A stretch of DNA of 63,681 nucleotides, filler included. It is 5 parts of 5 records of this genome, joined end to end, with 100 filler letters (N's around TTAATTAATTAA, not from the genome) between each part and the next. Parts side by side here need not be neighbours in the genome. Positions count along the whole stretch, not along the records: positions 52,379 to 63,681 come from SRR31156797_3752; 4 more parts are not named here. One strand, 5' to 3'. Both the position numbers and the translations under genes were made by a program. The notes beneath the pieces were generated by a model, which saw nothing but the letters and a program-made list of their open reading frames with translations, was not told the origin of the DNA and ran no database searches. Position 1 is the first letter of the stretch; every line of letters begins with the position of its first letter. Below are positions 1 through 63,681 of this stretch, piece by piece.

Positions 1-2
1 TG

Positions 3-803
3 GTTACAGGCGGCGGCACAATGTATGTAACTAACTGTGACATTGAGACAGATGGCGGCTCATCAGCAGCGTTAAGAACCGACAGAGGCGGCGGCACATT
101 GGTTGTAGATGGCGGACAATATATAGCAAATGGTAATGGCTCACCAGCAATCTATTGTACAGCAGATATTACAGTATCCAATGCAACACTTGAGGCAACT
201 ACGTCTGAGGCAGTTGTAGTGGAGGGTAAAAACTCTGTAAAACTAATTGATTGTGACTTAACAGGCAACATGATAAAGGATAATGTAGAAAACCTACAAA
301 ATGTAATGATATATCAAAGTATGTCAGGTGATGCTGATGTAGGTAAAAGCTATTTTATAATGGAGGGCGGCAGCCTTACAGGAAATAACGGTGATATGAT
401 TTATGTAACAAATACTGCATGTGAAATCAGCTTAACAAACGTAGAATTGAATTTGTATAATGACGTACTACTAAAAGTTGTTGGTAATGATGCCAGGAAT
501 GGCTGGGGTACTGTTGGAAGCAATGGCGGAGACTGCCTATTTACAGCTGATACTCAAGAGCTGATAGGCAATATCATTATTGATGAAATCTCAACACTTG
601 ATATGTCCTTAACCAATGGTTCATCTTTTTCAGGCTCAATTAATAGTGAGAACCAAGGCGGTGATGTATCAGTACATATTGATGAAACAAGCACATGGAC
701 GTTAACTGCTGACTCATATGTTACATCTGTGGATGGCTCAACAGATAACATAGACACAAATGGCCATACATTGTATGTAAATGGTACATCACTAGAACAA
801 TAG
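3..803 (+). CDS. C-terminal part of an acidic right-handed beta-helix (adhesin/autotransporter-passenger-like) secreted protein; 5'-truncated by the window edge
   Basis: The frame is open from position 3. Motifs AALRTDRGGGTL, GSPAIYCT and STWTLTADSYV parallel ALATDTGGGVI, CAGVYSIG and SVWTVTSDATV in the 1062-aa protein at 2290-5478. Confidence 0.6.
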   Translation, partial: VTGGGTMYVTNCDIETDGGSSAALRTDRGGGTLVVDGGQYIANGNGSPAIYCTADITVSNATLEATTSEAVVVEGKNSVKLIDCDLTGNMIKDNVENLQNVMIYQSMSGDADVGKSYFIMEGGSLTGNNGDMIYVTNTACEISLTNVELNLYNDVLLKVVGNDARNGWGTVGSNGGDCLFTADTQELIGNIIIDEISTLDMSLTNGSSFSGSINSENQGGDVSVHIDETSTWTLTADSYVTSVDGSTDNIDTNGHTLYVNGTSLEQ

Positions 804-832
804 AGAACAATAACTACTAATACTTTATCTAG

Positions 833-866
833 AAGAACCACTTATGATAAATAAGGGGTTCTTTTT
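833..866 (+). terminator. Rho-independent terminator
   Basis: Stem aagaaccacttat/ataaggggttctt followed by a T run, just after the stop at 803. Confidence 0.65.
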
Positions 867-972
867 GTAATCAATATTCTATATTAAATCTAACAGAATT
901 TGGTTAATTAGTGAACTTGTTTATTAAAGGGAATTAATTAGTTGATCTACAAATTGCATTTAATCAAGCATA

Positions 973-1659
973 CTATAATTTGTCAATCCACTCATGTCCA
1001 TCTGGATAGGAAATGATAAGGCTGTCCTTCAGCCATACTATCTATTCATTTGTCATTTTATTTAGTGCTGTATCAAAATCATGCTTAGTATTATTAATCA
1101 TATTATGCAAATCTTCATTCTCTGTTCCTAGATAATTGACAAAAGTAGATTTGTATAATGACACCAGCTCAGGTGAAAGAAATGGAATACCATTTCCAGT
1201 TATCAGAATTGCATCATATAGCGGCAATGAAATATTATTATTTCGCTTTTATAGAAACTGATTGTTTTCTTTAGTATTGAATAGAAATCCTATGAAATCC
1301 AGACTTGTCTGATTATCAATTTTGTATAATATATCGTAGTAATCATCATACAAATGAGATATGCTGTATATATTATTGCTATCTGATAAGCACCATATAT
1401 TACCACTTGTACATTTATCACTCTGAATACTCGTTATTTGATGTAATTTATCATCGTCAGGTTCAAAGACTCTTCAGCCTTTATTTAGCATATACTTAAT
1501 GATTGCTTCTCTATCGTACCAGAATACTGAAATATCTAAATCTTTGTGTTTACGTGTCTGATTCCCGATAAATAGATCTATGGCATCACCGCCGCATACT
1601 GCCTATTCAGCATTGCTGTCTTTGAAAAAATTATAAAATTCAAAAATCATATTTAACAT
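973..1659 (-). pseudogene. Pseudogene of an aminoglycoside/lincosamide nucleotidyltransferase-like protein (ANT(2'')/Lnu-like fold)
   Basis: Manual translation gives one frame: MLNMIFEFYNFFKDSNAE*AVCGGDAIDLFIGNQTRKHKDLDI...G*RVF...FL*KRN...GIPFLSPELVSLYKS...NE*IVWLK...GHEWIDKL*. It has the GGxAIDL..TRxHxDxD signature and internal stops at 1603-1605 (TAG), 1474-1476 (TGA), 1249-1251 (TAA) and 1042-1044 (TAG). Confidence 0.8.
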
Positions 1660-1688
1660 AGGGTGCTCCTTTACAAAAATATCTGCAG

Positions 1689-2108
1689 TTATTCTTTCTC
1701 TGAAAATAGTGATTTCATACTTTGGCTAAGGAGCAATATCAATACTACTAGTCTTGTTATTAGACTGAAAACAGCAAATAAATCACCTAATAATATTGCT
1801 ATAATGCAGCCTGCTGCAGAAATTGATATTACTGCAACACCGAAATATAAGCAGAAAATCTTCTTTCTTTTAAGTCCATATATAAGCAAGAAGGCAGATG
1901 TGATTTCCAATACAGCTAGAGTTATACTGTATACGAAGACAAAAGGTATGTCAGGATCTTGTCCTTGGAGATTCAGCATAGAGTTTAGACTAAGATTTTC
2001 CAAGCCTGCTACAGTTTTTCTCAATATACCTGTAATACCGCCGATAAAGAGCAAAATAATAATTAGATATAGTAAAAAAATATATACTGACGACTTATTT
2101 GATTTCAT
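1689..2108 (-). CDS. Small integral membrane protein (about 4 TM), function unknown
   Basis: 139-aa ORF with four hydrophobic stretches, a GGGGA RBS and the same orientation as its neighbours. Confidence 0.65.
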   Translation of the reverse strand: MKSNKSSVYIFLLYLIIILLFIGGITGILRKTVAGLENLSLNSMLNLQGQDPDIPFVFVYSITLAVLEITSAFLLIYGLKRKKIFCLYFGVAVISISAAGCIIAILLGDLFAVFSLITRLVVLILLLSQSMKSLFSEKE

Positions 2109-2289
2109 CTTATCCCCAATCGTTTATTTCTGTATTGTATTTAAAATCATGTATATAATATTAACACAAAAAAATAAAAATGGTAATGAACAATGTGTAT
2201 TGTGAGTCTAGATATGTTCTGGATTATATTTAAATAAGGCTGCCCTAAAAAGAGCAGCCCATAATAATAATTATTCAGAGAAATCTATT

Positions 2290-5200
2290 TTAAGATTCGC
2301 TTTCGGAGCTTGGAGGAGTACCGCCTTCACCGTCTGGAGGAGTACCATCTTCGCCGCCTTGAGGAGCGCCACCTTCACCATCTGGAGGAGTACCACCTTC
2401 GCCACCTTGAGGAGCATCACCTTCACCATCTGGCATTTCCATACCTTCTGGAGGCTCCATACCCTCTGGCATCTCCATGCCTTCAGCAGATTCCATACCT
2501 TCAGGAGCCATACCGCCCATATTAGAAGCTTCTATGATATTAATTGCTTCAGCGTCAAATACATATGTAACATTTCCAACTGTATAATCTTCTGATATTT
2601 CCTGATTGTTTATTGTAAGAGTTCCAGCAATTGTAATTGTAACTGCTTCATCAGCAACTATACAATCTTCACTATCCATTGTTATGTTGTTTACAGTGGC
2701 ATCACTGGTTACTGTCCATACTGAATCAGCATCAAAAGTCAAGTTAGTAACTCCTGAATTATCGGCACAAAGAACTGTACCTTCCCATTCAGAATTTGTG
2801 AAGTATGCGTTTAATGTATTTGAGCCAGAGCCTAAGTTTGGATTATCACTGCTCTCTGTACCTTCACCTATGTAGAAGTCGCCCACTAGTTCACATGTTT
2901 GAGTTCTTTCGCCTGTTAAATCCCATTGTGTAGAACTGTTTTCATCAGTAAAGTAAACATTACCTGTACCGCCGCTTTCTACAGAAATCAATAGGTTATC
3001 AGCGGGTGTTTGACCCTCTGCAATAGCCTCATCTGACAAAGTGCCATATTCTTCGTAGTTCTGATTAATTAGCAAAGTGCTGGTTACATATACAGGAGTA
3101 GCTGAATTCTCAACATAGATTACTGCGAATTTATTACCGCCTGAATATCCAGGTGTTTTTGATTTATCAGTAAACCACCATTCCAGAGAATCTTCATAGA
3201 AAGAAGGATCGTTAGCTTTGTCTAAGAAGATGTTCAATTGGTTGGAGCCTGTACCTTGCTCTGCCATTGAATCGTCCCAATCATCTGGACTAGCTACGTC
3301 GTACGCTTCAATCATCTCTTCATCATCATAGTATGCTGAGATACGGCTGTTTTCTACGATTACACCTGTTTCATCTGAATCTGTATTACCGCCTGCACGG
3401 GTTTTGATACCCATAACACCTGTAATATCTGAGTTGTATGCATAGATGTATCCGCCTGATGCTGAACATAGTCCTGCATCCAATGCTGCTGTCAATGTTG
3501 AGTTATAGCAGTATACCCAGCTCTCGTTGAATCCGATTGAATACACACCAGCACAGCGCAAGCCGTATGTCATTGTAGTTACTTGGTTGGCTACTATAAC
3601 TCCGCCGCCTGTGTCAGTTGCCAATGCTGTACCTGCTTCATCTCCTGTAACGATTACTGTTACATCGTCTTCGTGTTCACCAAATACACCTTCCATGTCT
3701 CCATCTTCATTACGTGTCATTGAACCTAAATCAGATGATGGACGTGTAGTAGCAGTAAGTGTTGATGAATCTGTATTAATAGTGCCTTCATCACTTACCA
3801 GATTGGTATCCTCTGTGTTGATGTAAATCTGACCGCCTGTAGATACATATGGACCGTGACCACCGCTTGAGCATGAGAAAACATCTCCACCCTCGATGTC
3901 TAATACACCGGAAGCTAAAGAATATATTGAGTTTACTGTACCTAGAATTCTTGGAGTAATCAGCTTCAGATATGCTGTATCTTCATTAACTGTGTTTGTA
4001 GCTGGAGTAGTTGCGTCTCCACCGTCAACATGAATAGCTGAACCCAGACCAAAGAAGTTACCTGCTTCTGATGGACCTCTGCTTGAGGTGTATACATCTG
4101 CTGTTAAATCAGTAACAGTTAAGTCAGCACCCTCTTGAACGAATATCGCAGCTGTGTTTGTGTAGCTGTTATCAACATCCACTACACCAAAACTGTCTAA
4201 ATCAACTTCATCTTCTGAAATTTCCTTGTACAGATAAGTACAGTACAGAGCAACAGTGCCTTGTGCTGGTCCGGAAGATACTTCCTCATAATAATTGTAC
4301 AGACGTACTAAATCATAATCCTGTCCATATACCAAGCCTTCTGCTTCATATACTCCGTTTATTGCTTCTGCTTTGCTGTAATACTCTGGTTCTTCTGATT
4401 TTTGTGATGAATATACCATTTCATAAAGTGTATCATCAGCAGCATAATATTTACCTGTTGAGATTCCTACTGTATTTTCATACTTTGTAGTAGTACCTGT
4501 ATTTACAGCTTGATATGTATATACATCTCCTGGAAGCTCAGCTCCGTCAGTTACTGCATCCATATTGACTTCTGGTGCTTCATAGCTGGATGCTGAAGTA
4601 TCTGCAGTTCTGGTATCTTCTGGATCCTCTTCAAATGTTACAGATATTTCAGAAGAGTTTTGGTCGAAATTGTAGCTGATAGTGATTTCATTTTGCTTTG
4701 CTTCACCTTGTAGGAAATCGTATGATTCACCATCAATTGTTACACTTGCAATCTTATATCCAATATCAGAAGAAATCAGGATATTCTTAGAGTAACTGCC
4801 GTCAAGCATTGCTTTTGGCAGATAATATGTTCCGTTTGGCTGTACATAACCATTTTCACCTGCTGTAACTGTAAATATATTATATGAACCTTGTTCCAAA
4901 TACTCTAATGTTTTATCAGCTGCTTCTACATACTCTTGTGATGCACTATTTTCTTCTACATAGTAAGTTCCGCCCTGACAGCTAAGCAATGAATTTTCCA
5001 GAATAGATGTAATACTACTTGGGAATACCCAGCCTGCTGTGTCGTTATAGTCATATACTGCACGAGCACTTACATTTATTACGCTGGTTGGTATCAGAAC
5101 GAAGTTATTGCTTACTTTGTTGTTTGATAATACATTCTGTTCACCATCTCCCAGTGTAGCAACGGTATATCCATTTAGTTCTGCTGGTATCATTACTACA

Positions 5201-5478
5201 TTTTCTGATTTTTCTGAGCCATCACCCCACAGTACGGTAGCAGTACCTTCTTCTGTAATTGTATAAACCCAGTTACCCTGTGTATAATTGACACCAACTT
5301 CAACTTCAGAATTAGCTTCAGTATCAGTTTCAATTGTAGTTTCAACTTCGGCTTCTGTGGAAGTATCGGCGGTTCTAGTTGTTTCATCTTGTTCAGTTGA
5401 TTCTGTGCAGGATGTAAGCAGCAATGCACTGCTTAGTATAAAGACTAGAATCAAATATAAATATGATGTTTTTTTCAC
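2290..5478 (-). CDS. Large acidic lipoprotein: short BspA/LRR-like segment, beta-helix domain and C-terminal Gly/Pro/Glu repeats
   Basis: Lipobox LLLTSC, GTG start with GGAGG RBS, LIPTSVINV/VFPSSITSI LRR-like units, very D/E/T-rich, C-terminal PEGME and GGTPPDGEGGAPQGGE repeats. Confidence 0.8.
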   Translation of the reverse strand: MKKTSYLYLILVFILSSALLLTSCTESTEQDETTRTADTSTEAEVETTIETDTEANSEVEVGVNYTQGNWVYTITEEGTATVLWGDGSEKSENVVMIPAELNGYTVATLGDGEQNVLSNNKVSNNFVLIPTSVINVSARAVYDYNDTAGWVFPSSITSILENSLLSCQGGTYYVEENSASQEYVEAADKTLEYLEQGSYNIFTVTAGENGYVQPNGTYYLPKAMLDGSYSKNILISSDIGYKIASVTIDGESYDFLQGEAKQNEITISYNFDQNSSEISVTFEEDPEDTRTADTSASSYEAPEVNMDAVTDGAELPGDVYTYQAVNTGTTTKYENTVGISTGKYYAADDTLYEMVYSSQKSEEPEYYSKAEAINGVYEAEGLVYGQDYDLVRLYNYYEEVSSGPAQGTVALYCTYLYKEISEDEVDLDSFGVVDVDNSYTNTAAIFVQEGADLTVTDLTADVYTSSRGPSEAGNFFGLGSAIHVDGGDATTPATNTVNEDTAYLKLITPRILGTVNSIYSLASGVLDIEGGDVFSCSSGGHGPYVSTGGQIYINTEDTNLVSDEGTINTDSSTLTATTRPSSDLGSMTRNEDGDMEGVFGEHEDDVTVIVTGDEAGTALATDTGGGVIVANQVTTMTYGLRCAGVYSIGFNESWVYCYNSTLTAALDAGLCSASGGYIYAYNSDITGVMGIKTRAGGNTDSDETGVIVENSRISAYYDDEEMIEAYDVASPDDWDDSMAEQGTGSNQLNIFLDKANDPSFYEDSLEWWFTDKSKTPGYSGGNKFAVIYVENSATPVYVTSTLLINQNYEEYGTLSDEAIAEGQTPADNLLISVESGGTGNVYFTDENSSTQWDLTGERTQTCELVGDFYIGEGTESSDNPNLGSGSNTLNAYFTNSEWEGTVLCADNSGVTNLTFDADSVWTVTSDATVNNITMDSEDCIVADEAVTITIAGTLTINNQEISEDYTVGNVTYVFDAEAINIIEASNMGGMAPEGMESAEGMEMPEGMEPPEGMEMPDGEGDAPQGGEGGTPPDGEGGAPQGGEDGTPPDGEGGTPPSSESES

Positions 5479-5696
5479 ATTTGCCTCCTAAAATTATTAG
5501 TCTTCACTATCATACATATCATAGCTTAAAATAAACTTAAGGTACTTATTAGATTTATCTTTTTTGTATACTAACTAGGTATTGTTATGAGTGCTATCAA
5601 AATGTTGTGACCAAATTTGACATTTGTTCTAAAATGATATTAATGATTTTGTTTATAGTGCTAAAAAAGTGTTAACAATATAAATATCCAGTAATA

Positions 5697-5731
5697 TAAC
5701 TTAGTTTAGTAACTAAGTAACGTAACTTAGT
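5697..5731. promoter_or_regulatory. Probable operator: three TAACTWAGT boxes with 13-bp period
   Basis: taacttagt at 5697-5705, taactaagt at 5710-5718 and taacttagt at 5723-5731. The cores acttagt and actaagt are reverse complements. The array lies just upstream of the decayed sugar-ABC operon. Confidence 0.5.
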
Positions 5732-5746
5732 AATAAAACGAAGAAT

Positions 5747-6421
5747 ATGGAGGAAAGTATAAAAAGATTAGTAGTATTCATGCTGGTATTGGCAGCATTA
5801 CTAATGACAGTTGGGTGTTTAACAGAGACCGCTACCGATGCAAAAGATGCAACTGAGGAAAGCGAAGCAAGTGAAACAACAGAAGAAGCAGCCGAAGTAG
5901 CACAGGAGGAAGAACCATAGGTTGCTTACTTTGTAGGAATTATGTCAGGTGGACCTGCTTGGGGACAAGCTCAAAAGGGATTCGAAGAAGCATGTGCTGA
6001 ATTAGGTTGGGAAGGTTATTATTTAGCTCCTGCTACACCAAATGATACAGTAGAAATGGCTGGATATATCGAAACTGCTATTGCTCACAATGCTGATGCC
6101 ATTGTTGGATTGATGTACAGTGCAGACATCTTTGGTGATTCAATTTCAAGAGCAAGAGAAAACGGCACATTAATTGCAACAACAAACTGTTTTTTAACTG
6201 AGGAATACGAAGACTTTTGGATTGGTACAGCACCAGATGGAATGGGTAGAGCACAGGCTGAAGCATTGGTTAATATTGCAAATGGCGAAGAAACCACGGT
6301 TGTATATATGCAGACAGGACTAGATGCAGAAACACAAATGATGCAGTTTGAAGCATTTAGTGCATATTTAGCAGACTACGATAACATTATTGTTAATGGT
6401 AATTATAGTGGGTATTGTTAA
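5747..6421 (+). pseudogene. Sugar ABC transporter substrate-binding lipoprotein (RbsB-like), nonsense codon and 3' deletion
   Basis: Signal/lipobox KRLVVFMLVLAALLMTVGC is in frame with the 5942-6421 ORF but separated by TAG at 5918-5920. The periplasmic-binding motifs (KGFEEACAELG, ADAIV, FWIGT) break off mid-domain. Confidence 0.75.
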
Positions 6422-6611
6422 TCCAGCATTTTTTAGAGCAGATAATTTATTCGATGTGTTACGTACAACCAGTTATTCATTTATTATTGCAGCACCATTG
6501 ACATTGCTAATGATAGTTGGTCAGTTTACAAAAGGCGTAAAGAAAAAAGTATTTATTGAAGGAAAAGAGAAAAAATATTTGACTCATTTGTTTTCAAAAG
6601 TGAGTCTGTAG
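6390..6611 (+). pseudogene. Fragment of an RbsC-like sugar ABC permease fused to unrelated sequence
   Basis: IVGIVNPAFFRADNLFDVLRTTSYSFIIAAPLTLLMIVGQ is a typical permease N-terminal segment, followed by non-permease sequence. Confidence 0.6.
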
Positions 6612-6661
6612 TTAAGTGCGCTTTTAGGTGCCAAAAACAGAGGAAAGGTCTTAATAAAAAG

Positions 6662-7468
6662 ATGAAAAAACAAGAAGTTATAGACAAGATTAAAGAATTC
6701 CATCCACAGCTGGATGAAAAATGGAAAACTTGCGATACATTTAAATGTGGCAATACGCAGGATGAATGTACAGGAATAGTTAGCACTTGTGCTGCTTCAA
6801 TAGATGTAGTAAATCAAACTATTGAGCTGGGGTACAATCTGATAATAGTCCATGAACCTTCTTTTTACTCTCATATGGATAAAACAGATTGGCTTGAAGG
6901 GAAAAATGAAGTATATGATAGGAAAATAAAGCTGCTAAATGATAATGGTATAGCTATTTGGCGAGATCGCGATCATATGCATACACATCGACCAGATCTC
7001 ATTTTTAGCGGTATTGATAAGATAATAGGTTGGTAGAAATATACGAATAAAGAGAAACAATTCCCTAAGATTTATACTATCCCGAAAACTACAGTACCAG
7101 AGTTAGCTGAATTCTTAAAGGAAAAATTTCATCTGGATGTTTTGCGAGTTGTAGGCAGCCTTGAAGGAGAAGTAAACAAGGTAGGAATCTGCGGACATGT
7201 TTTTGATACTAGTCCACCTGAGATTGCAATAAGTATGCTAAATGAAGTTGACGTTGTTATTCCTATGGAATTAATTGACTGGACGGTTGCATCATATGCA
7301 AGAGATGCGGTGCAGCTAGGAATCAATAAAACAGTTATGCAGATAGGGCATTTTGCTTTAGAAGAACTAGGGATGGAATATGCAGTAGAATGGATTAAAC
7401 CCTTAGTTGATGAAAGTATACCTGTTAAGTTTATTCGTTCTGGAGATATGTACAAGTATTTCATTTGA
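6662..7468 (+). pseudogene. NIF3-like dinuclear metal-centre protein split by one in-frame TAG
   Basis: ORFs 6662-7036 and 7142-7468 share a frame, which is open across TAG 7034-7036 (IGW*KY). Motifs DTFKCGN, NLIIVHEPSFY, WRxxDHMH and IGHFALEELGM. Confidence 0.8.
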
Positions 7469-7503
7469 TAATACACTTTAAAATTAATTAAAAGAAATAG
7501 TAA

Positions 7504-8039
7504 ATGCAAAAAAATAATGTAAAACTCTGGACTGGGGGGTTTATTGGTATTACCTTTATCAATGTAATGCTTTTTTTGGAAATCAGGTTCAATTGTCAAC
7601 GTTTCCTCTATACTTGCATAGCTTAAACGGCACAGACTCTATTGTCGGCTTAAGTACAGCATTGACTACAGTAGCTGCCATTTTCGCTCGACCTTTTGCA
7701 GGAATAGCATTAGATAAAATCGGAAGACGTGTAATACTGCTGTTAGGTGCTTTATTAATGATGACTGCCCTGTATTTATATACAGTGTTTGACGTAATAA
7801 TCGCAATATTGTTGGTAAGAATCATTGCTGGGTTTGGTTGGGGCATATCCACAACATCTAGTAATACCATTGCTACTGATATAATTCCCAAAGAGAGATT
7901 TGGCGAAGGAATGGGATTCTTTAGTTTATCTCAAAGTTTATCTCTGGCATTGGCTCCAATGATTGGATTGGTTTTGTATACCGCAGCTGGTATTAAGGGG
8001 GTTTCATTTGTTGTGCTTAGTAAAGTTGGCGAACACTGA
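7504..8039 (+). pseudogene. MFS transporter pseudogene (frameshift in a T7 run, C-terminal half lost)
   Basis: ATG at 7504 gives MQKNNVKLWTGGFIGITFINVMLF. One extra T in the run at 7571-7577 would join it to STFPLYL...ARPFAGIALDKIGRR (MFS motif A). It ends after about 6 TM. Confidence 0.7.
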
Positions 8040-8122
8040 ATGAAGTGCTATTTATCAATTTAATATTTAAAAGGCACTAATTTGTAAAAGTGCCTTAAGT
8101 TATTTATCAGTGAACCCTTGTA

Positions 8123-8929
8123 TTAATCAGACATTACGCCTACCCTTACCGCATAGCTTTGCATTATGCCCTGTGTGTCAAATTTGCAAGTGAGTTCATA
8201 CTGCTCAAGGAACATATAGCTATGATTTGCTTCAAGTTCTTCTAGAGGCATATAATCTGCCCCACTGTTTTGGGTGAAAACTGCAAGAGATAGTGTTTGC
8301 ATATCTCCCTTATAAAGTACTGCACTTGGAGGAACAATTGAATACTCATCACTACCTGGATTCGCTCTATAGAAAATAGTAGTATAATCATAATCAATCT
8401 CCATATCAGAGGTAAAGAGCTTGGTAACTTCATCAATATTCATACCTACCTTGATACCCCGAGGACCTAGGTGTGTACTATCTGTAATCTGTGCTACAAC
8501 CAGCTTATCCTCTACAAAAACTAGTTGACCAAAAGAATAGGAACATATTTCACGTGCCTCTCCTGTAGCTTCCAGTACGATTTCCTGTATGCTTTGGGGT
8601 TCGCCTACTTTTATAATAATATTATCTTTGCTTTCCCCTAAATAAATATCTGAGAAGTATACATCCTCTGCAGAAAAGGGAGTACCATTTATTGTGGTAA
8701 CAGCAGTTGTATTATCCTCAGTTGAAATATTTTCACTTGGTTCATCACTTGCTTGGTTTGGATTGTTTTCTACGACTTCCCCATTATCAGACTGGGTGCT
8801 AGTTACCTCTTGTGAAGAATTAAGTTCTGAATTCTCTTCAGTTGTGATAGTGCTGGGTGTTGTACATCCTGCACAAAGCGATAATAAAAGCATTGTAAAT
8901 ATTAATGTTATAGTTCCTTTGTTAATCAT
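8123..8929 (-). CDS. Hypothetical lipoprotein
   Basis: Lipobox LCAGC, GGAGG RBS, acidic linker and GPRGIKVGM motif. Confidence 0.75.
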   Translation of the reverse strand: MINKGTITLIFTMLLLSLCAGCTTPSTITTEENSELNSSQEVTSTQSDNGEVVENNPNQASDEPSENISTEDNTTAVTTINGTPFSAEDVYFSDIYLGESKDNIIIKVGEPQSIQEIVLEATGEAREICSYSFGQLVFVEDKLVVAQITDSTHLGPRGIKVGMNIDEVTKLFTSDMEIDYDYTTIFYRANPGSDEYSIVPPSAVLYKGDMQTLSLAVFTQNSGADYMPLEELEANHSYMFLEQYELTCKFDTQGIMQSYAVRVGVMSD

Positions 8930-9647
8930 AATACCTCCATTGTTTTAATTATTAGACATGTTAAAAAACCCTTATTATTAAGCGAAATCAGGAATAGGAT
9001 TATTTGTAAGCATACCTAATTATAAGACGTTTTGAATTCGCTTTTAGTTCCATAGTAAATCAATTTAGTTTGATACTACTAGATTATACTATATAGTTTT
9101 TAATATTATGAAAACTTAAGAAAGTACTTTTAATAATTCTAACCCTTAAAATATAACTAATAATGCTAGCTTACGTATTTATTAAGAATATGCGTAGGTC
9201 TGTGTTTTTGAATTTAAAATCACCTTTCATAATTTATTTTATGAAAGATAAACAAATTTATATAGAAAAGGTAACAATATTAAAATATAAGATGTCATAG
9301 ACAGAATAATAAAAGCATATATAGATTATTTAGTTATATATAATACATCAATAGCTAGATGTTATATGTATAAATTTTATTCATTTCATTAATACAATAG
9401 TAAGTATACTTTCATATACTTTTATCGATATTTAATCGAAACAACATAAAAAGTCATGCAATTTTTTGGTGTGAATTGATTTAGTAAGTATGCAATGAAA
9501 CTTGTTGTATCTCATATGTTGCAATTTATTTATTGACATCCTGCATTTTGCCAACTATAATTAAATAAGGCAAGGTAGTCTGAGCAGAACGTTTCTGTCA
9601 GTCCTTGTCTTATATTTTATGCTTAATAATTGGAGGATTTTTGGTCT

Positions 9648-10370
9648 GTGATAAGAATGGAGAAGGTAAATAAATATTTTGGCGAGCTGCACGTTCTGAA
9701 GGATATTGACCTGGAAGTTGCAGAAGGCGAGAAATTGGTAATAATAGGACCTTCTGGTTCTGGTAAGTCTACAGCTGTTAGATGCATGAACTTTTTGGAG
9801 GAACCAACAAGCGGCAGTGTATATATAAATAACAAAAAGCTCAACCACAAAAACAAAACCAAAATAGTGAGAGAAAACACTTCTATGGTCTTTCAACAGT
9901 TTAACCTATATCCTCATATGACAGTTCTGAGGAACCTTACACTAGCACCTATCAAATTATATGGTAAGAGTAAAAAGGAAGCAGAAGAGCTGGCATATCA
10001 TTATCTGGATATTGTGGGATTGACGGATAAAGCACATGTATATCCTCCTACGCTTTCAGGAGGCCAGCAGCAGAGAATAGCTATTGCCAGAGCTTTGTGT
10101 TCGCAGACAAAGATTATATTATTTGACGAACCTACATCAGCACTTGATCCAGAAACAATACAGGAAGTATTAGATGTAATGATAAAGCTGGCAAAGGAAA
10201 ACATAACGATGGTAGTGGTAACCCATGAGATGGGATTTGCCAGAGAAGTGGCAGACCGCATCGTATTCATGGCAGATGGAGAAATAATTGAAGAAGGCAA
10301 ACCAGAACATTTCTTTAATAACCCTGAAAGTGAAAGACTCAAACAGTTCCTAGGAAAGATAATTAGATAA
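9648..10370 (+). CDS. Polar amino-acid ABC transporter ATP-binding protein (GlnQ/PEB1C-like); GTG start inferred (track start 9630)
   Basis: Walker A GPSGSGKS, LSGGQQQR signature, FDEPTSALDPE and VVVTHEMGFAREVADR. Confidence 0.95.
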   Translation: MIRMEKVNKYFGELHVLKDIDLEVAEGEKLVIIGPSGSGKSTAVRCMNFLEEPTSGSVYINNKKLNHKNKTKIVRENTSMVFQQFNLYPHMTVLRNLTLAPIKLYGKSKKEAEELAYHYLDIVGLTDKAHVYPPTLSGGQQQRIAIARALCSQTKIILFDEPTSALDPETIQEVLDVMIKLAKENITMVVVTHEMGFAREVADRIVFMADGEIIEEGKPEHFFNNPESERLKQFLGKIIR

Positions 10371-10469
10371 ACTAATTATCGATAACTTGTATCTTTTTAT
10401 CAACTCTACTATCAATAATAACACGCTAATTGGATCATCTGATCTAAAAAAATTTATAAGGAGATTAAA

Positions 10470-11348
10470 ATGAAAAACTTAAAGAAACTATTAGTTTTGC
10501 TTGTAGCAATTATGCTAATTGGTACTGTGTTATCAGCATGTACAAGCGAGAGCGAAGAACCAGCAGCAACAGAAGCTGTAGAGGAAGCAACTGGATTTAG
10601 CAAAGGTGTACAGGAAATCGTTGACCGAGGTGTACTGAGAGTCGGCGTAAAGAATGCTGTTATCGGCTTTGGTTATCAGGATACATTATCAGGTGAATAT
10701 TCAGGGCTTGAGATTTCCTTGGCAGAAAAAATTGCAGAATACTTAGGAACTGATATTGAATTTACTGCTGTTACTGCAGCTACACGTACAGAATTACTTG
10801 ACTCAGGTGATATTGACTGTGTACTGGCTACATTCACAATTACTGATGAAAGAAAAAAGAGCTGGGACTTCACAACTCCATATTATACTGACTATGTAAC
10901 AGTATTGGTAGAAAACAGCTCAGGTATTGCTTCACTGGCTGACTTAGCTGACAAGACAGTTGGCGTATCATCAGGTTCTACATCAGCGAAGGCATTAGTA
11001 TATGCAATGGTTGACGCTGGCGTTATCAGCGGGGATGAGTTTGACGCAGACATATTTGATCCAGCTACATGGACAACAGGTGTATCATTCCAGCAGTATG
11101 ATGACTATCCAACAATCTCTACTGGTTTAAGTGCTGGCGAAATTGATGCATTCTGTGTTGATAAGTCTATTCTAGCTGTATATAACACAGATACTAGATC
11201 ATATATTGAGGACAAGTTTGCTCCACAGGACTATGGCGTAGCTACAAGGAAAGATTCAGACTTCTCAGCATTAACAGAAGAACTGATAATTGGTTGGTTA
11301 GCTGACGGAACAGTTGAAGCATTGATAGCAGAGAATAGTCTAGGCTAA
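10470..11348 (+). CDS. Amino-acid ABC transporter substrate-binding lipoprotein (PEB1A-like, Asp/Glu type)
   Basis: Lipobox VLSAC; RGVLRVGVK and ATFTITDERKKSWDFTTPYY motifs. Confidence 0.9.
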   Translation: MKNLKKLLVLLVAIMLIGTVLSACTSESEEPAATEAVEEATGFSKGVQEIVDRGVLRVGVKNAVIGFGYQDTLSGEYSGLEISLAEKIAEYLGTDIEFTAVTAATRTELLDSGDIDCVLATFTITDERKKSWDFTTPYYTDYVTVLVENSSGIASLADLADKTVGVSSGSTSAKALVYAMVDAGVISGDEFDADIFDPATWTTGVSFQQYDDYPTISTGLSAGEIDAFCVDKSILAVYNTDTRSYIEDKFAPQDYGVATRKDSDFSALTEELIIGWLADGTVEALIAENSLG

Positions 11349-11358
11349 TTAAAACAAA

Positions 11359-11384
11359 CTGAAGGCTTATTTATAAGCCTTCAG
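11359..11384 (+). terminator. Intra-operon hairpin after the binding-protein gene (stabiliser or partial terminator)
   Basis: Perfect 12-bp inverted repeat ctgaaggcttat/ataagccttcag. Confidence 0.6.
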
Positions 11385-11452
11385 ATATTTTGATTTATTT
11401 ATAAAGCTATTTAAAAATTGTTTTATAAATAAATCCTTACTATTTTTATCAA

Positions 11453-12199
11453 ATGGAGGCACAATCAATGGGCGGTATGTTCTCTGCAGAAGCATGGGAG
11501 AAAATTTGGATATTTCGAGGAACATTCTTAAAAGGTCTTGGTAACACAGTTGTCATGACTTTATTTGCGTTGCTGATATCACTGACTTTAGGTATTATAT
11601 TTGGGCTAATGGGTACCAGTAACAATAAAGTACTGCGTAGTTTTAATCGTATTTATGTAGAAGCTATACAGAATACCCCTCTGATATTACAATTATGCTT
11701 TTTGTACTATGCATTAGCTTTCTCCGGAAATAGTCTGGGCATTTTAGTAACTGGCATAATATCTCTGGGAGTATATCATGGCGCATATATATCAGAGGTT
11801 GTTCGAGCTGGTATTATGTCTATACCAAAGGGACAGTTTGAAGCTGCTCAGTCGCAGGGCTTTAATTATATAGAAAAGATGTATTTCATTATTTTACCTC
11901 AAAGTATCAAGATTATATTGCCGCCGATGGTCAATCAGGTGGTAAACCTAATTAAAAATACATCATGTTTATATATTATCGGAGGAGCGGATTTGATATC
12001 ATTGACATACAGCTTCGTCACAGGAGCAGATACTGGTGGAGCATATGCACCTGCATATATAGTAAGCGGTCTACTGTTCTTCGCTGTATGCTTTCCTCTG
12101 TCATCCTTGGCAAGTGCATGGGAAAATTCTCTTAAGAAACGACATGAGAAAGTTATCCATATGATAGATGGAGATACTGAAATAGAGGAAGGAGCGTAA
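11453..12199 (+). CDS. Amino-acid ABC transporter permease
   Basis: YVEAIQNTPLILQL and EAA loop SIPKGQFEAAQSQG. Confidence 0.92.
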   Translation: MEAQSMGGMFSAEAWEKIWIFRGTFLKGLGNTVVMTLFALLISLTLGIIFGLMGTSNNKVLRSFNRIYVEAIQNTPLILQLCFLYYALAFSGNSLGILVTGIISLGVYHGAYISEVVRAGIMSIPKGQFEAAQSQGFNYIEKMYFIILPQSIKIILPPMVNQVVNLIKNTSCLYIIGGADLISLTYSFVTGADTGGAYAPAYIVSGLLFFAVCFPLSSLASAWENSLKKRHEKVIHMIDGDTEIEEGA

Positions 12200-12205
12200 T
12201 GGTAC

Positions 12206-12976
12206 ATGAGTGATTTTTCAAGCAGCCTATCTATGTTTAGTAATGCTGGACTTCTGCTGTATGTTCTTAAGGGAATAGCATTTACTCTTATAATTTCTGT
12301 AGTTGCAGTAGTAATTGGTACACTGTTAGGCTCAATTATGGCATTGGTAAGAAATTATTGCAACACTAACAAAACAAAGGTATTTAAGTGGCTGGCAGTA
12401 GCTTATATAGAAATATTCAGGAATACACCTCTTTTGCTTTGGATATTCATATGCACGGTGTTTTTGCCATTCCCGGAAGGCTGGTCAAAGCCGATGTTTG
12501 GATTAACTTCAGTTGAGGTGAAACTACTATTCAAAGCAGCAGCGGCATTGGTGCTCTTTACATCGTCTGTAATAGCAGAGATAGTACGTGGCGGATTGAA
12601 CTCCGTTGCAAAGGGACAATTTGAGGCAGGATATTCTCAAGGCTTTGGAACTGTGCAGGTAATGATTTTCATAGTGCTGCCACAAGCCTATAGAAACATC
12701 ATTCCTACATTGCTAAGTCAGGTAATTACAACAATAAAGGACTCCTCGTACTTGGCAAATGTAGCAATAATTGAACTGATGGCTAGAATAAAGAAGCTAT
12801 TAAGTGTTGCTCATGTATATAATGGTACTGGAAACGTAAATGTCTCAGATGTATTTGTTCTTTTTGGGATTGCTATGCTGATTTACTTTATTATTAACTT
12901 CACTTTATCCGTAGCTGTTCGACGTATGCAGAAACGCTCACGACTGCCTAAGAATACTGCCAAAGCAGAAGCGTAA
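12206..12976 (+). CDS. Amino-acid ABC transporter permease
   Basis: YIEIFRNTPLLL, SVAKGQFEAGYSQG and IKDSS. Confidence 0.92.
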   Translation: MSDFSSSLSMFSNAGLLLYVLKGIAFTLIISVVAVVIGTLLGSIMALVRNYCNTNKTKVFKWLAVAYIEIFRNTPLLLWIFICTVFLPFPEGWSKPMFGLTSVEVKLLFKAAAALVLFTSSVIAEIVRGGLNSVAKGQFEAGYSQGFGTVQVMIFIVLPQAYRNIIPTLLSQVITTIKDSSYLANVAIIELMARIKKLLSVAHVYNGTGNVNVSDVFVLFGIAMLIYFIINFTLSVAVRRMQKRSRLPKNTAKAEA

Positions 12977-13027
12977 TAAGATAATTGAATTGATTGTTTC
13001 AGATTGATAAGCATAGAATAGTATAAA

Positions 13028-13768
13028 TTAATCATTATAATTATCTGTTAATTTGCTAAATAGTCTGCCAAACCAGATAGGAAATAAATATATGAGCTTT
13101 GTTTGAATAGATTGAATGAAGCTGTGGCAGATAATAAAAGATTTTTTATTTAACCTCTTTGCTATTCCTCTTCCCACCGTTTGAGGGGTCTGCATAAATT
13201 CGTTTGGTATAGGCAGGGGTGATGACGAGCGAGTATTTGTAAGAGGCGGATGGATTATGTGAAAACTAATTCGGCTATTTTTATATTCCAGGTTAAGGCA
13301 TTTGGCAAGAGACTCAATAGCAGCTTTACTTGATACATATGGGCTTATTTCTTTGAATCCCATAATACCGACACCAGAGCTTACAAACATAATTCTGCAA
13401 GTGTTTTGTTTATTTATTGTAGGAATTATTGCCTTAGTAATATTTATAGCTCCGTAATAGTTAACATCAAATATTTCTTTGTATGTATCAATTGAAGTGC
13501 TAATAAAACTACCAAAAGTACATTTACAAGCATTGTGGATAACAATATCTATTGGTTGATTAATTGTATTGACTGCCTTGGCAACATCATCATATTTGCT
13601 TACATCGCATTTATATCCATATATGGATTCGCCGTATTTGCTTTTTAGATTATCGATATTCTTTATATTAATATCCAGTACATGTACTATGTGACCATCT
13701 TCAAGTAACTGCAATGCTAAATAATAGCCTATGCCCTCGTTTGCGCCGCTTATTAGTACATTACTCAT
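13028..13768 (-). CDS. Short-chain dehydrogenase/reductase
   Basis: ISGANEGIG Rossmann motif and catalytic YxxxK (YVSSK). Confidence 0.9.
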   Translation of the reverse strand: MSNVLISGANEGIGYYLALQLLEDGHIVHVLDINIKNIDNLKSKYGESIYGYKCDVSKYDDVAKAVNTINQPIDIVIHNACKCTFGSFISTSIDTYKEIFDVNYYGAINITKAIIPTINKQNTCRIMFVSSGVGIMGFKEISPYVSSKAAIESLAKCLNLEYKNSRISFHIIHPPLTNTRSSSPLPIPNEFMQTPQTVGRGIAKRLNKKSFIICHSFIQSIQTKLIYLFPIWFGRLFSKLTDNYND

Positions 13769-14369
13769 TTAAACCATCTCCATATATTCTATAAAAATCC
13801 TGGGCATAGTTAGTAATTAATGCCTTGAACTCGTCAACTTTTTCGGTATCAACGTTTTGAGAGATAATGTGTTTGCTATACATAAAGAAAATATAAGAGT
13901 AATAGTATTCAGCTAATCTTTTGCTGTTTAAATCTGTAAATACTTGTGCTTTTATTAATTTACTAAAAATCTGTTTTTGGAATTTTATTGGCATATCAAA
14001 GAAATAATATAAATATATCTTCTTCATCTCTTCATTGTTATTCTGCTCAATCATTAATAGCTTTACAAACTTAATGACTAAATCATTGAGTAAGTATTGC
14101 TCAATAAACCCTGATGTAATTGAAACAAATATTTCCTCGGTAACATTGTCTAATACTGCGTTGTCAAATACTTTCATCATGTTGTCGGTAAATAGTATGA
14201 ATTTGCCGATAATTGACTGTAGAATATCATTTTTGTTTTTGTAATGATAATATATTGTGCTCTCTTTTATTCCCACTTGTTTGCATATGTCACGAATGGA
14301 AACAGAATCATAGCCTTTTTGACACATCAAGTCTAAGGAGATTTCTAATATTTGTTCTTTTGTACTCAT
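13761..14369 (-). CDS. TetR/AcrR family regulator (ATG start at 14369 inferred)
   Basis: TKEQILEISLDL..KGYDSVSIRDICKQVGIKESTIYYHYKNK HTH; GAGGTGA RBS before 14369. Confidence 0.92.
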   Translation of the reverse strand: MSTKEQILEISLDLMCQKGYDSVSIRDICKQVGIKESTIYYHYKNKNDILQSIIGKFILFTDNMMKVFDNAVLDNVTEEIFVSITSGFIEQYLLNDLVIKFVKLLMIEQNNNEEMKKIYLYYFFDMPIKFQKQIFSKLIKAQVFTDLNSKRLAEYYYSYIFFMYSKHIISQNVDTEKVDEFKALITNYAQDFYRIYGDGLNE

Positions 14370-14379
14370 AATACTCACC

Positions 14380-14427
14380 TCTAACAACTGTTAGACAAAT
14401 TATATCTAACAGTTGTTAGGGAGTCAA
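14380..14427 (-). promoter_or_regulatory. Sigma-A promoter of tetR-SDR overlapped by two palindromic operators
   Basis: TTGACT (14427-14422), 17 nt, TATAAT (14404-14399). Palindromes CTAACA-nn-TGTTAG at 14381-14394 and 14406-14419. Confidence 0.8.
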
Positions 14428-14471
14428 GCCTTATTTTATTTTTTGTGTTAATAACTATTATGAATATTTTG

Positions 14472-15770
14472 TTATTTAATAAGTTTAATAGCATCGTTTA
14501 GTATTTTTTCTATTAATTTTTTACTGTACTTAGTTTCTGGATAGCGAATAGAAATACATAGGACATTATTAGTAGTCAAAACACCAATAACCATATCATG
14601 TGGTGCAAATAGCGGAGGTACAAAGTACATTTCTTTTATATTAAATCGTTCAGTGTCAATGTTAATTTTGCCAAGATTGGACATTGCTAATCCCTCTCCA
14701 AGGGTGTTGCTAGTTAGGATATTTAGCAGTTTTACTGATGAACAATTACTAAAATTATCATAACCAATAAAGTTAATACTATCTATAAGACTATCGTCAA
14801 GAGCTGATATAAATGTCATAGTGATATATCTCGTTTTGGAATTCATAAGCTTAGATTTGATTATTTTACCTATTTCTTTGGCATTATCCCACAGTGATAT
14901 TGAATTGTCATACGGTGCATCAATTATAAAACCTGATACATAGTTACCCATGCTTTGTGCTGGATCATTTCTAAGTTCTTTTCTTATATTGAATGATATA
15001 CCTAATCGTTTTGATGTAATTCCATTACTATGACGTGCTGATAAGAATGCAGCAGTTAAGGCTTCGTTAATGGTTACATTATACTTTTTACAGTTTTGTA
15101 TAAATCTGTTGGTTTCATCTATTGTAAGAGAGGCGGTTAATAGTTTAGGTATATTTTGTGAATTATGCTTGGAGAAAATCGCTTTATAATCATTAAATGT
15201 AAATATTCTGCTGCTTTTATTGAAATCTTTGTTTAGCTTCTGTGCAGCTATCCTTGTAAGCAATCTTAGACGACCACTTTTGGGCAGGCTGGTTTCATCC
15301 TGTATAATAGCAGGATGTATAACTGAATTATCTAATTTACCATCAAAAGCTAACAATAAATCTCTCATAAAGTATACGAAAGACAGTCCATCCCCTAGAA
15401 GATGATGAGCAAGAATGGTTATACATGTTGCGTTATTGGACCTTGATATATGTATGCGCATCATATTGTTTTCTGTAAAATTGAAAGGTGTCCTATTGCT
15501 TAATACAATCCAATCCTGCCAAGGCACTGAATCATTTTCTTCAATATGAGGTATTAATGTATTTGCAGTATTAAGATTATAATACGCTTTGTTATTTTCA
15601 TCAAAACAAATAGTGGATAAAAGAAGTGGATGACGTTGCTCTAGAGCTCTTAATGCATTATTAATTGTACCACTATCAATACTTTTATCTAGAGTTACAG
15701 ACATTCCCACATGAATATCAGGGGAGAAAAGGTGAGGGCGTTCAGTATTAATTGGAATTAGTTGTTTCAT
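14472..15770 (-). CDS. Stand-alone condensation-domain / alcohol-acetyltransferase-like acyltransferase
   Basis: RHPLL, catalytic HHLLGDG (HHxxxDG), MGNYVS and MSNLG motifs. Confidence 0.8.
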   Translation of the reverse strand: MKQLIPINTERPHLFSPDIHVGMSVTLDKSIDSGTINNALRALEQRHPLLLSTICFDENNKAYYNLNTANTLIPHIEENDSVPWQDWIVLSNRTPFNFTENNMMRIHISRSNNATCITILAHHLLGDGLSFVYFMRDLLLAFDGKLDNSVIHPAIIQDETSLPKSGRLRLLTRIAAQKLNKDFNKSSRIFTFNDYKAIFSKHNSQNIPKLLTASLTIDETNRFIQNCKKYNVTINEALTAAFLSARHSNGITSKRLGISFNIRKELRNDPAQSMGNYVSGFIIDAPYDNSISLWDNAKEIGKIIKSKLMNSKTRYITMTFISALDDSLIDSINFIGYDNFSNCSSVKLLNILTSNTLGEGLAMSNLGKINIDTERFNIKEMYFVPPLFAPHDMVIGVLTTNNVLCISIRYPETKYSKKLIEKILNDAIKLIK

Positions 15771-15973
15771 ACATACACTCCTAGTATAGTGTGGATATTA
15801 TACCATAAAATGTTACATTAATATACAGTTGCAGTTTATAAGACAATACTTCTACTAACATAAATGGATAATAATATTTTTATATCTAAGTTTCTCGCTT
15901 TTCGATATAAATGGTATAGTATTAATTAACTTTTGATTGCGGAATGTAAATAGGTTAATAGGAGGGTGGATTT

Positions 15974-16324
15974 ATGATAAATATAGCGAAAAAACTCTTT
16001 GTTATATTTGCATCACTACAATGCATAATATGGACAGTATTTGGTGCTGTCACAGCTATTAACCAATCTCAGCATTTGATAATTGCTTTGTTTATGTTGA
16101 TAAATGGACTTGTATTTATATGCTGTATATTTATTTATGATAAAAGACTGATTCTGCAAATTGGAGTAATACTATTTATTGCAGTTAATCTCTTACTTAC
16201 TGTTACTGATTAAATGGGACTGGCAGATTATCTGGTGTTGATTCTAAATATAGCTACTTTAGCATTAATTATCTATATTATAGTATCAATGTGTAAGGGG
16301 AATAAAGATCAACATAAAGTGTAA
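15974..16324 (+). pseudogene. Small membrane protein interrupted by an in-frame TAA
   Basis: The frame continues past TAA 16211-16213 (LTVTD*MGLADYLVLILNIATLALIIYII...) with another TM helix, ending at the stop 16322-16324. Confidence 0.55.
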
Positions 16325-16482
16325 AATCTCTGGGCATAAACCTTAGCTAATGATTTGATCATATTATAGTTCCAATTCTTTTATTCTAATTCTGACAGAA
16401 TAATATCAGTTGTACAATTACTTAAAAAGTTTTATAATATCCGTAATAGTTTTAGAAATTGGCGAATAAGCAGGTGAATCTA

Positions 16483-16526
16483 ATGGAAAAAAAGACTGTA
16501 ACAATATATGATATAGCAAAGAAGCT
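16483..16526 (+). CDS. N-terminus of a LacI-family regulator, truncated by the contig end
   Basis: MEKKTVTIYDIAKK is the LacI HTH start; AGGTGA RBS. Confidence 0.65.
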
Positions 16527-16626
16527 NNNNNNNNNNNNNNNNNNNNNNNNNNNNNNNNNNNNNNNNNNNNTTAATTAATTAANNNNNNNNNNNNNNNNNN
16601 NNNNNNNNNNNNNNNNNNNNNNNNNN
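16527..16626. other. Artificial contig spacer
   Basis: N44-TTAATTAATTAA-N44, with stops in all six frames. Confidence 0.98.
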
Positions 16627-17487
16627 GCCGTCTGCTCCTGTTGGTCCTGTTGCTCCGGGTGCACCCTCAATTCCTTGTGGACCTGTTGCTCCTGTTGGAC
16701 CAACGGTGCCATCTGCTCCTGTTGCTCCTGTTGGTCCAATTGCTCCATCTGCTCCTGTTGGACCGGTTGGGCCTGTTGCTCCTGATGCTCCATCATATCC
16801 TTGTGGACCGGTTGGTCCTGTTGCTCCTGCTCCTGTTGGACCGGTTGCTCCGGTTGTGCCATCTGCTCCAGTTGGGCCTGTTGCTCCTACTGCTCCTTCT
16901 ATTCCTTGCGGACCTGTTGCTCCAGTCGCTCCAGGAGCTCCTTCATATCCTTGTGGACCTGTTGGACCAGTAACGCCAGTTGGACCTGTTGCTCCTGCTC
17001 CTGTTGCTCCTGTTGGTCCTACTGCACCATCTGCCCCTGTTGGACCTGTTGGGCCTGCTTCGCCTGCTCCTGTCGCTCCTGTTGGACCAACTGCACCTGA
17101 TGCTCCTGTTGGTCCTGTTGCTCCTGCTACACCTGTTGCTCCTGTTGGTCCTATTAATCCTCTTGGACCCGTTGGACCGGTTGGCCCAGTTGGACAACAT
17201 GGTGGATGCGGAGGGTGTGGTGGTGGGCATGGTGGTTGAGGTGGGCACGGAGATTGCGGTGATTGAGGTTGCTGTGGAGGGCATGGTGGGTGTGGTGGTT
17301 TACGTTGGGAAAAATTATTTGGTATACTTGGTTGCATATTTCTGTCATTTCGATTAAAGCCGTCGTTAGCTTCACTTTCGCTACGTTCATGATAATAGTT
17401 AGTATCATTATCATACATATCACAATCATCAAAGCATGAATTATTGTCAATTATTCTCTTATAATAATCCGTTTTTTGTTTTTTCAT
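16627..17487 (-). CDS. Collagen-like (Gly-X-Y; GPT/GAT) protein, BclA/exosporium-like; 3'-truncated
   Basis: Long GPTGATG repeat region preceded by a Pro/His/Cys-rich segment (PPHPPCPP...[10 protein letters not shown]). Confidence 0.85.
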
Positions 17488-17519
17488 ACACTCACATCCT
17501 TTTAGATTAAGTTTATATT

Positions 17520-17548
17520 AATATATGCATACAGCTATACTTGAGTGA
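17520..17548 (-). promoter_or_regulatory. Putative mother-cell sporulation (sigma-K-like) promoter
   Basis: Minus strand reads TCAC-17 nt-CATATATT, about 33 nt upstream of the collagen gene. Confidence 0.45.
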
Positions 17549-17687
17549 TTTAGATTTAATTAAATGAAAGATTATTAGTACTAAACATATTATTTCTATT
17601 GCAAAATACTTTTTAAGTCCTATAATAAAAGAAATGGTGTATTATTTCACCTTATGGTAATATTATTCACTTGAAAGGAGAATTAAT

Positions 17688-18158
17688 TTGAACAAGAATA
17701 ATTTAATACTCATTATATCAAAAAATCTTAAAATGCTTCGTTCAGAGTACAATTACTCCCAACAAGTTATGGCAAATACTTTGGGGCTATCTAAAAAAAC
17801 AATAATACAAATAGAGAAAGACCGTTTATTACTTAGTTGGACAGCTACCTGCGCTGCATGTACGGTATTCAGAAATAGTAAACTGCTACGCATGACATTA
17901 GGTGAAAACCCCAGTGATATAGCATCGAGTATTGCACATGAGTTTTGTTATGAATACAATGAACTTGAAAACAAGAATTATTTGTTTTGGGATATTATTG
18001 TAGATAACGGAGATTATTCAATTCAAAAAAACATCATCAGTGAGCACTATAAAATAGTTGATAAGAATGGACGTAAATTGTTTAATTCGTTTGACTTAAA
18101 TAAAACAAATACAATTTTTAAGAACTATATAAAGGAAGGAAATAATAACAATGAATAG
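17688..18158 (+). CDS. XRE-family HTH regulator with C-terminal extension
   Basis: LKMLRSEYNYSQQVMANTLGLSKKTIIQIEK. TTG start with AAAGGAG RBS; TTGCAA-16-TATAAT at 17599-17626. Confidence 0.85.
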   Translation: MNKNNLILIISKNLKMLRSEYNYSQQVMANTLGLSKKTIIQIEKDRLLLSWTATCAACTVFRNSKLLRMTLGENPSDIASSIAHEFCYEYNELENKNYLFWDIIVDNGDYSIQKNIISEHYKIVDKNGRKLFNSFDLNKTNTIFKNYIKEGNNNNE

Positions 18159-18513
18159 CACAAAGATAATAAATATCATAAGGTGGACTGCAAGGATATT
18201 GGGTATTGGGACTATATTACTCTTCTTAATTTTCTTTATCGGAGAGAGCGACTTTTCTCAGCCAGTTCGGCTAACTATTGCTGAAATCTTATTAATTATA
18301 TGCGTGCCTATTCTACTAATAACAGGTATCATAATTGCATGGAAGAGAGAAATACTAGGCGGATTAATTACGATACTTTCTATCTTCCTTTTCAATATCA
18401 TAGGGTGGATATCAGAAGGATATTTGAAATTCGAATTGGAATTTGGATTTTTTCTTATAATTGGTATGCTATATATTATATGTGGAATATCGGAAAAAAG
18501 ACTTCAATCATAA
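18151..18513 (+). CDS. Small 4-TM membrane protein
   Basis: RWTARILG...AWKREILGG hydrophobic pattern; overlaps the XRE gene stop. Confidence 0.75.
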   Translation: MNSTKIINIIRWTARILGIGTILLFLIFFIGESDFSQPVRLTIAEILLIICVPILLITGIIIAWKREILGGLITILSIFLFNIIGWISEGYLKFELEFGFFLIIGMLYIICGISEKRLQS

Positions 18514-18763
18514 TTACACAAGATAAAAGGCATTTGGTTTTCACAAGTGCCTTTCTTATTATTTTCTTTATAGATGAGTCCATTAATAGAGAAATAATAA
18601 TTTCGATTTAGTATATAAAATTGACTATTTAAATGTCTGTTGTAATATCCATGTTACTTCAGTGTTAAATATGGGTAAATTGGAAACTCATGTATCCTAA
18701 TAAAATTTTCATATGATAAAATAAATATGTAAACTATTACTTTCGACAGAAATGGTGGATTAA

Positions 18764-20341
18764 ATGATAAAGAAAATAAAAGGAAGTTTATTAATATTGT
18801 CAGCAATAGTAATGCTTGCAGCAATATTTTTATCAAGCTGTTCATTTAGTTTTGGAGAAACTACTATAAGCATTGTATCAGGTAGTGAGAACAAGACGCT
18901 GGAACCGCTAATCGAGGAATTTGCAAGGGAGAATGACATTAATATAGAAATGCATTACAAAGGCTCTGTAGACATTATGTCTATGTTAAAGACTGGTGAG
19001 ATAGAGAAATATGACGCAGTATGGCCTGCAAACAGCATATGGATTAGTATTGGTGATGAGAATAGAGTAGTAAAACATACAAAATCCATAATGACTTCTC
19101 CTGTAGTTTTTGGTATCAATAAAAGCATTGCTGAGGATTTAGGTTTCGTTGATACTGATGTTTCAGTTTCCGATATTCTTGATGCTGTTAATCAGGGTAA
19201 ATTCAAATTCATTATGACATCAGCAACCCAGTCCAATTCAGGTGCTACTGCTTACTTAGGCTTCTTGCACGCTTTATCAGGAAAAGAAGATACCCTTGTC
19301 ATGGATGATTTATACACTAGTGAACTTGATGAAAATATTACGCAGCTTCTTTCTGGTGTTGATAGGTCGTCCGGCAGTTCAGGTTGGCTGAAGGACTTAT
19401 TCCTTACAGGCAATTATGATGCAATGGTAAACTATGAAGCACTGATAATAGAAACCAATCAGGAGCTAATAGCTAGAGGCGAAGAACCACTGTATCTCGT
19501 ATATCCATATGACGGTATAGGTATCGCTGATTCACCCCTTGGCTACGTAGACAAAGATGATGATGATAAAGAAGAAGCATTCCTTTTATTACAAGATTTC
19601 CTGCTTTCCCAGAAAACACAAGATGAACTACAGGAATACGGTCGCCGCACAGGCTATGGCACCCTTACGAATGTAGATACTAGTGTTTTCAATCCTGATT
19701 GGGGAATTGATACAGATAAGGTACTCTCTGCTGTCAGGATGCCTTCAGGTGACGTTATTATGGAGGCACTTCATTTATATCAAACACAATTCAAAAAGCC
19801 TTCATATACAATATACTGTTTGGATTATTCAGGCTCAATGGCTAATGAGGGTGAAAATGAATTAAAACAAGCTATGGAAATCATATTAACTCCTAAAACT
19901 GCCAGCAGCTACATGATAGAACCATCTGAAAATGATAAAGTACTTGTAATCTTATACTCCCATGAAATAATAGATACTTGGTTTATAGAGGGTACTGATA
20001 CTCAGCGTATGGTCAGCTTTATAAATGAATATGATGCTAGAGGCGGTACCGATATGTATCTTGCACTCTCAATGGCAATAGAGCACTTTGAACAAACTGA
20101 AACAGAGGAATACTTCCCAGCTATTGTACTTATGACTGATGGTGTTTCAGATGAATATAATAAGAATGAGTTATTTATCGCGTATGACTATTCAACTAAA
20201 AAAGTACCAATCTTCTCAATAATGTTTGGTAACGCATCCAGCAGTCAGCTAGATGTTCTGGCAGAAATTTCAGATGCAAGAGTATTTGATGGAAAAAGTG
20301 ACTTAATTTCTGCATTCAAAAAAGTACGAGGATACAACTAG
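18764..20341 (+). CDS. Lipoprotein: solute-binding-protein domain fused to a C-terminal vWA domain
   Basis: Lipobox FLSSC; SBP motifs SGSENK, YDAVWPANS and TSATQSNSG; vWA MIDAS DYSGSM...GGTD...MTDG. Confidence 0.88.
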   Translation: MIKKIKGSLLILSAIVMLAAIFLSSCSFSFGETTISIVSGSENKTLEPLIEEFARENDINIEMHYKGSVDIMSMLKTGEIEKYDAVWPANSIWISIGDENRVVKHTKSIMTSPVVFGINKSIAEDLGFVDTDVSVSDILDAVNQGKFKFIMTSATQSNSGATAYLGFLHALSGKEDTLVMDDLYTSELDENITQLLSGVDRSSGSSGWLKDLFLTGNYDAMVNYEALIIETNQELIARGEEPLYLVYPYDGIGIADSPLGYVDKDDDDKEEAFLLLQDFLLSQKTQDELQEYGRRTGYGTLTNVDTSVFNPDWGIDTDKVLSAVRMPSGDVIMEALHLYQTQFKKPSYTIYCLDYSGSMANEGENELKQAMEIILTPKTASSYMIEPSENDKVLVILYSHEIIDTWFIEGTDTQRMVSFINEYDARGGTDMYLALSMAIEHFEQTETEEYFPAIVLMTDGVSDEYNKNELFIAYDYSTKKVPIFSIMFGNASSSQLDVLAEISDARVFDGKSDLISAFKKVRGYN

Positions 20342-20354
20342 AAAGGAACATACA

Positions 20355-20948
20355 TTGAAAACTATTATCGCATTTATTTCAGGTGGAATCGTTTTTATGA
20401 TATTTCTGCTTGTCATAGGGGCTCATTTCATACTTTCCTTAATAATGGGTATAGTTTGTACAGCAGCGTTATATTTAATATTAGTACCACCTAAAAAAAC
20501 TGATAGATTAACCAAAGAGGAAAAAAATGAATTTGGTGAATTACTAAAAGATGGTTATGGAAAACTTGGCTTTATAAATGCCATATCATATAGAATAGAA
20601 AATAAAGAAATACAGGAACAAATAAGTAAAATCAGCAATTCTGCCAAATGGATATTGGACTATTTGAAGAAAAACCCAAAAGAGATTAGAACCTGTAGGA
20701 GATTTCTTACCTATTATTTAGATACATCACTTAATATTGTTCAAAAATATCAGGGATTAGAGAGCGGTATAGATATGTCTGATGATACGCAGAATAAATT
20801 GACCGCCACGAAAGACGCTATTGTTCTGCTACAAAAATCTTTTGCTAAACAAATTTCAAAACTTGTTGATAACGATCTTGTTGATATTGATGTAGAACTT
20901 GAATTATTAAAAAGAATGGTAGAATCAGAGGGGATAAAGGATGAATAA
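20355..20948 (+). CDS. XpaC-like (5-bromo-4-chloroindolyl phosphate hydrolysis family) protein
   Basis: Two N-terminal TM helices, RRFLTYYLD...KY and C-terminal DLVDIDVELELL. Confidence 0.75.
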   Translation: MKTIIAFISGGIVFMIFLLVIGAHFILSLIMGIVCTAALYLILVPPKKTDRLTKEEKNEFGELLKDGYGKLGFINAISYRIENKEIQEQISKISNSAKWILDYLKKNPKEIRTCRRFLTYYLDTSLNIVQKYQGLESGIDMSDDTQNKLTATKDAIVLLQKSFAKQISKLVDNDLVDIDVELELLKRMVESEGIKDE

Positions 20949-22002
20949 AAATCTAACAATTGGAATTGTACTCTTTGTTGTTGTTGTATTAGTAGGTGCA
21001 TACTTATATTTTTTTGATGGTATGCTGGAAGCACCAACAGAGGTTAACGGATATGTAGGCGGTGAAAAGATACCTTTCCTAAAGGATGAAGAAATAATAA
21101 AAATCCTTGCAAAAAAATATAAAATTGAAGTGGATTATATCAAAGCCGGATCAATCGAAATGGCTCGTGAAGATGTATCAAATATGGACTTCATATTTCC
21201 ATCATCACAAGTAGCCTTGGAAATATTTAAAGACGATAATGAAACTAATATGATAGGCAATGAGATTATCTTCAACTCCCCTATTGTTCTCTACAGCTGG
21301 CAGCAAGTAGCTGATGCATTAGTTAATGAAGGCATAGCAACAAATATACAAGGTATTTATTACAGCGTTGACATGGAGAAATTAGTTGAGTTTATAAAGG
21401 AGCAAAAATCATGGGAGGATATTAATATCAACCTATATGGAAAAATCAAAATTATCTGCACTGATCCATTGAAATCCAATTCAGGAAATATGTACTTAGG
21501 TCTGCTAGTTAATACTCTCGTTGGTAATGTAGCTACAGAAAATGATATACCATTGGTTAAAGATGATATAGAAACTATCTTTAATGATTTAGGTTTCATG
21601 GAATCTTCATCAGGCACATTATTTGACAGATACTTGGTTCGAGGCATAGGTGACTCTCCAATTATTGTTGGATATGAAAGCCAGATGATTGACTTTGCTA
21701 TAAACAATCCTGAAAACTGGCAGAGTATACAAGATGATGTTGCTATTATCTATCCAGAACCAACTGTGTGGAGCGAGCATCCATTCATTGCTTTAACATC
21801 TGAGGGTAAAGATCTAATGGAAGCTCTTCAAGATGAAAAAATTCAAGAAATTGCTGCTGAGCGTTATGGGTTCCGAAATTTATTTGGAGATACCAGCAAT
21901 CAGGAGCTTCCTCAAAATATAGAAATGGTAGATGTAGTTAACCAGATTATGCCAATGCCTAAAGCAAAAGTAATGGAACAAGCTATGAGTATAATAGAAT
22001 AG
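20941..22002 (+). CDS. Membrane-anchored solute-binding-like protein
   Basis: GYVGGEK, FNSPIVLYSW, TDPLKSNSGNMY and YPEPTVWSEHP; paralogous to the SBP part of 18764-20341. Confidence 0.8.
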   Translation: MNKNLTIGIVLFVVVVLVGAYLYFFDGMLEAPTEVNGYVGGEKIPFLKDEEIIKILAKKYKIEVDYIKAGSIEMAREDVSNMDFIFPSSQVALEIFKDDNETNMIGNEIIFNSPIVLYSWQQVADALVNEGIATNIQGIYYSVDMEKLVEFIKEQKSWEDININLYGKIKIICTDPLKSNSGNMYLGLLVNTLVGNVATENDIPLVKDDIETIFNDLGFMESSSGTLFDRYLVRGIGDSPIIVGYESQMIDFAINNPENWQSIQDDVAIIYPEPTVWSEHPFIALTSEGKDLMEALQDEKIQEIAAERYGFRNLFGDTSNQELPQNIEMVDVVNQIMPMPKAKVMEQAMSIIE

Positions 22003-22240
22003 TACAATTTTGTATGCATATATTTTAAGTAAATACAAGATTTAATTGTATTTCATACCATCATTACTTTTATTGCGTATTAATGTTTTCATTTTACTGC
22101 TCTATAATATTAAATGTATTAATATACGTTTACTTTTTTATTAATTTAATTTATTATTAAGTGAATTTCATGCTATAATATATGAATAAGTCGGAAGTAT
22201 CTTAATTATATAAACATGAGGTAAAAGGTAGGGAAAATTT

Positions 22241-22909
22241 ATGCAATACGTTATTGAATCAATTTTTAGCAGTATTTATATGATATTTGCAATTTCAGCA
22301 GGTATTTTAATTTTGAAAAAGGCAACTTCAATTGAGCAAAAGATTATTGGATTGTCAATACTAATTTTGGGTTTAGGAGACAGTACACACCTTGTTCCTA
22401 GAATAATCTCAACCATTATCGGTGATTTTGACCGTCTTGCTGTAAGTCTTGGCATTGGTAAACTAATAACATCTGTTACGATGACGTTTTTTTATCTATT
22501 AATGTATAGATACATTATGATTAGATACAAATATTCGAATTCTGTTGTGAACAAAGCATTTCTGGCATTATTCATTATCAGAATAGTTTTATGTCTGCTT
22601 CCAGCAAACAACTGGACTTCAATAGAAGGAAGTTACTTAATGGGAATAATCCGTAATATACCATTTGTCTTAATGGGACTGATTATTATAAGTTTAGCAA
22701 ATAAATATATGCGCCCACATAATGATGCATATAAGAATTTTGATATTTATGTTGCACTCAGCTTTATATTCTATATAATTGTAGTACTATTCGCTGGTAA
22801 ATATCCTATTTTAGGAATGTTTATGCTGGCAAAAACCGCTTGCTATATGCTAATGATTTATGCAGGAATTCGTACATACTTAATGAAACCAAAAGAGGAT
22901 GAAGCTTAA
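22241..22909 (+). CDS. Conserved 7-TM membrane protein of unknown function
   Basis: LGLGDSTHLVPR, GKLITSVTMT and RNIPF motifs. Confidence 0.75.
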   Translation: MQYVIESIFSSIYMIFAISAGILILKKATSIEQKIIGLSILILGLGDSTHLVPRIISTIIGDFDRLAVSLGIGKLITSVTMTFFYLLMYRYIMIRYKYSNSVVNKAFLALFIIRIVLCLLPANNWTSIEGSYLMGIIRNIPFVLMGLIIISLANKYMRPHNDAYKNFDIYVALSFIFYIIVVLFAGKYPILGMFMLAKTACYMLMIYAGIRTYLMKPKEDEA

Positions 22910-22986
22910 AACTCCATATTAATAATGGAAGTTTAATAATCGCTAAATATAATGTATTAAAAACTATTAAAAACATAAACAGTACA

Positions 22987-23029
22987 AAAGATACCTCCGA
23001 TTGTATGATAAACAATAGGAGGTATCTTT
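22987..23029 (+). terminator. Rho-independent terminator
   Basis: 12-bp stem aaagatacctcc/ggaggtatcttt. Confidence 0.6.
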
Positions 23030-23213
23030 ATACTTTCTAGATTTATTAAGAATTTTAGAATACAAAAAAGATTTTACTGTATGATATGCAAATATTACTA
23101 AACTATTGTATTTTTTCATTTTGTATCAATAATTTAATATTTATTATTATAAACTTGATTATTATGCGTATATGTACTAAAATCAAATATGGAATATTTA
23201 ACAGGAGAGAAAA

Positions 23214-24254
23214 ATGAGTAAAAGATATTTAGTAACTGGAGGAGCAGGTTTCCTTGGAATAAACCTAGTTAGGTTTTTATTAGAAAATGGTCATGATGTA
23301 ACATCTCTGGATTTCGCAGAATTTGACTATCCAGAAAAGGATAAAATCAGAATTATTAAAGGTGACATCAGAAATGCAGATGATGTAAAAGAAGCTATGA
23401 AAGATGCTGACGCAGTTGTGCATTGTGCTGCTGCCCTGCCCCTTTATTCACAGGAAGACATATTTTCAACAGATATTGATGGTACGAGAAATGTACTGCA
23501 GGTGGCACAAAATGCTGGAGTAGAAAGAGTTGTACATATTTCATCCACTGCAGTATACGGAATTCCTGACCATCATCCTTTATTAGAAAATGACAAACTA
23601 GACGGCGTTGGTCCCTATGGTGAAGCTAAAATAAAAGCTGAAGAAGTATGCTTTGAATTCAGAGAAAAAGGTATGTGCATACCAATTATTAGACCAAAAT
23701 CATTTATCGGTCCTGAGAGATTGGGTGTATTTGCACTCCTATATGATTGGGCAAAAGACGGCAAAGGCTTTCCAATGATTGGAAGCGGTAACAACAGATA
23801 TCAGTTGCTTGACGTATATGATTTATGCCGCTCAATTTATCTTTGCTTGACTTTAGATGATAACACAGTAAATGATGTATTTAACATCGGAGCAAAAGAA
23901 TTTACAACAATGAAAGAAGACTATCAGGCAGTACTTGATTATGCTGGATTCGGTAAAAAGATAGTAGGTTTTCCTGCTAAACCAGTAATATGGACATTGC
24001 GCATATTGGAAGCTCTTCATTTATCACCTCTATACAAGTGGGTATATGAGACAGCATGCGAGGATTCTTTCGTATCAATTGATAAAGCTGAAGAAATTCT
24101 AGACTTTACACCCCAGTATTCAAACAAAGATGCTCTGGTACGAAATTATATCTGGTACATTGAAAACCTAGAGAATTTTGAAAAAGCATCTGGTATATCA
24201 CACAGAGTACCATGGAAACAAGGGATTCTAAAACTGGCAAAGATATTCTTTTAA
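23214..24254 (+). CDS. NAD-dependent epimerase/dehydratase (extended SDR)
   Basis: VTGGAGFLG, HISSTAVYG and YGEAK. Confidence 0.92.
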   Translation: MSKRYLVTGGAGFLGINLVRFLLENGHDVTSLDFAEFDYPEKDKIRIIKGDIRNADDVKEAMKDADAVVHCAAALPLYSQEDIFSTDIDGTRNVLQVAQNAGVERVVHISSTAVYGIPDHHPLLENDKLDGVGPYGEAKIKAEEVCFEFREKGMCIPIIRPKSFIGPERLGVFALLYDWAKDGKGFPMIGSGNNRYQLLDVYDLCRSIYLCLTLDDNTVNDVFNIGAKEFTTMKEDYQAVLDYAGFGKKIVGFPAKPVIWTLRILEALHLSPLYKWVYETACEDSFVSIDKAEEILDFTPQYSNKDALVRNYIWYIENLENFEKASGISHRVPWKQGILKLAKIFF

Positions 24255-24446
24255 TTATTAAATATCAATTAGACGCAGTTTCAACCAAGTTAATGTAATT
24301 TCTATATTTTCCATTGAAGTGAGAGATTAATCAATCTAGTTACTTCAATAATAATCCATGTTAATTTTTATACATAACATGGATTTTACTTATATATGGT
24401 ATAAATGATTTGTATATTTGTATAAATATATAAGCGAAAGGGAACT

Positions 24447-25202
24447 ATGAAAAAGAAATTATTTTGTTTTAACCCAACAAAGGAAACATGGATAGCAGTT
24501 ATTATTGGAGTAGTGACTATTTTGCTTTCTTTAGCATTGGACTTAAAAGTCGTTGAAGAAAGTATTGTTGCATCTATTTTCGTTCGGGACATATTGATGA
24601 TTTTTGGAATTGGAATTGTTTTTGTAATTCTAAGAATTAATAAAACTGGCACTTTTAAAGAATTTGGCATAAAGAAAGATAAGTGGTGGCTTGCGCTTTT
24701 AGTTAATATTGTGTTAGCAGCATTACTTGCTTTTGTAATGCTTTCAGATGTGAATATCACAATGTTTAATACGGACAAAGAAACTTTATTATCAGTTGCA
24801 TTTATCATGTTTGCAGGTATTTTTGAAGTTATGCTTTTTTACACTTATCAAAGAGTGGTGTTTGAAGATGCTTTTGGAAAAATACCAGCAATTATATTGG
24901 CAGCTGTATTTTACTCTTTTCACCATGCAGGATTTCAACCAGAATTCTTAAAATTGATTTTTGTAGGAATTATGTATGTAGCTGTTGTTTCAATAAGCAA
25001 TAATCCTCTTTACATATATCCGTTTTTTTGGGGAGTAGGAGGAACGTTGGATGTACTTGTTCAATCAGATGTAGTTGAACCTATTGCAGTGCCAGGGTTA
25101 CGTACATTGATTCTAACAGTATTAACAGTAGTATTCTTAGCAATTTTTATTTTAAGAAAAAGAAAAGAAGATAGTCAAGAAAAAGAAGAAGTTGTAGCGT
25201 AG
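24447..25202 (+). CDS. CPBP/Abi-family intramembrane glutamic protease
   Basis: Multi-TM with GIFEVML...QR and FYSFHHAG motifs. Confidence 0.7.
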   Translation: MKKKLFCFNPTKETWIAVIIGVVTILLSLALDLKVVEESIVASIFVRDILMIFGIGIVFVILRINKTGTFKEFGIKKDKWWLALLVNIVLAALLAFVMLSDVNITMFNTDKETLLSVAFIMFAGIFEVMLFYTYQRVVFEDAFGKIPAIILAAVFYSFHHAGFQPEFLKLIFVGIMYVAVVSISNNPLYIYPFFWGVGGTLDVLVQSDVVEPIAVPGLRTLILTVLTVVFLAIFILRKRKEDSQEKEEVVA

Positions 25203-25367
25203 TAGCAATAAAGGTGAGCATTATGCTCACCTCAGACTGTCAAGAAACCTCATTATCAAAAACAAAATAATGAGGTTTTTTAGTAAGTAATATTATAAAA
25301 GGCTAATGTGTGGGTTTTTGCTCGCAAACAAGTTGGGATAGGGCTATTTGTAAAGACATTTAGGGCT

Positions 25368-26219
25368 TTATTTTTTGTTCTCAGCAGCATTTAATAATTC
25401 TTTTCGCAGCTTGGAACTATATCTCATCTTCCCTTTTGTCTTCTCCCCAAGAGTGATTGCATTATTGCTGCAATTGCTGATACATCTCATACATCTTAGA
25501 CAATTATTTGCATCTACAAATTTAACATCACCGTCTATGATTTTTATATTTCCAATTGGGCAGTTCTTAACACAAATACCGCAATTATTGCATCTCTTCC
25601 TGTCAATTTCGTACGAATGGAATATTCTCTTTTCATTAAACTCTGCAATCTTCCTTGGTAAGTATTGTATAAATATTGGTTTTTTAATAATAATTACTTT
25701 ATTTTGTTCAATTGCATCTACGGTTTTATAAGTAAATTGGTGAATTTGTTGTGACAGTGAACTAGAAAATGATGTTACAAAATCAAAGAATATTTTTTTG
25801 ATTCCTTTTTCTTTACCTGATTTTAGGTTCACAAAACCAGATGATGGGCACTTAAATCCACCAATGCTTGTGATTTTTATACCTTTATGCTTTAATTTGC
25901 ATGACAGATCATAATTAGATAATCCTGAACCAATACAAAAAGTTGAGAAAATAAATGCTGTCTTAGGTAATTTATCAATCTTAACACTATCTATAGCACG
26001 ATCAATAACCATATTCGGATAACTAAAAGCATAACACGGAAATCCAATTCCTAATACTTTGTTTGATAAATCCAAAGACTTAATTAAATCTATATCCTCA
26101 GCACTGATTATTTGTACATTGTAATCATTAGCCTGTAAGTTTTTTTGTAATTCTTTAGCTGCATATTTTGTATTACCTGTTGCAGAAAAATAGATAATAC
26201 ATATTTCTTTTCCACTCAT
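25368..26219 (-). CDS. EFR1-family flavodoxin-ferredoxin fusion (start at 26219 inferred)
   Basis: YFSATGNT flavodoxin loop and two CxxCxxCxxxC motifs (CNNCGICVKNCP, CLRCMRCISNCS). Confidence 0.88.
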   Translation of the reverse strand: MSGKEICIIYFSATGNTKYAAKELQKNLQANDYNVQIISAEDIDLIKSLDLSNKVLGIGFPCYAFSYPNMVIDRAIDSVKIDKLPKTAFIFSTFCIGSGLSNYDLSCKLKHKGIKITSIGGFKCPSSGFVNLKSGKEKGIKKIFFDFVTSFSSSLSQQIHQFTYKTVDAIEQNKVIIIKKPIFIQYLPRKIAEFNEKRIFHSYEIDRKRCNNCGICVKNCPIGNIKIIDGDVKFVDANNCLRCMRCISNCSNNAITLGEKTKGKMRYSSKLRKELLNAAENKK

Positions 26220-26220
26220 A

Positions 26221-26715
26221 TTATACCAATTCCTTAAAAATAAAATACTCTTCATTTTCCTGCTTTATTATTTCAAAAGAAACAGAACCTTCATATGAAC
26301 GTTTAGTCATAAATCTTAATGCAATTGATTTAGAGTAATTTACTGCATCCTCATATGTACGCCATTCATACAATCCCTGACACTCACCAGTTGTATAATC
26401 CACCATCCAATACTTACTGCAAAAACCCCTGAAACCCATAAAAACCATCATTGGTATTCTTGAAAATTTTATATTTTTTTCTGCTGACATATTCTTTGGA
26501 GTAAAGCGTATTTTGAAGACAGCTTTAGCATTAATATATTCTCCCCTTTTATCAAGAATTTTCACATGCCTAAATACGGTGAATTTCTTGCCATCCTCCA
26601 TCGTTATTTCCCTACCAATATCTTCTGGAAAGTATTTCACACGCCTTGCAATTAACAGTCCAATTGTCCCGGAAAAACCAATTATCGGGTTATTCATACT
26701 TAACCTCACTTTCAT
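26221..26715 (-). CDS. YdhR-like (dimeric alpha-beta barrel, putative monooxygenase) protein
   Basis: GFRGFCSKYWMVD...GECQGLYEW pattern. Confidence 0.6.
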   Translation of the reverse strand: MKVRLSMNNPIIGFSGTIGLLIARRVKYFPEDIGREITMEDGKKFTVFRHVKILDKRGEYINAKAVFKIRFTPKNMSAEKNIKFSRIPMMVFMGFRGFCSKYWMVDYTTGECQGLYEWRTYEDAVNYSKSIALRFMTKRSYEGSVSFEIIKQENEEYFIFKELV

Positions 26716-26760
26716 TTTTATACTACATCTGCGTTATTAGTATAACATTGAATAAAATTT

Positions 26761-27327
26761 TTAGTTCTTAATTCCATTTACTAAATAAATTAGTGCATTA
26801 GCCATCTTCTTCTCCATTGTTTCTGATTTATACCCCTGCTTTAAATACCCAGTTACTATCATCTGAAGCATCTCAAATAATTCTTTAGCATCAATATCTT
26901 GCTTTAGGGCACCATTATCGATACCTTTTTGAAAGAAATTAATAATACTCTCTGTAAATTCATCTCTATGCTCTATTACTGATTTCTCAATGGATGGGTA
27001 CTCTCTAAAAATATCATTCATTACATTTGTATACAGAGTATTGAGTATTTTAGGGAAGACATAAGTGATTTTCTCCAGAGCAGTGAAATAATCACTTTCA
27101 CTATCAATTATATTTTTCAGCTGAGTCCTATTATAGTTAATGAATTTAATAATGACTTTTTCGATTACTTCCTCTTTTGAGCTTACTATTCTGTACAGAG
27201 TATTTTTGGCTATGCCTGCTTTTTTTGATAACTGATCCATGTTCCAGCCATTAACACCCTTTGATAAAATAAGTTCAGATGCTGAGTCAATAACATTTTG
27301 ATAATAGTTAATATCATTATACTTCAT
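26761..27327 (-). CDS. TetR/AcrR family regulator
   Basis: GVNGWNMDQLSKKAGIAKNTLYR HTH; TTGACA-17-TAAAAT at 27373-27345. Confidence 0.9.
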   Translation of the reverse strand: MKYNDINYYQNVIDSASELILSKGVNGWNMDQLSKKAGIAKNTLYRIVSSKEEVIEKVIIKFINYNRTQLKNIIDSESDYFTALEKITYVFPKILNTLYTNVMNDIFREYPSIEKSVIEHRDEFTESIINFFQKGIDNGALKQDIDAKELFEMLQMIVTGYLKQGYKSETMEKKMANALIYLVNGIKN

Positions 27328-27459
27328 AATTAACCTCTTATACCATTTTACTGTTTATAGTATATACTGTCAATGTTTTTTTAGTATAAGTTATTACACA
27401 ATTATACCATTTTTTATATTGTTTTTATAAGTATTTATAATCGGACTAGTATATTCAAG

Positions 27460-28269
27460 CTAATCTTTGTCTTTAATTAGCTTACCTGCTATATCATCCA
27501 CTCTTTTTCTAGTATGAAAATCCTTGCTTTCATATTTTTCTACAACCAATTCAGCAAGCTCTAGTTCATCACGAACAGTATCATTATAATCAAATTGCGA
27601 CAGTAGATGGCTGATGCAGTTTAACCTTGCATGTTCTTTAATATCAGATTGCACAATATACCATGGTGATTTTTCTGTATCTGTATGTTTGAACATAATA
27701 TCACGAGCAATAGAATAGTCATCCCATTTTTCTCTTGATGCTATATCAATACTGCCCAGCTTCCATCTCTTTGTAATATCATCATTACGAGCCTGCAGTC
27801 TTCTCTCCTGCTCTTTCTGGCTAACAGCAAACCAGTATTTTATCAGAATAATTCCAGAATCTATAAGCAGATTTTCAAACCTCGGACAGGTCTCAAGGAA
27901 ATTCTCCAATTGTTTTTCATCACAAAATCCCATTACTTTCTCAACACCGGCTCTGTTGTACCATGATCTATCAAATATCACCATCTCCCCAGATGCAGGA
28001 AAGTGCTGAACAAATCTTTGAAAATACCATTGATTTTGCTCACGTTTGGTTGGAGCTGGCAATGCAGCTATTCTACAAACCCTTGGATTTAGTTTCTGCA
28101 TTATTCTTTTTATTGTACCGCCTTTACCAGCAGCATCTCGTCCTTCAAACACAACAATCACTTTTAAGTTATTGTGCTTTATCCATGATTGTAATTTTAT
28201 CAGCTCTAGCTGTATGCGCTTTAGTTCCTTTTCATACTTCTTCTTTGATAGCTTTTTAGTATCTTTCAT
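27460..28269 (-). CDS. ppk2: Polyphosphate kinase 2
   Basis: FEGRDAAGKGG, QWYFQR and FDRSWYNRAGVEKVMGFC. Confidence 0.95.
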   Translation of the reverse strand: MKDTKKLSKKKYEKELKRIQLELIKLQSWIKHNNLKVIVVFEGRDAAGKGGTIKRIMQKLNPRVCRIAALPAPTKREQNQWYFQRFVQHFPASGEMVIFDRSWYNRAGVEKVMGFCDEKQLENFLETCPRFENLLIDSGIILIKYWFAVSQKEQERRLQARNDDITKRWKLGSIDIASREKWDDYSIARDIMFKHTDTEKSPWYIVQSDIKEHARLNCISHLLSQFDYNDTVRDELELAELVVEKYESKDFHTRKRVDDIAGKLIKDKD

Positions 28270-28384
28270 TATTCCTTGCCTCGTGCTTTAATAGTATTAT
28301 ACCAAATATACTAATTACCAATATATTCATCTATTAATATTAATAATACACATTTTGTACTATTAGTCAAATATTTAAGAAGTG

Positions 28385-30334
28385 CTATATCTCCTTTGCT
28401 TCACCTTTATTGTATAGATCACATAATCTCTCTAGAGCTTCAATCTCATACATTATCTTTTCACCTTCATCAGTATCTCGTACTCGAAGCCTATAATCTT
28501 TAATATCACATTCTGAATAATACGACATTATATCCTTGCCTTTTTCAATAATATTTTCTTTTGAAACGAACTTCTCATGAGCTGCCAAGGTTAATCCATA
28601 TGAATTAAAAATCAGAGTATATCCTGCCGTTCCAGTAATAGGATTGTATATTGGATTCAAACCACCATCAATAACTATCAGCTTTCCATTAGCTTTTATT
28701 GGATTCTCTCCATCCTTTGCTCTGACCGGCATATGCCCGTTTATAATATGTGAAAATTCACTTGTCAAGCCAAAATCATTTAATATACTTCTTATTATCT
28801 TCTCATCTTTCCAGAAACTATAATACGGATTCAGCTCCTCTTTATGAGTTTCTTTTTCAGCAATAAAATACCTCTCAAAGGTTTTCATTTCTATTTTACC
28901 AAAAAGCGGTGAATCCTTACCACTCCACAAATACCAAAAAATATCCGTATTGTTGCCTTTGCTAAGTCGATTATCAAAACTTTTTCTAACCCAATTATCA
29001 TATATATCCAATGCATTTTGTCCTACAGATTCATTACCGTAGGTTGGTACAGGTGCAAAAGTACCATCTGCATACATTGGAATACAGCCATGAATTAATA
29101 AATTTGAGTTGTATTTTAAATACATACTACCTTTTCGCAGAAGAAATTCCATATGATCAATCAAGCTATCATTAAAAAGAAATAGCTTCTTTAGTCCCTT
29201 AATAAGTATATTTTCCTCATCTGTCAACTCATATGGATTTACAGGATTTATAGTAGGGAAATTAGTGTCTTTCAGATTATATACATTACCATTAATTATA
29301 ATCTGATTGCTGTCATAATTGATTTTATGCAGCAACCGTCGTGAATCCATCTCGAATTCAGGATTTCTCTCTACAAGCTGACCTTCCAGCTTGAATTGTA
29401 TAATTGAAATTGCTTTGTGCATTCTCCTACGAAGCATTCGCTCTTCATCTTTCAATTCGTTAATGATGACAGTCTTAAAACATACACAGTCATCATCACC
29501 ATAAACTGAGTTAGCAAAAGCAGCTAAATGCCTAATATTTATACCATAGCCATCTTCAAGTATATCCAGATGACCATAACGAGCGCAAATCCTAATTACA
29601 TTTGCAATACATATTTCACTTCCTGCTGCTGCTCCCATCCAAACTATGTCATGATTTCCCCACTGAATATCAACAGAATGGTATTTTATAAGTTCATCAA
29701 TTATATGGTGAGGTCCTGGTCCTCTGTCATATATATCGCCTACAATATGCAGCTTATCTATTGCTAGCCTCTGAATAACATTACATATGGAAATAATGAA
29801 GTTTTCTGCTGCATCAACATCAATTATACTCTCAACAATTGATTTGTAATATTCATCTTTATTTCCACCATGTTCAGTCTCATGGAGAAGCTCCTCTATT
29901 ATATATTGATGTTCCTTTGGCAGTGCCTTACGAACTTTGCTTCTAGTATATTTCCTAGATACTACTCTGCAAATAATTATTAGATTCTGTATTGTCGCCC
30001 TATACCAGTTTTCTAAATCAATTTCCTGCTCTTTTATTATATTTATAGTTTCCTCAGGATAAGAAATGCAAATTGATAATTTATCTCTTTCAACAGGTGA
30101 TAATGTTCTGGATAGTTCGTTGTCAATTTTTCTTCTGATAACACCTGAGCAGTTCTTTATCATGTGCTTAAATGCCATGTGCTCTCCGTGTATATCTGAT
30201 ATAAAATGTTCAGTTGATTTAGGTAGATTGAGTATTGCTTTCAAATTTATTATTTCACTGCTTGCAGAAACCTTACTTGGGAATTCCTTCTGCATCATAA
30301 TTTGAAACATTTTTTCATTATATTTTTCATCCAT
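28385..30334 (-). CDS. fbp: Fructose-1,6-bisphosphatase class III
   Basis: EIINLKAILNLPK.TEHFISDIHGE, GDIYDRGP, WGNHD, INGHMPV and IVIDGG. Confidence 0.95.
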   Translation of the reverse strand: MDEKYNEKMFQIMMQKEFPSKVSASSEIINLKAILNLPKSTEHFISDIHGEHMAFKHMIKNCSGVIRRKIDNELSRTLSPVERDKLSICISYPEETINIIKEQEIDLENWYRATIQNLIIICRVVSRKYTRSKVRKALPKEHQYIIEELLHETEHGGNKDEYYKSIVESIIDVDAAENFIISICNVIQRLAIDKLHIVGDIYDRGPGPHHIIDELIKYHSVDIQWGNHDIVWMGAAAGSEICIANVIRICARYGHLDILEDGYGINIRHLAAFANSVYGDDDCVCFKTVIINELKDEERMLRRRMHKAISIIQFKLEGQLVERNPEFEMDSRRLLHKINYDSNQIIINGNVYNLKDTNFPTINPVNPYELTDEENILIKGLKKLFLFNDSLIDHMEFLLRKGSMYLKYNSNLLIHGCIPMYADGTFAPVPTYGNESVGQNALDIYDNWVRKSFDNRLSKGNNTDIFWYLWSGKDSPLFGKIEMKTFERYFIAEKETHKEELNPYYSFWKDEKIIRSILNDFGLTSEFSHIINGHMPVRAKDGENPIKANGKLIVIDGGLNPIYNPITGTAGYTLIFNSYGLTLAAHEKFVSKENIIEKGKDIMSYYSECDIKDYRLRVRDTDEGEKIMYEIEALERLCDLYNKGEAKEI

Positions 30335-30565
30335 TCTTTTCTTCTCCTAATACTATTTAATATATCTGTCTTGATATTATTTATCATTTTATTTATTTTA
30401 ACAAAATATTATTTGTGAAGCAATTTTTGTTTTCATTTATTTTCGTATATTTTCTAAATACTATATTGACTTTTTATAATCTGTTGTTATAATATACATA
30501 ACGTTATATTTTATGTAACGTTGATATTTTATTAAAGACTAATATTACTTTGAAAGGATATAAAT

Positions 30566-31819
30566 ATGAAAGCATTACTTAAGAACAAAAGTATTATAAA
30601 AATTCTTACATCAAATGCAATAACTAGATATGGAGACAGCGTTGAAACTCTGATTTTCAGCTGGATTGTGTATGAATTAACTGGTTCTCTATCAATTATG
30701 GGGATAGTATTTATGATAAATTTCATACCAAACCTCATCTTCTCTCCCTTTGCAGGTGTATACGCTGATAGACACAATAGAAAACGCATAATCATAATAT
30801 CTGATATTGTCAGAGGGATAAATGCCATAGTAATAGCTGTTATGCTTTTAGTTGGACATATATCAGTTGCACTTATTATTTGTTTCAGTATCATTAATTC
30901 TACTTTTGAAAGTTTTGCCTCACCTGCCAGATATGCTTTTTCTGTTGACATAGTACCAGAGGAGTTATTCATGCAGTTTACAGGGCTTAATACTTCTGTA
31001 CGCTCTTTTTCAGAATTAATAGGTCTTGCAACAGCAGGAATGCTGGTCTTGGTCGGAGGAAATGGAACAGCAATACTGATTGATGGCATAACATTCTTTA
31101 TGTCTGCACTAGGAATCTCATTAATTACGTACAAATATATTAGTGCAAATCAAGTAAGTACAGGTGTGAAATCATATTTTCAGGATATTAGTAATGGTTT
31201 CAAATTCGTTATATCAAAGCAGATACTTATTATTATAATGTTCTGTTCATTTATACTTAACTTCTTATTCACTCCTATAAATATCCTGATGCCAGCATAT
31301 GCTGATACAACACTATCTTTAGGAATAAACGGACTTAGTATTATGGAATCCTCTTTAGTAGTAGGGCTTATATTAGGTGGTTTATTAATAACGAAATTGA
31401 ATAATGTAAAGAATCTTTCTAGCATCAGTGTTGCAGGTTTTTTCCTAATGGCATTCACATATCTATTATTTGCATTAATACCAGGATTTAACTTCTCAAA
31501 TAATATTAATATAATTTGTATAGCTGTTAATAGTGCTCTATTTGGAGCCACTGTACCAATTATTAGTTCACCGATGATGAAGCGTATGTTTACATTGATA
31601 CCAGATAATAAACGAGGTATTACATCTGCTCTTATAAGTGTTACTGGACTAGTCAGTATGCCGCTGGGTGGTGGTATTATTGGACTTATAGGAGACAGTA
31701 TTTCTGTTACTAAATTTTTTATGATAGCTAGCACTGGATTAATAATACTTAGCATTTTTCTATTATTTAATAAGAATTTTCATTATAATAATACTGAACT
31801 TGCTGAAACGGAGAATTAG
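30566..31819 (+). CDS. MFS transporter (DHA3/MefA-like efflux)
   Basis: FAGVYADRHNRKRIIIISDIVR and about 12 TM helices. Confidence 0.88.
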   Translation: MKALLKNKSIIKILTSNAITRYGDSVETLIFSWIVYELTGSLSIMGIVFMINFIPNLIFSPFAGVYADRHNRKRIIIISDIVRGINAIVIAVMLLVGHISVALIICFSIINSTFESFASPARYAFSVDIVPEELFMQFTGLNTSVRSFSELIGLATAGMLVLVGGNGTAILIDGITFFMSALGISLITYKYISANQVSTGVKSYFQDISNGFKFVISKQILIIIMFCSFILNFLFTPINILMPAYADTTLSLGINGLSIMESSLVVGLILGGLLITKLNNVKNLSSISVAGFFLMAFTYLLFALIPGFNFSNNINIICIAVNSALFGATVPIISSPMMKRMFTLIPDNKRGITSALISVTGLVSMPLGGGIIGLIGDSISVTKFFMIASTGLIILSIFLLFNKNFHYNNTELAETEN

Positions 31820-31854
31820 CATTATACTAATAGTAGGAATTAGTAGGTGCACAA

Positions 31855-32421
31855 ATGAAAAAATATAGTGTAAAAACAGAAAAAGAGATTAATATAATCT
31901 TCAATACTTATCGTATGAAGATTATTGATAAATTTAAAAAAATGGAAAATAAAACAGCAACATTCAAACAGATTGCTGACGCTTTAGGCGATAATTCATC
32001 AAAAGTTACTTATCATGGTAAAATGCTAATTGAAATTGGTATTCTCAAATTAAGTCATACCAAAATTATCAATGGTATAAATGCAAAATATTATCAACTT
32101 CAGTATGATGGATTTGAAATCACAAAAGAAGGTCCATTGTATGATATGACCAAAGACTTATTAAAGAAACAGGTTTCAAATACGTTAATAGATGTTTATA
32201 ATGAAACGTATGAAAAATTAGCAAAAGCTACTCAATTCAATGAAATGCAGTCAATTCATATATCTTCTGACGAATTATATTTAACAAGAGAAGAGATAGA
32301 AGATTTTAACGACTGCATACATAAGTACACCGCCAAAAGTTCTCCCCGTCCTAATACAATAAAGGTAGATATGATGAGTCTGTTAATCTACAAGGATAAT
32401 GATAATGAGTCAAATCAATAA
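31855..32421 (+). CDS. ArsR-like winged-helix regulator
   Basis: RMKII...ATFKQIADALG..SSKVTYHGKML.EIGIL...INGINAKYY. Confidence 0.8.
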   Translation: MKKYSVKTEKEINIIFNTYRMKIIDKFKKMENKTATFKQIADALGDNSSKVTYHGKMLIEIGILKLSHTKIINGINAKYYQLQYDGFEITKEGPLYDMTKDLLKKQVSNTLIDVYNETYEKLAKATQFNEMQSIHISSDELYLTREEIEDFNDCIHKYTAKSSPRPNTIKVDMMSLLIYKDNDNESNQ

Positions 32422-32719
32422 TCATACATCTACTTACTGTCAAGTTCATTTAATGTTGTTTCATAGCAGTATTTTCTTGTAACACTGCCATATAATCAGA
32501 TTCAATTCTTGCATTCTGCAAGTAGCTGTCCGTCTTTTTTGCTGAGTGCTGTACTTATCGCCCTTAATTATTAAATACAATCTACTTCGAATAATTATGG
32601 TAAAATAACTTTTTCCTGCAAATAAATCTCTTGTATAGGCAGATTGCGTTCCCTGTTTCCCTAATTAAATAAATTATGTTTGCACAATACTTAATATAAT
32701 AAAGTGTATTATATATTTA

Positions 32720-32748
32720 TTGACATATAATAAATTAAATGATATACT
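32720..32748 (+). promoter_or_regulatory. Near-consensus sigma-A promoter
   Basis: TTGACA (32720-32725), 17 nt, TATACT (32743-32748), with an extended -10 TG. Confidence 0.8.
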
Positions 32749-32760
32749 CTTAAAAATTTT

Positions 32761-32859
32761 AGGAGTGCACCTATGGTTCCGTGCCATACGGCAGACTGGT
32801 CAAAGCGGTGCAGCATCAATCATGATGTACACTATTCGGGATAAAAGCCCGAGAAAGGA
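32761..32859 (+). ncRNA. ykkC-family riboswitch aptamer, subtype-2-like (not guanidine-I); 3' end cut by the contig end
   Basis: P1 UGCACC/GGUGCA (32766-71/32807-12); conserved CUAUGGUUCCG and CUGGUC..AG; P1b UGCC/GGCA; P2 GCAUCA/UGAUGU; J2/3 ACAC; P3 UCGGG-AUAAAAG-CCCGA. Lies directly after a promoter. Confidence 0.85.
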
Positions 32860-32959
32860 NNNNNNNNNNNNNNNNNNNNNNNNNNNNNNNNNNNNNNNNN
32901 NNNTTAATTAATTAANNNNNNNNNNNNNNNNNNNNNNNNNNNNNNNNNNNNNNNNNNNN
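32860..32959. other. Artificial contig spacer
   Basis: N44-TTAATTAATTAA-N44. Confidence 0.98.
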
Positions 32960-33755
32960 CACAATGCATAAATGAAAAAGTAAAATCAGGAGTATCATTG
33001 AAAATTTCCATATTTAAATCATATTTTTCTTTTATAGCTTTATAAAAAGCCAATCCCGAACCACCCATTGCATCTGCGCCAATTTTTAAGTTAGCCTCTT
33101 TTATAACATCCATATCAATCACATTTACTAAATCATCTACATAAGGAGTTATAAAATCATATTCAAGTAAAAAACCACTTTGCATAGCATCATCTAAATC
33201 AAGAATTTTTATATCTTCTAAATCATTTTTTAATATCTCATTTGCTCTTTGCTCTATAACTTTTGTAATAGTTTCATCAGCTGGTCCACCATCACTAAAG
33301 TTGTATTTAAAACCCCCATCACTTGGTGGATTATGTGAAGGAGTAATAACAATACCATCGCAATTTTCGTGTGTTAAAATTGCATGTGAAATTACTGGTG
33401 TTGGAGTATATTGAAAATCTTTTGCAAAATATGTTTTCACTCCATTTGCTGCTAAAATTTCAAGTGTAGTTCTATGAGCTGGGATTGATAAAGCGTGAGT
33501 ATCCATACCTACAAAAAGTGCTGTGTGCCCTTTTTCTAAATGAAACTCTGCAACTGCTTGTGCCATTGCCATTATGTGTTCTTCATTAAAACTATTTTTA
33601 GATGCACTTCCTCTGTGTCCTGAAGTTCCAAAAGAAACCATATGTGCTTCATTTTCTAAATCTGGAACCTTTACATAATAATCACTAATAAGTTTTGGTA
33701 TATTTTCTAATATCTCTTTTGGTGCTTTTTTACCTGCTAATTTGCTAATTGCCAT
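32960..33755 (-). CDS. pgm: Phosphoglucomutase (alpha-D-glucose-1,6-bisphosphate dependent), 3'-truncated
   Basis: SFGTSGHRGS, TPTPVISHAIL and active-site ITPSHNPPSDGGFKYN. Confidence 0.95.
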
Positions 33756-33773
33756 AAATCTACTCCTTTATTT

Positions 33774-35417
33774 TTATGCTTCATACATCAAAGTATAATA
33801 TTCATGTGCCATTCTTCCTGAATCAAATGCAGGAATGACATCTGAAATTGAATTTTTCTTTATCGATAGCCATTGTTTTTTCTCTTCATAATATAAAGGG
33901 ATAATCTTATTTTCTAAAGTTTCCATTAGATTTTTATTATCTAATCTATCTTGCTCATCTATTGATAAACCTCTTCCTTCTGTTGGGATTGTGAAAGAGT
34001 TTATCTCTTCTCTACAAAACTCTGGATGCCATCCATCTGCTATAGAAAGATTAATAGCACCATTCATAGCGGCACTCATTCCACTTGTTCCACTTGCTTC
34101 TCTTGTAACTCTTGGAGTATTAAGCCAAATATCTGCACCTTTTTTTAGTTTCATAGAAAGGTCTAATTCATATCCAACTAAAACAGCTACATTTTTATAT
34201 GATCTTGACATATAATTTAGTTCATTAAAAATATTTATTGCTTGAGTATCAAAAGGGTATGGTTTCCCCGCCCAAATTATTTGAATAGGATATTTTTGAT
34301 TTTGAATCATCTTTTCAAATCTTTCAAAATCGTATTTTAAAAGTCCTGGTCTTTTATATTCTGCAAACCTTCTTGCCCAAACAATAGTTAAAACCTCAGG
34401 GTCAAACATCTTTCCTGTTTGGTTTGCAACCTCATCAAAAAGAAGTCTTTTTAGATGTTTTTTTCTTGCATCAAGTTCAAAGTCTTCATGTTCATCTAAT
34501 GCTCTTAAAAGTGTCTTATCAGCCCAATATTTTCTATTTTGTGCGTTTGTTATAGAGATGATTTTACATCTTCCATCTACAAAGTTCCACATCTCATTTG
34601 CAACATCTCCATGGATTTTTGAGACTGCATTTGCAATCTTTGCCATTTTTAAAGCACCAACTGTTAAAGAGAATTTATCACTTCCTATTCCAGTTAATTC
34701 TCTTACTTTTTCTAAAGGAACTTCACTAAAAAATCCCATTTTATTTAAAAGCTCAATATTATGTTCTTCATTTCCTGCTGCTTCTGGAGTATGGGTTGTA
34801 AAAACTACTCTTTTTTTCACCTCATCAATATTTTGATACTTTTTATAAAGCTCAAAAGTCATTGGTAAAGAGTGACCTTCATTCATATGATAAATATCAG
34901 GATTGTAGTTTAATTCTTCTAAAACCTTTGCTCCCCCAACTCCTAAAACAATCTCTTGGGCTATTCTTGTTTCAGTGTTTGAATCATAAAGTTTATGAGT
35001 AATTGTTCTTGATAGATAATCGTTTTCAGGAATATCAGTAGAGAGAAGAATCAAAGGAGCACTATTAAAAAGTTCACTTGGCACTAAATATGCTCTTACA
35101 AGAACCTCTTTGCCATTAATATTTACACTAACTGTTACATTTAAGTCTTCTAAAAAAAAATATCTTTTTCTTCTAAATTCTACTTTTAGGTATCTATCTT
35201 CATCTCTTCCTTGGTCATAATAACCATAACTCCAAAGCATCCCTATACCAACAACATTTTGTTTCAAATCATATGCACTTCTCATGTGAGAGCCAGAAAG
35301 GAAACCAAGTCCTCCTGAATATATTTTTAAAGCTTGGTGAATAGCAAATTCCATAGAAAAGTATGCAACACTTTTTGAATACTTTTCATCAACTTCATAT
35401 TTATGTAAATAGCTCAT
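33774..35417 (-). CDS. glgP: Alpha-glucan (glycogen) phosphorylase, short form
   Basis: AYFSMEF, YSGGLG, HMNEGH, VFTTHTP, WARRFAEYKR and PLP-site EASGTSGMSAAMNG. Confidence 0.92.
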   Translation of the reverse strand: MSYLHKYEVDEKYSKSVAYFSMEFAIHQALKIYSGGLGFLSGSHMRSAYDLKQNVVGIGMLWSYGYYDQGRDEDRYLKVEFRRKRYFFLEDLNVTVSVNINGKEVLVRAYLVPSELFNSAPLILLSTDIPENDYLSRTITHKLYDSNTETRIAQEIVLGVGGAKVLEELNYNPDIYHMNEGHSLPMTFELYKKYQNIDEVKKRVVFTTHTPEAAGNEEHNIELLNKMGFFSEVPLEKVRELTGIGSDKFSLTVGALKMAKIANAVSKIHGDVANEMWNFVDGRCKIISITNAQNRKYWADKTLLRALDEHEDFELDARKKHLKRLLFDEVANQTGKMFDPEVLTIVWARRFAEYKRPGLLKYDFERFEKMIQNQKYPIQIIWAGKPYPFDTQAINIFNELNYMSRSYKNVAVLVGYELDLSMKLKKGADIWLNTPRVTREASGTSGMSAAMNGAINLSIADGWHPEFCREEINSFTIPTEGRGLSIDEQDRLDNKNLMETLENKIIPLYYEEKKQWLSIKKNSISDVIPAFDSGRMAHEYYTLMYEA

Positions 35418-36856
35418 TATTTTCCCTTCAATGACTGATACAAATTTATATATTCTTTTGCTGAATTACTCCATGAGTTATCAATACTCATATTGTGTTT
35501 TGAAACTTTTTCAAACTTCGAAGTGTTTGAATAAAGTGAAATTGCTTTTGCAAGTGCATGGTTAAACCAAAATAGATTATTCTCTTCAAAAGTTACACCA
35601 ACTCCTAAAGAGCAAGTTGATAAATCTTGGACATCAGTGAAATCAACTACAGTGTCTTTTAAACCACCTGTTTTAGTAACTATTGGTAAAGCTCCATATC
35701 TCATAGAAATCATTTGATTTAAACCGCAAGGCTCAAATGTAGAAGGCATCAATAAAAACTCTGCACTTGAATATAGTCTTCTTGCAAAAGACTCATCATA
35801 TCCAATTCTTATGTAGATATTTTCAAAGCTATCTACTATATTTGAAAAGGCATGATTATAAAAATCCTCTCCATTTCCCAAAATCACAAAATTTGCTTCA
35901 TAGCTTTTTACTAAGTTTATTGCTTCAAGGATTAAATCTACACCTTTTTGAGAAGTAAATCTTCCAATAAAAATAAATAGTGGTCTCTCTTTTTCTTTTA
36001 AATCAAGTTCTTCACACAAGTCATATTTGTTTTGAAGTCTTTTACCATAAGTTTCCACTGTAAAATTGTGTTTTATAAACTCATCTGTTTGGGGGTTGAA
36101 AACATCAGTACTGATTCCATTTACTATCCCTTTTAGTTTATAGTTGTTGATTGTAAGTGTTTTTTCTAAAGTGTTTCCAAAAGTTTTAGTTTGAATCTCT
36201 TTTGCATATGTTTCACTAACTGTAGTTACATAATCACTAAAAAATATACCAGCTTTTAGAAAGTTTACATTATCAAAATACTCTAAACCTTCAAACTTAA
36301 AACAACTCTCCCAATCTATTTCCAACTCATTCATTACTGTTTTAGGAAATATCCCTTGATAAGCTAAGTTATGAATAGTTAAAACAGTTTTTTGAGGTAA
36401 GTTATATCTTGTTTTTAAAAGTAAAGGTATCAAAGATGTTTGCCAATCATTTATATGGATTATATCAATATCTAAATCCATTCTTATCATCACTTCTAAA
36501 CAAGCATAAGAGAAAAGTCCAAACCTTAATCCATTGTCTCCAAAGTCTCCATATGAATCATGATATAAGCCTTCTCTATCACATAATATAGGATTATAAA
36601 TAAAAAGTTCATCTTGATTTTCATCTTTATAAAAAACATCAAATTGATGTCTTACTCCACATAACCAATAATCAAAAGTAATTCCACTATAAGAGATATT
36701 ATATTTGTATCTATCTATTTGGTTATATAAAGGCATTATTGAGTAGATTTTTTGGCTTTCTTTTCTTAATGCTTCAGGAAGAGCATATGCCACATCTGCT
36801 AAGCCACCTGTTTTTGCATAGGGAAAAATCTCACTTGCTGTAAAAAGTATATTCAT
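35417..36856 (-). CDS. glgA: Glycogen/starch synthase (GT5)
   Basis: KTGGLADV, HINDWQT, TIHNLAYQG and PSTFEPCGLNQM. Confidence 0.95.
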   Translation of the reverse strand: MNILFTASEIFPYAKTGGLADVAYALPEALRKESQKIYSIMPLYNQIDRYKYNISYSGITFDYWLCGVRHQFDVFYKDENQDELFIYNPILCDREGLYHDSYGDFGDNGLRFGLFSYACLEVMIRMDLDIDIIHINDWQTSLIPLLLKTRYNLPQKTVLTIHNLAYQGIFPKTVMNELEIDWESCFKFEGLEYFDNVNFLKAGIFFSDYVTTVSETYAKEIQTKTFGNTLEKTLTINNYKLKGIVNGISTDVFNPQTDEFIKHNFTVETYGKRLQNKYDLCEELDLKEKERPLFIFIGRFTSQKGVDLILEAINLVKSYEANFVILGNGEDFYNHAFSNIVDSFENIYIRIGYDESFARRLYSSAEFLLMPSTFEPCGLNQMISMRYGALPIVTKTGGLKDTVVDFTDVQDLSTCSLGVGVTFEENNLFWFNHALAKAISLYSNTSKFEKVSKHNMSIDNSWSNSAKEYINLYQSLKGK

Positions 36857-36857
36857 T

Positions 36858-37850
36858 TTATGCCTTATATATTTTTGCTGCTGTTTCTGGCAGTACTACA
36901 TTTATATTCATCATACTACCTATTTCAAAACCTGCTTGTTTGTAAATTCTAGGTTTTATTTCAATATTAAATCTAAAAAAATCTTTTGTTTTTTCGTCAT
37001 AATCTTTATATGGTGCATTGTTTATAATCATATTAAATGAAACATCCCCTAAAGCTTTATAAAATCTAGAGAAATACTCTTTTACAATATCGCATAAAGC
37101 ACTTATATCACTTTTCGAAAACTCGCTTAATGAAGATAGTTTTTTCTTTGAAACTATTTTTACCTCAAAAGCAAATGCTGAAGCATAAGGACAATATAAA
37201 ACAAACTCTGAATTTTGTGCAATTATATTTTTCTTGTATTCTAACTCTTCATATACTAAATCATCAAGTAAAGCTCTTTTGTGTTCTTTAAAATAGCTTT
37301 TTTGAAACTCATATTCATCTTGTATTTTTTTAGGAAGAAAAGGTAATGCCATAATTTGAGAGTGAGAATGAGACATTGAAGCACCTGCATCATGACCTTG
37401 ATTTTTAAAAACTGAAATATAAGAAAATCTGGTATCTCTTTTTAGGTTTATTACCCTTTCTTGAATAACTGCAAAGTAGTTTGACAAATCATTATAGTCA
37501 TATTGCCAAATCTGCTTTTCATGTTCAGGGGTTTCAATTACAACTTCATGTGCTCCAAATCCTGAAAACTTTTCAAAAAAGCTGTCTCTACTTGATTGAG
37601 GACTTGTTTCAATTGAAAGGGCATTATATAGATTTGGAACAACTCTACACTTCCATTTTCCATCTTGAGATATTCTTGTAATCTCATGTGGTGTAAATTC
37701 TTCTTTTCCTTCATCAAAAGGGCATTTTTTGTGAATAATATCACCACCAAAACCTAATTTTTTATTATCTAAGTCTTTTGGTCTTTTTAATCTTTCAGGA
37801 GCAAAAAGTGTCCACTCTCTTGAAAATTTACAATATCTAAACTCTGACAC
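36858..37850 (-). CDS. GalT/HIT-family nucleotidylyltransferase, ADP-glucose-phosphorylase-like (GTG start at 37850 inferred)
   Basis: CPF..G.E, RVVPNLY, GFGAHEVVIETP and FKNQG..AGASMSHSHSQIMALP; AGGAG RBS upstream of 37850. Confidence 0.85.
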   Translation of the reverse strand: MSEFRYCKFSREWTLFAPERLKRPKDLDNKKLGFGGDIIHKKCPFDEGKEEFTPHEITRISQDGKWKCRVVPNLYNALSIETSPQSSRDSFFEKFSGFGAHEVVIETPEHEKQIWQYDYNDLSNYFAVIQERVINLKRDTRFSYISVFKNQGHDAGASMSHSHSQIMALPFLPKKIQDEYEFQKSYFKEHKRALLDDLVYEELEYKKNIIAQNSEFVLYCPYASAFAFEVKIVSKKKLSSLSEFSKSDISALCDIVKEYFSRFYKALGDVSFNMIINNAPYKDYDEKTKDFFRFNIEIKPRIYKQAGFEIGSMMNINVVLPETAAKIYKA

Positions 37851-37861
37851 AGTAACTCCTA

Positions 37862-39949
37862 CTATATATACCAATTTTTAAAAAAAAGATTTTCAAAGTC
37901 AAGGTTTACTTCATCGTATAAAGGATATTTCTGAATTTTCTTGTTTTTTTCATAAAGTTCAAACAGAAGATTTATTTTTTTATGTTTTAAATCATATAGT
38001 TTGATTTCTATTCCTTCATCACAAGCAATATCAAAAAATGTTCCATTTTGTTCTATACTATACTTATCTTTTTTTATATCAAAAATAAAGATTTTATCAT
38101 CTAAAATCAACTTCAATTCTAAATCTGTATCATCTAATGATTTTATTTTATCACCTTTTAGATATAAATAAAGATTTGACTTAACATCAACCCCATAATA
38201 TAAATATTCAACAACTAAAGCTGAGGAATCCATAGTTGTAAATTCTTTTTTTATATCAAATCTACCGCTATTTAGCCATTCGAAAAAATTACTCATATTT
38301 CCGTCAACCACAGGTAAAATAAAATCTGAAGGTTTTATATTTATCATTTTACCTTTATCTTTTTTTACAATTGGTGTAAAAATATCTTTAGGAACATCAA
38401 CATTCATCAATTCATAAATATTTTTTAAATGTGCTCTAAATTGTTCATCAAACTGATGATTTAATTCTGTATAGTGGTCATCTCCGTACCACCAAAACCA
38501 ATCACTTCCTAAAGCAATTAAAAACTCTTTATCAATTTTTTGAATTTGTTCATTACTTAAACTATCTTTTTTCATATCATAGCTGGCTTTAGTCATATCG
38601 AGAAGTTCCCAAGCTCTATTTTTTTCACCACTTCCAATCCAAATATCGAAGTTTCCATTTATCCAGCTTCCACTTGCAAGTCTTGTTAATAAAATGGTTT
38701 CTAAATCCTCTTTTAAAGGCACTTCATCAAAAAGGATTGTTTCACACCAATCTTGGTTTGAGATTTCAGAATATAATTCTTCAAAAAACTCTTGCGCATT
38801 GTTTGGATAAAATTCCCAAGCATTTTCTCCATCAAGTATAACAGGAACAATAACTGAATCTTTCGCATCTAAGTAGATGTTTTTTAAATGGGAAATGAAA
38901 CTACTTGCAGCTTCTTTTGCACTCTTTTTACTAAACTCAAAACCAATTAAATCACTTAAATATTTATCTCTAAAGAATAAATTTACATTTCCATTTATAG
39001 TTTCTAAAACATAAGGTTTATATATAAGCTCTTTGTTTCCTTTTTGTAGAGTTTTGAAAAGTATCTCTTCATCACTACAAGCCCATTTGACTTCATTTTT
39101 TGCTAGAAGTGAAATTGTTTTTTCACTTACACTCCCTTCACTAGGCCAAAAACCATTGGGTTTAACTCCAAAGTTTTTTTCATAATAAGAAACTGCGCTA
39201 CTTACTTGTATATTTGCATATTCTTCATATGATTCTGGTTTTGAAGAGGGTAAAACAACATCACTTCTTGCCTCTACTGCGCTGTTTCTATCTAAGAGCA
39301 ATGGTAAAATTGGATGATAAAAAGGTGTTGTTGAAATAGATATTTTATTTTCATCAGATAGTTTTTTATAATAAGGAACAATTTGATTTAAAAAATCAAA
39401 AAGAGTATTTATAAGAGTTGTTTTTTGTTCTTGGGAAAAATCTCTTTTTTGAACTAAAAACTCTTGAATAAGTTCATTGTTTTCCCGTAGATAATTTCCA
39501 CACCAGCTTAACAGAAACAATACTTCTACATCTAAAATCTCTTCATTTGAGAAGTTTATAAAAGTACTGTTATTTGCTCTAAACTTTAAAAGCAATTCAT
39601 GATATCTAGGAAAGGGTTTTATCATATTGTGTTCATTTGGTAAGAAAAGATACTCTTCTAAAAATATCCTCTCTTCACTAACTAAAGAAGAAACATCTTT
39701 TTTTACAAGTTCAATGAACTTATCATTTGCGCTTGCATTGATATACTCTTCTACTTGAGCCAACAAAGATGGAACTAAATTAAATGTTGCTTTAATCTTA
39801 GGGAATTTTTCCATATACCAAGGAATATCATAATAATCCTTGATTGCATGAAGAAAAACCCAAGGCATTAAAGTAGTGTTTGTGAAATCATCTTTGTAAT
39901 AAGGTTGATGCATATGCCATAAAAATGACAAGTATAGTTTTTTATTCAC
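37862..39949 (-). CDS. GH57 glycoside hydrolase (amylopullulanase/branching-type)
   Basis: WHMHQPYY, TPFYHPILPLL, GFWPSEGSVS, ILDGENAWEFY and GSDWFWWYG. Confidence 0.92.
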   Translation of the reverse strand: MNKKLYLSFLWHMHQPYYKDDFTNTTLMPWVFLHAIKDYYDIPWYMEKFPKIKATFNLVPSLLAQVEEYINASANDKFIELVKKDVSSLVSEERIFLEEYLFLPNEHNMIKPFPRYHELLLKFRANNSTFINFSNEEILDVEVLFLLSWCGNYLRENNELIQEFLVQKRDFSQEQKTTLINTLFDFLNQIVPYYKKLSDENKISISTTPFYHPILPLLLDRNSAVEARSDVVLPSSKPESYEEYANIQVSSAVSYYEKNFGVKPNGFWPSEGSVSEKTISLLAKNEVKWACSDEEILFKTLQKGNKELIYKPYVLETINGNVNLFFRDKYLSDLIGFEFSKKSAKEAASSFISHLKNIYLDAKDSVIVPVILDGENAWEFYPNNAQEFFEELYSEISNQDWCETILFDEVPLKEDLETILLTRLASGSWINGNFDIWIGSGEKNRAWELLDMTKASYDMKKDSLSNEQIQKIDKEFLIALGSDWFWWYGDDHYTELNHQFDEQFRAHLKNIYELMNVDVPKDIFTPIVKKDKGKMINIKPSDFILPVVDGNMSNFFEWLNSGRFDIKKEFTTMDSSALVVEYLYYGVDVKSNLYLYLKGDKIKSLDDTDLELKLILDDKIFIFDIKKDKYSIEQNGTFFDIACDEGIEIKLYDLKHKKINLLFELYEKNKKIQKYPLYDEVNLDFENLFFKNWYI

Positions 39950-42425
39950 TGATCCACTTTTCTATTTTATCTTGATAAGAGTAGAAGATTTTTCCTGCAC
40001 TCTTTTCATCTTCAGCCTGAACATAAAGATTTAGGTATTCGTTATGTTGATCAGGCACCATAAGTATCCATTCATCATCATTCATCCAAATTTTTACACC
40101 ATCAACTGATGATGTTTTTTTACCTTTTCCATCCTCTAAAAATTTTCTCATCATTTTACCTTTTAAAGAACTAGGACAAGGTATGTTTTCCCCTTTGTAA
40201 CAAAAGTCTGGTATGTCTTTGTGTAATTTAGATAGTTTTTTCCCTGATTTTTGCAACAACTCCAATATTTTAAAACTTGTAAAAACAGAGTCACGATTTA
40301 ATCCAAATTCATTAAAAGCAAAATGCCCATCACTATCAGCTATTAAGTCATATTCTTTTAATTGCTCCGCTTTAAAGTTTGATAGTTTTTCCCTTGAAAC
40401 CTCTATATTCTCATAAGAAACAAAATCAGGAGCCCACGCTGGTAGTATAACTTTTAATTTTCGTTCTGTTGTGTAATCTAAAAGTTGAAGCAATACTAAA
40501 AGGAGTTTATAATCATAAATCAACTCACCTTTATCATCAACAACTTGTAGTTTATGTCCATTTGGATAAACTAAAAAACCACAATCAAAATTCATACCTC
40601 TTACAATATCTTTCATATTCTCTTGAGTTTTCACAATATCATTAGGTTTTATTTTTTCAGTTTTGTGGGCATTTAAAATGATATTTTCCAATCCTAAATC
40701 ATTTATAATTATAGGATATATATCCGAAGTTGAGCCATTCATAATATCAACTGCAACTTTAAGTTCAGAATCTTTAAAAAGAGTTTTGTCAAAAGAGTTT
40801 TCAATAGCTTGAATATAAATATCTCTTAGGTTTTTATCTTCTGTTATCGTTCCTATCTCATCAAATTTTACTCTTCTAAAATTTTCCCTAAAAAATATTC
40901 TCTCAATAGATTGAGCTAATTTAGAATCTAAAACTAAACCTTCATATGTGAAGAAGATTATCTCCGTTTGAGTTGGGTCAAATACTGATTGTCTTAAGTG
41001 TATCCCTGCTACAACATCATCATTTTTACTTAAGGCATGTCTCATTACATTTGAAGGAACATTATAAGGGTCAACAATATCAATACCTGTTGATAACAAA
41101 CCTGCAACAAAAGCTCTTTTTAGCATAAATGTTGCTTTATGATAATCTCTAGAGACATAAACCTTACTTCTTGCAGGAAGAATACTTCCAAAGGCTTCTG
41201 CAAGTTTTGTTGTCATCTCACAAGATAATTCTATATTTGTTCTTCCTATAACTGCTCCATCTTCAAAAATAGAAGATTTGTATCGATTTCCCCAAATTAT
41301 ATTTGTACTTACAACAGATGAAGCCTCTAAAACTTTGTCAGGCCACATAACAATATCTTTTTCAAAAGAGACTTTTTTATTTACTAAACACTGCTCTGCC
41401 ATAATTACACCAAAAGGTGCTTTTGACTCATCTTTTATAATATTGTCATTACAAATAACAGAGTTATTTAGCTTTACTTTTACTCCAAGCTTTACATTGT
41501 CCCATAAAACTGTATCAATAACTTCTGTGTGTTTACTAACTCTTGTGTTATCACCAATAACACAATTTTTTAGAGTAACACCCTCATCAATAGAAACATT
41601 TTTTCCTAAAACAACTGTACCTTCAGTTCTTATTTTTTTATGTAGTTTTACACCCTCCTCCACATAAACATTTGCACCATCAATCTCTTTTAACTCCCCT
41701 TTAAAAGGAAGTGAAACATCACCAGATAAAATGTCTTTAAAAACCTCTCTATAACTTTCTGGGTTTCCTACATCTCTCCAATAACCTTTTTGAGAAGTTC
41801 CCCATAAGGGTATATTTTTTTTCATCATTAAAGGAAATAAGTCTTTTGCAAAATCAAAGTTTTGTTTATATGGTATTAAATCTAAAACTTCTGGTTCAAT
41901 AATATAAATACCTGTATTTATAGTATCACTAAAAACCTCTCCCCAACTTGGTTTTTCAAGGAACCTTTCTATTCTGTCTTCTTCATTTGCTATTACAACA
42001 CCAAATTGCAATGGATTTTCTACAGAAGTTAAAGTAATAGATAATTTAGATTTCTTTTTTTCATGGAATTTTTTTATTTTGTTAAAGTCAAAGTTTGTGA
42101 CCAAGTCGCCACTTACAATAATAAAAGTTTCATCTAAAAACTCTTTAGCAAAAGCCACTGCACCTGCAGTACCATAATCATCATCAGGAAGAAAATATGT
42201 AATTTTTACACCTAAGTCTTCTCCTGTTTTAAAGTAACTTTTTATAATATCAGGTTTGAAATATAATAAAACACCAATCTCTGTAATATTCAATTCGTCT
42301 CTTAGCTTTATAATTATATGCTCCATCATTGGCCTATTCAATATAGGAAGCATAGGCTTAGGAACAGAGTTTGTCAAAGGTTGTATTCTTGTTCCAAATC
42401 CTCCAGCTAAAACAATTGCTTTCAT
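39942..42425 (-). CDS. Sugar-phosphate nucleotidyltransferase + hexapeptide + degenerate phosphomannomutase-like fusion (Man-1-P guanylyltransferase type)
   Basis: LAGGFGTRIQPLT..PKP, FLEKP and YWRDVG; LbH region; C-terminal PGM-like domains lacking the SHNP and DxDxD motifs. Confidence 0.88.
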   Translation of the reverse strand: MKAIVLAGGFGTRIQPLTNSVPKPMLPILNRPMMEHIIIKLRDELNITEIGVLLYFKPDIIKSYFKTGEDLGVKITYFLPDDDYGTAGAVAFAKEFLDETFIIVSGDLVTNFDFNKIKKFHEKKKSKLSITLTSVENPLQFGVVIANEEDRIERFLEKPSWGEVFSDTINTGIYIIEPEVLDLIPYKQNFDFAKDLFPLMMKKNIPLWGTSQKGYWRDVGNPESYREVFKDILSGDVSLPFKGELKEIDGANVYVEEGVKLHKKIRTEGTVVLGKNVSIDEGVTLKNCVIGDNTRVSKHTEVIDTVLWDNVKLGVKVKLNNSVICNDNIIKDESKAPFGVIMAEQCLVNKKVSFEKDIVMWPDKVLEASSVVSTNIIWGNRYKSSIFEDGAVIGRTNIELSCEMTTKLAEAFGSILPARSKVYVSRDYHKATFMLKRAFVAGLLSTGIDIVDPYNVPSNVMRHALSKNDDVVAGIHLRQSVFDPTQTEIIFFTYEGLVLDSKLAQSIERIFFRENFRRVKFDEIGTITEDKNLRDIYIQAIENSFDKTLFKDSELKVAVDIMNGSTSDIYPIIINDLGLENIILNAHKTEKIKPNDIVKTQENMKDIVRGMNFDCGFLVYPNGHKLQVVDDKGELIYDYKLLLVLLQLLDYTTERKLKVILPAWAPDFVSYENIEVSREKLSNFKAEQLKEYDLIADSDGHFAFNEFGLNRDSVFTSFKILELLQKSGKKLSKLHKDIPDFCYKGENIPCPSSLKGKMMRKFLEDGKGKKTSSVDGVKIWMNDDEWILMVPDQHNEYLNLYVQAEDEKSAGKIFYSYQDKIEKWISE

Positions 42426-42532
42426 TTTTACCCTTTCGCTTAGATTTTAACTTTTACTAATTTACCAATCTCTTGGCTAACTCTAATAAATCCTCTCTAA
42501 TCTCATATTTTTGTGAATTTACATAATCAATT

Positions 42533-42632
42533 NNNNNNNNNNNNNNNNNNNNNNNNNNNNNNNNNNNNNNNNNNNNTTAATTAATTAANNNNNNNNNNNN
42601 NNNNNNNNNNNNNNNNNNNNNNNNNNNNNNNN
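42533..42632. other. Artificial contig spacer
   Basis: N44-TTAATTAATTAA-N44. Confidence 0.98.
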
Positions 42633-42661
42633 TACCCCGTAGCTTGCTGCGGGGAGCTTCA
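42633..42661. repeat. REP/IS200-605-end-like palindrome at the contig edge
   Basis: Hairpin ccccgtagcttgctgcgggg. On the minus strand it reads TGAAGCTCCCCGCAGCAAGCTACGGGGTA, starting at the upstream gene's stop codon. Confidence 0.5.
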
Positions 42662-43207
42662 TATGCGGTGAATGGCTTCAAATATGTCCCGGTGCTGGAC
42701 GCCGAGTTCCATTTCAAATTCCTCGGCCTTCCATTTGAGAGCTTCGCGAAAAGCGGGACGATGAACATCCTTGGGCACGGCGACTTCAAAAATAAGGACC
42801 ACGAGAGACTGGTCATTTTTCAGGGAGATGGCCTTGAGGTTTTCTATGTTCACGTCAAACCCGGCTATAACTCCGGACACTTCTGGAATAATCCCCAGGC
42901 GGTCCTGCCCGCGTAAGGTAATAACATAGGGCTCGGCCTCAACTGTTTGGGTTTCGACCTTGGGTTCGAATTCCTTGGTTGAAACGCTTATGCCCATCGC
43001 CGCCAGGCCGCTTTCCAGCGTCTCGTTCAAGGATTCCCTGGTCAGGGAATCGGGCATGGAAGCGATAAATATGCCCGCAAATTCGGTTTGCAGTATTGTC
43101 TGGCTTACTTCCAGAATATTGCAGGACTGATCGTACAAAATTTTGGAAACAGCGTGGACAATACCGGGCCTGTCTTCACCAAGTATCGATATTACGACTC
43201 TTTTCAT
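42659..43207 (-). CDS. Double ACT-domain protein (GcvR-like); start at 43207 inferred
   Basis: ISILGEDRPGIVHAVS and ITLRGQDRLGII; C-terminal QHRDIFEAIHRI. Confidence 0.88.
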   Translation of the reverse strand: MKRVVISILGEDRPGIVHAVSKILYDQSCNILEVSQTILQTEFAGIFIASMPDSLTRESLNETLESGLAAMGISVSTKEFEPKVETQTVEAEPYVITLRGQDRLGIIPEVSGVIAGFDVNIENLKAISLKNDQSLVVLIFEVAVPKDVHRPAFREALKWKAEEFEMELGVQHRDIFEAIHRI

Positions 43208-43218
43208 AATCAGCCCTT

Positions 43219-43902
43219 TCATGAAAACAACGCCGCCAGTATCACGACGATTACCAGGGACGGCAGCAGATTGCTAATTTTAATCTTTTTTATGTCCAAC
43301 AAATTAAAACCGATGCCCAATATGAGCAATCCTCCCAATGCGGTCAATTCATTTATGATAACCGGTGAAAAAATGCTTTTGAACTGAACCGCGAACAAGG
43401 TGAGTCCGTATTGGTATAGAAATACGGGTAAAAATGAAAACAATACGCCCAATCCATATGTGGAGGCCAAGGCAATGGAAGTGAAGCCGTCCAATATGGA
43501 TTTGGTAAACAGGACTGACGGGTCGCCGCGCAGACCTTCGTCAAAGGCTCCGATAATAGCCATGGAGCCGATGCAATATATCAAGGCGGCCGTGACGAAA
43601 CCGTCCGTGAACAATTCGTTTTTACTTTTAATTCTGTCTTTCAACCAATCGCCGATATTATTGAACCGGTCGTCAAGCTTGAGCAGCTCGCCTGTAATGC
43701 CTCCAATAAGGATGCTGAATATTATAATCAGCGGGTTTTGAACCTTCAAGGCCATTTGCATGCCGATTACCATTACGGCCAGTCCCAGCCCCTGGAAAAC
43801 GATCACCCTTATATGGTCGGGAAACCTTTTACCCAGGGCCATGCCTAAAAGGCTGCCGACAATAATGGCGGCTACATTCGCTATGGTTCCTACAGGCAAC
43901 AT
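43219..43902 (-). CDS. DUF554 family membrane protein
   Basis: GTIANVAAIIVG, YCIGSMAIIG, KSILDG and NLLPSL. Confidence 0.9.
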   Translation of the reverse strand: MLPVGTIANVAAIIVGSLLGMALGKRFPDHIRVIVFQGLGLAVMVIGMQMALKVQNPLIIIFSILIGGITGELLKLDDRFNNIGDWLKDRIKSKNELFTDGFVTAALIYCIGSMAIIGAFDEGLRGDPSVLFTKSILDGFTSIALASTYGLGVLFSFLPVFLYQYGLTLFAVQFKSIFSPVIINELTALGGLLILGIGFNLLDIKKIKISNLLPSLVIVVILAALFS

Positions 43903-44125
43903 CAGTTCAACACCTCAGAGGCATCTTTATAGGGAAACCATTTAAACGGCAACAAAAAAATAATTTTAGCCCGAATAATGACAAGCCGGACAAGCAACTA
44001 CCGCGACGACTCCACGACCAGAAGATGATGTTTTTTTATCATATCTTTAAAAGGAGGCCTATAAACGGCTTCTCTCTCTTTCTTCATTCGCCCTATAGTT
44101 GCCTCCTGTCACCTCGTCCCCTCAC

Positions 44126-44286
44126 TGTAACGAATCGTTACATAGCTGGAATCCGCCGGTCTGGGCAATGCTACGATTTTACCCAGTTTGTGAATATGCA
44201 CTTAAGGCATTAATAAGTAAAAAGCAGTTATCAGCCAACCATTTCAGCAACATATGGATCAGTTTAAAACAAGGCATGATAGTTGC
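44126..44286. promoter_or_regulatory. Possible sigma-54 promoter with an upstream palindromic activator site
   Basis: Palindrome tgtaacga-a-tcgttaca at 44126-44142 and GG-N10-GC (GGCATGATAGTTGC) at 44273-44286. Confidence 0.4.
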
Positions 44287-44744
44287 CAGTATCTAATCTG
44301 GTCGGCATGGCGTTTTGGCGGCCGGCGCGGGCTAAAAATGAAAACGGTTGTTTGAGTTCTTGTGCATACGAGGTGAGAAGTGGTTGATTTCTTGAATAGT
44401 TACATTTTCTGCCATAAAAATGGCTCCTTAATACCAAATACATTTTGTTGCTGCTGTGAAGAAGAGTGCGAAAACGTCATGCCGGAAAAACACGCGCCCT
44501 ATGAGTTGATGGAGAATGCCGACGGCGACCAGGCGAGGAGGGATTAAAGAAGAATCTCAGAAAAATTACAGACTTATGAGAATTAGCTCGATCTGTCCGG
44601 AAATTTTTTTAAATATGTACCTTGGGATTCGAAAAATATAATTTCCTGGGCATCCAAAATAAGCATATGAGACTTGAATGTTGATGATAGAATATTATTG
44701 CCTGGCTGTTAACGCGACCGGGCGCCCGAATTTAGAATGGGCTG

Positions 44745-45407
44745 GTGATAGAAATGATCAACAGAGAAGGTCCTAAGATTATTATAAAGGAGGCGCTGAG
44801 TCCTGGTTCTGTAACCGGTTTGAAAAGGAAGATAGAAATGCTTGAAACACTGGTCAAACAAGATGAATACGAGCTGCCTTTCAATGGGACCTATTGGGTT
44901 GAACACGGTAATGTCATGGCCGGATGCTACCCCGGGTCCGCGGATATTGAGATGATGACGGCAAGGCTCGAAGCGATTATAAATGCTCGATTCGGGCTTA
45001 TCATCAACCTGACGATGCCCGATGAGATTCATTTTCAAGATAAGGAAATATCGCAATACGAATATTACATGAACAGGATGGCCGCGTTTGAGGGGCTTGA
45101 CCTGAGTTTTATCCGTTTTCCAATCAGGGATATGGGCGTGCCTTCGTACCATTTTATGAAAAAGATACTGGACACGATAGATCGGGCTCTTACTACTGGA
45201 AGGCGGGTTTACATACACTGTTGGAGCGGATGCGGTCGCACCGGGACTGTCGTCGGTTGTTATTTAATTCGCCATGGAGCGGCCACGCCTATAAACGTTT
45301 TAAATATGATTAAAATATTAAGGTCTTACGGGCGCATGACCACGGGAGCGTCTCCGGAAACGCCGGAGCAGGAAAACATGGTGCGCTCCTGGAGAATTGG
45401 CGAATAG
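44745..45407 (+). CDS. Dual-specificity / protein-tyrosine phosphatase family protein
   Basis: P-loop HCWSGCGRTG, FPIRDMGVP acid loop and SPETPEQ. Confidence 0.88.
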   Translation: MIEMINREGPKIIIKEALSPGSVTGLKRKIEMLETLVKQDEYELPFNGTYWVEHGNVMAGCYPGSADIEMMTARLEAIINARFGLIINLTMPDEIHFQDKEISQYEYYMNRMAAFEGLDLSFIRFPIRDMGVPSYHFMKKILDTIDRALTTGRRVYIHCWSGCGRTGTVVGCYLIRHGAATPINVLNMIKILRSYGRMTTGASPETPEQENMVRSWRIGE

Positions 45408-45660
45408 TCGTGCGCTGAATATACATGATTACCAAGCAGTGTTTGCATGATAACACGCCTGGGCGCCTGGCTATTATTCTATTTGGGCGCACCCATAAAC
45501 GGTTCATTTTCATTTATGGGACCGTTCCGAATCCGACCCTCCTGCTTCTTCGACTAGTTCGGTTCCCGGTGTCAGAAGGTTATTCGCCGAAGGCCTTGAG
45601 AAAGGCCGAACCGAACCCCACCGTCCAGCGAACGGGCTTTCGGTTCGGCGATAGTACTTA

Positions 45661-46020
45661 TTAGAAAAGTTTTGAACCCAACTTCGCCGAACGGGCGGGA
45701 GTCAAAAATGTGGCTTCACCGCTTTCGGCTTTTGGAAACTGAACGCCGATAACGAGGACTTCGGAAATTACGTCTCCAACTTGTCGCGGTTCAAAATTGA
45801 GCACTCCCATAACAAGCGCGTCCTTTATTTCATTGACTGGGTGTTGGGTAAATCGTCCGACGCTTGTTTTTACTCCGTATTTACCAAAATCGATTTTCAG
45901 TTTATAAGCCGGTTTGGGAGATGACGTTTCAGGTTCCACGGATACAACCCTTCCCAACCTTATATCCAACAAATCGAAAGTCTGTTCCTTCTGTACAGTA
46001 GATTTTGGTTCTTTAGACAT
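45661..46020 (-). CDS. CsaA/Trbp111-like tRNA-binding OB-fold protein
   Basis: FDLLDIRLGRVV, AYKLKIDFG and NFEPRQVG..SEVLV. Confidence 0.85.
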   Translation of the reverse strand: MSKEPKSTVQKEQTFDLLDIRLGRVVSVEPETSSPKPAYKLKIDFGKYGVKTSVGRFTQHPVNEIKDALVMGVLNFEPRQVGDVISEVLVIGVQFPKAESGEATFLTPARSAKLGSKLF

Positions 46021-46156
46021 GGTCTTTTTTATAATCGAGGCCCGAAACGAAAACCGGACAGGTCCCTTATAAGGCCTCTACCTTTCTTTTCTTTAGTTTG
46101 AGGGCTTCACCGAGCCCTTTTTCACATATCTCTTTTATTTTAAGTATGGACAGGCG

Positions 46157-47521
46157 CTAATCTATATATGTTTTTTCAAATACTAATCCTTTATAATGAC
46201 TCCGTTCCAAACTTCCCGGCTCGGCCCACAGAATTCTTGGCGTAATATTCAGCCTGCGCCCCATGGCGTGTATAATCTCGTTTTCCAGGGTCTGCAAATC
46301 GGACTCTTTAACATTGCCTGAGTGCTCAATCCTTATTTTAAGGGGTGGATTTACCCGCGGCGGCTTTTCGTCAAGAATAATTCTCAACTCGCCGGTAACC
46401 CTGGGGACAAATTCATTAACCACGCCCTTAATATGGCTTGGATAAACCATAATGCCCTTGACTTTAAGCATATTATCAAGCCGGCCGATTACCCTGTAAC
46501 GGAACCCGGTGGCGCCGCACGGACATGGCTCTGTAAATACCTGGTGTATGTCGCCGAAACCCTGGCGAACCTGAACGCAGCCTTCCCCTTCCAATGTGGT
46601 GAATATGGCCTCGCCGACCGCTCCGTGTTCCATGGCGACCGGTTCTTTGGTTTCCGGATCTACAAGCTCGTAATAACAGAGGTCGTCTCCCAACCAGTGC
46701 ATGCCCTGGTATTCATCATGGTCGCACGAACAACCGAATCCCGCTCCTGCATCATATATTCTGCATCCATATGCATTTTCGAGCTTGGTCTTTACCTCGG
46801 GTATACCGGCCCCTGGTTCTCCGCCGCAAAAAAGGGCTTTAAAACCCAAGCTTCCTGCCTCTTTTCCAATGAGCGCCGGCGCCTGCTCGATAAGGTGGGC
46901 GGCAAGAGACGGCGTTCCGGCAAAAATAGTGCCCTTGTACAATGACTGGGTCATCAGGATCCGCTCTGTTTTGGCCTCCGCGCCGACGGGCAGAATGGTC
47001 GCCCCTATTTTCTGCATACCCATAAGCGTCGGAACGCCGGCCACTACCATTGATAACGCGAAGCAAAACAGAATTCTGTCAAAAGACCGGACCCCGGCCC
47101 GCCAATAGGCCCTGGAAATTGCTTCTCCCCACATGTTTTCAACATCAAATCTGGTCAGAGGGTATGGCGTAGGCATGCCGGTCGTACCGGTAGTTGTGGC
47201 TATAACATCCAGATCGTGAACGCTGACCGGCATTATGCGGTCCAGGGCTTCCAGAATATCGCCGTTGCACCCGGCGACCAGGGCCATTAAAGCCTTTTTA
47301 TCGAAAATGCCGATCTTTTCCTTGAATTCATCAAAACTTCTTATCTTTTCCGGATCAAGTCCGCTCTGGTCAATCATTCGGCCGTAGAAATCGGATTTGA
47401 CTTTTAGCCTGGCCAACATTTTTCTCAATTTACCAAGCTGAATGACTTCCATCTCGGGCGTATTGAGAAGCAATTCCATATCCATATTCCAATAAGGCCG
47501 TTCAGCTTCCATCAGGGTCAC
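46157..47521 (-). CDS. Phenylacetate-CoA ligase (PaaK) family AMP-forming ligase
   Basis: TTTGTTGMP, CGGEPG, CPCG and GRLDNMLKVKGIMVYPS. The start may be the ATG at 47512. Confidence 0.88.
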   Translation of the reverse strand: MTLMEAERPYWNMDMELLLNTPEMEVIQLGKLRKMLARLKVKSDFYGRMIDQSGLDPEKIRSFDEFKEKIGIFDKKALMALVAGCNGDILEALDRIMPVSVHDLDVIATTTGTTGMPTPYPLTRFDVENMWGEAISRAYWRAGVRSFDRILFCFALSMVVAGVPTLMGMQKIGATILPVGAEAKTERILMTQSLYKGTIFAGTPSLAAHLIEQAPALIGKEAGSLGFKALFCGGEPGAGIPEVKTKLENAYGCRIYDAGAGFGCSCDHDEYQGMHWLGDDLCYYELVDPETKEPVAMEHGAVGEAIFTTLEGEGCVQVRQGFGDIHQVFTEPCPCGATGFRYRVIGRLDNMLKVKGIMVYPSHIKGVVNEFVPRVTGELRIILDEKPPRVNPPLKIRIEHSGNVKESDLQTLENEIIHAMGRRLNITPRILWAEPGSLERSHYKGLVFEKTYID

Positions 47522-47728
47522 CTGTCATCATTCTATAGTAATAAGCAAAAGTCGCTTTAAGGAATTAATAAGGTTCTCAATTTACAGGTTCTATTATCAA
47601 CCCGCCCATTTTGTAAAAAGGCAAAAGACATATTATTTGGATTATGCTTCGTTAATCCATCGGCCGCCTGCTGCTGTTATCAAATAAACAAGTTGAAATC
47701 GCGGCAGGATGTATTGCCGCAAAAATGA

Positions 47729-49651
47729 TTATTTGTCATTTCCTTTCAGTTCCAATTCGCTGAGCGGCTGCAGCCAAATGACATCGTAAGGTTCAAGGAT
47801 GATATCGAGCGCTCCGTTGTCGGCTATCCATTTTGCTTTACCCACCAGGTCTTTCCAGTATTTTTCTTCGATGCCTATTTCCGAGAGTTGAACTTTGGCG
47901 TGCACGGTTTTGTTGGCAATGTTTATAATGGAAAGGATATGTTGGTCGCCCTCGGGCGAAGAACGGAAAACAGTGAACAGTTCCGGGGCCAGTTTTAATA
48001 TTTTTTGCGGCCCGTTTGGGTGAAAAGGACGGTTCGTCGTTCTAATGGAACCGAGTCGCCCAAGCTTGCGTCCCAGGATTGATATTTGCGATCTGGGGTC
48101 TTCAAGAGCTTTATAGATGGCCTCACCGCTAAGAACCGTCCTGTTAATGGCCCTTTTGGATTTTGTATGCTTGACCGCTTCACGGTCGTTGCGGGAACCA
48201 AAGAGGCTGTGCAGGTAGATGCCGGGCACCCCCTGGAGCACCAGGCCGACCGCACGGGAGGCCACAAATCTTTTAACCTGGAATTCGACTGTTTCATCGG
48301 TGTCTTCCAAATTCATGGCGCTGTACCAGGTAATGTTTATTTCATAGGGAACGTCTTCCCCGTTTTCCCCTGTTTTATAAGAAATCAGACCGCCGTGCTC
48401 TCCGGCCTGCTCTACGATATAGTCAATTTCATTCTGGGTCAGAATGTTTTTGACAGCCATTAATCCAACGCCGTCATGGGAATCCAGGAAATTGAAAAAT
48501 GTAGTCGTATTGGATAGGTTTTCCAGGCCCGCCGCCCAATCGGAAAGCGCACCCGCGTTTTCCGTATAAAATGTGTGGAGCACAAGGGGCGGCAGGGCAA
48601 AATTGTAAACCATTTGCGCTTCATCGGATCCGCTTCCGAAATAAGAAATATTCTCATCATGAGGGACATTGGTTTCGGTAATAAGGGCGCACGTGGGAGC
48701 AACCGTATCCAGGACGTCTCTAAAAAGCTTGACTATTTCATGAGTCTGATCCAGGTGGACGCAGGGAGTCCCGGGTTCGGCCCATAAATAAGTGATGGCG
48801 TCCAGGCGTATGATATCGGCGCCGTGCCTGACGTAGTTCAAAAGGATCTCTATAACCCGCATAAGAACATTGGGATTATGGTAATTAAGATCGATCTGGT
48901 CGTCGGAAAAAGTGGTCCAGACGTATCTTTTACCGTTAATTGTATCAAACGGAGTCAGAATGTCCGATGTCCGGGGCCTGAATATGGCGCCCTTTTGTTC
49001 GGGCGTCAGAGCCGAGGTCGAGCCGTAATCGATAAAGAAGTCTCCGTAATATACATCCCCGTTTAAAAATTCCTGAAACCACCGGCTTTTGGCTGAAACA
49101 TGATTTATAACCCCGTCAAACATCAGCTGATACCGCTGTTCAAGGTCTTCGATATCGGCCCAGGTTCCAAGGTTGGGGTCGACGGCTTCAAAATCAATAA
49201 TGGAAAACCCGCGGTCCGACGAGTATGGAAAAAACGGGAGTATGTGCAGGGTGTTTATCGTTCTGTTTAAATAGGCGCCGCAAAATTTTGAAAGAGTGGT
49301 TAAGGGCGATCGGTCGTTTCCCCGGATAAGGTCGCCGTAGGTTATGAGAATGACATCCTCTTCGGTGAACCTTTCCGCCGGGCTGATGTCTTGTTCCCGC
49401 TTGATCATTATTTCAGGCTTGTGTGCGTAATAGACCCTTAAGACTCTTTCCAACTCGGGCATGAATTCCTCGGCCACGGCCTGGCCGTAAAGAAAAGATA
49501 ACCTGCCGAACATTCGTTCGTATGCAGCCGAGGGGATTTGAAAAAGCGGCTTGGAATAGTCCGGTTCCGGATTGTGAACCGAACTGGTTGTTTCATAACG
49601 ACGACGGATTACCTGGGAGTTGTTGTCCTTTTTGTTGGAATCACCTGACAT
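47729..49651 (-). CDS. GH13_18 sugar phosphorylase, glucosylglycerate-phosphorylase-type (start at 49651 inferred; track start 49690)
   Basis: HILPFFPYSSDRGF, DGVINH, RLDAI, ITETNVPH, SHDGVG and PYEINITW. Confidence 0.85.
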   Translation of the reverse strand: MSGDSNKKDNNSQVIRRRYETTSSVHNPEPDYSKPLFQIPSAAYERMFGRLSFLYGQAVAEEFMPELERVLRVYYAHKPEIMIKREQDISPAERFTEEDVILITYGDLIRGNDRSPLTTLSKFCGAYLNRTINTLHILPFFPYSSDRGFSIIDFEAVDPNLGTWADIEDLEQRYQLMFDGVINHVSAKSRWFQEFLNGDVYYGDFFIDYGSTSALTPEQKGAIFRPRTSDILTPFDTINGKRYVWTTFSDDQIDLNYHNPNVLMRVIEILLNYVRHGADIIRLDAITYLWAEPGTPCVHLDQTHEIVKLFRDVLDTVAPTCALITETNVPHDENISYFGSGSDEAQMVYNFALPPLVLHTFYTENAGALSDWAAGLENLSNTTTFFNFLDSHDGVGLMAVKNILTQNEIDYIVEQAGEHGGLISYKTGENGEDVPYEINITWYSAMNLEDTDETVEFQVKRFVASRAVGLVLQGVPGIYLHSLFGSRNDREAVKHTKSKRAINRTVLSGEAIYKALEDPRSQISILGRKLGRLGSIRTTNRPFHPNGPQKILKLAPELFTVFRSSPEGDQHILSIINIANKTVHAKVQLSEIGIEEKYWKDLVGKAKWIADNGALDIILEPYDVIWLQPLSELELKGNDK

Positions 49652-49792
49652 ATGACTTTCCATTCCTATAATGTATTGGTTTAATGACACTTACAGTCCA
49701 ATAAGTATATCATCGGCGCCATAGTCGGCACAAGAGTCAATGAAAAATGATGCGGAAGGCATTATATTGAATGACGCTTAAATAAAAAAGAA

Positions 49793-49831
49793 TTGACATC
49801 AGATATTGATAATGCTATTAGGTATTCCTAA
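49793..49831 (+). promoter_or_regulatory. Sigma-70 promoter overlapped by a DtxR/MntR-type palindrome
   Basis: TTGACA (49793-98), 17 nt, TATTAG (49816-21); TTAGG-tatt-CCTAA at 49818-49831. Confidence 0.65.
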
Positions 49832-49862
49832 ATAAGTTAGTACTTGTCTGGAAGGCTGCTTC

Positions 49863-50426
49863 ATGAAACCAAAAAAAACCGCGACTATAAGTAAAAAGCC
49901 CCTGACTTCAGTCATGGAAGACTACCTTGAGGCTATCGTGGAGTTGGAAGAAGAGAAGCGAGTCGTCAGGGTCAAGGATATTGCCAAAAAACTCAGCGTA
50001 AAAATGCCGTCCGTAACCAGCATGCTGAAAAATCTTAACGAAAAGGGACTGGTGAACTACAGGCAGTATGAATACGTTGAGCTGACCAAAAAAGGCGCGG
50101 AAGTCGGCAAGGAAATGAGGAAAAGGCACGAGGCCTTGCGGAAGTTTCTTACGGATATACTCAGGGTGGATTTCGAAACCGCGAATTCGGAAGCCTGCAA
50201 AATGGAGCACGCGCTAAGTTCCGGCACGCTCAAAAGCCTGACCGATTTTATGGATTTTATCCAGGCCTGTCCGCGGGCCGGAGAAGGTTGGCTGGATCAG
50301 TTTGCCCAATATCGGCAGCATGGGAAAAGACCCGAAAAGTGCGCGGAATTATCGGAAGAGTTTTCCTGCGAGCTCAAAAGCAAAATTGAGCAATTGAAAG
50401 GGTGCGACGGGTGCGGTCGGGATTGA
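49863..50426 (+). CDS. DtxR/MntR-family metal-dependent regulator with a Cys-rich tail
   Basis: MEDYLEAI, RVKDIAKKLSVKMPSVT, RH..LRKFL and EACKMEH. Confidence 0.92.
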   Translation: MKPKKTATISKKPLTSVMEDYLEAIVELEEEKRVVRVKDIAKKLSVKMPSVTSMLKNLNEKGLVNYRQYEYVELTKKGAEVGKEMRKRHEALRKFLTDILRVDFETANSEACKMEHALSSGTLKSLTDFMDFIQACPRAGEGWLDQFAQYRQHGKRPEKCAELSEEFSCELKSKIEQLKGCDGCGRD

Positions 50427-50559
50427 AGTCGTTAAGGCTGATTCCTTGGCATTAAGGACCGATGGCAATATAAATTAATTGATATTGGAATAACTTAAGG
50501 CGCAATTGGGCTGGTTGATCAAACCGGGTTTCGATGCGGCTTTTTTATGGAGATGCAAG

Positions 50560-50573
50560 TTAGATATGTCTAA
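50560..50573. promoter_or_regulatory. Second DtxR-type palindrome
   Basis: TTAGA-tatg-TCTAA, 22 nt upstream of the ATG at 50596. Confidence 0.55.
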
Positions 50574-50595
50574 TAGCGGTAGAGGGTATTAAAAT

Positions 50596-50889
50596 ATGGA
50601 ATCTGACAAACAAAACCTGATCGGCGCGATTGACGAAAGTATAAGCAAACTTCACGAAAGTATAGACACTCACAGAAACCTGGTTTCTTCAATTGTTAAA
50701 GATGAGCTTGATGAAAAAACCTTGAGCGCCTTTTTGGAAATCTGTCCTTTCAAACCAAGGGAGGTCAGGCTTAAGGAAGCCATTAAGGAAGCCATCGACG
50801 TTCTGGAAGAAAGCAGAAAGGCTTTTAAGTCGAAGAAGTTGGAAATGCTCCGGAAAAAACTCACCTTGGTTCTAATGGACAACGAGTAG
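50596..50889 (+). CDS. Small helical hypothetical protein
   Basis: GAGGG RBS; amphipathic helices ending EAIDVLEESRKAFKSKKLEMLRKKL. Confidence 0.7.
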   Translation: MESDKQNLIGAIDESISKLHESIDTHRNLVSSIVKDELDEKTLSAFLEICPFKPREVRLKEAIKEAIDVLEESRKAFKSKKLEMLRKKLTLVLMDNE

Positions 50890-50944
50890 GCGGATGGATG
50901 GGTCAACAAGGATCGTTCAGGGATTCGGAAAAGGAGGGTGATTA

Positions 50945-52198
50945 ATGAATCAGTTTGGTACAGTGACCGTCAAATTAAACCCGGACGCTGTTTTATGCGA
51001 TCACGGAATTGATGATGGTCTAACAGCCGCGGAGAATCGGTTGAGGTTTTGGGAAGTAAGTCATTTTTTTACCTGTCCGGTTGTTGGCATGTGTCTTACC
51101 ATGACCGAGCAGAAGCAGCTTCTAAGAAAAGCCGGCATTGCATACAGGAAAATGACGCCGTTTGAGATTCACGAGGAGCTTGTCGGATGCTCGGAAAACG
51201 AGAATCGCCTCTCCAGAAAAGCAGATAATATGCTTGAGCGGAAATTTCGCAAGCAATCAGCTTCGCTGAGAGAGCTTGACGAAAATGAGTTTATGGAGCA
51301 CTGGAAGACTGCTTTTGCCGGCGGAGATTATGGCGCCGTTCTATGGGGCGCGGCGACAAGGTCCGATCTGTCGCCTGACAGCCGGAGGAGTATTTTCGGC
51401 GACGTTCACATGGCCATGCATCTCAGCGCCGGGAACACCGCAAGCCTTGAGCGGAAATTGTCTGCGGAAATTGAAAAAACTGAAGAATTAAACCTCAAAA
51501 ACCAGGAACTTACAAAATCTTTGAGAAGCTTGAAGAAAGAAAAGCTAAGACTGGAAAAGCGCCTGAATGCATCATCCGCGGAAATAGCGGCCCTGGAAAA
51601 AGAATTATCAAAAAAGGAAGAGGACAATCCTACGGTTGCAAGTGCGGAAGAATCCGACCTGGAGAAGGAGAACTTTGTTTTACGCGGAGAACTGAACTGT
51701 ATGGAAGACATGCTGCACGAATCCGAAGACAAGGTAGTATTGCTTAAGCAGGAAAGCCGGAAATTGTCCTCCAGGCTTGACGAACAGGTTGCAATAAACC
51801 GTCAATTGAAAGAAAAGGCCAAGGAGATTATCAGGGATGTATCTCATATGAATCGTTGCGATACAACCTGTCCTTCCTACGACTTATGTAAAAAGCGAAT
51901 TTTGATTGTCGGCGGTATAACGAAAATGGAATGGCTGTACCGTCAGTTGATTGAAACCAGCGGCGGCGTTTTCGATTATCACGACGGCTATATGGCCAAG
52001 GGCTCCAAGGGGCTGGAAAACAGGCTTAAACGAGCGGATATCGTTCTTTGCCCGGTCAATTGCAATAGCCACGCCGCCTGTTCCATGGTCAAGAACTTGG
52101 GCAAAAAACACAAAAAGACGGTTCACATGATGCCCAGTTCAAGTTTAAGCGCTATTAACCAGTTTATATCCGATACCGGCACTCCGGTTGTGGGCTAA
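50945..52198 (+). CDS. DUF2325-domain coiled-coil protein
   Basis: N-terminal FWEV...CPVVGMCLT, central coiled coil, C-terminal ILIVGG...HDG...ADIVLCPVNCNSHAAC..VK; AGGAGG RBS. Confidence 0.8.
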   Translation: MNQFGTVTVKLNPDAVLCDHGIDDGLTAAENRLRFWEVSHFFTCPVVGMCLTMTEQKQLLRKAGIAYRKMTPFEIHEELVGCSENENRLSRKADNMLERKFRKQSASLRELDENEFMEHWKTAFAGGDYGAVLWGAATRSDLSPDSRRSIFGDVHMAMHLSAGNTASLERKLSAEIEKTEELNLKNQELTKSLRSLKKEKLRLEKRLNASSAEIAALEKELSKKEEDNPTVASAEESDLEKENFVLRGELNCMEDMLHESEDKVVLLKQESRKLSSRLDEQVAINRQLKEKAKEIIRDVSHMNRCDTTCPSYDLCKKRILIVGGITKMEWLYRQLIETSGGVFDYHDGYMAKGSKGLENRLKRADIVLCPVNCNSHAACSMVKNLGKKHKKTVHMMPSSSLSAINQFISDTGTPVVG

Positions 52199-52278
52199 GA
52201 GCATGTCGAGAGGCTCGAAGGTCGAAAAAAGACAGGTTGTTTTATGTTAGGACACAAAAACGGCAAATGTCATTGCGA

Positions 52279-52378
52279 NNNNNNNNNNNNNNNNNNNNNN
52301 NNNNNNNNNNNNNNNNNNNNNNTTAATTAATTAANNNNNNNNNNNNNNNNNNNNNNNNNNNNNNNNNNNNNNNNNNNN
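52279..52378. other. Artificial contig spacer
   Basis: N44-TTAATTAATTAA-N44. Confidence 0.98.
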
Positions 52379-53052
52379 ATTGTGAAAAATGAAAAAGCAC
52401 CTCATAATTTGTTGCGTTCTATTGAGCATTTGGTAACCAAAACTAAAGATATTAAAGTTAAACAGGGTTTTAAAATTGGTGTAATTGGATTCTTTATTAT
52501 GTTGTTTGTAATTATTATGATTATAATTCTGATGACCATCTTTTTAGAAGACTTTAATATGTAAAATGAATCGATTTTTTAATTTTATTTTTTTAAGATT
52601 TGGTTAAATTCCTGTTCCCGAATTTTCGGGATTATTGCTGATTCTTTCCGTTTATATAAATTTGAAAATGAGTACATAGGTTTGAGTATTGAGAAGAAAT
52701 CAAATTTTAGCGTTTTCTAATATCAATACAAAATATTCGCTATTTATCTTTATTATTTTCTTTTGAATTTCATTCTAACTTAATTCTAAAAAATCGTCGA
52801 CAAATTATACTCCTTTAGATAGAAGTAACCAAACAACGAATTTCTATTTCTGAGATTTCAGGCGAAGTAACAAAAAACGATTACATCATAATGGCCTCCG
52901 AAAAACTGGAGATTGAAGAAAGGGAACTTATAAATTTCCTTTTGACAAATTATCATTCTGGAAATATATGGTATGTTTATGTGGTTGTAGCAGTTTCTGC
53001 TGTAGTTTTATTATGGTTGTACGAACGGTTTGTAATTGAGAGGAGAGAATAT

Positions 53053-53568
53053 TTATTGCATGATAAACCGCCAGGGTTTGTTAATCCAAGGTTCTCCTGC
53101 ATAATCAATTCCAATGCGGGGTGAAGTAGTAAATTTTATTTCTTCAATAGAATTTTCAATCCAGATTCTTTTTGATTGAGATAGGTTTTCGCCATAAAAA
53201 GTTTTATCAAGTTGAAGTGCTTTCCCCACTCTTCCCGGACCCGAAATTCCTTCCAATCCACGAATTAATACAGCCGAAGCATCGTTTTCTTTTCCAGCAA
53301 CAATATTCAACATCCAATACATCCCATAAATCAGATAAACATATATAATACCTCCTTCTCGAAACATCACTTCGGTTCTTGGGGTTTTGCCTTTGCTGGC
53401 ATGGCAGGCCAAATCTTCTGTACCCCGGTAGGCTTCAACTTCTGTAATTTTATATCGGCATACAGAATTGTCGTTAAACTGTCGGACAAGAGTTTTGCCC
53501 AGTAATTCAGGGGCAACTTGTAATACATCGCGGAGGAAAAAGGAATTCTGTAGTTTTGGATTTGACAT
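53053..53568 (-). CDS. mpg: DNA-3-methyladenine glycosylase (MPG family)
   Basis: ELLGKTL, ITEVEAY.G.ED.ACHA, YVYLIYGM, AVLIR, GPGR and PRIGI. Confidence 0.92.
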   Translation of the reverse strand: MSNPKLQNSFFLRDVLQVAPELLGKTLVRQFNDNSVCRYKITEVEAYRGTEDLACHASKGKTPRTEVMFREGGIIYVYLIYGMYWMLNIVAGKENDASAVLIRGLEGISGPGRVGKALQLDKTFYGENLSQSKRIWIENSIEEIKFTTSPRIGIDYAGEPWINKPWRFIMQ

Positions 53569-53687
53569 AACAATTTTATTAAAAACTATTTAATTCGACA
53601 TGCTTACCATTTCAAACTTTTGTTTGTATGTAGTATTTTTCTAAATTTGCTAACATAATTAACTTTCCAAAAGTAAAACTTCGGGAT

Positions 53688-54275
53688 ATGGTAAAATCCT
53701 CAAAACTGAAAGCCAAAAAATTCAAAAAAAATTCAAAAAAAAAAGTTTCAAAATTTGAATTCTTTAAAACTGCACCTAAAACGGTACAAGGATTTTTGTT
53801 CCGTAATATTTTAATTGGATTCATATTTTTCATAGCCATTCAAAATTTGTATAACAACAACAAAGGATACAAATGGGTTTATGAAAATTTATTAATAAAT
53901 AATCTTCAATTAATTAAAAAACATCCTGAATATACGATTGCAAATAAATACGAAGTTAAATTAGGTTATTATGGGAAGTATATAAATTATATTGCTGAAA
54001 ACACACCCGACACTGCAGTTATTTTGATGCCGTCTGATTCGATTGTAAAATCTTTAGATAAGAAGCTGAGAATGGATTGGCTTTCTTCAAAAAAACATTG
54101 TGAATATTTCTTATACCCACGTAAACCTATTTATCTTAATAGCGAAAGGGATTCTGTTTATTTGGATAAAATAACGCATGTTGCAATTGTAAATAGCCAT
54201 GGCTATGAACATTTAAAATATCGGGTGAAGAACAAACATCAATTTGTAGTACTACCATTAACAATAGAAAAATAG
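53688..54275 (+). CDS. Membrane-anchored hypothetical protein
   Basis: Lys-rich N-terminus, one TM helix and EYFLYPRK; translationally coupled to the next gene. Confidence 0.7.
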   Translation: MVKSSKLKAKKFKKNSKKKVSKFEFFKTAPKTVQGFLFRNILIGFIFFIAIQNLYNNNKGYKWVYENLLINNLQLIKKHPEYTIANKYEVKLGYYGKYINYIAENTPDTAVILMPSDSIVKSLDKKLRMDWLSSKKHCEYFLYPRKPIYLNSERDSVYLDKITHVAIVNSHGYEHLKYRVKNKHQFVVLPLTIEK

Positions 54276-54277
54276 AA

Positions 54278-55675
54278 ATGACTTATATCGGAATTATAAT
54301 TGTTTTTTTATTAGGGTTTAGTATTCTACAGTTTATAAATGAGAAATTTTCACTACTTGAAATATTAGGATTTTCTTATCTGCTTGGAATTGGAGCAACC
54401 ACTCTTGTTATGTTTTTGTTGAATGTTTTTGGAACAACCATTACTAAAAATAACTTGCTTATATTCAGTATTCTTTTATCTGTGGGTTTAAATTACCGCT
54501 ATATATTACAGCCAAAAACAATTAGAATGCAAATAGAAGCTATCAAAAAAGATGATTTTTTCTTTTTTGGAAATTTCAGTTTGGTATGGTTGATTTTTTT
54601 AGCAGCAATTGTATTTATTCTTTATGGAATTACCAGTAAAAACTTGTATTGGCCAACTCTTGCTTCCGATACAGTAAGTTCTTTTGATCTATTTGCAAAA
54701 GCAATTGCAAAAGAAGGAAAAATATTAAATAGTTTAATCTACGATAAAGGAGTCGGTTATGGAGCTGCGTATCCACCCTTATATTCTTTAAGTCTGGCTT
54801 ATTCCTATATTTTTGGATTTGAAATTTCTAAAATTATTCCGGCACTTTTCTTTATTTCATTTATTATCTCATTTTATGCATTATTGATAAGAAATGTATC
54901 CTCTTTAGCGGCAATTGTAGTTACCTTTTTAATGATGATATCACCTGAACTGCTGGCTCAAAGTGCAATAAATACAACTAGTGTACCTCAGGCAATTTAT
55001 GGCTCGTTAGGAATAATTGCAATATTTTCCTGGCATCAAACAAAACAAAATAAATATTTGATTCTCGCCGTTTTATTGCTTGCATTGAATGGCTGGATTC
55101 GAAGTGAAGGAATTGTATATATTGGAGGAGCATTTGTTTTTTATTTTGTTGTACAATTTCAAAAGAAAGAATATCTTAAACCCTTTGTTTTCTTCATCCT
55201 TACCTTAATTCCATTTATTGGTTGGCAAATATTTCTATTTGTAAATTCAGAATTAATGGGTCCATTTGTTGAGGTAAACATTCATATTCTGCCAAATACG
55301 AATTATGAAAATATAAAGACAATTTTGTATTATACTAAATTTAATTTTTTACAAAATGGTTATTATGGTATTACCGTTTACGTTTTCGCAATGGCATTCA
55401 TTTTAAACATAATTGGTTTTATTAAGCATAAAGAAAATTTTCTTAAAGTTATTGTTATTCTGCTCACTTTATTAGCATATCTATACCTGTTAAATCAAAT
55501 TGAATCGCATGGTGCATCGTTGGAGGCTTTTATGAGAAATTCTGCAAAAAGATTCTTTTTCGGAATAGTAATATTAATGTGGTTTTATTTTGTTAATGTA
55601 GGTTATGTCAAAAATGTTTTTGCATTCTTAGAAAGGTTCATTGCCAAACCAAATAATAAAAAATTAAATGACTAA
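54278..55675 (+). CDS. Multi-TM GT-C-fold (ArnT/PMT-like) glycosyltransferase
   Basis: About 13 TM helices; YPPLYSL and WIRSEG motifs; adjacent to a GT2 gene. Confidence 0.6.
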   Translation: MTYIGIIIVFLLGFSILQFINEKFSLLEILGFSYLLGIGATTLVMFLLNVFGTTITKNNLLIFSILLSVGLNYRYILQPKTIRMQIEAIKKDDFFFFGNFSLVWLIFLAAIVFILYGITSKNLYWPTLASDTVSSFDLFAKAIAKEGKILNSLIYDKGVGYGAAYPPLYSLSLAYSYIFGFEISKIIPALFFISFIISFYALLIRNVSSLAAIVVTFLMMISPELLAQSAINTTSVPQAIYGSLGIIAIFSWHQTKQNKYLILAVLLLALNGWIRSEGIVYIGGAFVFYFVVQFQKKEYLKPFVFFILTLIPFIGWQIFLFVNSELMGPFVEVNIHILPNTNYENIKTILYYTKFNFLQNGYYGITVYVFAMAFILNIIGFIKHKENFLKVIVILLTLLAYLYLLNQIESHGASLEAFMRNSAKRFFFGIVILMWFYFVNVGYVKNVFAFLERFIAKPNNKKLND

Positions 55676-56558
55676 AATTAAAGAAGGTTTATTAACAATT
55701 GTTATTCCTGCATTTAACGAAGAACAATCATTGTCGTATTTTTTACCTCGGGTTATAGAATTTTGTGAAAAGAAAAAGTTTAAACTTATTATAGTGAATG
55801 ATGGCTCTGCTGACAATACAAAAGAAATAATATCTAATTATCTGGAGAAAGATTTTGTTACTCTTATAAATCATAAAGTAAACAAGGGTTATGGTGCAGC
55901 TATAAAAACAGGTATTAGTACAACAAAATCAGAATATGTTATTACAATTGATGCTGATGGTCAACATTTTCTTGAAGATATTTCAAAACTATACAATAGG
56001 ATAATTGAAACTGATGCTGATTTGATTATTGGAAGTCGTGTTGGTCAGAAAGCCGCTTCTATTTACAGGGGGATTGGGAAAAAACTTATTTATTTAATTG
56101 CAAAGTTTTTAATCCGATTTAACATTAAGGATTTAAACTCCGGGATGAAAATTTATAATACAGCTCTTGCAAAAAAATATATTCAACTATGTCCCGATTC
56201 AATGCCGTACAGCGATATAATTGCGTTAGTATTTATAAATTTCAGGCATTTAGTTTTAGAAGAACCGATTAAAATTAAACAAAGGATACAAGGTGAAAGC
56301 ACAATTGGAACGATGACTGCAATTGAAACGGTTAAAGAAATATTGAATATTGTTGTGTTGTTTAATCCTTTTAAAGTCTTTTTCTATACTGCACTTTTAC
56401 TGTTTTTTGTCTCACTGCTTTGGGGAATTCCAATATTGGTTGCAGGAAATGGAATAAGCGGGGCAACCTTATTAGGAATAATTACCAGTTTATTAATTTT
56501 TTTAATTGGATTAGTTGCTGAACAAATATCTCAGCTTCGCAAAGAAAGATTTAAATAA
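55668..56558 (+). CDS. GT2 polyprenol-phosphate glycosyltransferase (DPM1/GtrB-like)
   Basis: IVIPAFNEE, VNDGSADNT, NKGYGAAIKTG and IDADGQH; two C-terminal TM helices. Confidence 0.92.
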   Translation: MTKIKEGLLTIVIPAFNEEQSLSYFLPRVIEFCEKKKFKLIIVNDGSADNTKEIISNYLEKDFVTLINHKVNKGYGAAIKTGISTTKSEYVITIDADGQHFLEDISKLYNRIIETDADLIIGSRVGQKAASIYRGIGKKLIYLIAKFLIRFNIKDLNSGMKIYNTALAKKYIQLCPDSMPYSDIIALVFINFRHLVLEEPIKIKQRIQGESTIGTMTAIETVKEILNIVVLFNPFKVFFYTALLLFFVSLLWGIPILVAGNGISGATLLGIITSLLIFLIGLVAEQISQLRKERFK

Positions 56559-56681
56559 TTGTTCATTTAGAAATTTTATCAGTTCATTATTTTTTGACCG
56601 AGCTTTTAGTTTTATTTAGTTTGTACATTCGGGATTTACTAATACAAGGTTAACCAGTAGAATTTAGTTTCATTTCGGGCA

Positions 56682-58544
56682 TTAATTTAATGTTCGAATT
56701 TTAATACCGTCTTTATATAAACTGCGATTTAAAATTACGCCTTCTTTTGATGTCTGAGTTATTTCGCCGTTCATTTTATCGTTGCTCCAGGTTCCAGACA
56801 GAACATCACCATTAGATAAAATAAGTTTTCCTTCTCCTTCTTTTTTATCGTCCTTCCAATTCCCTTCAAAACGATTTTTATTTTCCCAAACATATATTCC
56901 AAATCCTTCCTTTTTGTCATCTTTAAATTCACCCCAATAGCCAAGGTCTGGCCTGAATTCCAATAAATAACTATTTGAATTCCCAACTCTTTTAACGGAT
57001 TTAAATTTTGCAGGGTATCTTTTAATTGCCGGATAAAGGTAACGGGAGGTCGATGAGTACCCTAATTCATCAAGAACTACATAACTAACATTTGAATTGA
57101 TTAATCTTTCTATAAGTTGTTCCTTGTCGGCGGTTTGCGAATAGCCGGTTGAATATTTTCTGGAAAAGATATAAAACAGCTCTGCTTTACGGCATGATAC
57201 AACAGCATCATTCGGGATGTTTTTTTGTGCCCAAATGGCAAGTTCGAAATAATTCTTATAATTCGGGTGATAAGGAAATTTGCTTTGTTCGTTCATCCTG
57301 TCGATTGGAGGCTTAAAAGCAGAGACTGTAATTAATAATAGTAACGGTAAAATTACTTGAATAACAAACTTATTTTGGAAATGTATTTTAGATGAAATTG
57401 CTTTCATAAAAGTATAAATTCCACTACCTATTAATAATAATAATAAAGGGATAACTGGTAAAATAAACCGGGGGCCAAACCAAACCTCAGGCCATAATAG
57501 CATAATTCCAAAATTTCCTAACAAATAAGAGAAAATTATAGGGCGGTATGTCTTTAAAGTAATCAGTCCATAAACAATAGCAATTACTATTAAAATTCCA
57601 ATCACCCATTCTTTAGTAATAATTGGATCGGTATATTTTACATTTATAAAACTTAAAGTTCCACTAGGTATTTCTCGGGTTACATAACGTTCGAAATTTT
57701 TAAAAATACGGACAAACCAATCTTGAAATTCCATTGTTCCTAATTCATGCCGGTAGGGATTTTTATACATCAATGAATTCATATAACTTCCTGCTGAGCT
57801 GGAGCTTATCGATTTTTCACGTAAATACCAAGGCAGACACAGCAAAATAAAACCTCCAACAAAACCAGCGAGATATTTCCATTCTTTCTTTAAAATAAAA
57901 ACCAGAAAAATACCACCAAATAAAGCAATACCGGTTGTGCGGATATGGTAACTAAAAGCCACACTGATAACCATCAGATAGAAATACGGACTTTTAAAGA
58001 ACGGCTTATCATAATCAAGTATAATAAGAAAATATAATCCCAGTGCCGAAAAGAACAAGTAAGGAATTTCACTCATCATAATTGTACTTGATTTTAAAAG
58101 GTGAGAATTTAACAAGATAAGTAAAGAGATAACAAATGAAAGGTGTACGTTTTTAAGTACTTTTAAAAATAGTAAAAACAGAAGGATGACTGAAATAATA
58201 AGAAAAAAACCATTCGCCGATTTTATGGTTGAAATATCACTTGAAAAAACTTTCATTACCATACTTATAATTAACGGATACCCCGGAGGAAAACGACTTG
58301 TCGGGGGCTTTTCTGGAACACGAATGTCGGAATAACCATCTCCGTTTGCAATTGAGGTTCCTAATAAATAATACTGAATGTTATCTCCGTTTAAGTCAAT
58401 TTTTTCATCGAATATGGTAGGATATATTTTAAAAAATGCAACAATCAGAATTAGGATATAAAAAAGAGTTATTATTTTTCCTGTACTATAATCTTTTTCC
58501 TGTATCGTTGTTGATTCCCTCTTTTGAAGTTTGTAGGATTTCAT
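56682..58544 (-). CDS. GT-C-fold glycosyltransferase with C-terminal MORN repeats
   Basis: GDNIQYY..G.SIA.G.GY, RFPPGYPL, MSEIPY and HIRTTG; C-terminal YWGEFKDDKKEGFG, FEGNWKDDKKEGEG and LSGTWSNDKMNG repeats. Confidence 0.75.
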   Translation of the reverse strand: MKSYKLQKRESTTIQEKDYSTGKIITLFYILILIVAFFKIYPTIFDEKIDLNGDNIQYYLLGTSIANGDGYSDIRVPEKPPTSRFPPGYPLIISMVMKVFSSDISTIKSANGFFLIISVILLFLLFLKVLKNVHLSFVISLLILLNSHLLKSSTIMMSEIPYLFFSALGLYFLIILDYDKPFFKSPYFYLMVISVAFSYHIRTTGIALFGGIFLVFILKKEWKYLAGFVGGFILLCLPWYLREKSISSSSAGSYMNSLMYKNPYRHELGTMEFQDWFVRIFKNFERYVTREIPSGTLSFINVKYTDPIITKEWVIGILIVIAIVYGLITLKTYRPIIFSYLLGNFGIMLLWPEVWFGPRFILPVIPLLLLLIGSGIYTFMKAISSKIHFQNKFVIQVILPLLLLITVSAFKPPIDRMNEQSKFPYHPNYKNYFELAIWAQKNIPNDAVVSCRKAELFYIFSRKYSTGYSQTADKEQLIERLINSNVSYVVLDELGYSSTSRYLYPAIKRYPAKFKSVKRVGNSNSYLLEFRPDLGYWGEFKDDKKEGFGIYVWENKNRFEGNWKDDKKEGEGKLILSNGDVLSGTWSNDKMNGEITQTSKEGVILNRSLYKDGIKIRTLN

Positions 58545-58717
58545 GTATTGTAAGGTTAAATTCTAGGTTAATGAATTCAAAAATAAGTATTTATAATTAA
58601 AATATGATTTTATTTAATATCAATTGAGCTTAAAGAATTTACTTTTTGGAATGTTGAATTATAAATATAATTTGAGTCAATTGTTTTACTATTTTTGAAG
58701 TTCTTTTAAACGAAGAA

Positions 58718-60205
58718 ATGGGTATAATAATAAAACAATCAATTCGGGGAAGTATCTGGTCATATCTTGGCTTGATTGTAGGTTATCTGAATGTAGGTTT
58801 TATTATGCCTAATTTTTTTCGTACTGATCAGATTGGATTGGTGCAATTGTTTACCGCCCTGACCGTTATTTTCACCAATTTTTCAACGTTAGGTTTTAGA
58901 AGTGTAATTAACCGAATGTTCCCGGAATTTAGGAATAAAGCAAAGAGTCATAATGGATTTTTATTTCTTGCTTTGGCTACCGGGCTGCTTGGTTTTTCTT
59001 TGAGTGTGATTGCATTCTTTATTTTTAAACCGCAAATCATAGAATCAAATATTGAGAAATCCCCTTTGTTGGTTGAATTCATATTTTTACTTATCCCATT
59101 ATTTTTCTTTCGGGTTCTTTTTAAAATGCTCGATGAATACAATAAAGTACTTTTTGATGCTATAACCGGGACATTTTGGAACGATTTTATTCATAAGTTC
59201 ATTAATCTCATTCTGATTTTATTATTTGCATTTCAGTTAATCGGGTTCAGGCAATTCTTTTTTGGATTTATTGTATCGCTTAGTTTACCCGCATTTCCGT
59301 TAATATATGTTTTAATTAAACGGGGAGAGTTTAGTTTAAAACCAGATTTTAAGTTTTTGAACCGGCCATTAATACGTGAAATGATTACTGTTGCTGCTTA
59401 TGGATTAATAAATGGCTTAAGCGGAGTTTTAACCAGTAATATCGATAAACTTTTGGTTAACCGTTTTCTTTCGCTCGACCTGGTTGGTATTTTTAGTGTT
59501 TGTGCTCTTTTTGCAACGGTTATTGGAATACCTTCGCGGTCGGTTGTGAAAATCTCAACCGGGATAATTGCGCAAGCATGGAAAAAAAATAATAAAGCAC
59601 ATATTCAGGAAATATATTCAAAAGCCAGTTTAACACAAACTATTTTGGGAGCACTAATTTTTATCGGAATTTTAGTGAATCTCGATAATATATTTACAAT
59701 ATTACCCGAAGTGTACAGCCAGGGGAAATGGGTATTAATATTATATTCGATGGGTATGCTGGTTCGGGTTTCTAATACGACCAGCGGTACCATTATCGGA
59801 ACATCGAAATATTATCGTGTACTTTCTTTAATTATTGCTACGCAAATTATTTATACTGTTGGATTCCATTTTTTATTAATACCCAAATGGGGGATTATTG
59901 GAGCTGCCGTTGCCGTATTTCTGACATATCTGATTCGAACAACTATTGTAGTAGGGTTTTTAAAAATTAAAATGGGTTTTTTCTGTTATAATTATAAGCA
60001 CTTAATTGCATTGGCCTTTGCATTAATTGCGTTTTGTGCAGGTTATTTTATTCCGAATACTGGAGTATTAATTCCCGATATCCTTATAAAAAGCGGGGCA
60101 GTAGTTATAGTTTATGCCTTTTTGGTATTAAAATTCAAGGTTTCTGAAGATATTAACCAATTATATAAAAATATATTAATCCGGATTCGAAGATTTATTA
60201 AATAA
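58718..60205 (+). CDS. Wzx-like oligosaccharide flippase (MOP superfamily)
   Basis: MGIIIKQSI start, about 14 TM helices, NIDKLLV and LIPKWGIIGAA. Confidence 0.85.
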   Translation: MGIIIKQSIRGSIWSYLGLIVGYLNVGFIMPNFFRTDQIGLVQLFTALTVIFTNFSTLGFRSVINRMFPEFRNKAKSHNGFLFLALATGLLGFSLSVIAFFIFKPQIIESNIEKSPLLVEFIFLLIPLFFFRVLFKMLDEYNKVLFDAITGTFWNDFIHKFINLILILLFAFQLIGFRQFFFGFIVSLSLPAFPLIYVLIKRGEFSLKPDFKFLNRPLIREMITVAAYGLINGLSGVLTSNIDKLLVNRFLSLDLVGIFSVCALFATVIGIPSRSVVKISTGIIAQAWKKNNKAHIQEIYSKASLTQTILGALIFIGILVNLDNIFTILPEVYSQGKWVLILYSMGMLVRVSNTTSGTIIGTSKYYRVLSLIIATQIIYTVGFHFLLIPKWGIIGAAVAVFLTYLIRTTIVVGFLKIKMGFFCYNYKHLIALAFALIAFCAGYFIPNTGVLIPDILIKSGAVVIVYAFLVLKFKVSEDINQLYKNILIRIRRFIK

Positions 60206-60485
60206 GTTCCGGTAATTTAAAGAGTTATTATATTATTCTTCAAATAAATTTTATTGGGTTTAATACTATTTCGAAAATTTGCAAATCATAAAAACGTGTA
60301 ATTTTTTCATTTTTTTTATTCTGGTCATAAAAGAGTTGTAACTTATATCAGGAAAGTAATATATTTATAGAATAAAAAAGTATCATCATATATCAATACA
60401 AACAGTAACGTTCTGTGCCTGCTCACCTAAATTTTAACCCTGACTTTGTAGATTTGATAAGTAAATGAATTAAGTTATTTTCAGG

Positions 60486-61184
60486 ATGAAAATTCGATTT
60501 TATTCAAAAGCGCTTTGGGAAACTGAGAACATAGTTAATGCTGTTAGAACGAAATTTAAAAATGATAAAACCAAAGTATTTGGAATAGGAAGAAACAAAA
60601 CCGGGACAACATCGTTGAAAAAAGCCATGCAAAAACTTGGGTATGTTGTCGGGAATCAGCATTCTGCCGAATTAATGTTTGACGACTGGGTAAAACGAGA
60701 TTTTAACAAGATTATCAGATATTGTCATACAGCTCAGTTCTTTCAGGATTTGCCATTTAGTTTGCCCGATACATTTGCAGTTATAGATAAAAGTTTTCCG
60801 GGGAGTAAATTTATTTTAACTGTTCGGGATTCTCCGGAGCAATGGTATAATTCCATTACAAGTTTTCATGCAAAACTTTGGGGAAAAAACGGGAGAATTC
60901 CAACAAAAGAAGATCTACAAAATGCAACTTATTTATTTAAAGGATGGCCTTGGCATACGAATAGAGCTATCAATAATACTCCTCCAGACGATCCCTATAA
61001 TAGAGATTTATTAATTAAAAATTATATTAACCACAACCAGAAGGTTATGGAATATTTTAAAGATAGACCCAACGATTTATTGTTGTTAAACGTAGCAGAA
61101 AAAGGGGCTTTTAAAAGACTTGCTATCTTTGTTGGAAAGGAAGTGAAAATTGAAGAATTTCCCTGGGAAAATAGAACTTTGTAG
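60486..61184 (+). CDS. Sulfotransferase (PAPS-dependent family)
   Basis: 5'-PSB KVFGIGRNKTGTTSL and 3'-PB KFILTVRDSPEQWYNS. Confidence 0.85.
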   Translation: MKIRFYSKALWETENIVNAVRTKFKNDKTKVFGIGRNKTGTTSLKKAMQKLGYVVGNQHSAELMFDDWVKRDFNKIIRYCHTAQFFQDLPFSLPDTFAVIDKSFPGSKFILTVRDSPEQWYNSITSFHAKLWGKNGRIPTKEDLQNATYLFKGWPWHTNRAINNTPPDDPYNRDLLIKNYINHNQKVMEYFKDRPNDLLLLNVAEKGAFKRLAIFVGKEVKIEEFPWENRTL

Positions 61185-61193
61185 ATTTTAGAA

Positions 61194-62300
61194 ATGAAAA
61201 AGATACCTGTAACTCAACCTTTTTTACCTCCATTAGAAGAGTTTCAATTATTCCTAGAAACCATTTGGGAAAGAAAATGGTTAACTAACAATGGAGTTTA
61301 TCACATTGAGTTTGAGAAATTGTTATGTGAATATCTGGGCGTTAAATATATTTCGCTTTTTTCTAACGGGACACTTGCACTTATAACTGCATTGAAAACA
61401 TTAGATGTTTCGGGAGAAGTAATTACAACACCATATAGTTTTATTGCAACAACAAACGCCCTGTTTTGGAATAATATTTTACCGGTTTTTGTAGATATTG
61501 AACCTAAAACTTTTAACATCGATCCGGAAAAAATTGAAGATGCAATAACGGAGAATACATCGGCTATTTTACCTGTACATGTTTATGGTAATCCGTGTAA
61601 TGTTGAAGCAATTCAGCAGATTGCAGATAGACATGGGTTAAAAGTTATTTACGATGCATGTCATACATTTGGTGTAAAAATAAAAGATATACCAGTGCTA
61701 CAATTTGGCGATTTATCTGTAATGAGTTTTCATGCGACAAAGGTTTTTAACACGTTTGAGGGAGGTGCTGTGATTTGTCACGATGAAAAAACAAAAAAGA
61801 AACTCGACTATTTAAAAAATCATGGAATTTTAGGTGAACAGGAAGTGGCAGAACCAGGTACAAATGCCAAAATGAACGAGTTTCAGGCAGCGTTAGGAAT
61901 TTTGCAATTGAAATATGTAGATACACTTATTGAAAAAAGGAAAAGGATAACAGAAATTTACAGGAATGAATTCAAAAATATAAAAGGTATTATTTGTTTG
62001 AACGATATTCAGGATACAAAACATTGCTATTCCTATTTTCCTGTTCTAATTGATGCAAAAAAGTATGGAATATCCAGAGATGTATTATTTGAAAAATTAA
62101 AATCGAAACATATAATCTGTAGAAAATATTTTTATCCGCTTATTAGTCGGTTTTCTGTATATAGAGAACTGCCATCGGCAAAAACAGAGAATTTACCTGT
62201 TGCGTCGGATGTGTCTGATCGTGTACTTTGTTTGCCATTGTATCCCGACTTGGAACGGGAAGAACTTAATAGAATAATTGAAGTAATAAAAGATGTATAA
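61194..62300 (+). CDS. DegT/DnrJ-family sugar aminotransferase, VioA-like
   Basis: IPVTQPFLP...WLTNNG, NGTLAL, PVHVYG, YDACH and PLP-lysine SFHATKVFNTFEGG. Confidence 0.92.
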   Translation: MKKIPVTQPFLPPLEEFQLFLETIWERKWLTNNGVYHIEFEKLLCEYLGVKYISLFSNGTLALITALKTLDVSGEVITTPYSFIATTNALFWNNILPVFVDIEPKTFNIDPEKIEDAITENTSAILPVHVYGNPCNVEAIQQIADRHGLKVIYDACHTFGVKIKDIPVLQFGDLSVMSFHATKVFNTFEGGAVICHDEKTKKKLDYLKNHGILGEQEVAEPGTNAKMNEFQAALGILQLKYVDTLIEKRKRITEIYRNEFKNIKGIICLNDIQDTKHCYSYFPVLIDAKKYGISRDVLFEKLKSKHIICRKYFYPLISRFSVYRELPSAKTENLPVASDVSDRVLCLPLYPDLEREELNRIIEVIKDV

Positions 62301-62324
62301 TGTGTTAATTTAAATAATTTAGTT

Positions 62325-63188
62325 ATGAAACTAGTCGTTAATTTTACACCAACCGGCATGATTCCAACAAAGGAGATGACATCTCATGTTCCGGTTTCTG
62401 TTTCCGAAATTGTTGAAGATGTGCACCGGGCAATGGAAATAGGAATTTCGATGGTTCACTTGCATGCAAGAGACGAAATAACCGGTAAACCTACTTATCG
62501 TGCCGAGGTGTATGGTAAAATTATAGAAGGGATAAGGAAATATTCGAAAGAATTAATATTGTGTGTTTCGCTTAGCGGAAGAGGGATAAAAGAATTTAAA
62601 CATCGTGCATCTCCATTACAACTGGAAGGAGATTTGAAACCAGATATGGGAAGTCTGACATTAAGTTCCTTAAATTTTAATAAAACAGAGAGCATGAATT
62701 CTCCGGAGATGATAAAAATGCTGGCTGAAGAAATGAAAAAGAAAGGAATATTGGCTGAATTGGAAGCTTTTGATTCTGGAATGATAAACTATGCAAAATA
62801 CCTGGAAGCAAAGGGACTTTTGCAAGCTCCACATTATTTTAATTTGTTACTGGGTAACATTGCCTGTGCCCAGGCCGATTTGTTGCATGCAGGTATAATG
62901 GTTCGCGATTTACCAGAAAAATCGGTTTGGAGTTATGCCGGAATTGGAAATGCACAGTTAATGATGAATTCAATTGCAATTGCTGCCGGTGGAGGAGTTC
63001 GGGTAGGTTTGGAGGATAACATTTATTACGACCAAAAAAGAACACGATTGGCAAGTAACAGTGAATTGTTACAACGAATTCATACCATAGCTAAAGCAAA
63101 CGAAAGAGAAGTGATGAGCCCAAAAGAGTTAAGGCAAATTTTACATCTAAATCCCGGAAATGGAAGTTATGGCCGTAATTTCGATTAA
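62325..63188 (+). CDS. BKACE / 3-keto-5-aminohexanoate cleavage enzyme family (DUF849)
   Basis: TPTG...PVSVSEIVED, metal-binding HLHAR, ELEAFD and RVGLEDN. Confidence 0.9.
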   Translation: MKLVVNFTPTGMIPTKEMTSHVPVSVSEIVEDVHRAMEIGISMVHLHARDEITGKPTYRAEVYGKIIEGIRKYSKELILCVSLSGRGIKEFKHRASPLQLEGDLKPDMGSLTLSSLNFNKTESMNSPEMIKMLAEEMKKKGILAELEAFDSGMINYAKYLEAKGLLQAPHYFNLLLGNIACAQADLLHAGIMVRDLPEKSVWSYAGIGNAQLMMNSIAIAAGGGVRVGLEDNIYYDQKRTRLASNSELLQRIHTIAKANEREVMSPKELRQILHLNPGNGSYGRNFD

Positions 63189-63207
63189 TTAATATCTACA
63201 GAAAAAC

Positions 63208-63681
63208 ATGATGGAAAATTTAACCACAATTAAAGAGGTAAATATACTTGGTTACAGTGGAAGTTATCTTTCGTTGCTTTTTGAGTCGTTATCTGCAAAT
63301 GGTTTTAAAGGAACAGTAAATATCTTTATGAATGACCATATAAAAAGAGCAGATAATACATTTGAAACAAGTTTAGATTATAAGATTTTCCACTTTTCAG
63401 AAGTTGATCCACCTCCTAAAACAGGATTTATTTTATGCAGTAATAAACCATCCACCAAATTATTTTTAGTTAATTTTTTTCAGGAAAAATGGAATATTGA
63501 AATAAGTCAAATGTTATCATTTTGGCATCCGTCGAGTATTATTGCAAGCTCAGTAAAACCCGGTCACGGATTTTATGTGGAACCCTTATCAGTGGTTTCG
63601 CCTTATGTTAAAATTGGTAATTGTGTAACTGTTAACAGAAACTGTTCAGTGGGGCATCATAATATTCTTCACGATTTTTGT
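63208..63681 (+). CDS. PglD/NeuD-like hexapeptide sugar N-acyltransferase, 3'-truncated (not in the ORF track)
   Basis: Manual translation MMENLTTIKEVNILG...FWHPSSIIASSVKPGHGFYVEPLSVVSPYVKIGNCVTVNRNCSVGHHNILHDFC; the frame is open to the window end. Confidence 0.8.
   Translation, partial: MMENLTTIKEVNILGYSGSYLSLLFESLSANGFKGTVNIFMNDHIKRADNTFETSLDYKIFHFSEVDPPPKTGFILCSNKPSTKLFLVNFFQEKWNIEISQMLSFWHPSSIIASSVKPGHGFYVEPLSVVSPYVKIGNCVTVNRNCSVGHHNILHDFC

Follow-up and report, generated by a model that had tools for sequence, protein, structure and literature searches.

A BKACE-family enzyme recurrently paired with N-acyltransferases: candidate acyl-CoA supplier for the decoration of amino sugars

Background

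Work on BKACEs has so far dealt with their catabolic functions and with their use as parts for synthetic pathways. The locus described here raises the question of what such an enzyme may be doing between a sugar aminotransferase and an N-acyltransferase, at the end of a window of 63,681 nucleotides ("the window" is the whole stretch of DNA analyzed). A first-pass annotation had proposed an anabolic BKACE, supplying an unusual acyl-CoA which the adjacent transferase would put on a nucleotide-linked amino sugar of a surface glycan.

Organization of the locus

The features of the locus are reported in Table 1.

Table 1. Predicted genes of the locus, with positions along the window
Feature	Position	Strand	Evidence
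GT2, polyprenyl-phosphate glycosyltransferase-like (locus context)	55668..56558	+	PF00535, 105.9 bits
GT-C/PMT-like membrane protein, C-terminal MORN repeat (locus context)	56682..58544	-	PF02493, 41.7 bits; PF02366
Wzx-like flippase (weak call)	58718..60205	+	PF01943 Polysacc_synt, 29.7 bits (cutoff 28.2)
Sulfotransferase	60486..61184	+	PF17784 Sulfotransfer_4, 78 bits; 9 bases upstream of DegT
DegT-family PLP sugar aminotransferase, P0003, 368 aa, probably a 4-aminotransferase	61194..62300	+	PF01041, 355.1 bits
BKACE/DUF849-family enzyme, P0001, 287 aa	62325..63188	+	PF05853, 265.1 bits
NeuD/PglD-like hexapeptide (LbH) N-acyltransferase, N-terminal 158 aa	63208..63681	+	TIGR03570, 44.9 bits; ORF open at window end

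According to ORF calling, the last four ORFs lie on the same strand, separated by gaps of 9, 24 and 19 bases: the close spacing and common orientation initially described for aminotransferase, BKACE and acyltransferase are confirmed. Their position downstream of a flippase and a sulfotransferase holds as far as the order and the sulfotransferase are concerned, while the flippase remains a weak call, barely above its cutoff. The arrangement is not due to chance, since it recurs in related loci; in two of them (L044, L012) a sulfotransferase is also found next to the DegT gene. Further upstream, the PMT domain (PF02366) of the membrane protein scores 21.9 bits, slightly under the Pfam cutoff of 22.7, and the best NCBIfam matches of the GT2 protein, PpgS (88.9 bits) and an ArnC-type family (71.8 bits), are both far under their cutoffs. 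Neither a nucleotidyltransferase nor a 4,6-dehydratase is visible among the annotated ORFs from 52 kb to the window end.

Promoter-like sites are not in excess (22, against a mean of 24.5 in shuffled sequences). Six terminator-like sites were found, against a shuffled mean of 2.6 (sd 1.6); all six fall inside ORFs and none in intergenic gaps. An Rfam search of the window gave no match.

The aminotransferase, P0003, matches PF01041 (DegT_DnrJ_EryC1) over its full length (profile positions 6-359 of 360), and contains the sequence SFHATK with Lys183, which we take to be the PLP-lysine motif. Among NCBIfam families it comes closest to the DesI-type dTDP-4-dehydro-6-deoxyglucose aminotransferase (301 bits, cutoff 650), so that the label "VioA-like", originally given to it, is a fair one; PseC follows with 253 bits, also under its cutoff. 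As no NCBIfam equivalog cutoff is reached, the exact sugar is left open.

Active site of the BKACE

P0001 matches PF05853 from the first to the last position of the profile (1-274 of 274; cutoff 24.8 bits), and is under the cutoff of every NCBIfam equivalog. In the alignment to Kce (PDB 2Y7D), His45, His47, Glu147, Arg226, Glu230 and Asp231 are all kept. Among these, His45, His47 and Glu230 align with His46, His48 and Glu230 of Kce, the Zn ligands, whose numbering in Kce is consistent with the PDB chain being offset by 6 residues: the metal ligands had been described as intact, and they are indeed present. Glu147 corresponds to the catalytic Glu (E143 of Kce, E171 of BKACE15, the latter reported as essential in PMC11961710), and is invariant in the 79 relatives described below. 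The predicted catalytic set for the BKACE reaction (putative Zn ligands, Glu147, Arg226) is thus kept.

Other positions depart from Kce. Glu14, which according to PMC10470551 Kce needs for binding the 5-amino group of its substrate, is replaced by Ile13, and nearly all of the 79 relatives share this Ile. Residues 82-86 form the motif S-L-S-G-R, versus S-T-G-G-A in Kce. Tyr145 of Kce, two residues past the catalytic Glu, corresponds to Phe149, and is Phe in all 79 relatives. This Tyr (Tyr173 in PdKce) is said in PMC12871164 to be common to all BKACEs; the rule looks too broad, since Phe is also found in 3NO5, 3FA5 and 3CHV, and no Tyr is present at this column among the family-alignment rows listed. 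The predicted active-site residues show essentially no variation among the 79 proteins, whichever type of partner they have, which fits a single product feeding different transferases.

P0001 is not a standard lysine-pathway Kce: it scores 233.5 bits against NF052387 (Kce of lysine fermentation), where the cutoff is 382, and has Ile13 for Glu14. Lysine-pathway genes (kamA, kamDE, kdd, kal) were not recognized in the untargeted annotation of the window ORFs, nor in that of 218 neighbor ORFs from 34 loci. With Ile13, the residue pattern is broadly compatible with a substrate that has no charge (the triacetate enzyme has Trp16, PMC10470551); the pocket residues allow neither the naming of a substrate nor the assignment of P0001 to a BKACE group. 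An N-malonyl-sugar was considered as substrate and set aside, because the single entry channel is described as filled by acetyl-CoA (PMC11961710), leaving no room for a nucleotide sugar.

The hexapeptide transferase

The piece of the transferase contained in the window has no Pfam match. It aligns over its whole length, including a RNCSxGHH stretch, with the full-length partners of related loci, and ends about 60 residues before they do. The NCBIfam family that it matches is TIGR03570 (NeuD/PglB/VioB), to which the full-length relative from locus L009 (positions 1994-2659 of that locus) scores 130.3 bits, against the 44.9 of the window piece and a cutoff of 160.8. The structures most similar to the L009 relative are those of PglD, PglB-ATD, PerB and VioB (E from 5.5e-17, for PglD, to 7.7e-14); the partner thus resembles 4-amino-sugar N-acetyltransferases, PglD first, then PerB and VioB. 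A PglD_N plus Hexapep architecture is found in relatives and in the fusion protein P0124; the window piece lacks the greater part of the LbH domain. The acyltransferase keeps its proposed PglD/NeuD-like label, with scores below the NeuD-family cutoff. A complex prediction for the L009 BKACE and its hexapeptide partner, run without controls, gave a score of 0.00, which is uninformative either way.

Related loci and fusion proteins

The survey covered 79 related loci from more than ten phyla (80 loci in the identity search), whose BKACEs are 67-82% identical to P0001. An acyltransferase-type gene, LbH or GNAT, is directly adjacent to the BKACE gene in 65 of them, and within five genes in 68. These counts are slightly low: the ORF caller lost the BKACE of L062, and replaced the probable hexapeptide gene of L018 with an opposite-strand ORF. 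At least four partner families are involved: LbH (33 loci), a 214-aa GNAT (22), a 363-aa GNAT (8) and a weak GNAT/FemAB-like family (6-7).

Glycan genes, in contrast, are visible in only 31 of the 79 loci; judged by gene neighborhood, what stays constant is therefore the pair of BKACE and acyltransferase, whereas the glycan setting varies. Thirty relatives pair with FamB or Fam363 GNATs, and a glycan-type neighbor is present within five genes in just one of them; its absence from the other 29 indicates that acceptors other than sugars may be used in some loci.

The nearest clade (SH-aLRT 95) includes ten rows, P0001 and nine Bacteroidota proteins. In all nine loci the BKACE has a hexapeptide transferase beside it, together with a WbqC-like gene, and in seven a DegT gene is nearby. 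The closest homologues thus lie in glycan cassettes, next to DegT and hexapeptide transferase genes, as predicted, while the linkage to glycan loci does not extend to the relatives at large.

Natural fusions join a BKACE to LbH, GNAT or DegT domains in one protein. P0124 and P0125 (535 aa), 69% identical to P0001, carry BKACE, PglD_N and LbH in the same order in which the BKACE and transferase genes follow each other in the window. GNAT-BKACE fusions, with either domain order, make up 10 of 18 long representatives.

The cassettes have no recurrent gene family that could make the beta-keto acid and so explain the source of the substrate, and none for the disposal of acetoacetate. NCBIfam gives no specific name to the 214-aa and 363-aa GNATs, the c11 family, WbqC or the unnamed cassette ORFs; a protein atlas confirms "GNAT" for the 214-aa family, with no finer label. 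No paper describing BKACE-acyltransferase pairing was found in the literature searched.

Proposed function

Starting from the observed gene order, family assignments, conserved pairing and fusions, we favor, with moderate confidence, a reading in which aminotransferase, BKACE and LbH transferase form one sugar-tailoring cassette, the BKACE supplying a non-acetyl acyl-CoA that the transferase attaches. The DegT enzyme would produce a nucleotide-linked 4-amino-4,6-dideoxyhexose. The BKACE, a predicted Zn-dependent TIM-barrel, would convert a small, uncharged beta-keto acid and acetyl-CoA into acetoacetate and a non-acetyl acyl-CoA, and so act as a dedicated acyl-CoA supplier, the role that AntA has in the anthrose operon. 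The PglD/NeuD-like LbH transferase would then put the acyl group on the amino group of the sugar, or on an amino acid previously coupled to that amine. Candidate groups are 3-hydroxybutyryl, glyceryl, formyl and other short acyls; products reported for BKACEs include formyl-CoA (PMC11961710), acetoacetyl-CoA (PMC10470551) and glyceryl-CoA (bioRxiv 205583). Which way the reaction runs, which acyl group is made, what accepts it and whether the transferase uses the BKACE product are all inferred from genomic evidence. Of the initial proposal, functional coupling and an anabolic BKACE find support in the recurrent pairing, the fusions and the non-Kce features, and the reading as a whole is partly upheld.

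More tentatively, and with rather less than even confidence, BKACEs with the S-x-S-G-R motif and an N-acyltransferase, LbH or GNAT, separate or fused, might constitute a widespread make-and-transfer module that is so far undescribed. Through it, envelope amines of more than ten phyla would receive an acyl group which central metabolism does not supply as CoA ester (e.g. glyceroyl, formyl via formyl-CoA, hydroxy- or amino-butanoyl); the marine Flavobacteriaceae would have the module as a conserved pair of genes located outside glycan loci.

Alternative explanations

The reaction might also run in reverse, the BKACE joining acetoacetate and an acyl-CoA into a longer beta-keto acid, such as 5-hydroxy-3-ketohexanoate. 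An ATP-dependent ligase (WbqC-like or ATP-grasp) would attach this acid to the amino sugar, and 3,5-dihydroxyhexanoyl-type side chains would result. A Flavobacterium O-antigen reportedly carries a side chain of this type. WbqC-like genes are present in 11 of the 79 loci, and ATP-grasp genes in the cassettes of L006, L012, L018 and L044. The model of the WbqC-like partner shows a BshC-like ligase fold, with a clear match in the wide structural search only: comparison of the WbqC profile with PDB sequences gave no meaningful match, and a Foldseek search none at E <= 0.001. The BKACE reaction is, besides, reversible, and has been assayed in reverse (PMC11961710). Yet the constant partner, adjacent in 65 of the 79 loci, is a CoA-dependent acyltransferase and not a ligase, the fusions are to LbH and GNAT domains, and no ligase family is found among the recurrent neighbors of GNAT-paired loci; this direction is accordingly rated as unlikely.

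Somewhat less probable still is a chemistry like that of BsfD, with C-acetylation of a beta-keto acid followed by decarboxylation to a beta-diketone, and neither a retro-Claisen step nor a new acyl-CoA. According to PMC12871164, Phe166 of BsfD replaces the canonical Tyr and the enzyme stops after acetyl transfer; P0001 has Phe149 at the same position, but Phe at that column is general in its part of the family. The insertion of about 20 residues which the same source describes after strand 3 of BsfD, with Arg91, has no counterpart in P0001, which there differs from Kce by four residues only. BsfD structures (9ZSC) match P0001 weakly, in two pieces, with 91 bits, and the coupling to acyltransferases would be left unexplained.

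That P0001 is a plain catabolic BKACE, serving lysine fermentation as Kce does or another nutrient pathway, and just happens to lie beside glycan genes, is very improbable: Kce is its top NCBIfam equivalog and close relatives are publicly named "3-keto-5-aminohexanoate cleavage protein", but the score under the cutoff, the exchange of Glu14 for Ile in nearly all relatives and the lack of a recognized lysine-pathway family among the annotated neighbors speak against it, and acyltransferase pairing and fusions are unexpected for a catabolic enzyme.

Significance

If the favored supply of acyl-CoA to an N-acyltransferase is correct, a large and strongly conserved branch of BKACEs would have an anabolic role in cell-surface decoration, and candidate genes would become available for unusual N-acyl groups of bacterial amino sugars that have no assigned genetic origin. 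With the natural fusions the chemistry can be tested on a single polypeptide, and the BshC-like fold predicted for WbqC is a second testable assignment within the same cassettes.

Comparison with known systems

With the Kce/BKACE family (PF05853; PDB 2Y7D-G, 3NO5, 3FA5, 3CHV; BKACE15 8RIO/8RIP/9HNF) P0001 shares the full-length domain of a TIM-barrel family, the His-x-His and Glu putative Zn ligands, the catalytic Glu and the active-site Arg and Asp, at about 35-40% identity to the solved members, as estimated from alignments. It differs from Kce by Ile for the amino-group-binding Glu, S-L-S-G-R for S-T-G-G-A and Phe for Tyr145. The known setting of the family is catabolic, whereas that of the P0001 branch, paired or fused with N-acyltransferases, is read as anabolic.

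BsfD of flavophos biosynthesis, as described in PMC12871164, likewise belongs to DUF849, serves a biosynthetic pathway and has Phe in place of the Tyr; unlike the activity proposed for P0001, it has a phosphonate substrate, an insertion with Arg91 and no acyl-CoA product, and matches P0001 weakly.

PglD, PerB, VioB and PglB-ATD provide the best structural matches of the L009 partner, and the fused form has the same succession of PglD_N and LbH domains. These enzymes use acetyl-CoA, while the partners in BKACE loci are tied to a BKACE and score under the NeuD-family cutoff.

In the Arn pathway aminoarabinose is handled by ArnB, ArnC and ArnT. The likeness is one of layout only (DegT, ArnC/PpgS-like GT2, GT-C/PMT-like membrane protein and a predicted N-acylation step): scores in the window are far under the Arn equivalog cutoffs, and no formyltransferase or deformylase is seen in the locus.

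The anthrose operon, antABCD, encodes a 4-aminotransferase acting on a sugar and an LbH N-acyltransferase, along with a dedicated supplier of a non-acetyl acyl-CoA, which is an enoyl-CoA hydratase. AntD is the N-acyltransferase, and uses 3-hydroxy-3-methylbutyryl-CoA (cited in PMC8141488). In the window locus a BKACE would take the place of the hydratase, and the transferase is of the PglD/NeuD class; the gene content fits such a cassette, with a probable 4-aminotransferase, an LbH N-acyltransferase and, in the BKACE, a putative supplier.

Gene organization towards the window's 3' terminus

The genes closing the window form a real cassette. Their arrangement, with co-oriented aminotransferase, BKACE and acyltransferase genes downstream of a flippase and a sulfotransferase, had been noticed in the first-pass annotation and is borne out by ORF calls and by Pfam and NCBIfam searches, the flippase score being marginal. 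The last four ORFs, as called, are separated by gaps of 9, 24 and 19 bases, and the G+C content of the region is about 30%. Upstream, the presence of a GT2 glycosyltransferase beside a PMT-like GT-C protein hints, by analogy, that the modified sugar may be carried on polyprenyl phosphate. A sulfotransferase gene adjoins DegT, as in the window, in two further BKACE loci from other genomes (L044:8074-8853 and L012:1037-2038).

Features of the window, with their localization and the evidence for each
Feature	Position	Strand	Evidence and remarks
Partial Peripla_BP_4	5942-6421		Pfam; domain positions 11-156 of 258
Partial NIF3	6662-7036		Pfam; domain positions 1-94 of 256
Partial MFS_1	7593-8039		Pfam; domain positions 17-155 of 347
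302-aa protein	16579-17487	-	Collagen triple-helix repeats
Partial PGM	32904-33755		Pfam; domains I-II only
827-aa protein	39942-42425	-	Nucleotidyltransferase, LbH and phosphoglucomutase/phosphomannomutase domains
High G+C region	43000-52000		G+C 44-50%, about 30% either side
ArnC/PpgS-like GT2 and PMT-like GT-C membrane protein	55668-58544		Pfam, NCBIfam; GT-C on the other strand, with C-terminal MORN repeat
Wzx-like flippase	58718-60205	+	Pfam, 29.7 bits, only just over cutoff
Sulfotransfer_4 protein	60486-61184	+	Pfam
DegT aminotransferase, full length	61194-62300	+	Pfam; top curated match DesI type (NCBIfam)
BKACE, full length	62325-63188	+	Pfam, NCBIfam
NeuD/PglB/VioB-like transferase, N-terminal 158 aa	63208-63681	+	NCBIfam; open at window end

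Conservation of the BKACE-acyltransferase pair

Relatives of BKACE were collected from species genomes, 448 in number, and the best 80 loci (67-82% identity) were retained. In the closest ones, according to tblastn, a hexapeptide transferase gene adjoins BKACE and a DegT gene lies within a few kb. Pfam annotation of 14 neighbourhoods (136 ORFs) reveals a recurring cassette in Prolixibacteraceae and Draconibacterium MAGs, composed of Wzx, DegT, a WbqC-like protein, hexapeptide transferase, BKACE and GT2; variants, which in some cases include ATP-grasp ligases, GNATs or sulfotransferases, are found in Pirellulales, Syntrophorhabdus and others.

All ORFs at most five genes from BKACE were clustered for 79 loci, one of the 80 having been dropped at ORF calling. 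The families most commonly flanking BKACE are a hexapeptide transferase (33 of the 79 loci) and a 214-aa protein (22 loci); the latter is a GNAT (22-27 bits, cutoff 20.7), and so is a protein family of 363 aa that occurs in 8 loci. An acyltransferase-type gene is directly adjacent in 65 of the 79 loci, and at most five genes away in 68. Glycan-type neighbours, in contrast, are present in 31 loci only; the BKACE-acyltransferase pair is therefore the constant unit, the glycan cassette being one of its settings. Of the linkage expected in the first-pass annotation, the pairing with acyltransferases thus holds, while the link to glycan genes is not general: 17 of 31 loci with an adjacent hexapeptide gene have glycan-type neighbours, compared to 1 of 30 with either GNAT family. 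Three Chloroflexota loci (L041, L043, L051) feature a BKACE without acyltransferase neighbour, flanked by a radical SAM protein (Radical_SAM_N2) and a VTT-domain protein on one side, by PAP2 and a GT2-GtrA polyprenyl-phosphate glycosyltransferase on the other.

On a BKACE tree of 83 rows, loci group by type of partner: the hexapeptide label changes 11 times, against a mean of 25.2 upon shuffling. The window BKACE groups with nine Bacteroidota rows (SH-aLRT 95): a hexapeptide gene is adjacent in all nine and a WbqC-like gene is also always present, while DegT is found in seven, the contigs of the other two stopping shortly upstream.

A coupling of BKACE/DUF849 and acyltransferase in a polysaccharide or glycosyltransferase context did not turn up in literature searches; family data of Bastard et al. 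2014 and Bellinzoni et al. 2011 may already include a matching group. In the NetSyn preprint, the passages that speak of new context clusters for BKACE contain no acyltransferase terms.

Natural fusions

A search for longer proteins identified two BKACE-PglD_N-LbH fusions, P0124 and P0125 (535 aa, 69% identical to the window BKACE), whose domain order is the gene order of the window; the LbH part of P0124 is distant from the window transferase piece (29% over 58 residues). BKACE is joined to DegT-like domains in P0141 and P0126 (632 and 638 aa), to an aldo/keto-reductase in P0127 (817 aa) and to a class I/II aminotransferase in P0250 (753 aa). An exhaustive search of representatives produced 3063 matches (E <= 0.001), and 18 long ones were scanned with Pfam: ten are GNAT-BKACE fusions, with the GNAT first in eight and last in two, one carries a DegT domain, one a class I/II aminotransferase domain, and six have no further Pfam domain. 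A second carbonyl, on substrate or product, could be the target of the reductase, aminotransferase and DegT-like partners. Where ATP-dependent ligases are present, BKACE might possibly supply them by its reverse reaction, which leaves, however, the acyltransferase fusions unexplained.

Active site of the window BKACE

The window BKACE falls under the cutoff of every curated NCBIfam equivalog, including Kce, which cleaves 3-keto-5-aminohexanoate in lysine fermentation (233.5, cutoff 382), and 3-oxoadipate:acetyl-CoA acetyltransferase (189.5, cutoff 350). Among proteins of solved structure, it is closest to uncharacterised DUF849 members (3NO5, 3FA5, 3CHV), then to Kce. When aligned to Kce, the zinc ligands, already described as intact on first inspection, are kept, as are Glu147, Ser82, Arg226 and Asp231. 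Glu14 of Kce, reported to hold the 5-amino group of the substrate (PMC10470551), is replaced by Ile13, and Tyr145 by Phe149; Ile13 points to an uncharged substrate. The compared positions and the segment S82-L-S-G-R86 are near-invariant over the 79 relatives, independently of the partner. When the alignment is widened, S84 and R86 occur together, down to about 38% identity, in all ten fusions with GNAT, in both with DegT and in those with the reductase and with LbH; four Kce-like representatives differ, carrying Glu at position 13, Thr-Gly at 83-84 and Ala at position 86. Ser84, Arg86 and Gln211, which are polar and invariant, could serve to bind a hydroxyl or carboxylate group.

Phe149 is the only feature suggesting a chemistry similar to that of BsfD, the DUF849 enzyme of flavophos biosynthesis. 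A passage of the flavophos preprint (PMC12871164) describes the Tyr of this position as present in all BKACEs. None of the rows shown of the wider alignment has Tyr at column 149; the rule seems therefore too broad, and Phe149 is uninformative in this respect. A catabolic Kce is argued against by the score, by Ile13 in place of Glu and by the gene context.

The WbqC-like partner

A WbqC-like protein (PF08889) is encoded at L009:2689-3444, and is also present in L001-L008, L010 and L011, all related BKACE loci. The best structural match of the WbqC model (pLDDT 82.7) is the bacillithiol ligase BshC (4WBD; Z 14.0, 237 of 251 residues); further matches are class I aminoacyl-tRNA synthetase cores and MshC (Z 6.8). 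BshC and MshC ligate cysteine onto an amino sugar. Judging from the model, WbqC may be an ATP-dependent ligase, putting an amino acid or other carboxylate on the 4-amino sugar. The amine of an amino acid attached in this way could next be acylated by the BKACE-fed transferase. No functional study of WbqC turned up in a literature search.

Other features of the window

The high G+C region encodes DUF554, DSP-phosphatase-like, AMP-binding, alpha-amylase, DtxR-type repressor and DUF2325/crescentin-like proteins, and could represent either an island of foreign DNA or a join made in assembly. ORFs with partial domains look like gene fragments, produced by decay or sequencing frameshifts. The 827-aa protein leads a gene cluster of glycogen type that also encodes GH57, a GalT-like protein, starch synthase and phosphorylase.

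Proposed pathway and comparison with known systems

Pairing, fusions and pocket invariance, as deduced from sequence comparisons, are most simply read as the supply of one acyl-CoA by BKACE. The enzyme would release acetoacetate as a by-product while forming a single, particular acyl-CoA other than acetyl-CoA, and the N-acyltransferase encoded alongside, whichever its type, would consume this acyl-CoA. Formyl-CoA (PMC11961710), acetoacetyl-CoA (PMC10470551) and glyceryl-CoA (bioRxiv 205583) are BKACE products on record. No gene producing a beta-keto acid was found among the recurrent neighbours of the annotated or clustered BKACE loci. Since the window transferase, of the PglD/PerB/VioB kind, is encoded close to a DesI-like aminotransferase, an NDP-4-amino-4,6-dideoxyhexose is the most likely acceptor. 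The anabolic role proposed in the first-pass annotation gains comparative support from pairing, fusions and the non-Kce pocket.

The evidence supports the cassette as a variant of a system whose kind is known, in which amino sugars are N-acylated and the acyl-CoA comes from an enzyme dedicated to its supply. In the anthrose operon, a dedicated enzyme provides the acyl-CoA for an LbH N-acyltransferase, a layout parallel to that of the window; AntD, the N-acyltransferase of this operon, is cited in PMC8141488. The ArnC/PpgS-like GT2 and the PMT-like GT-C protein, in turn, recall the Arn pathway, where the sugar is carried on polyprenyl phosphate.
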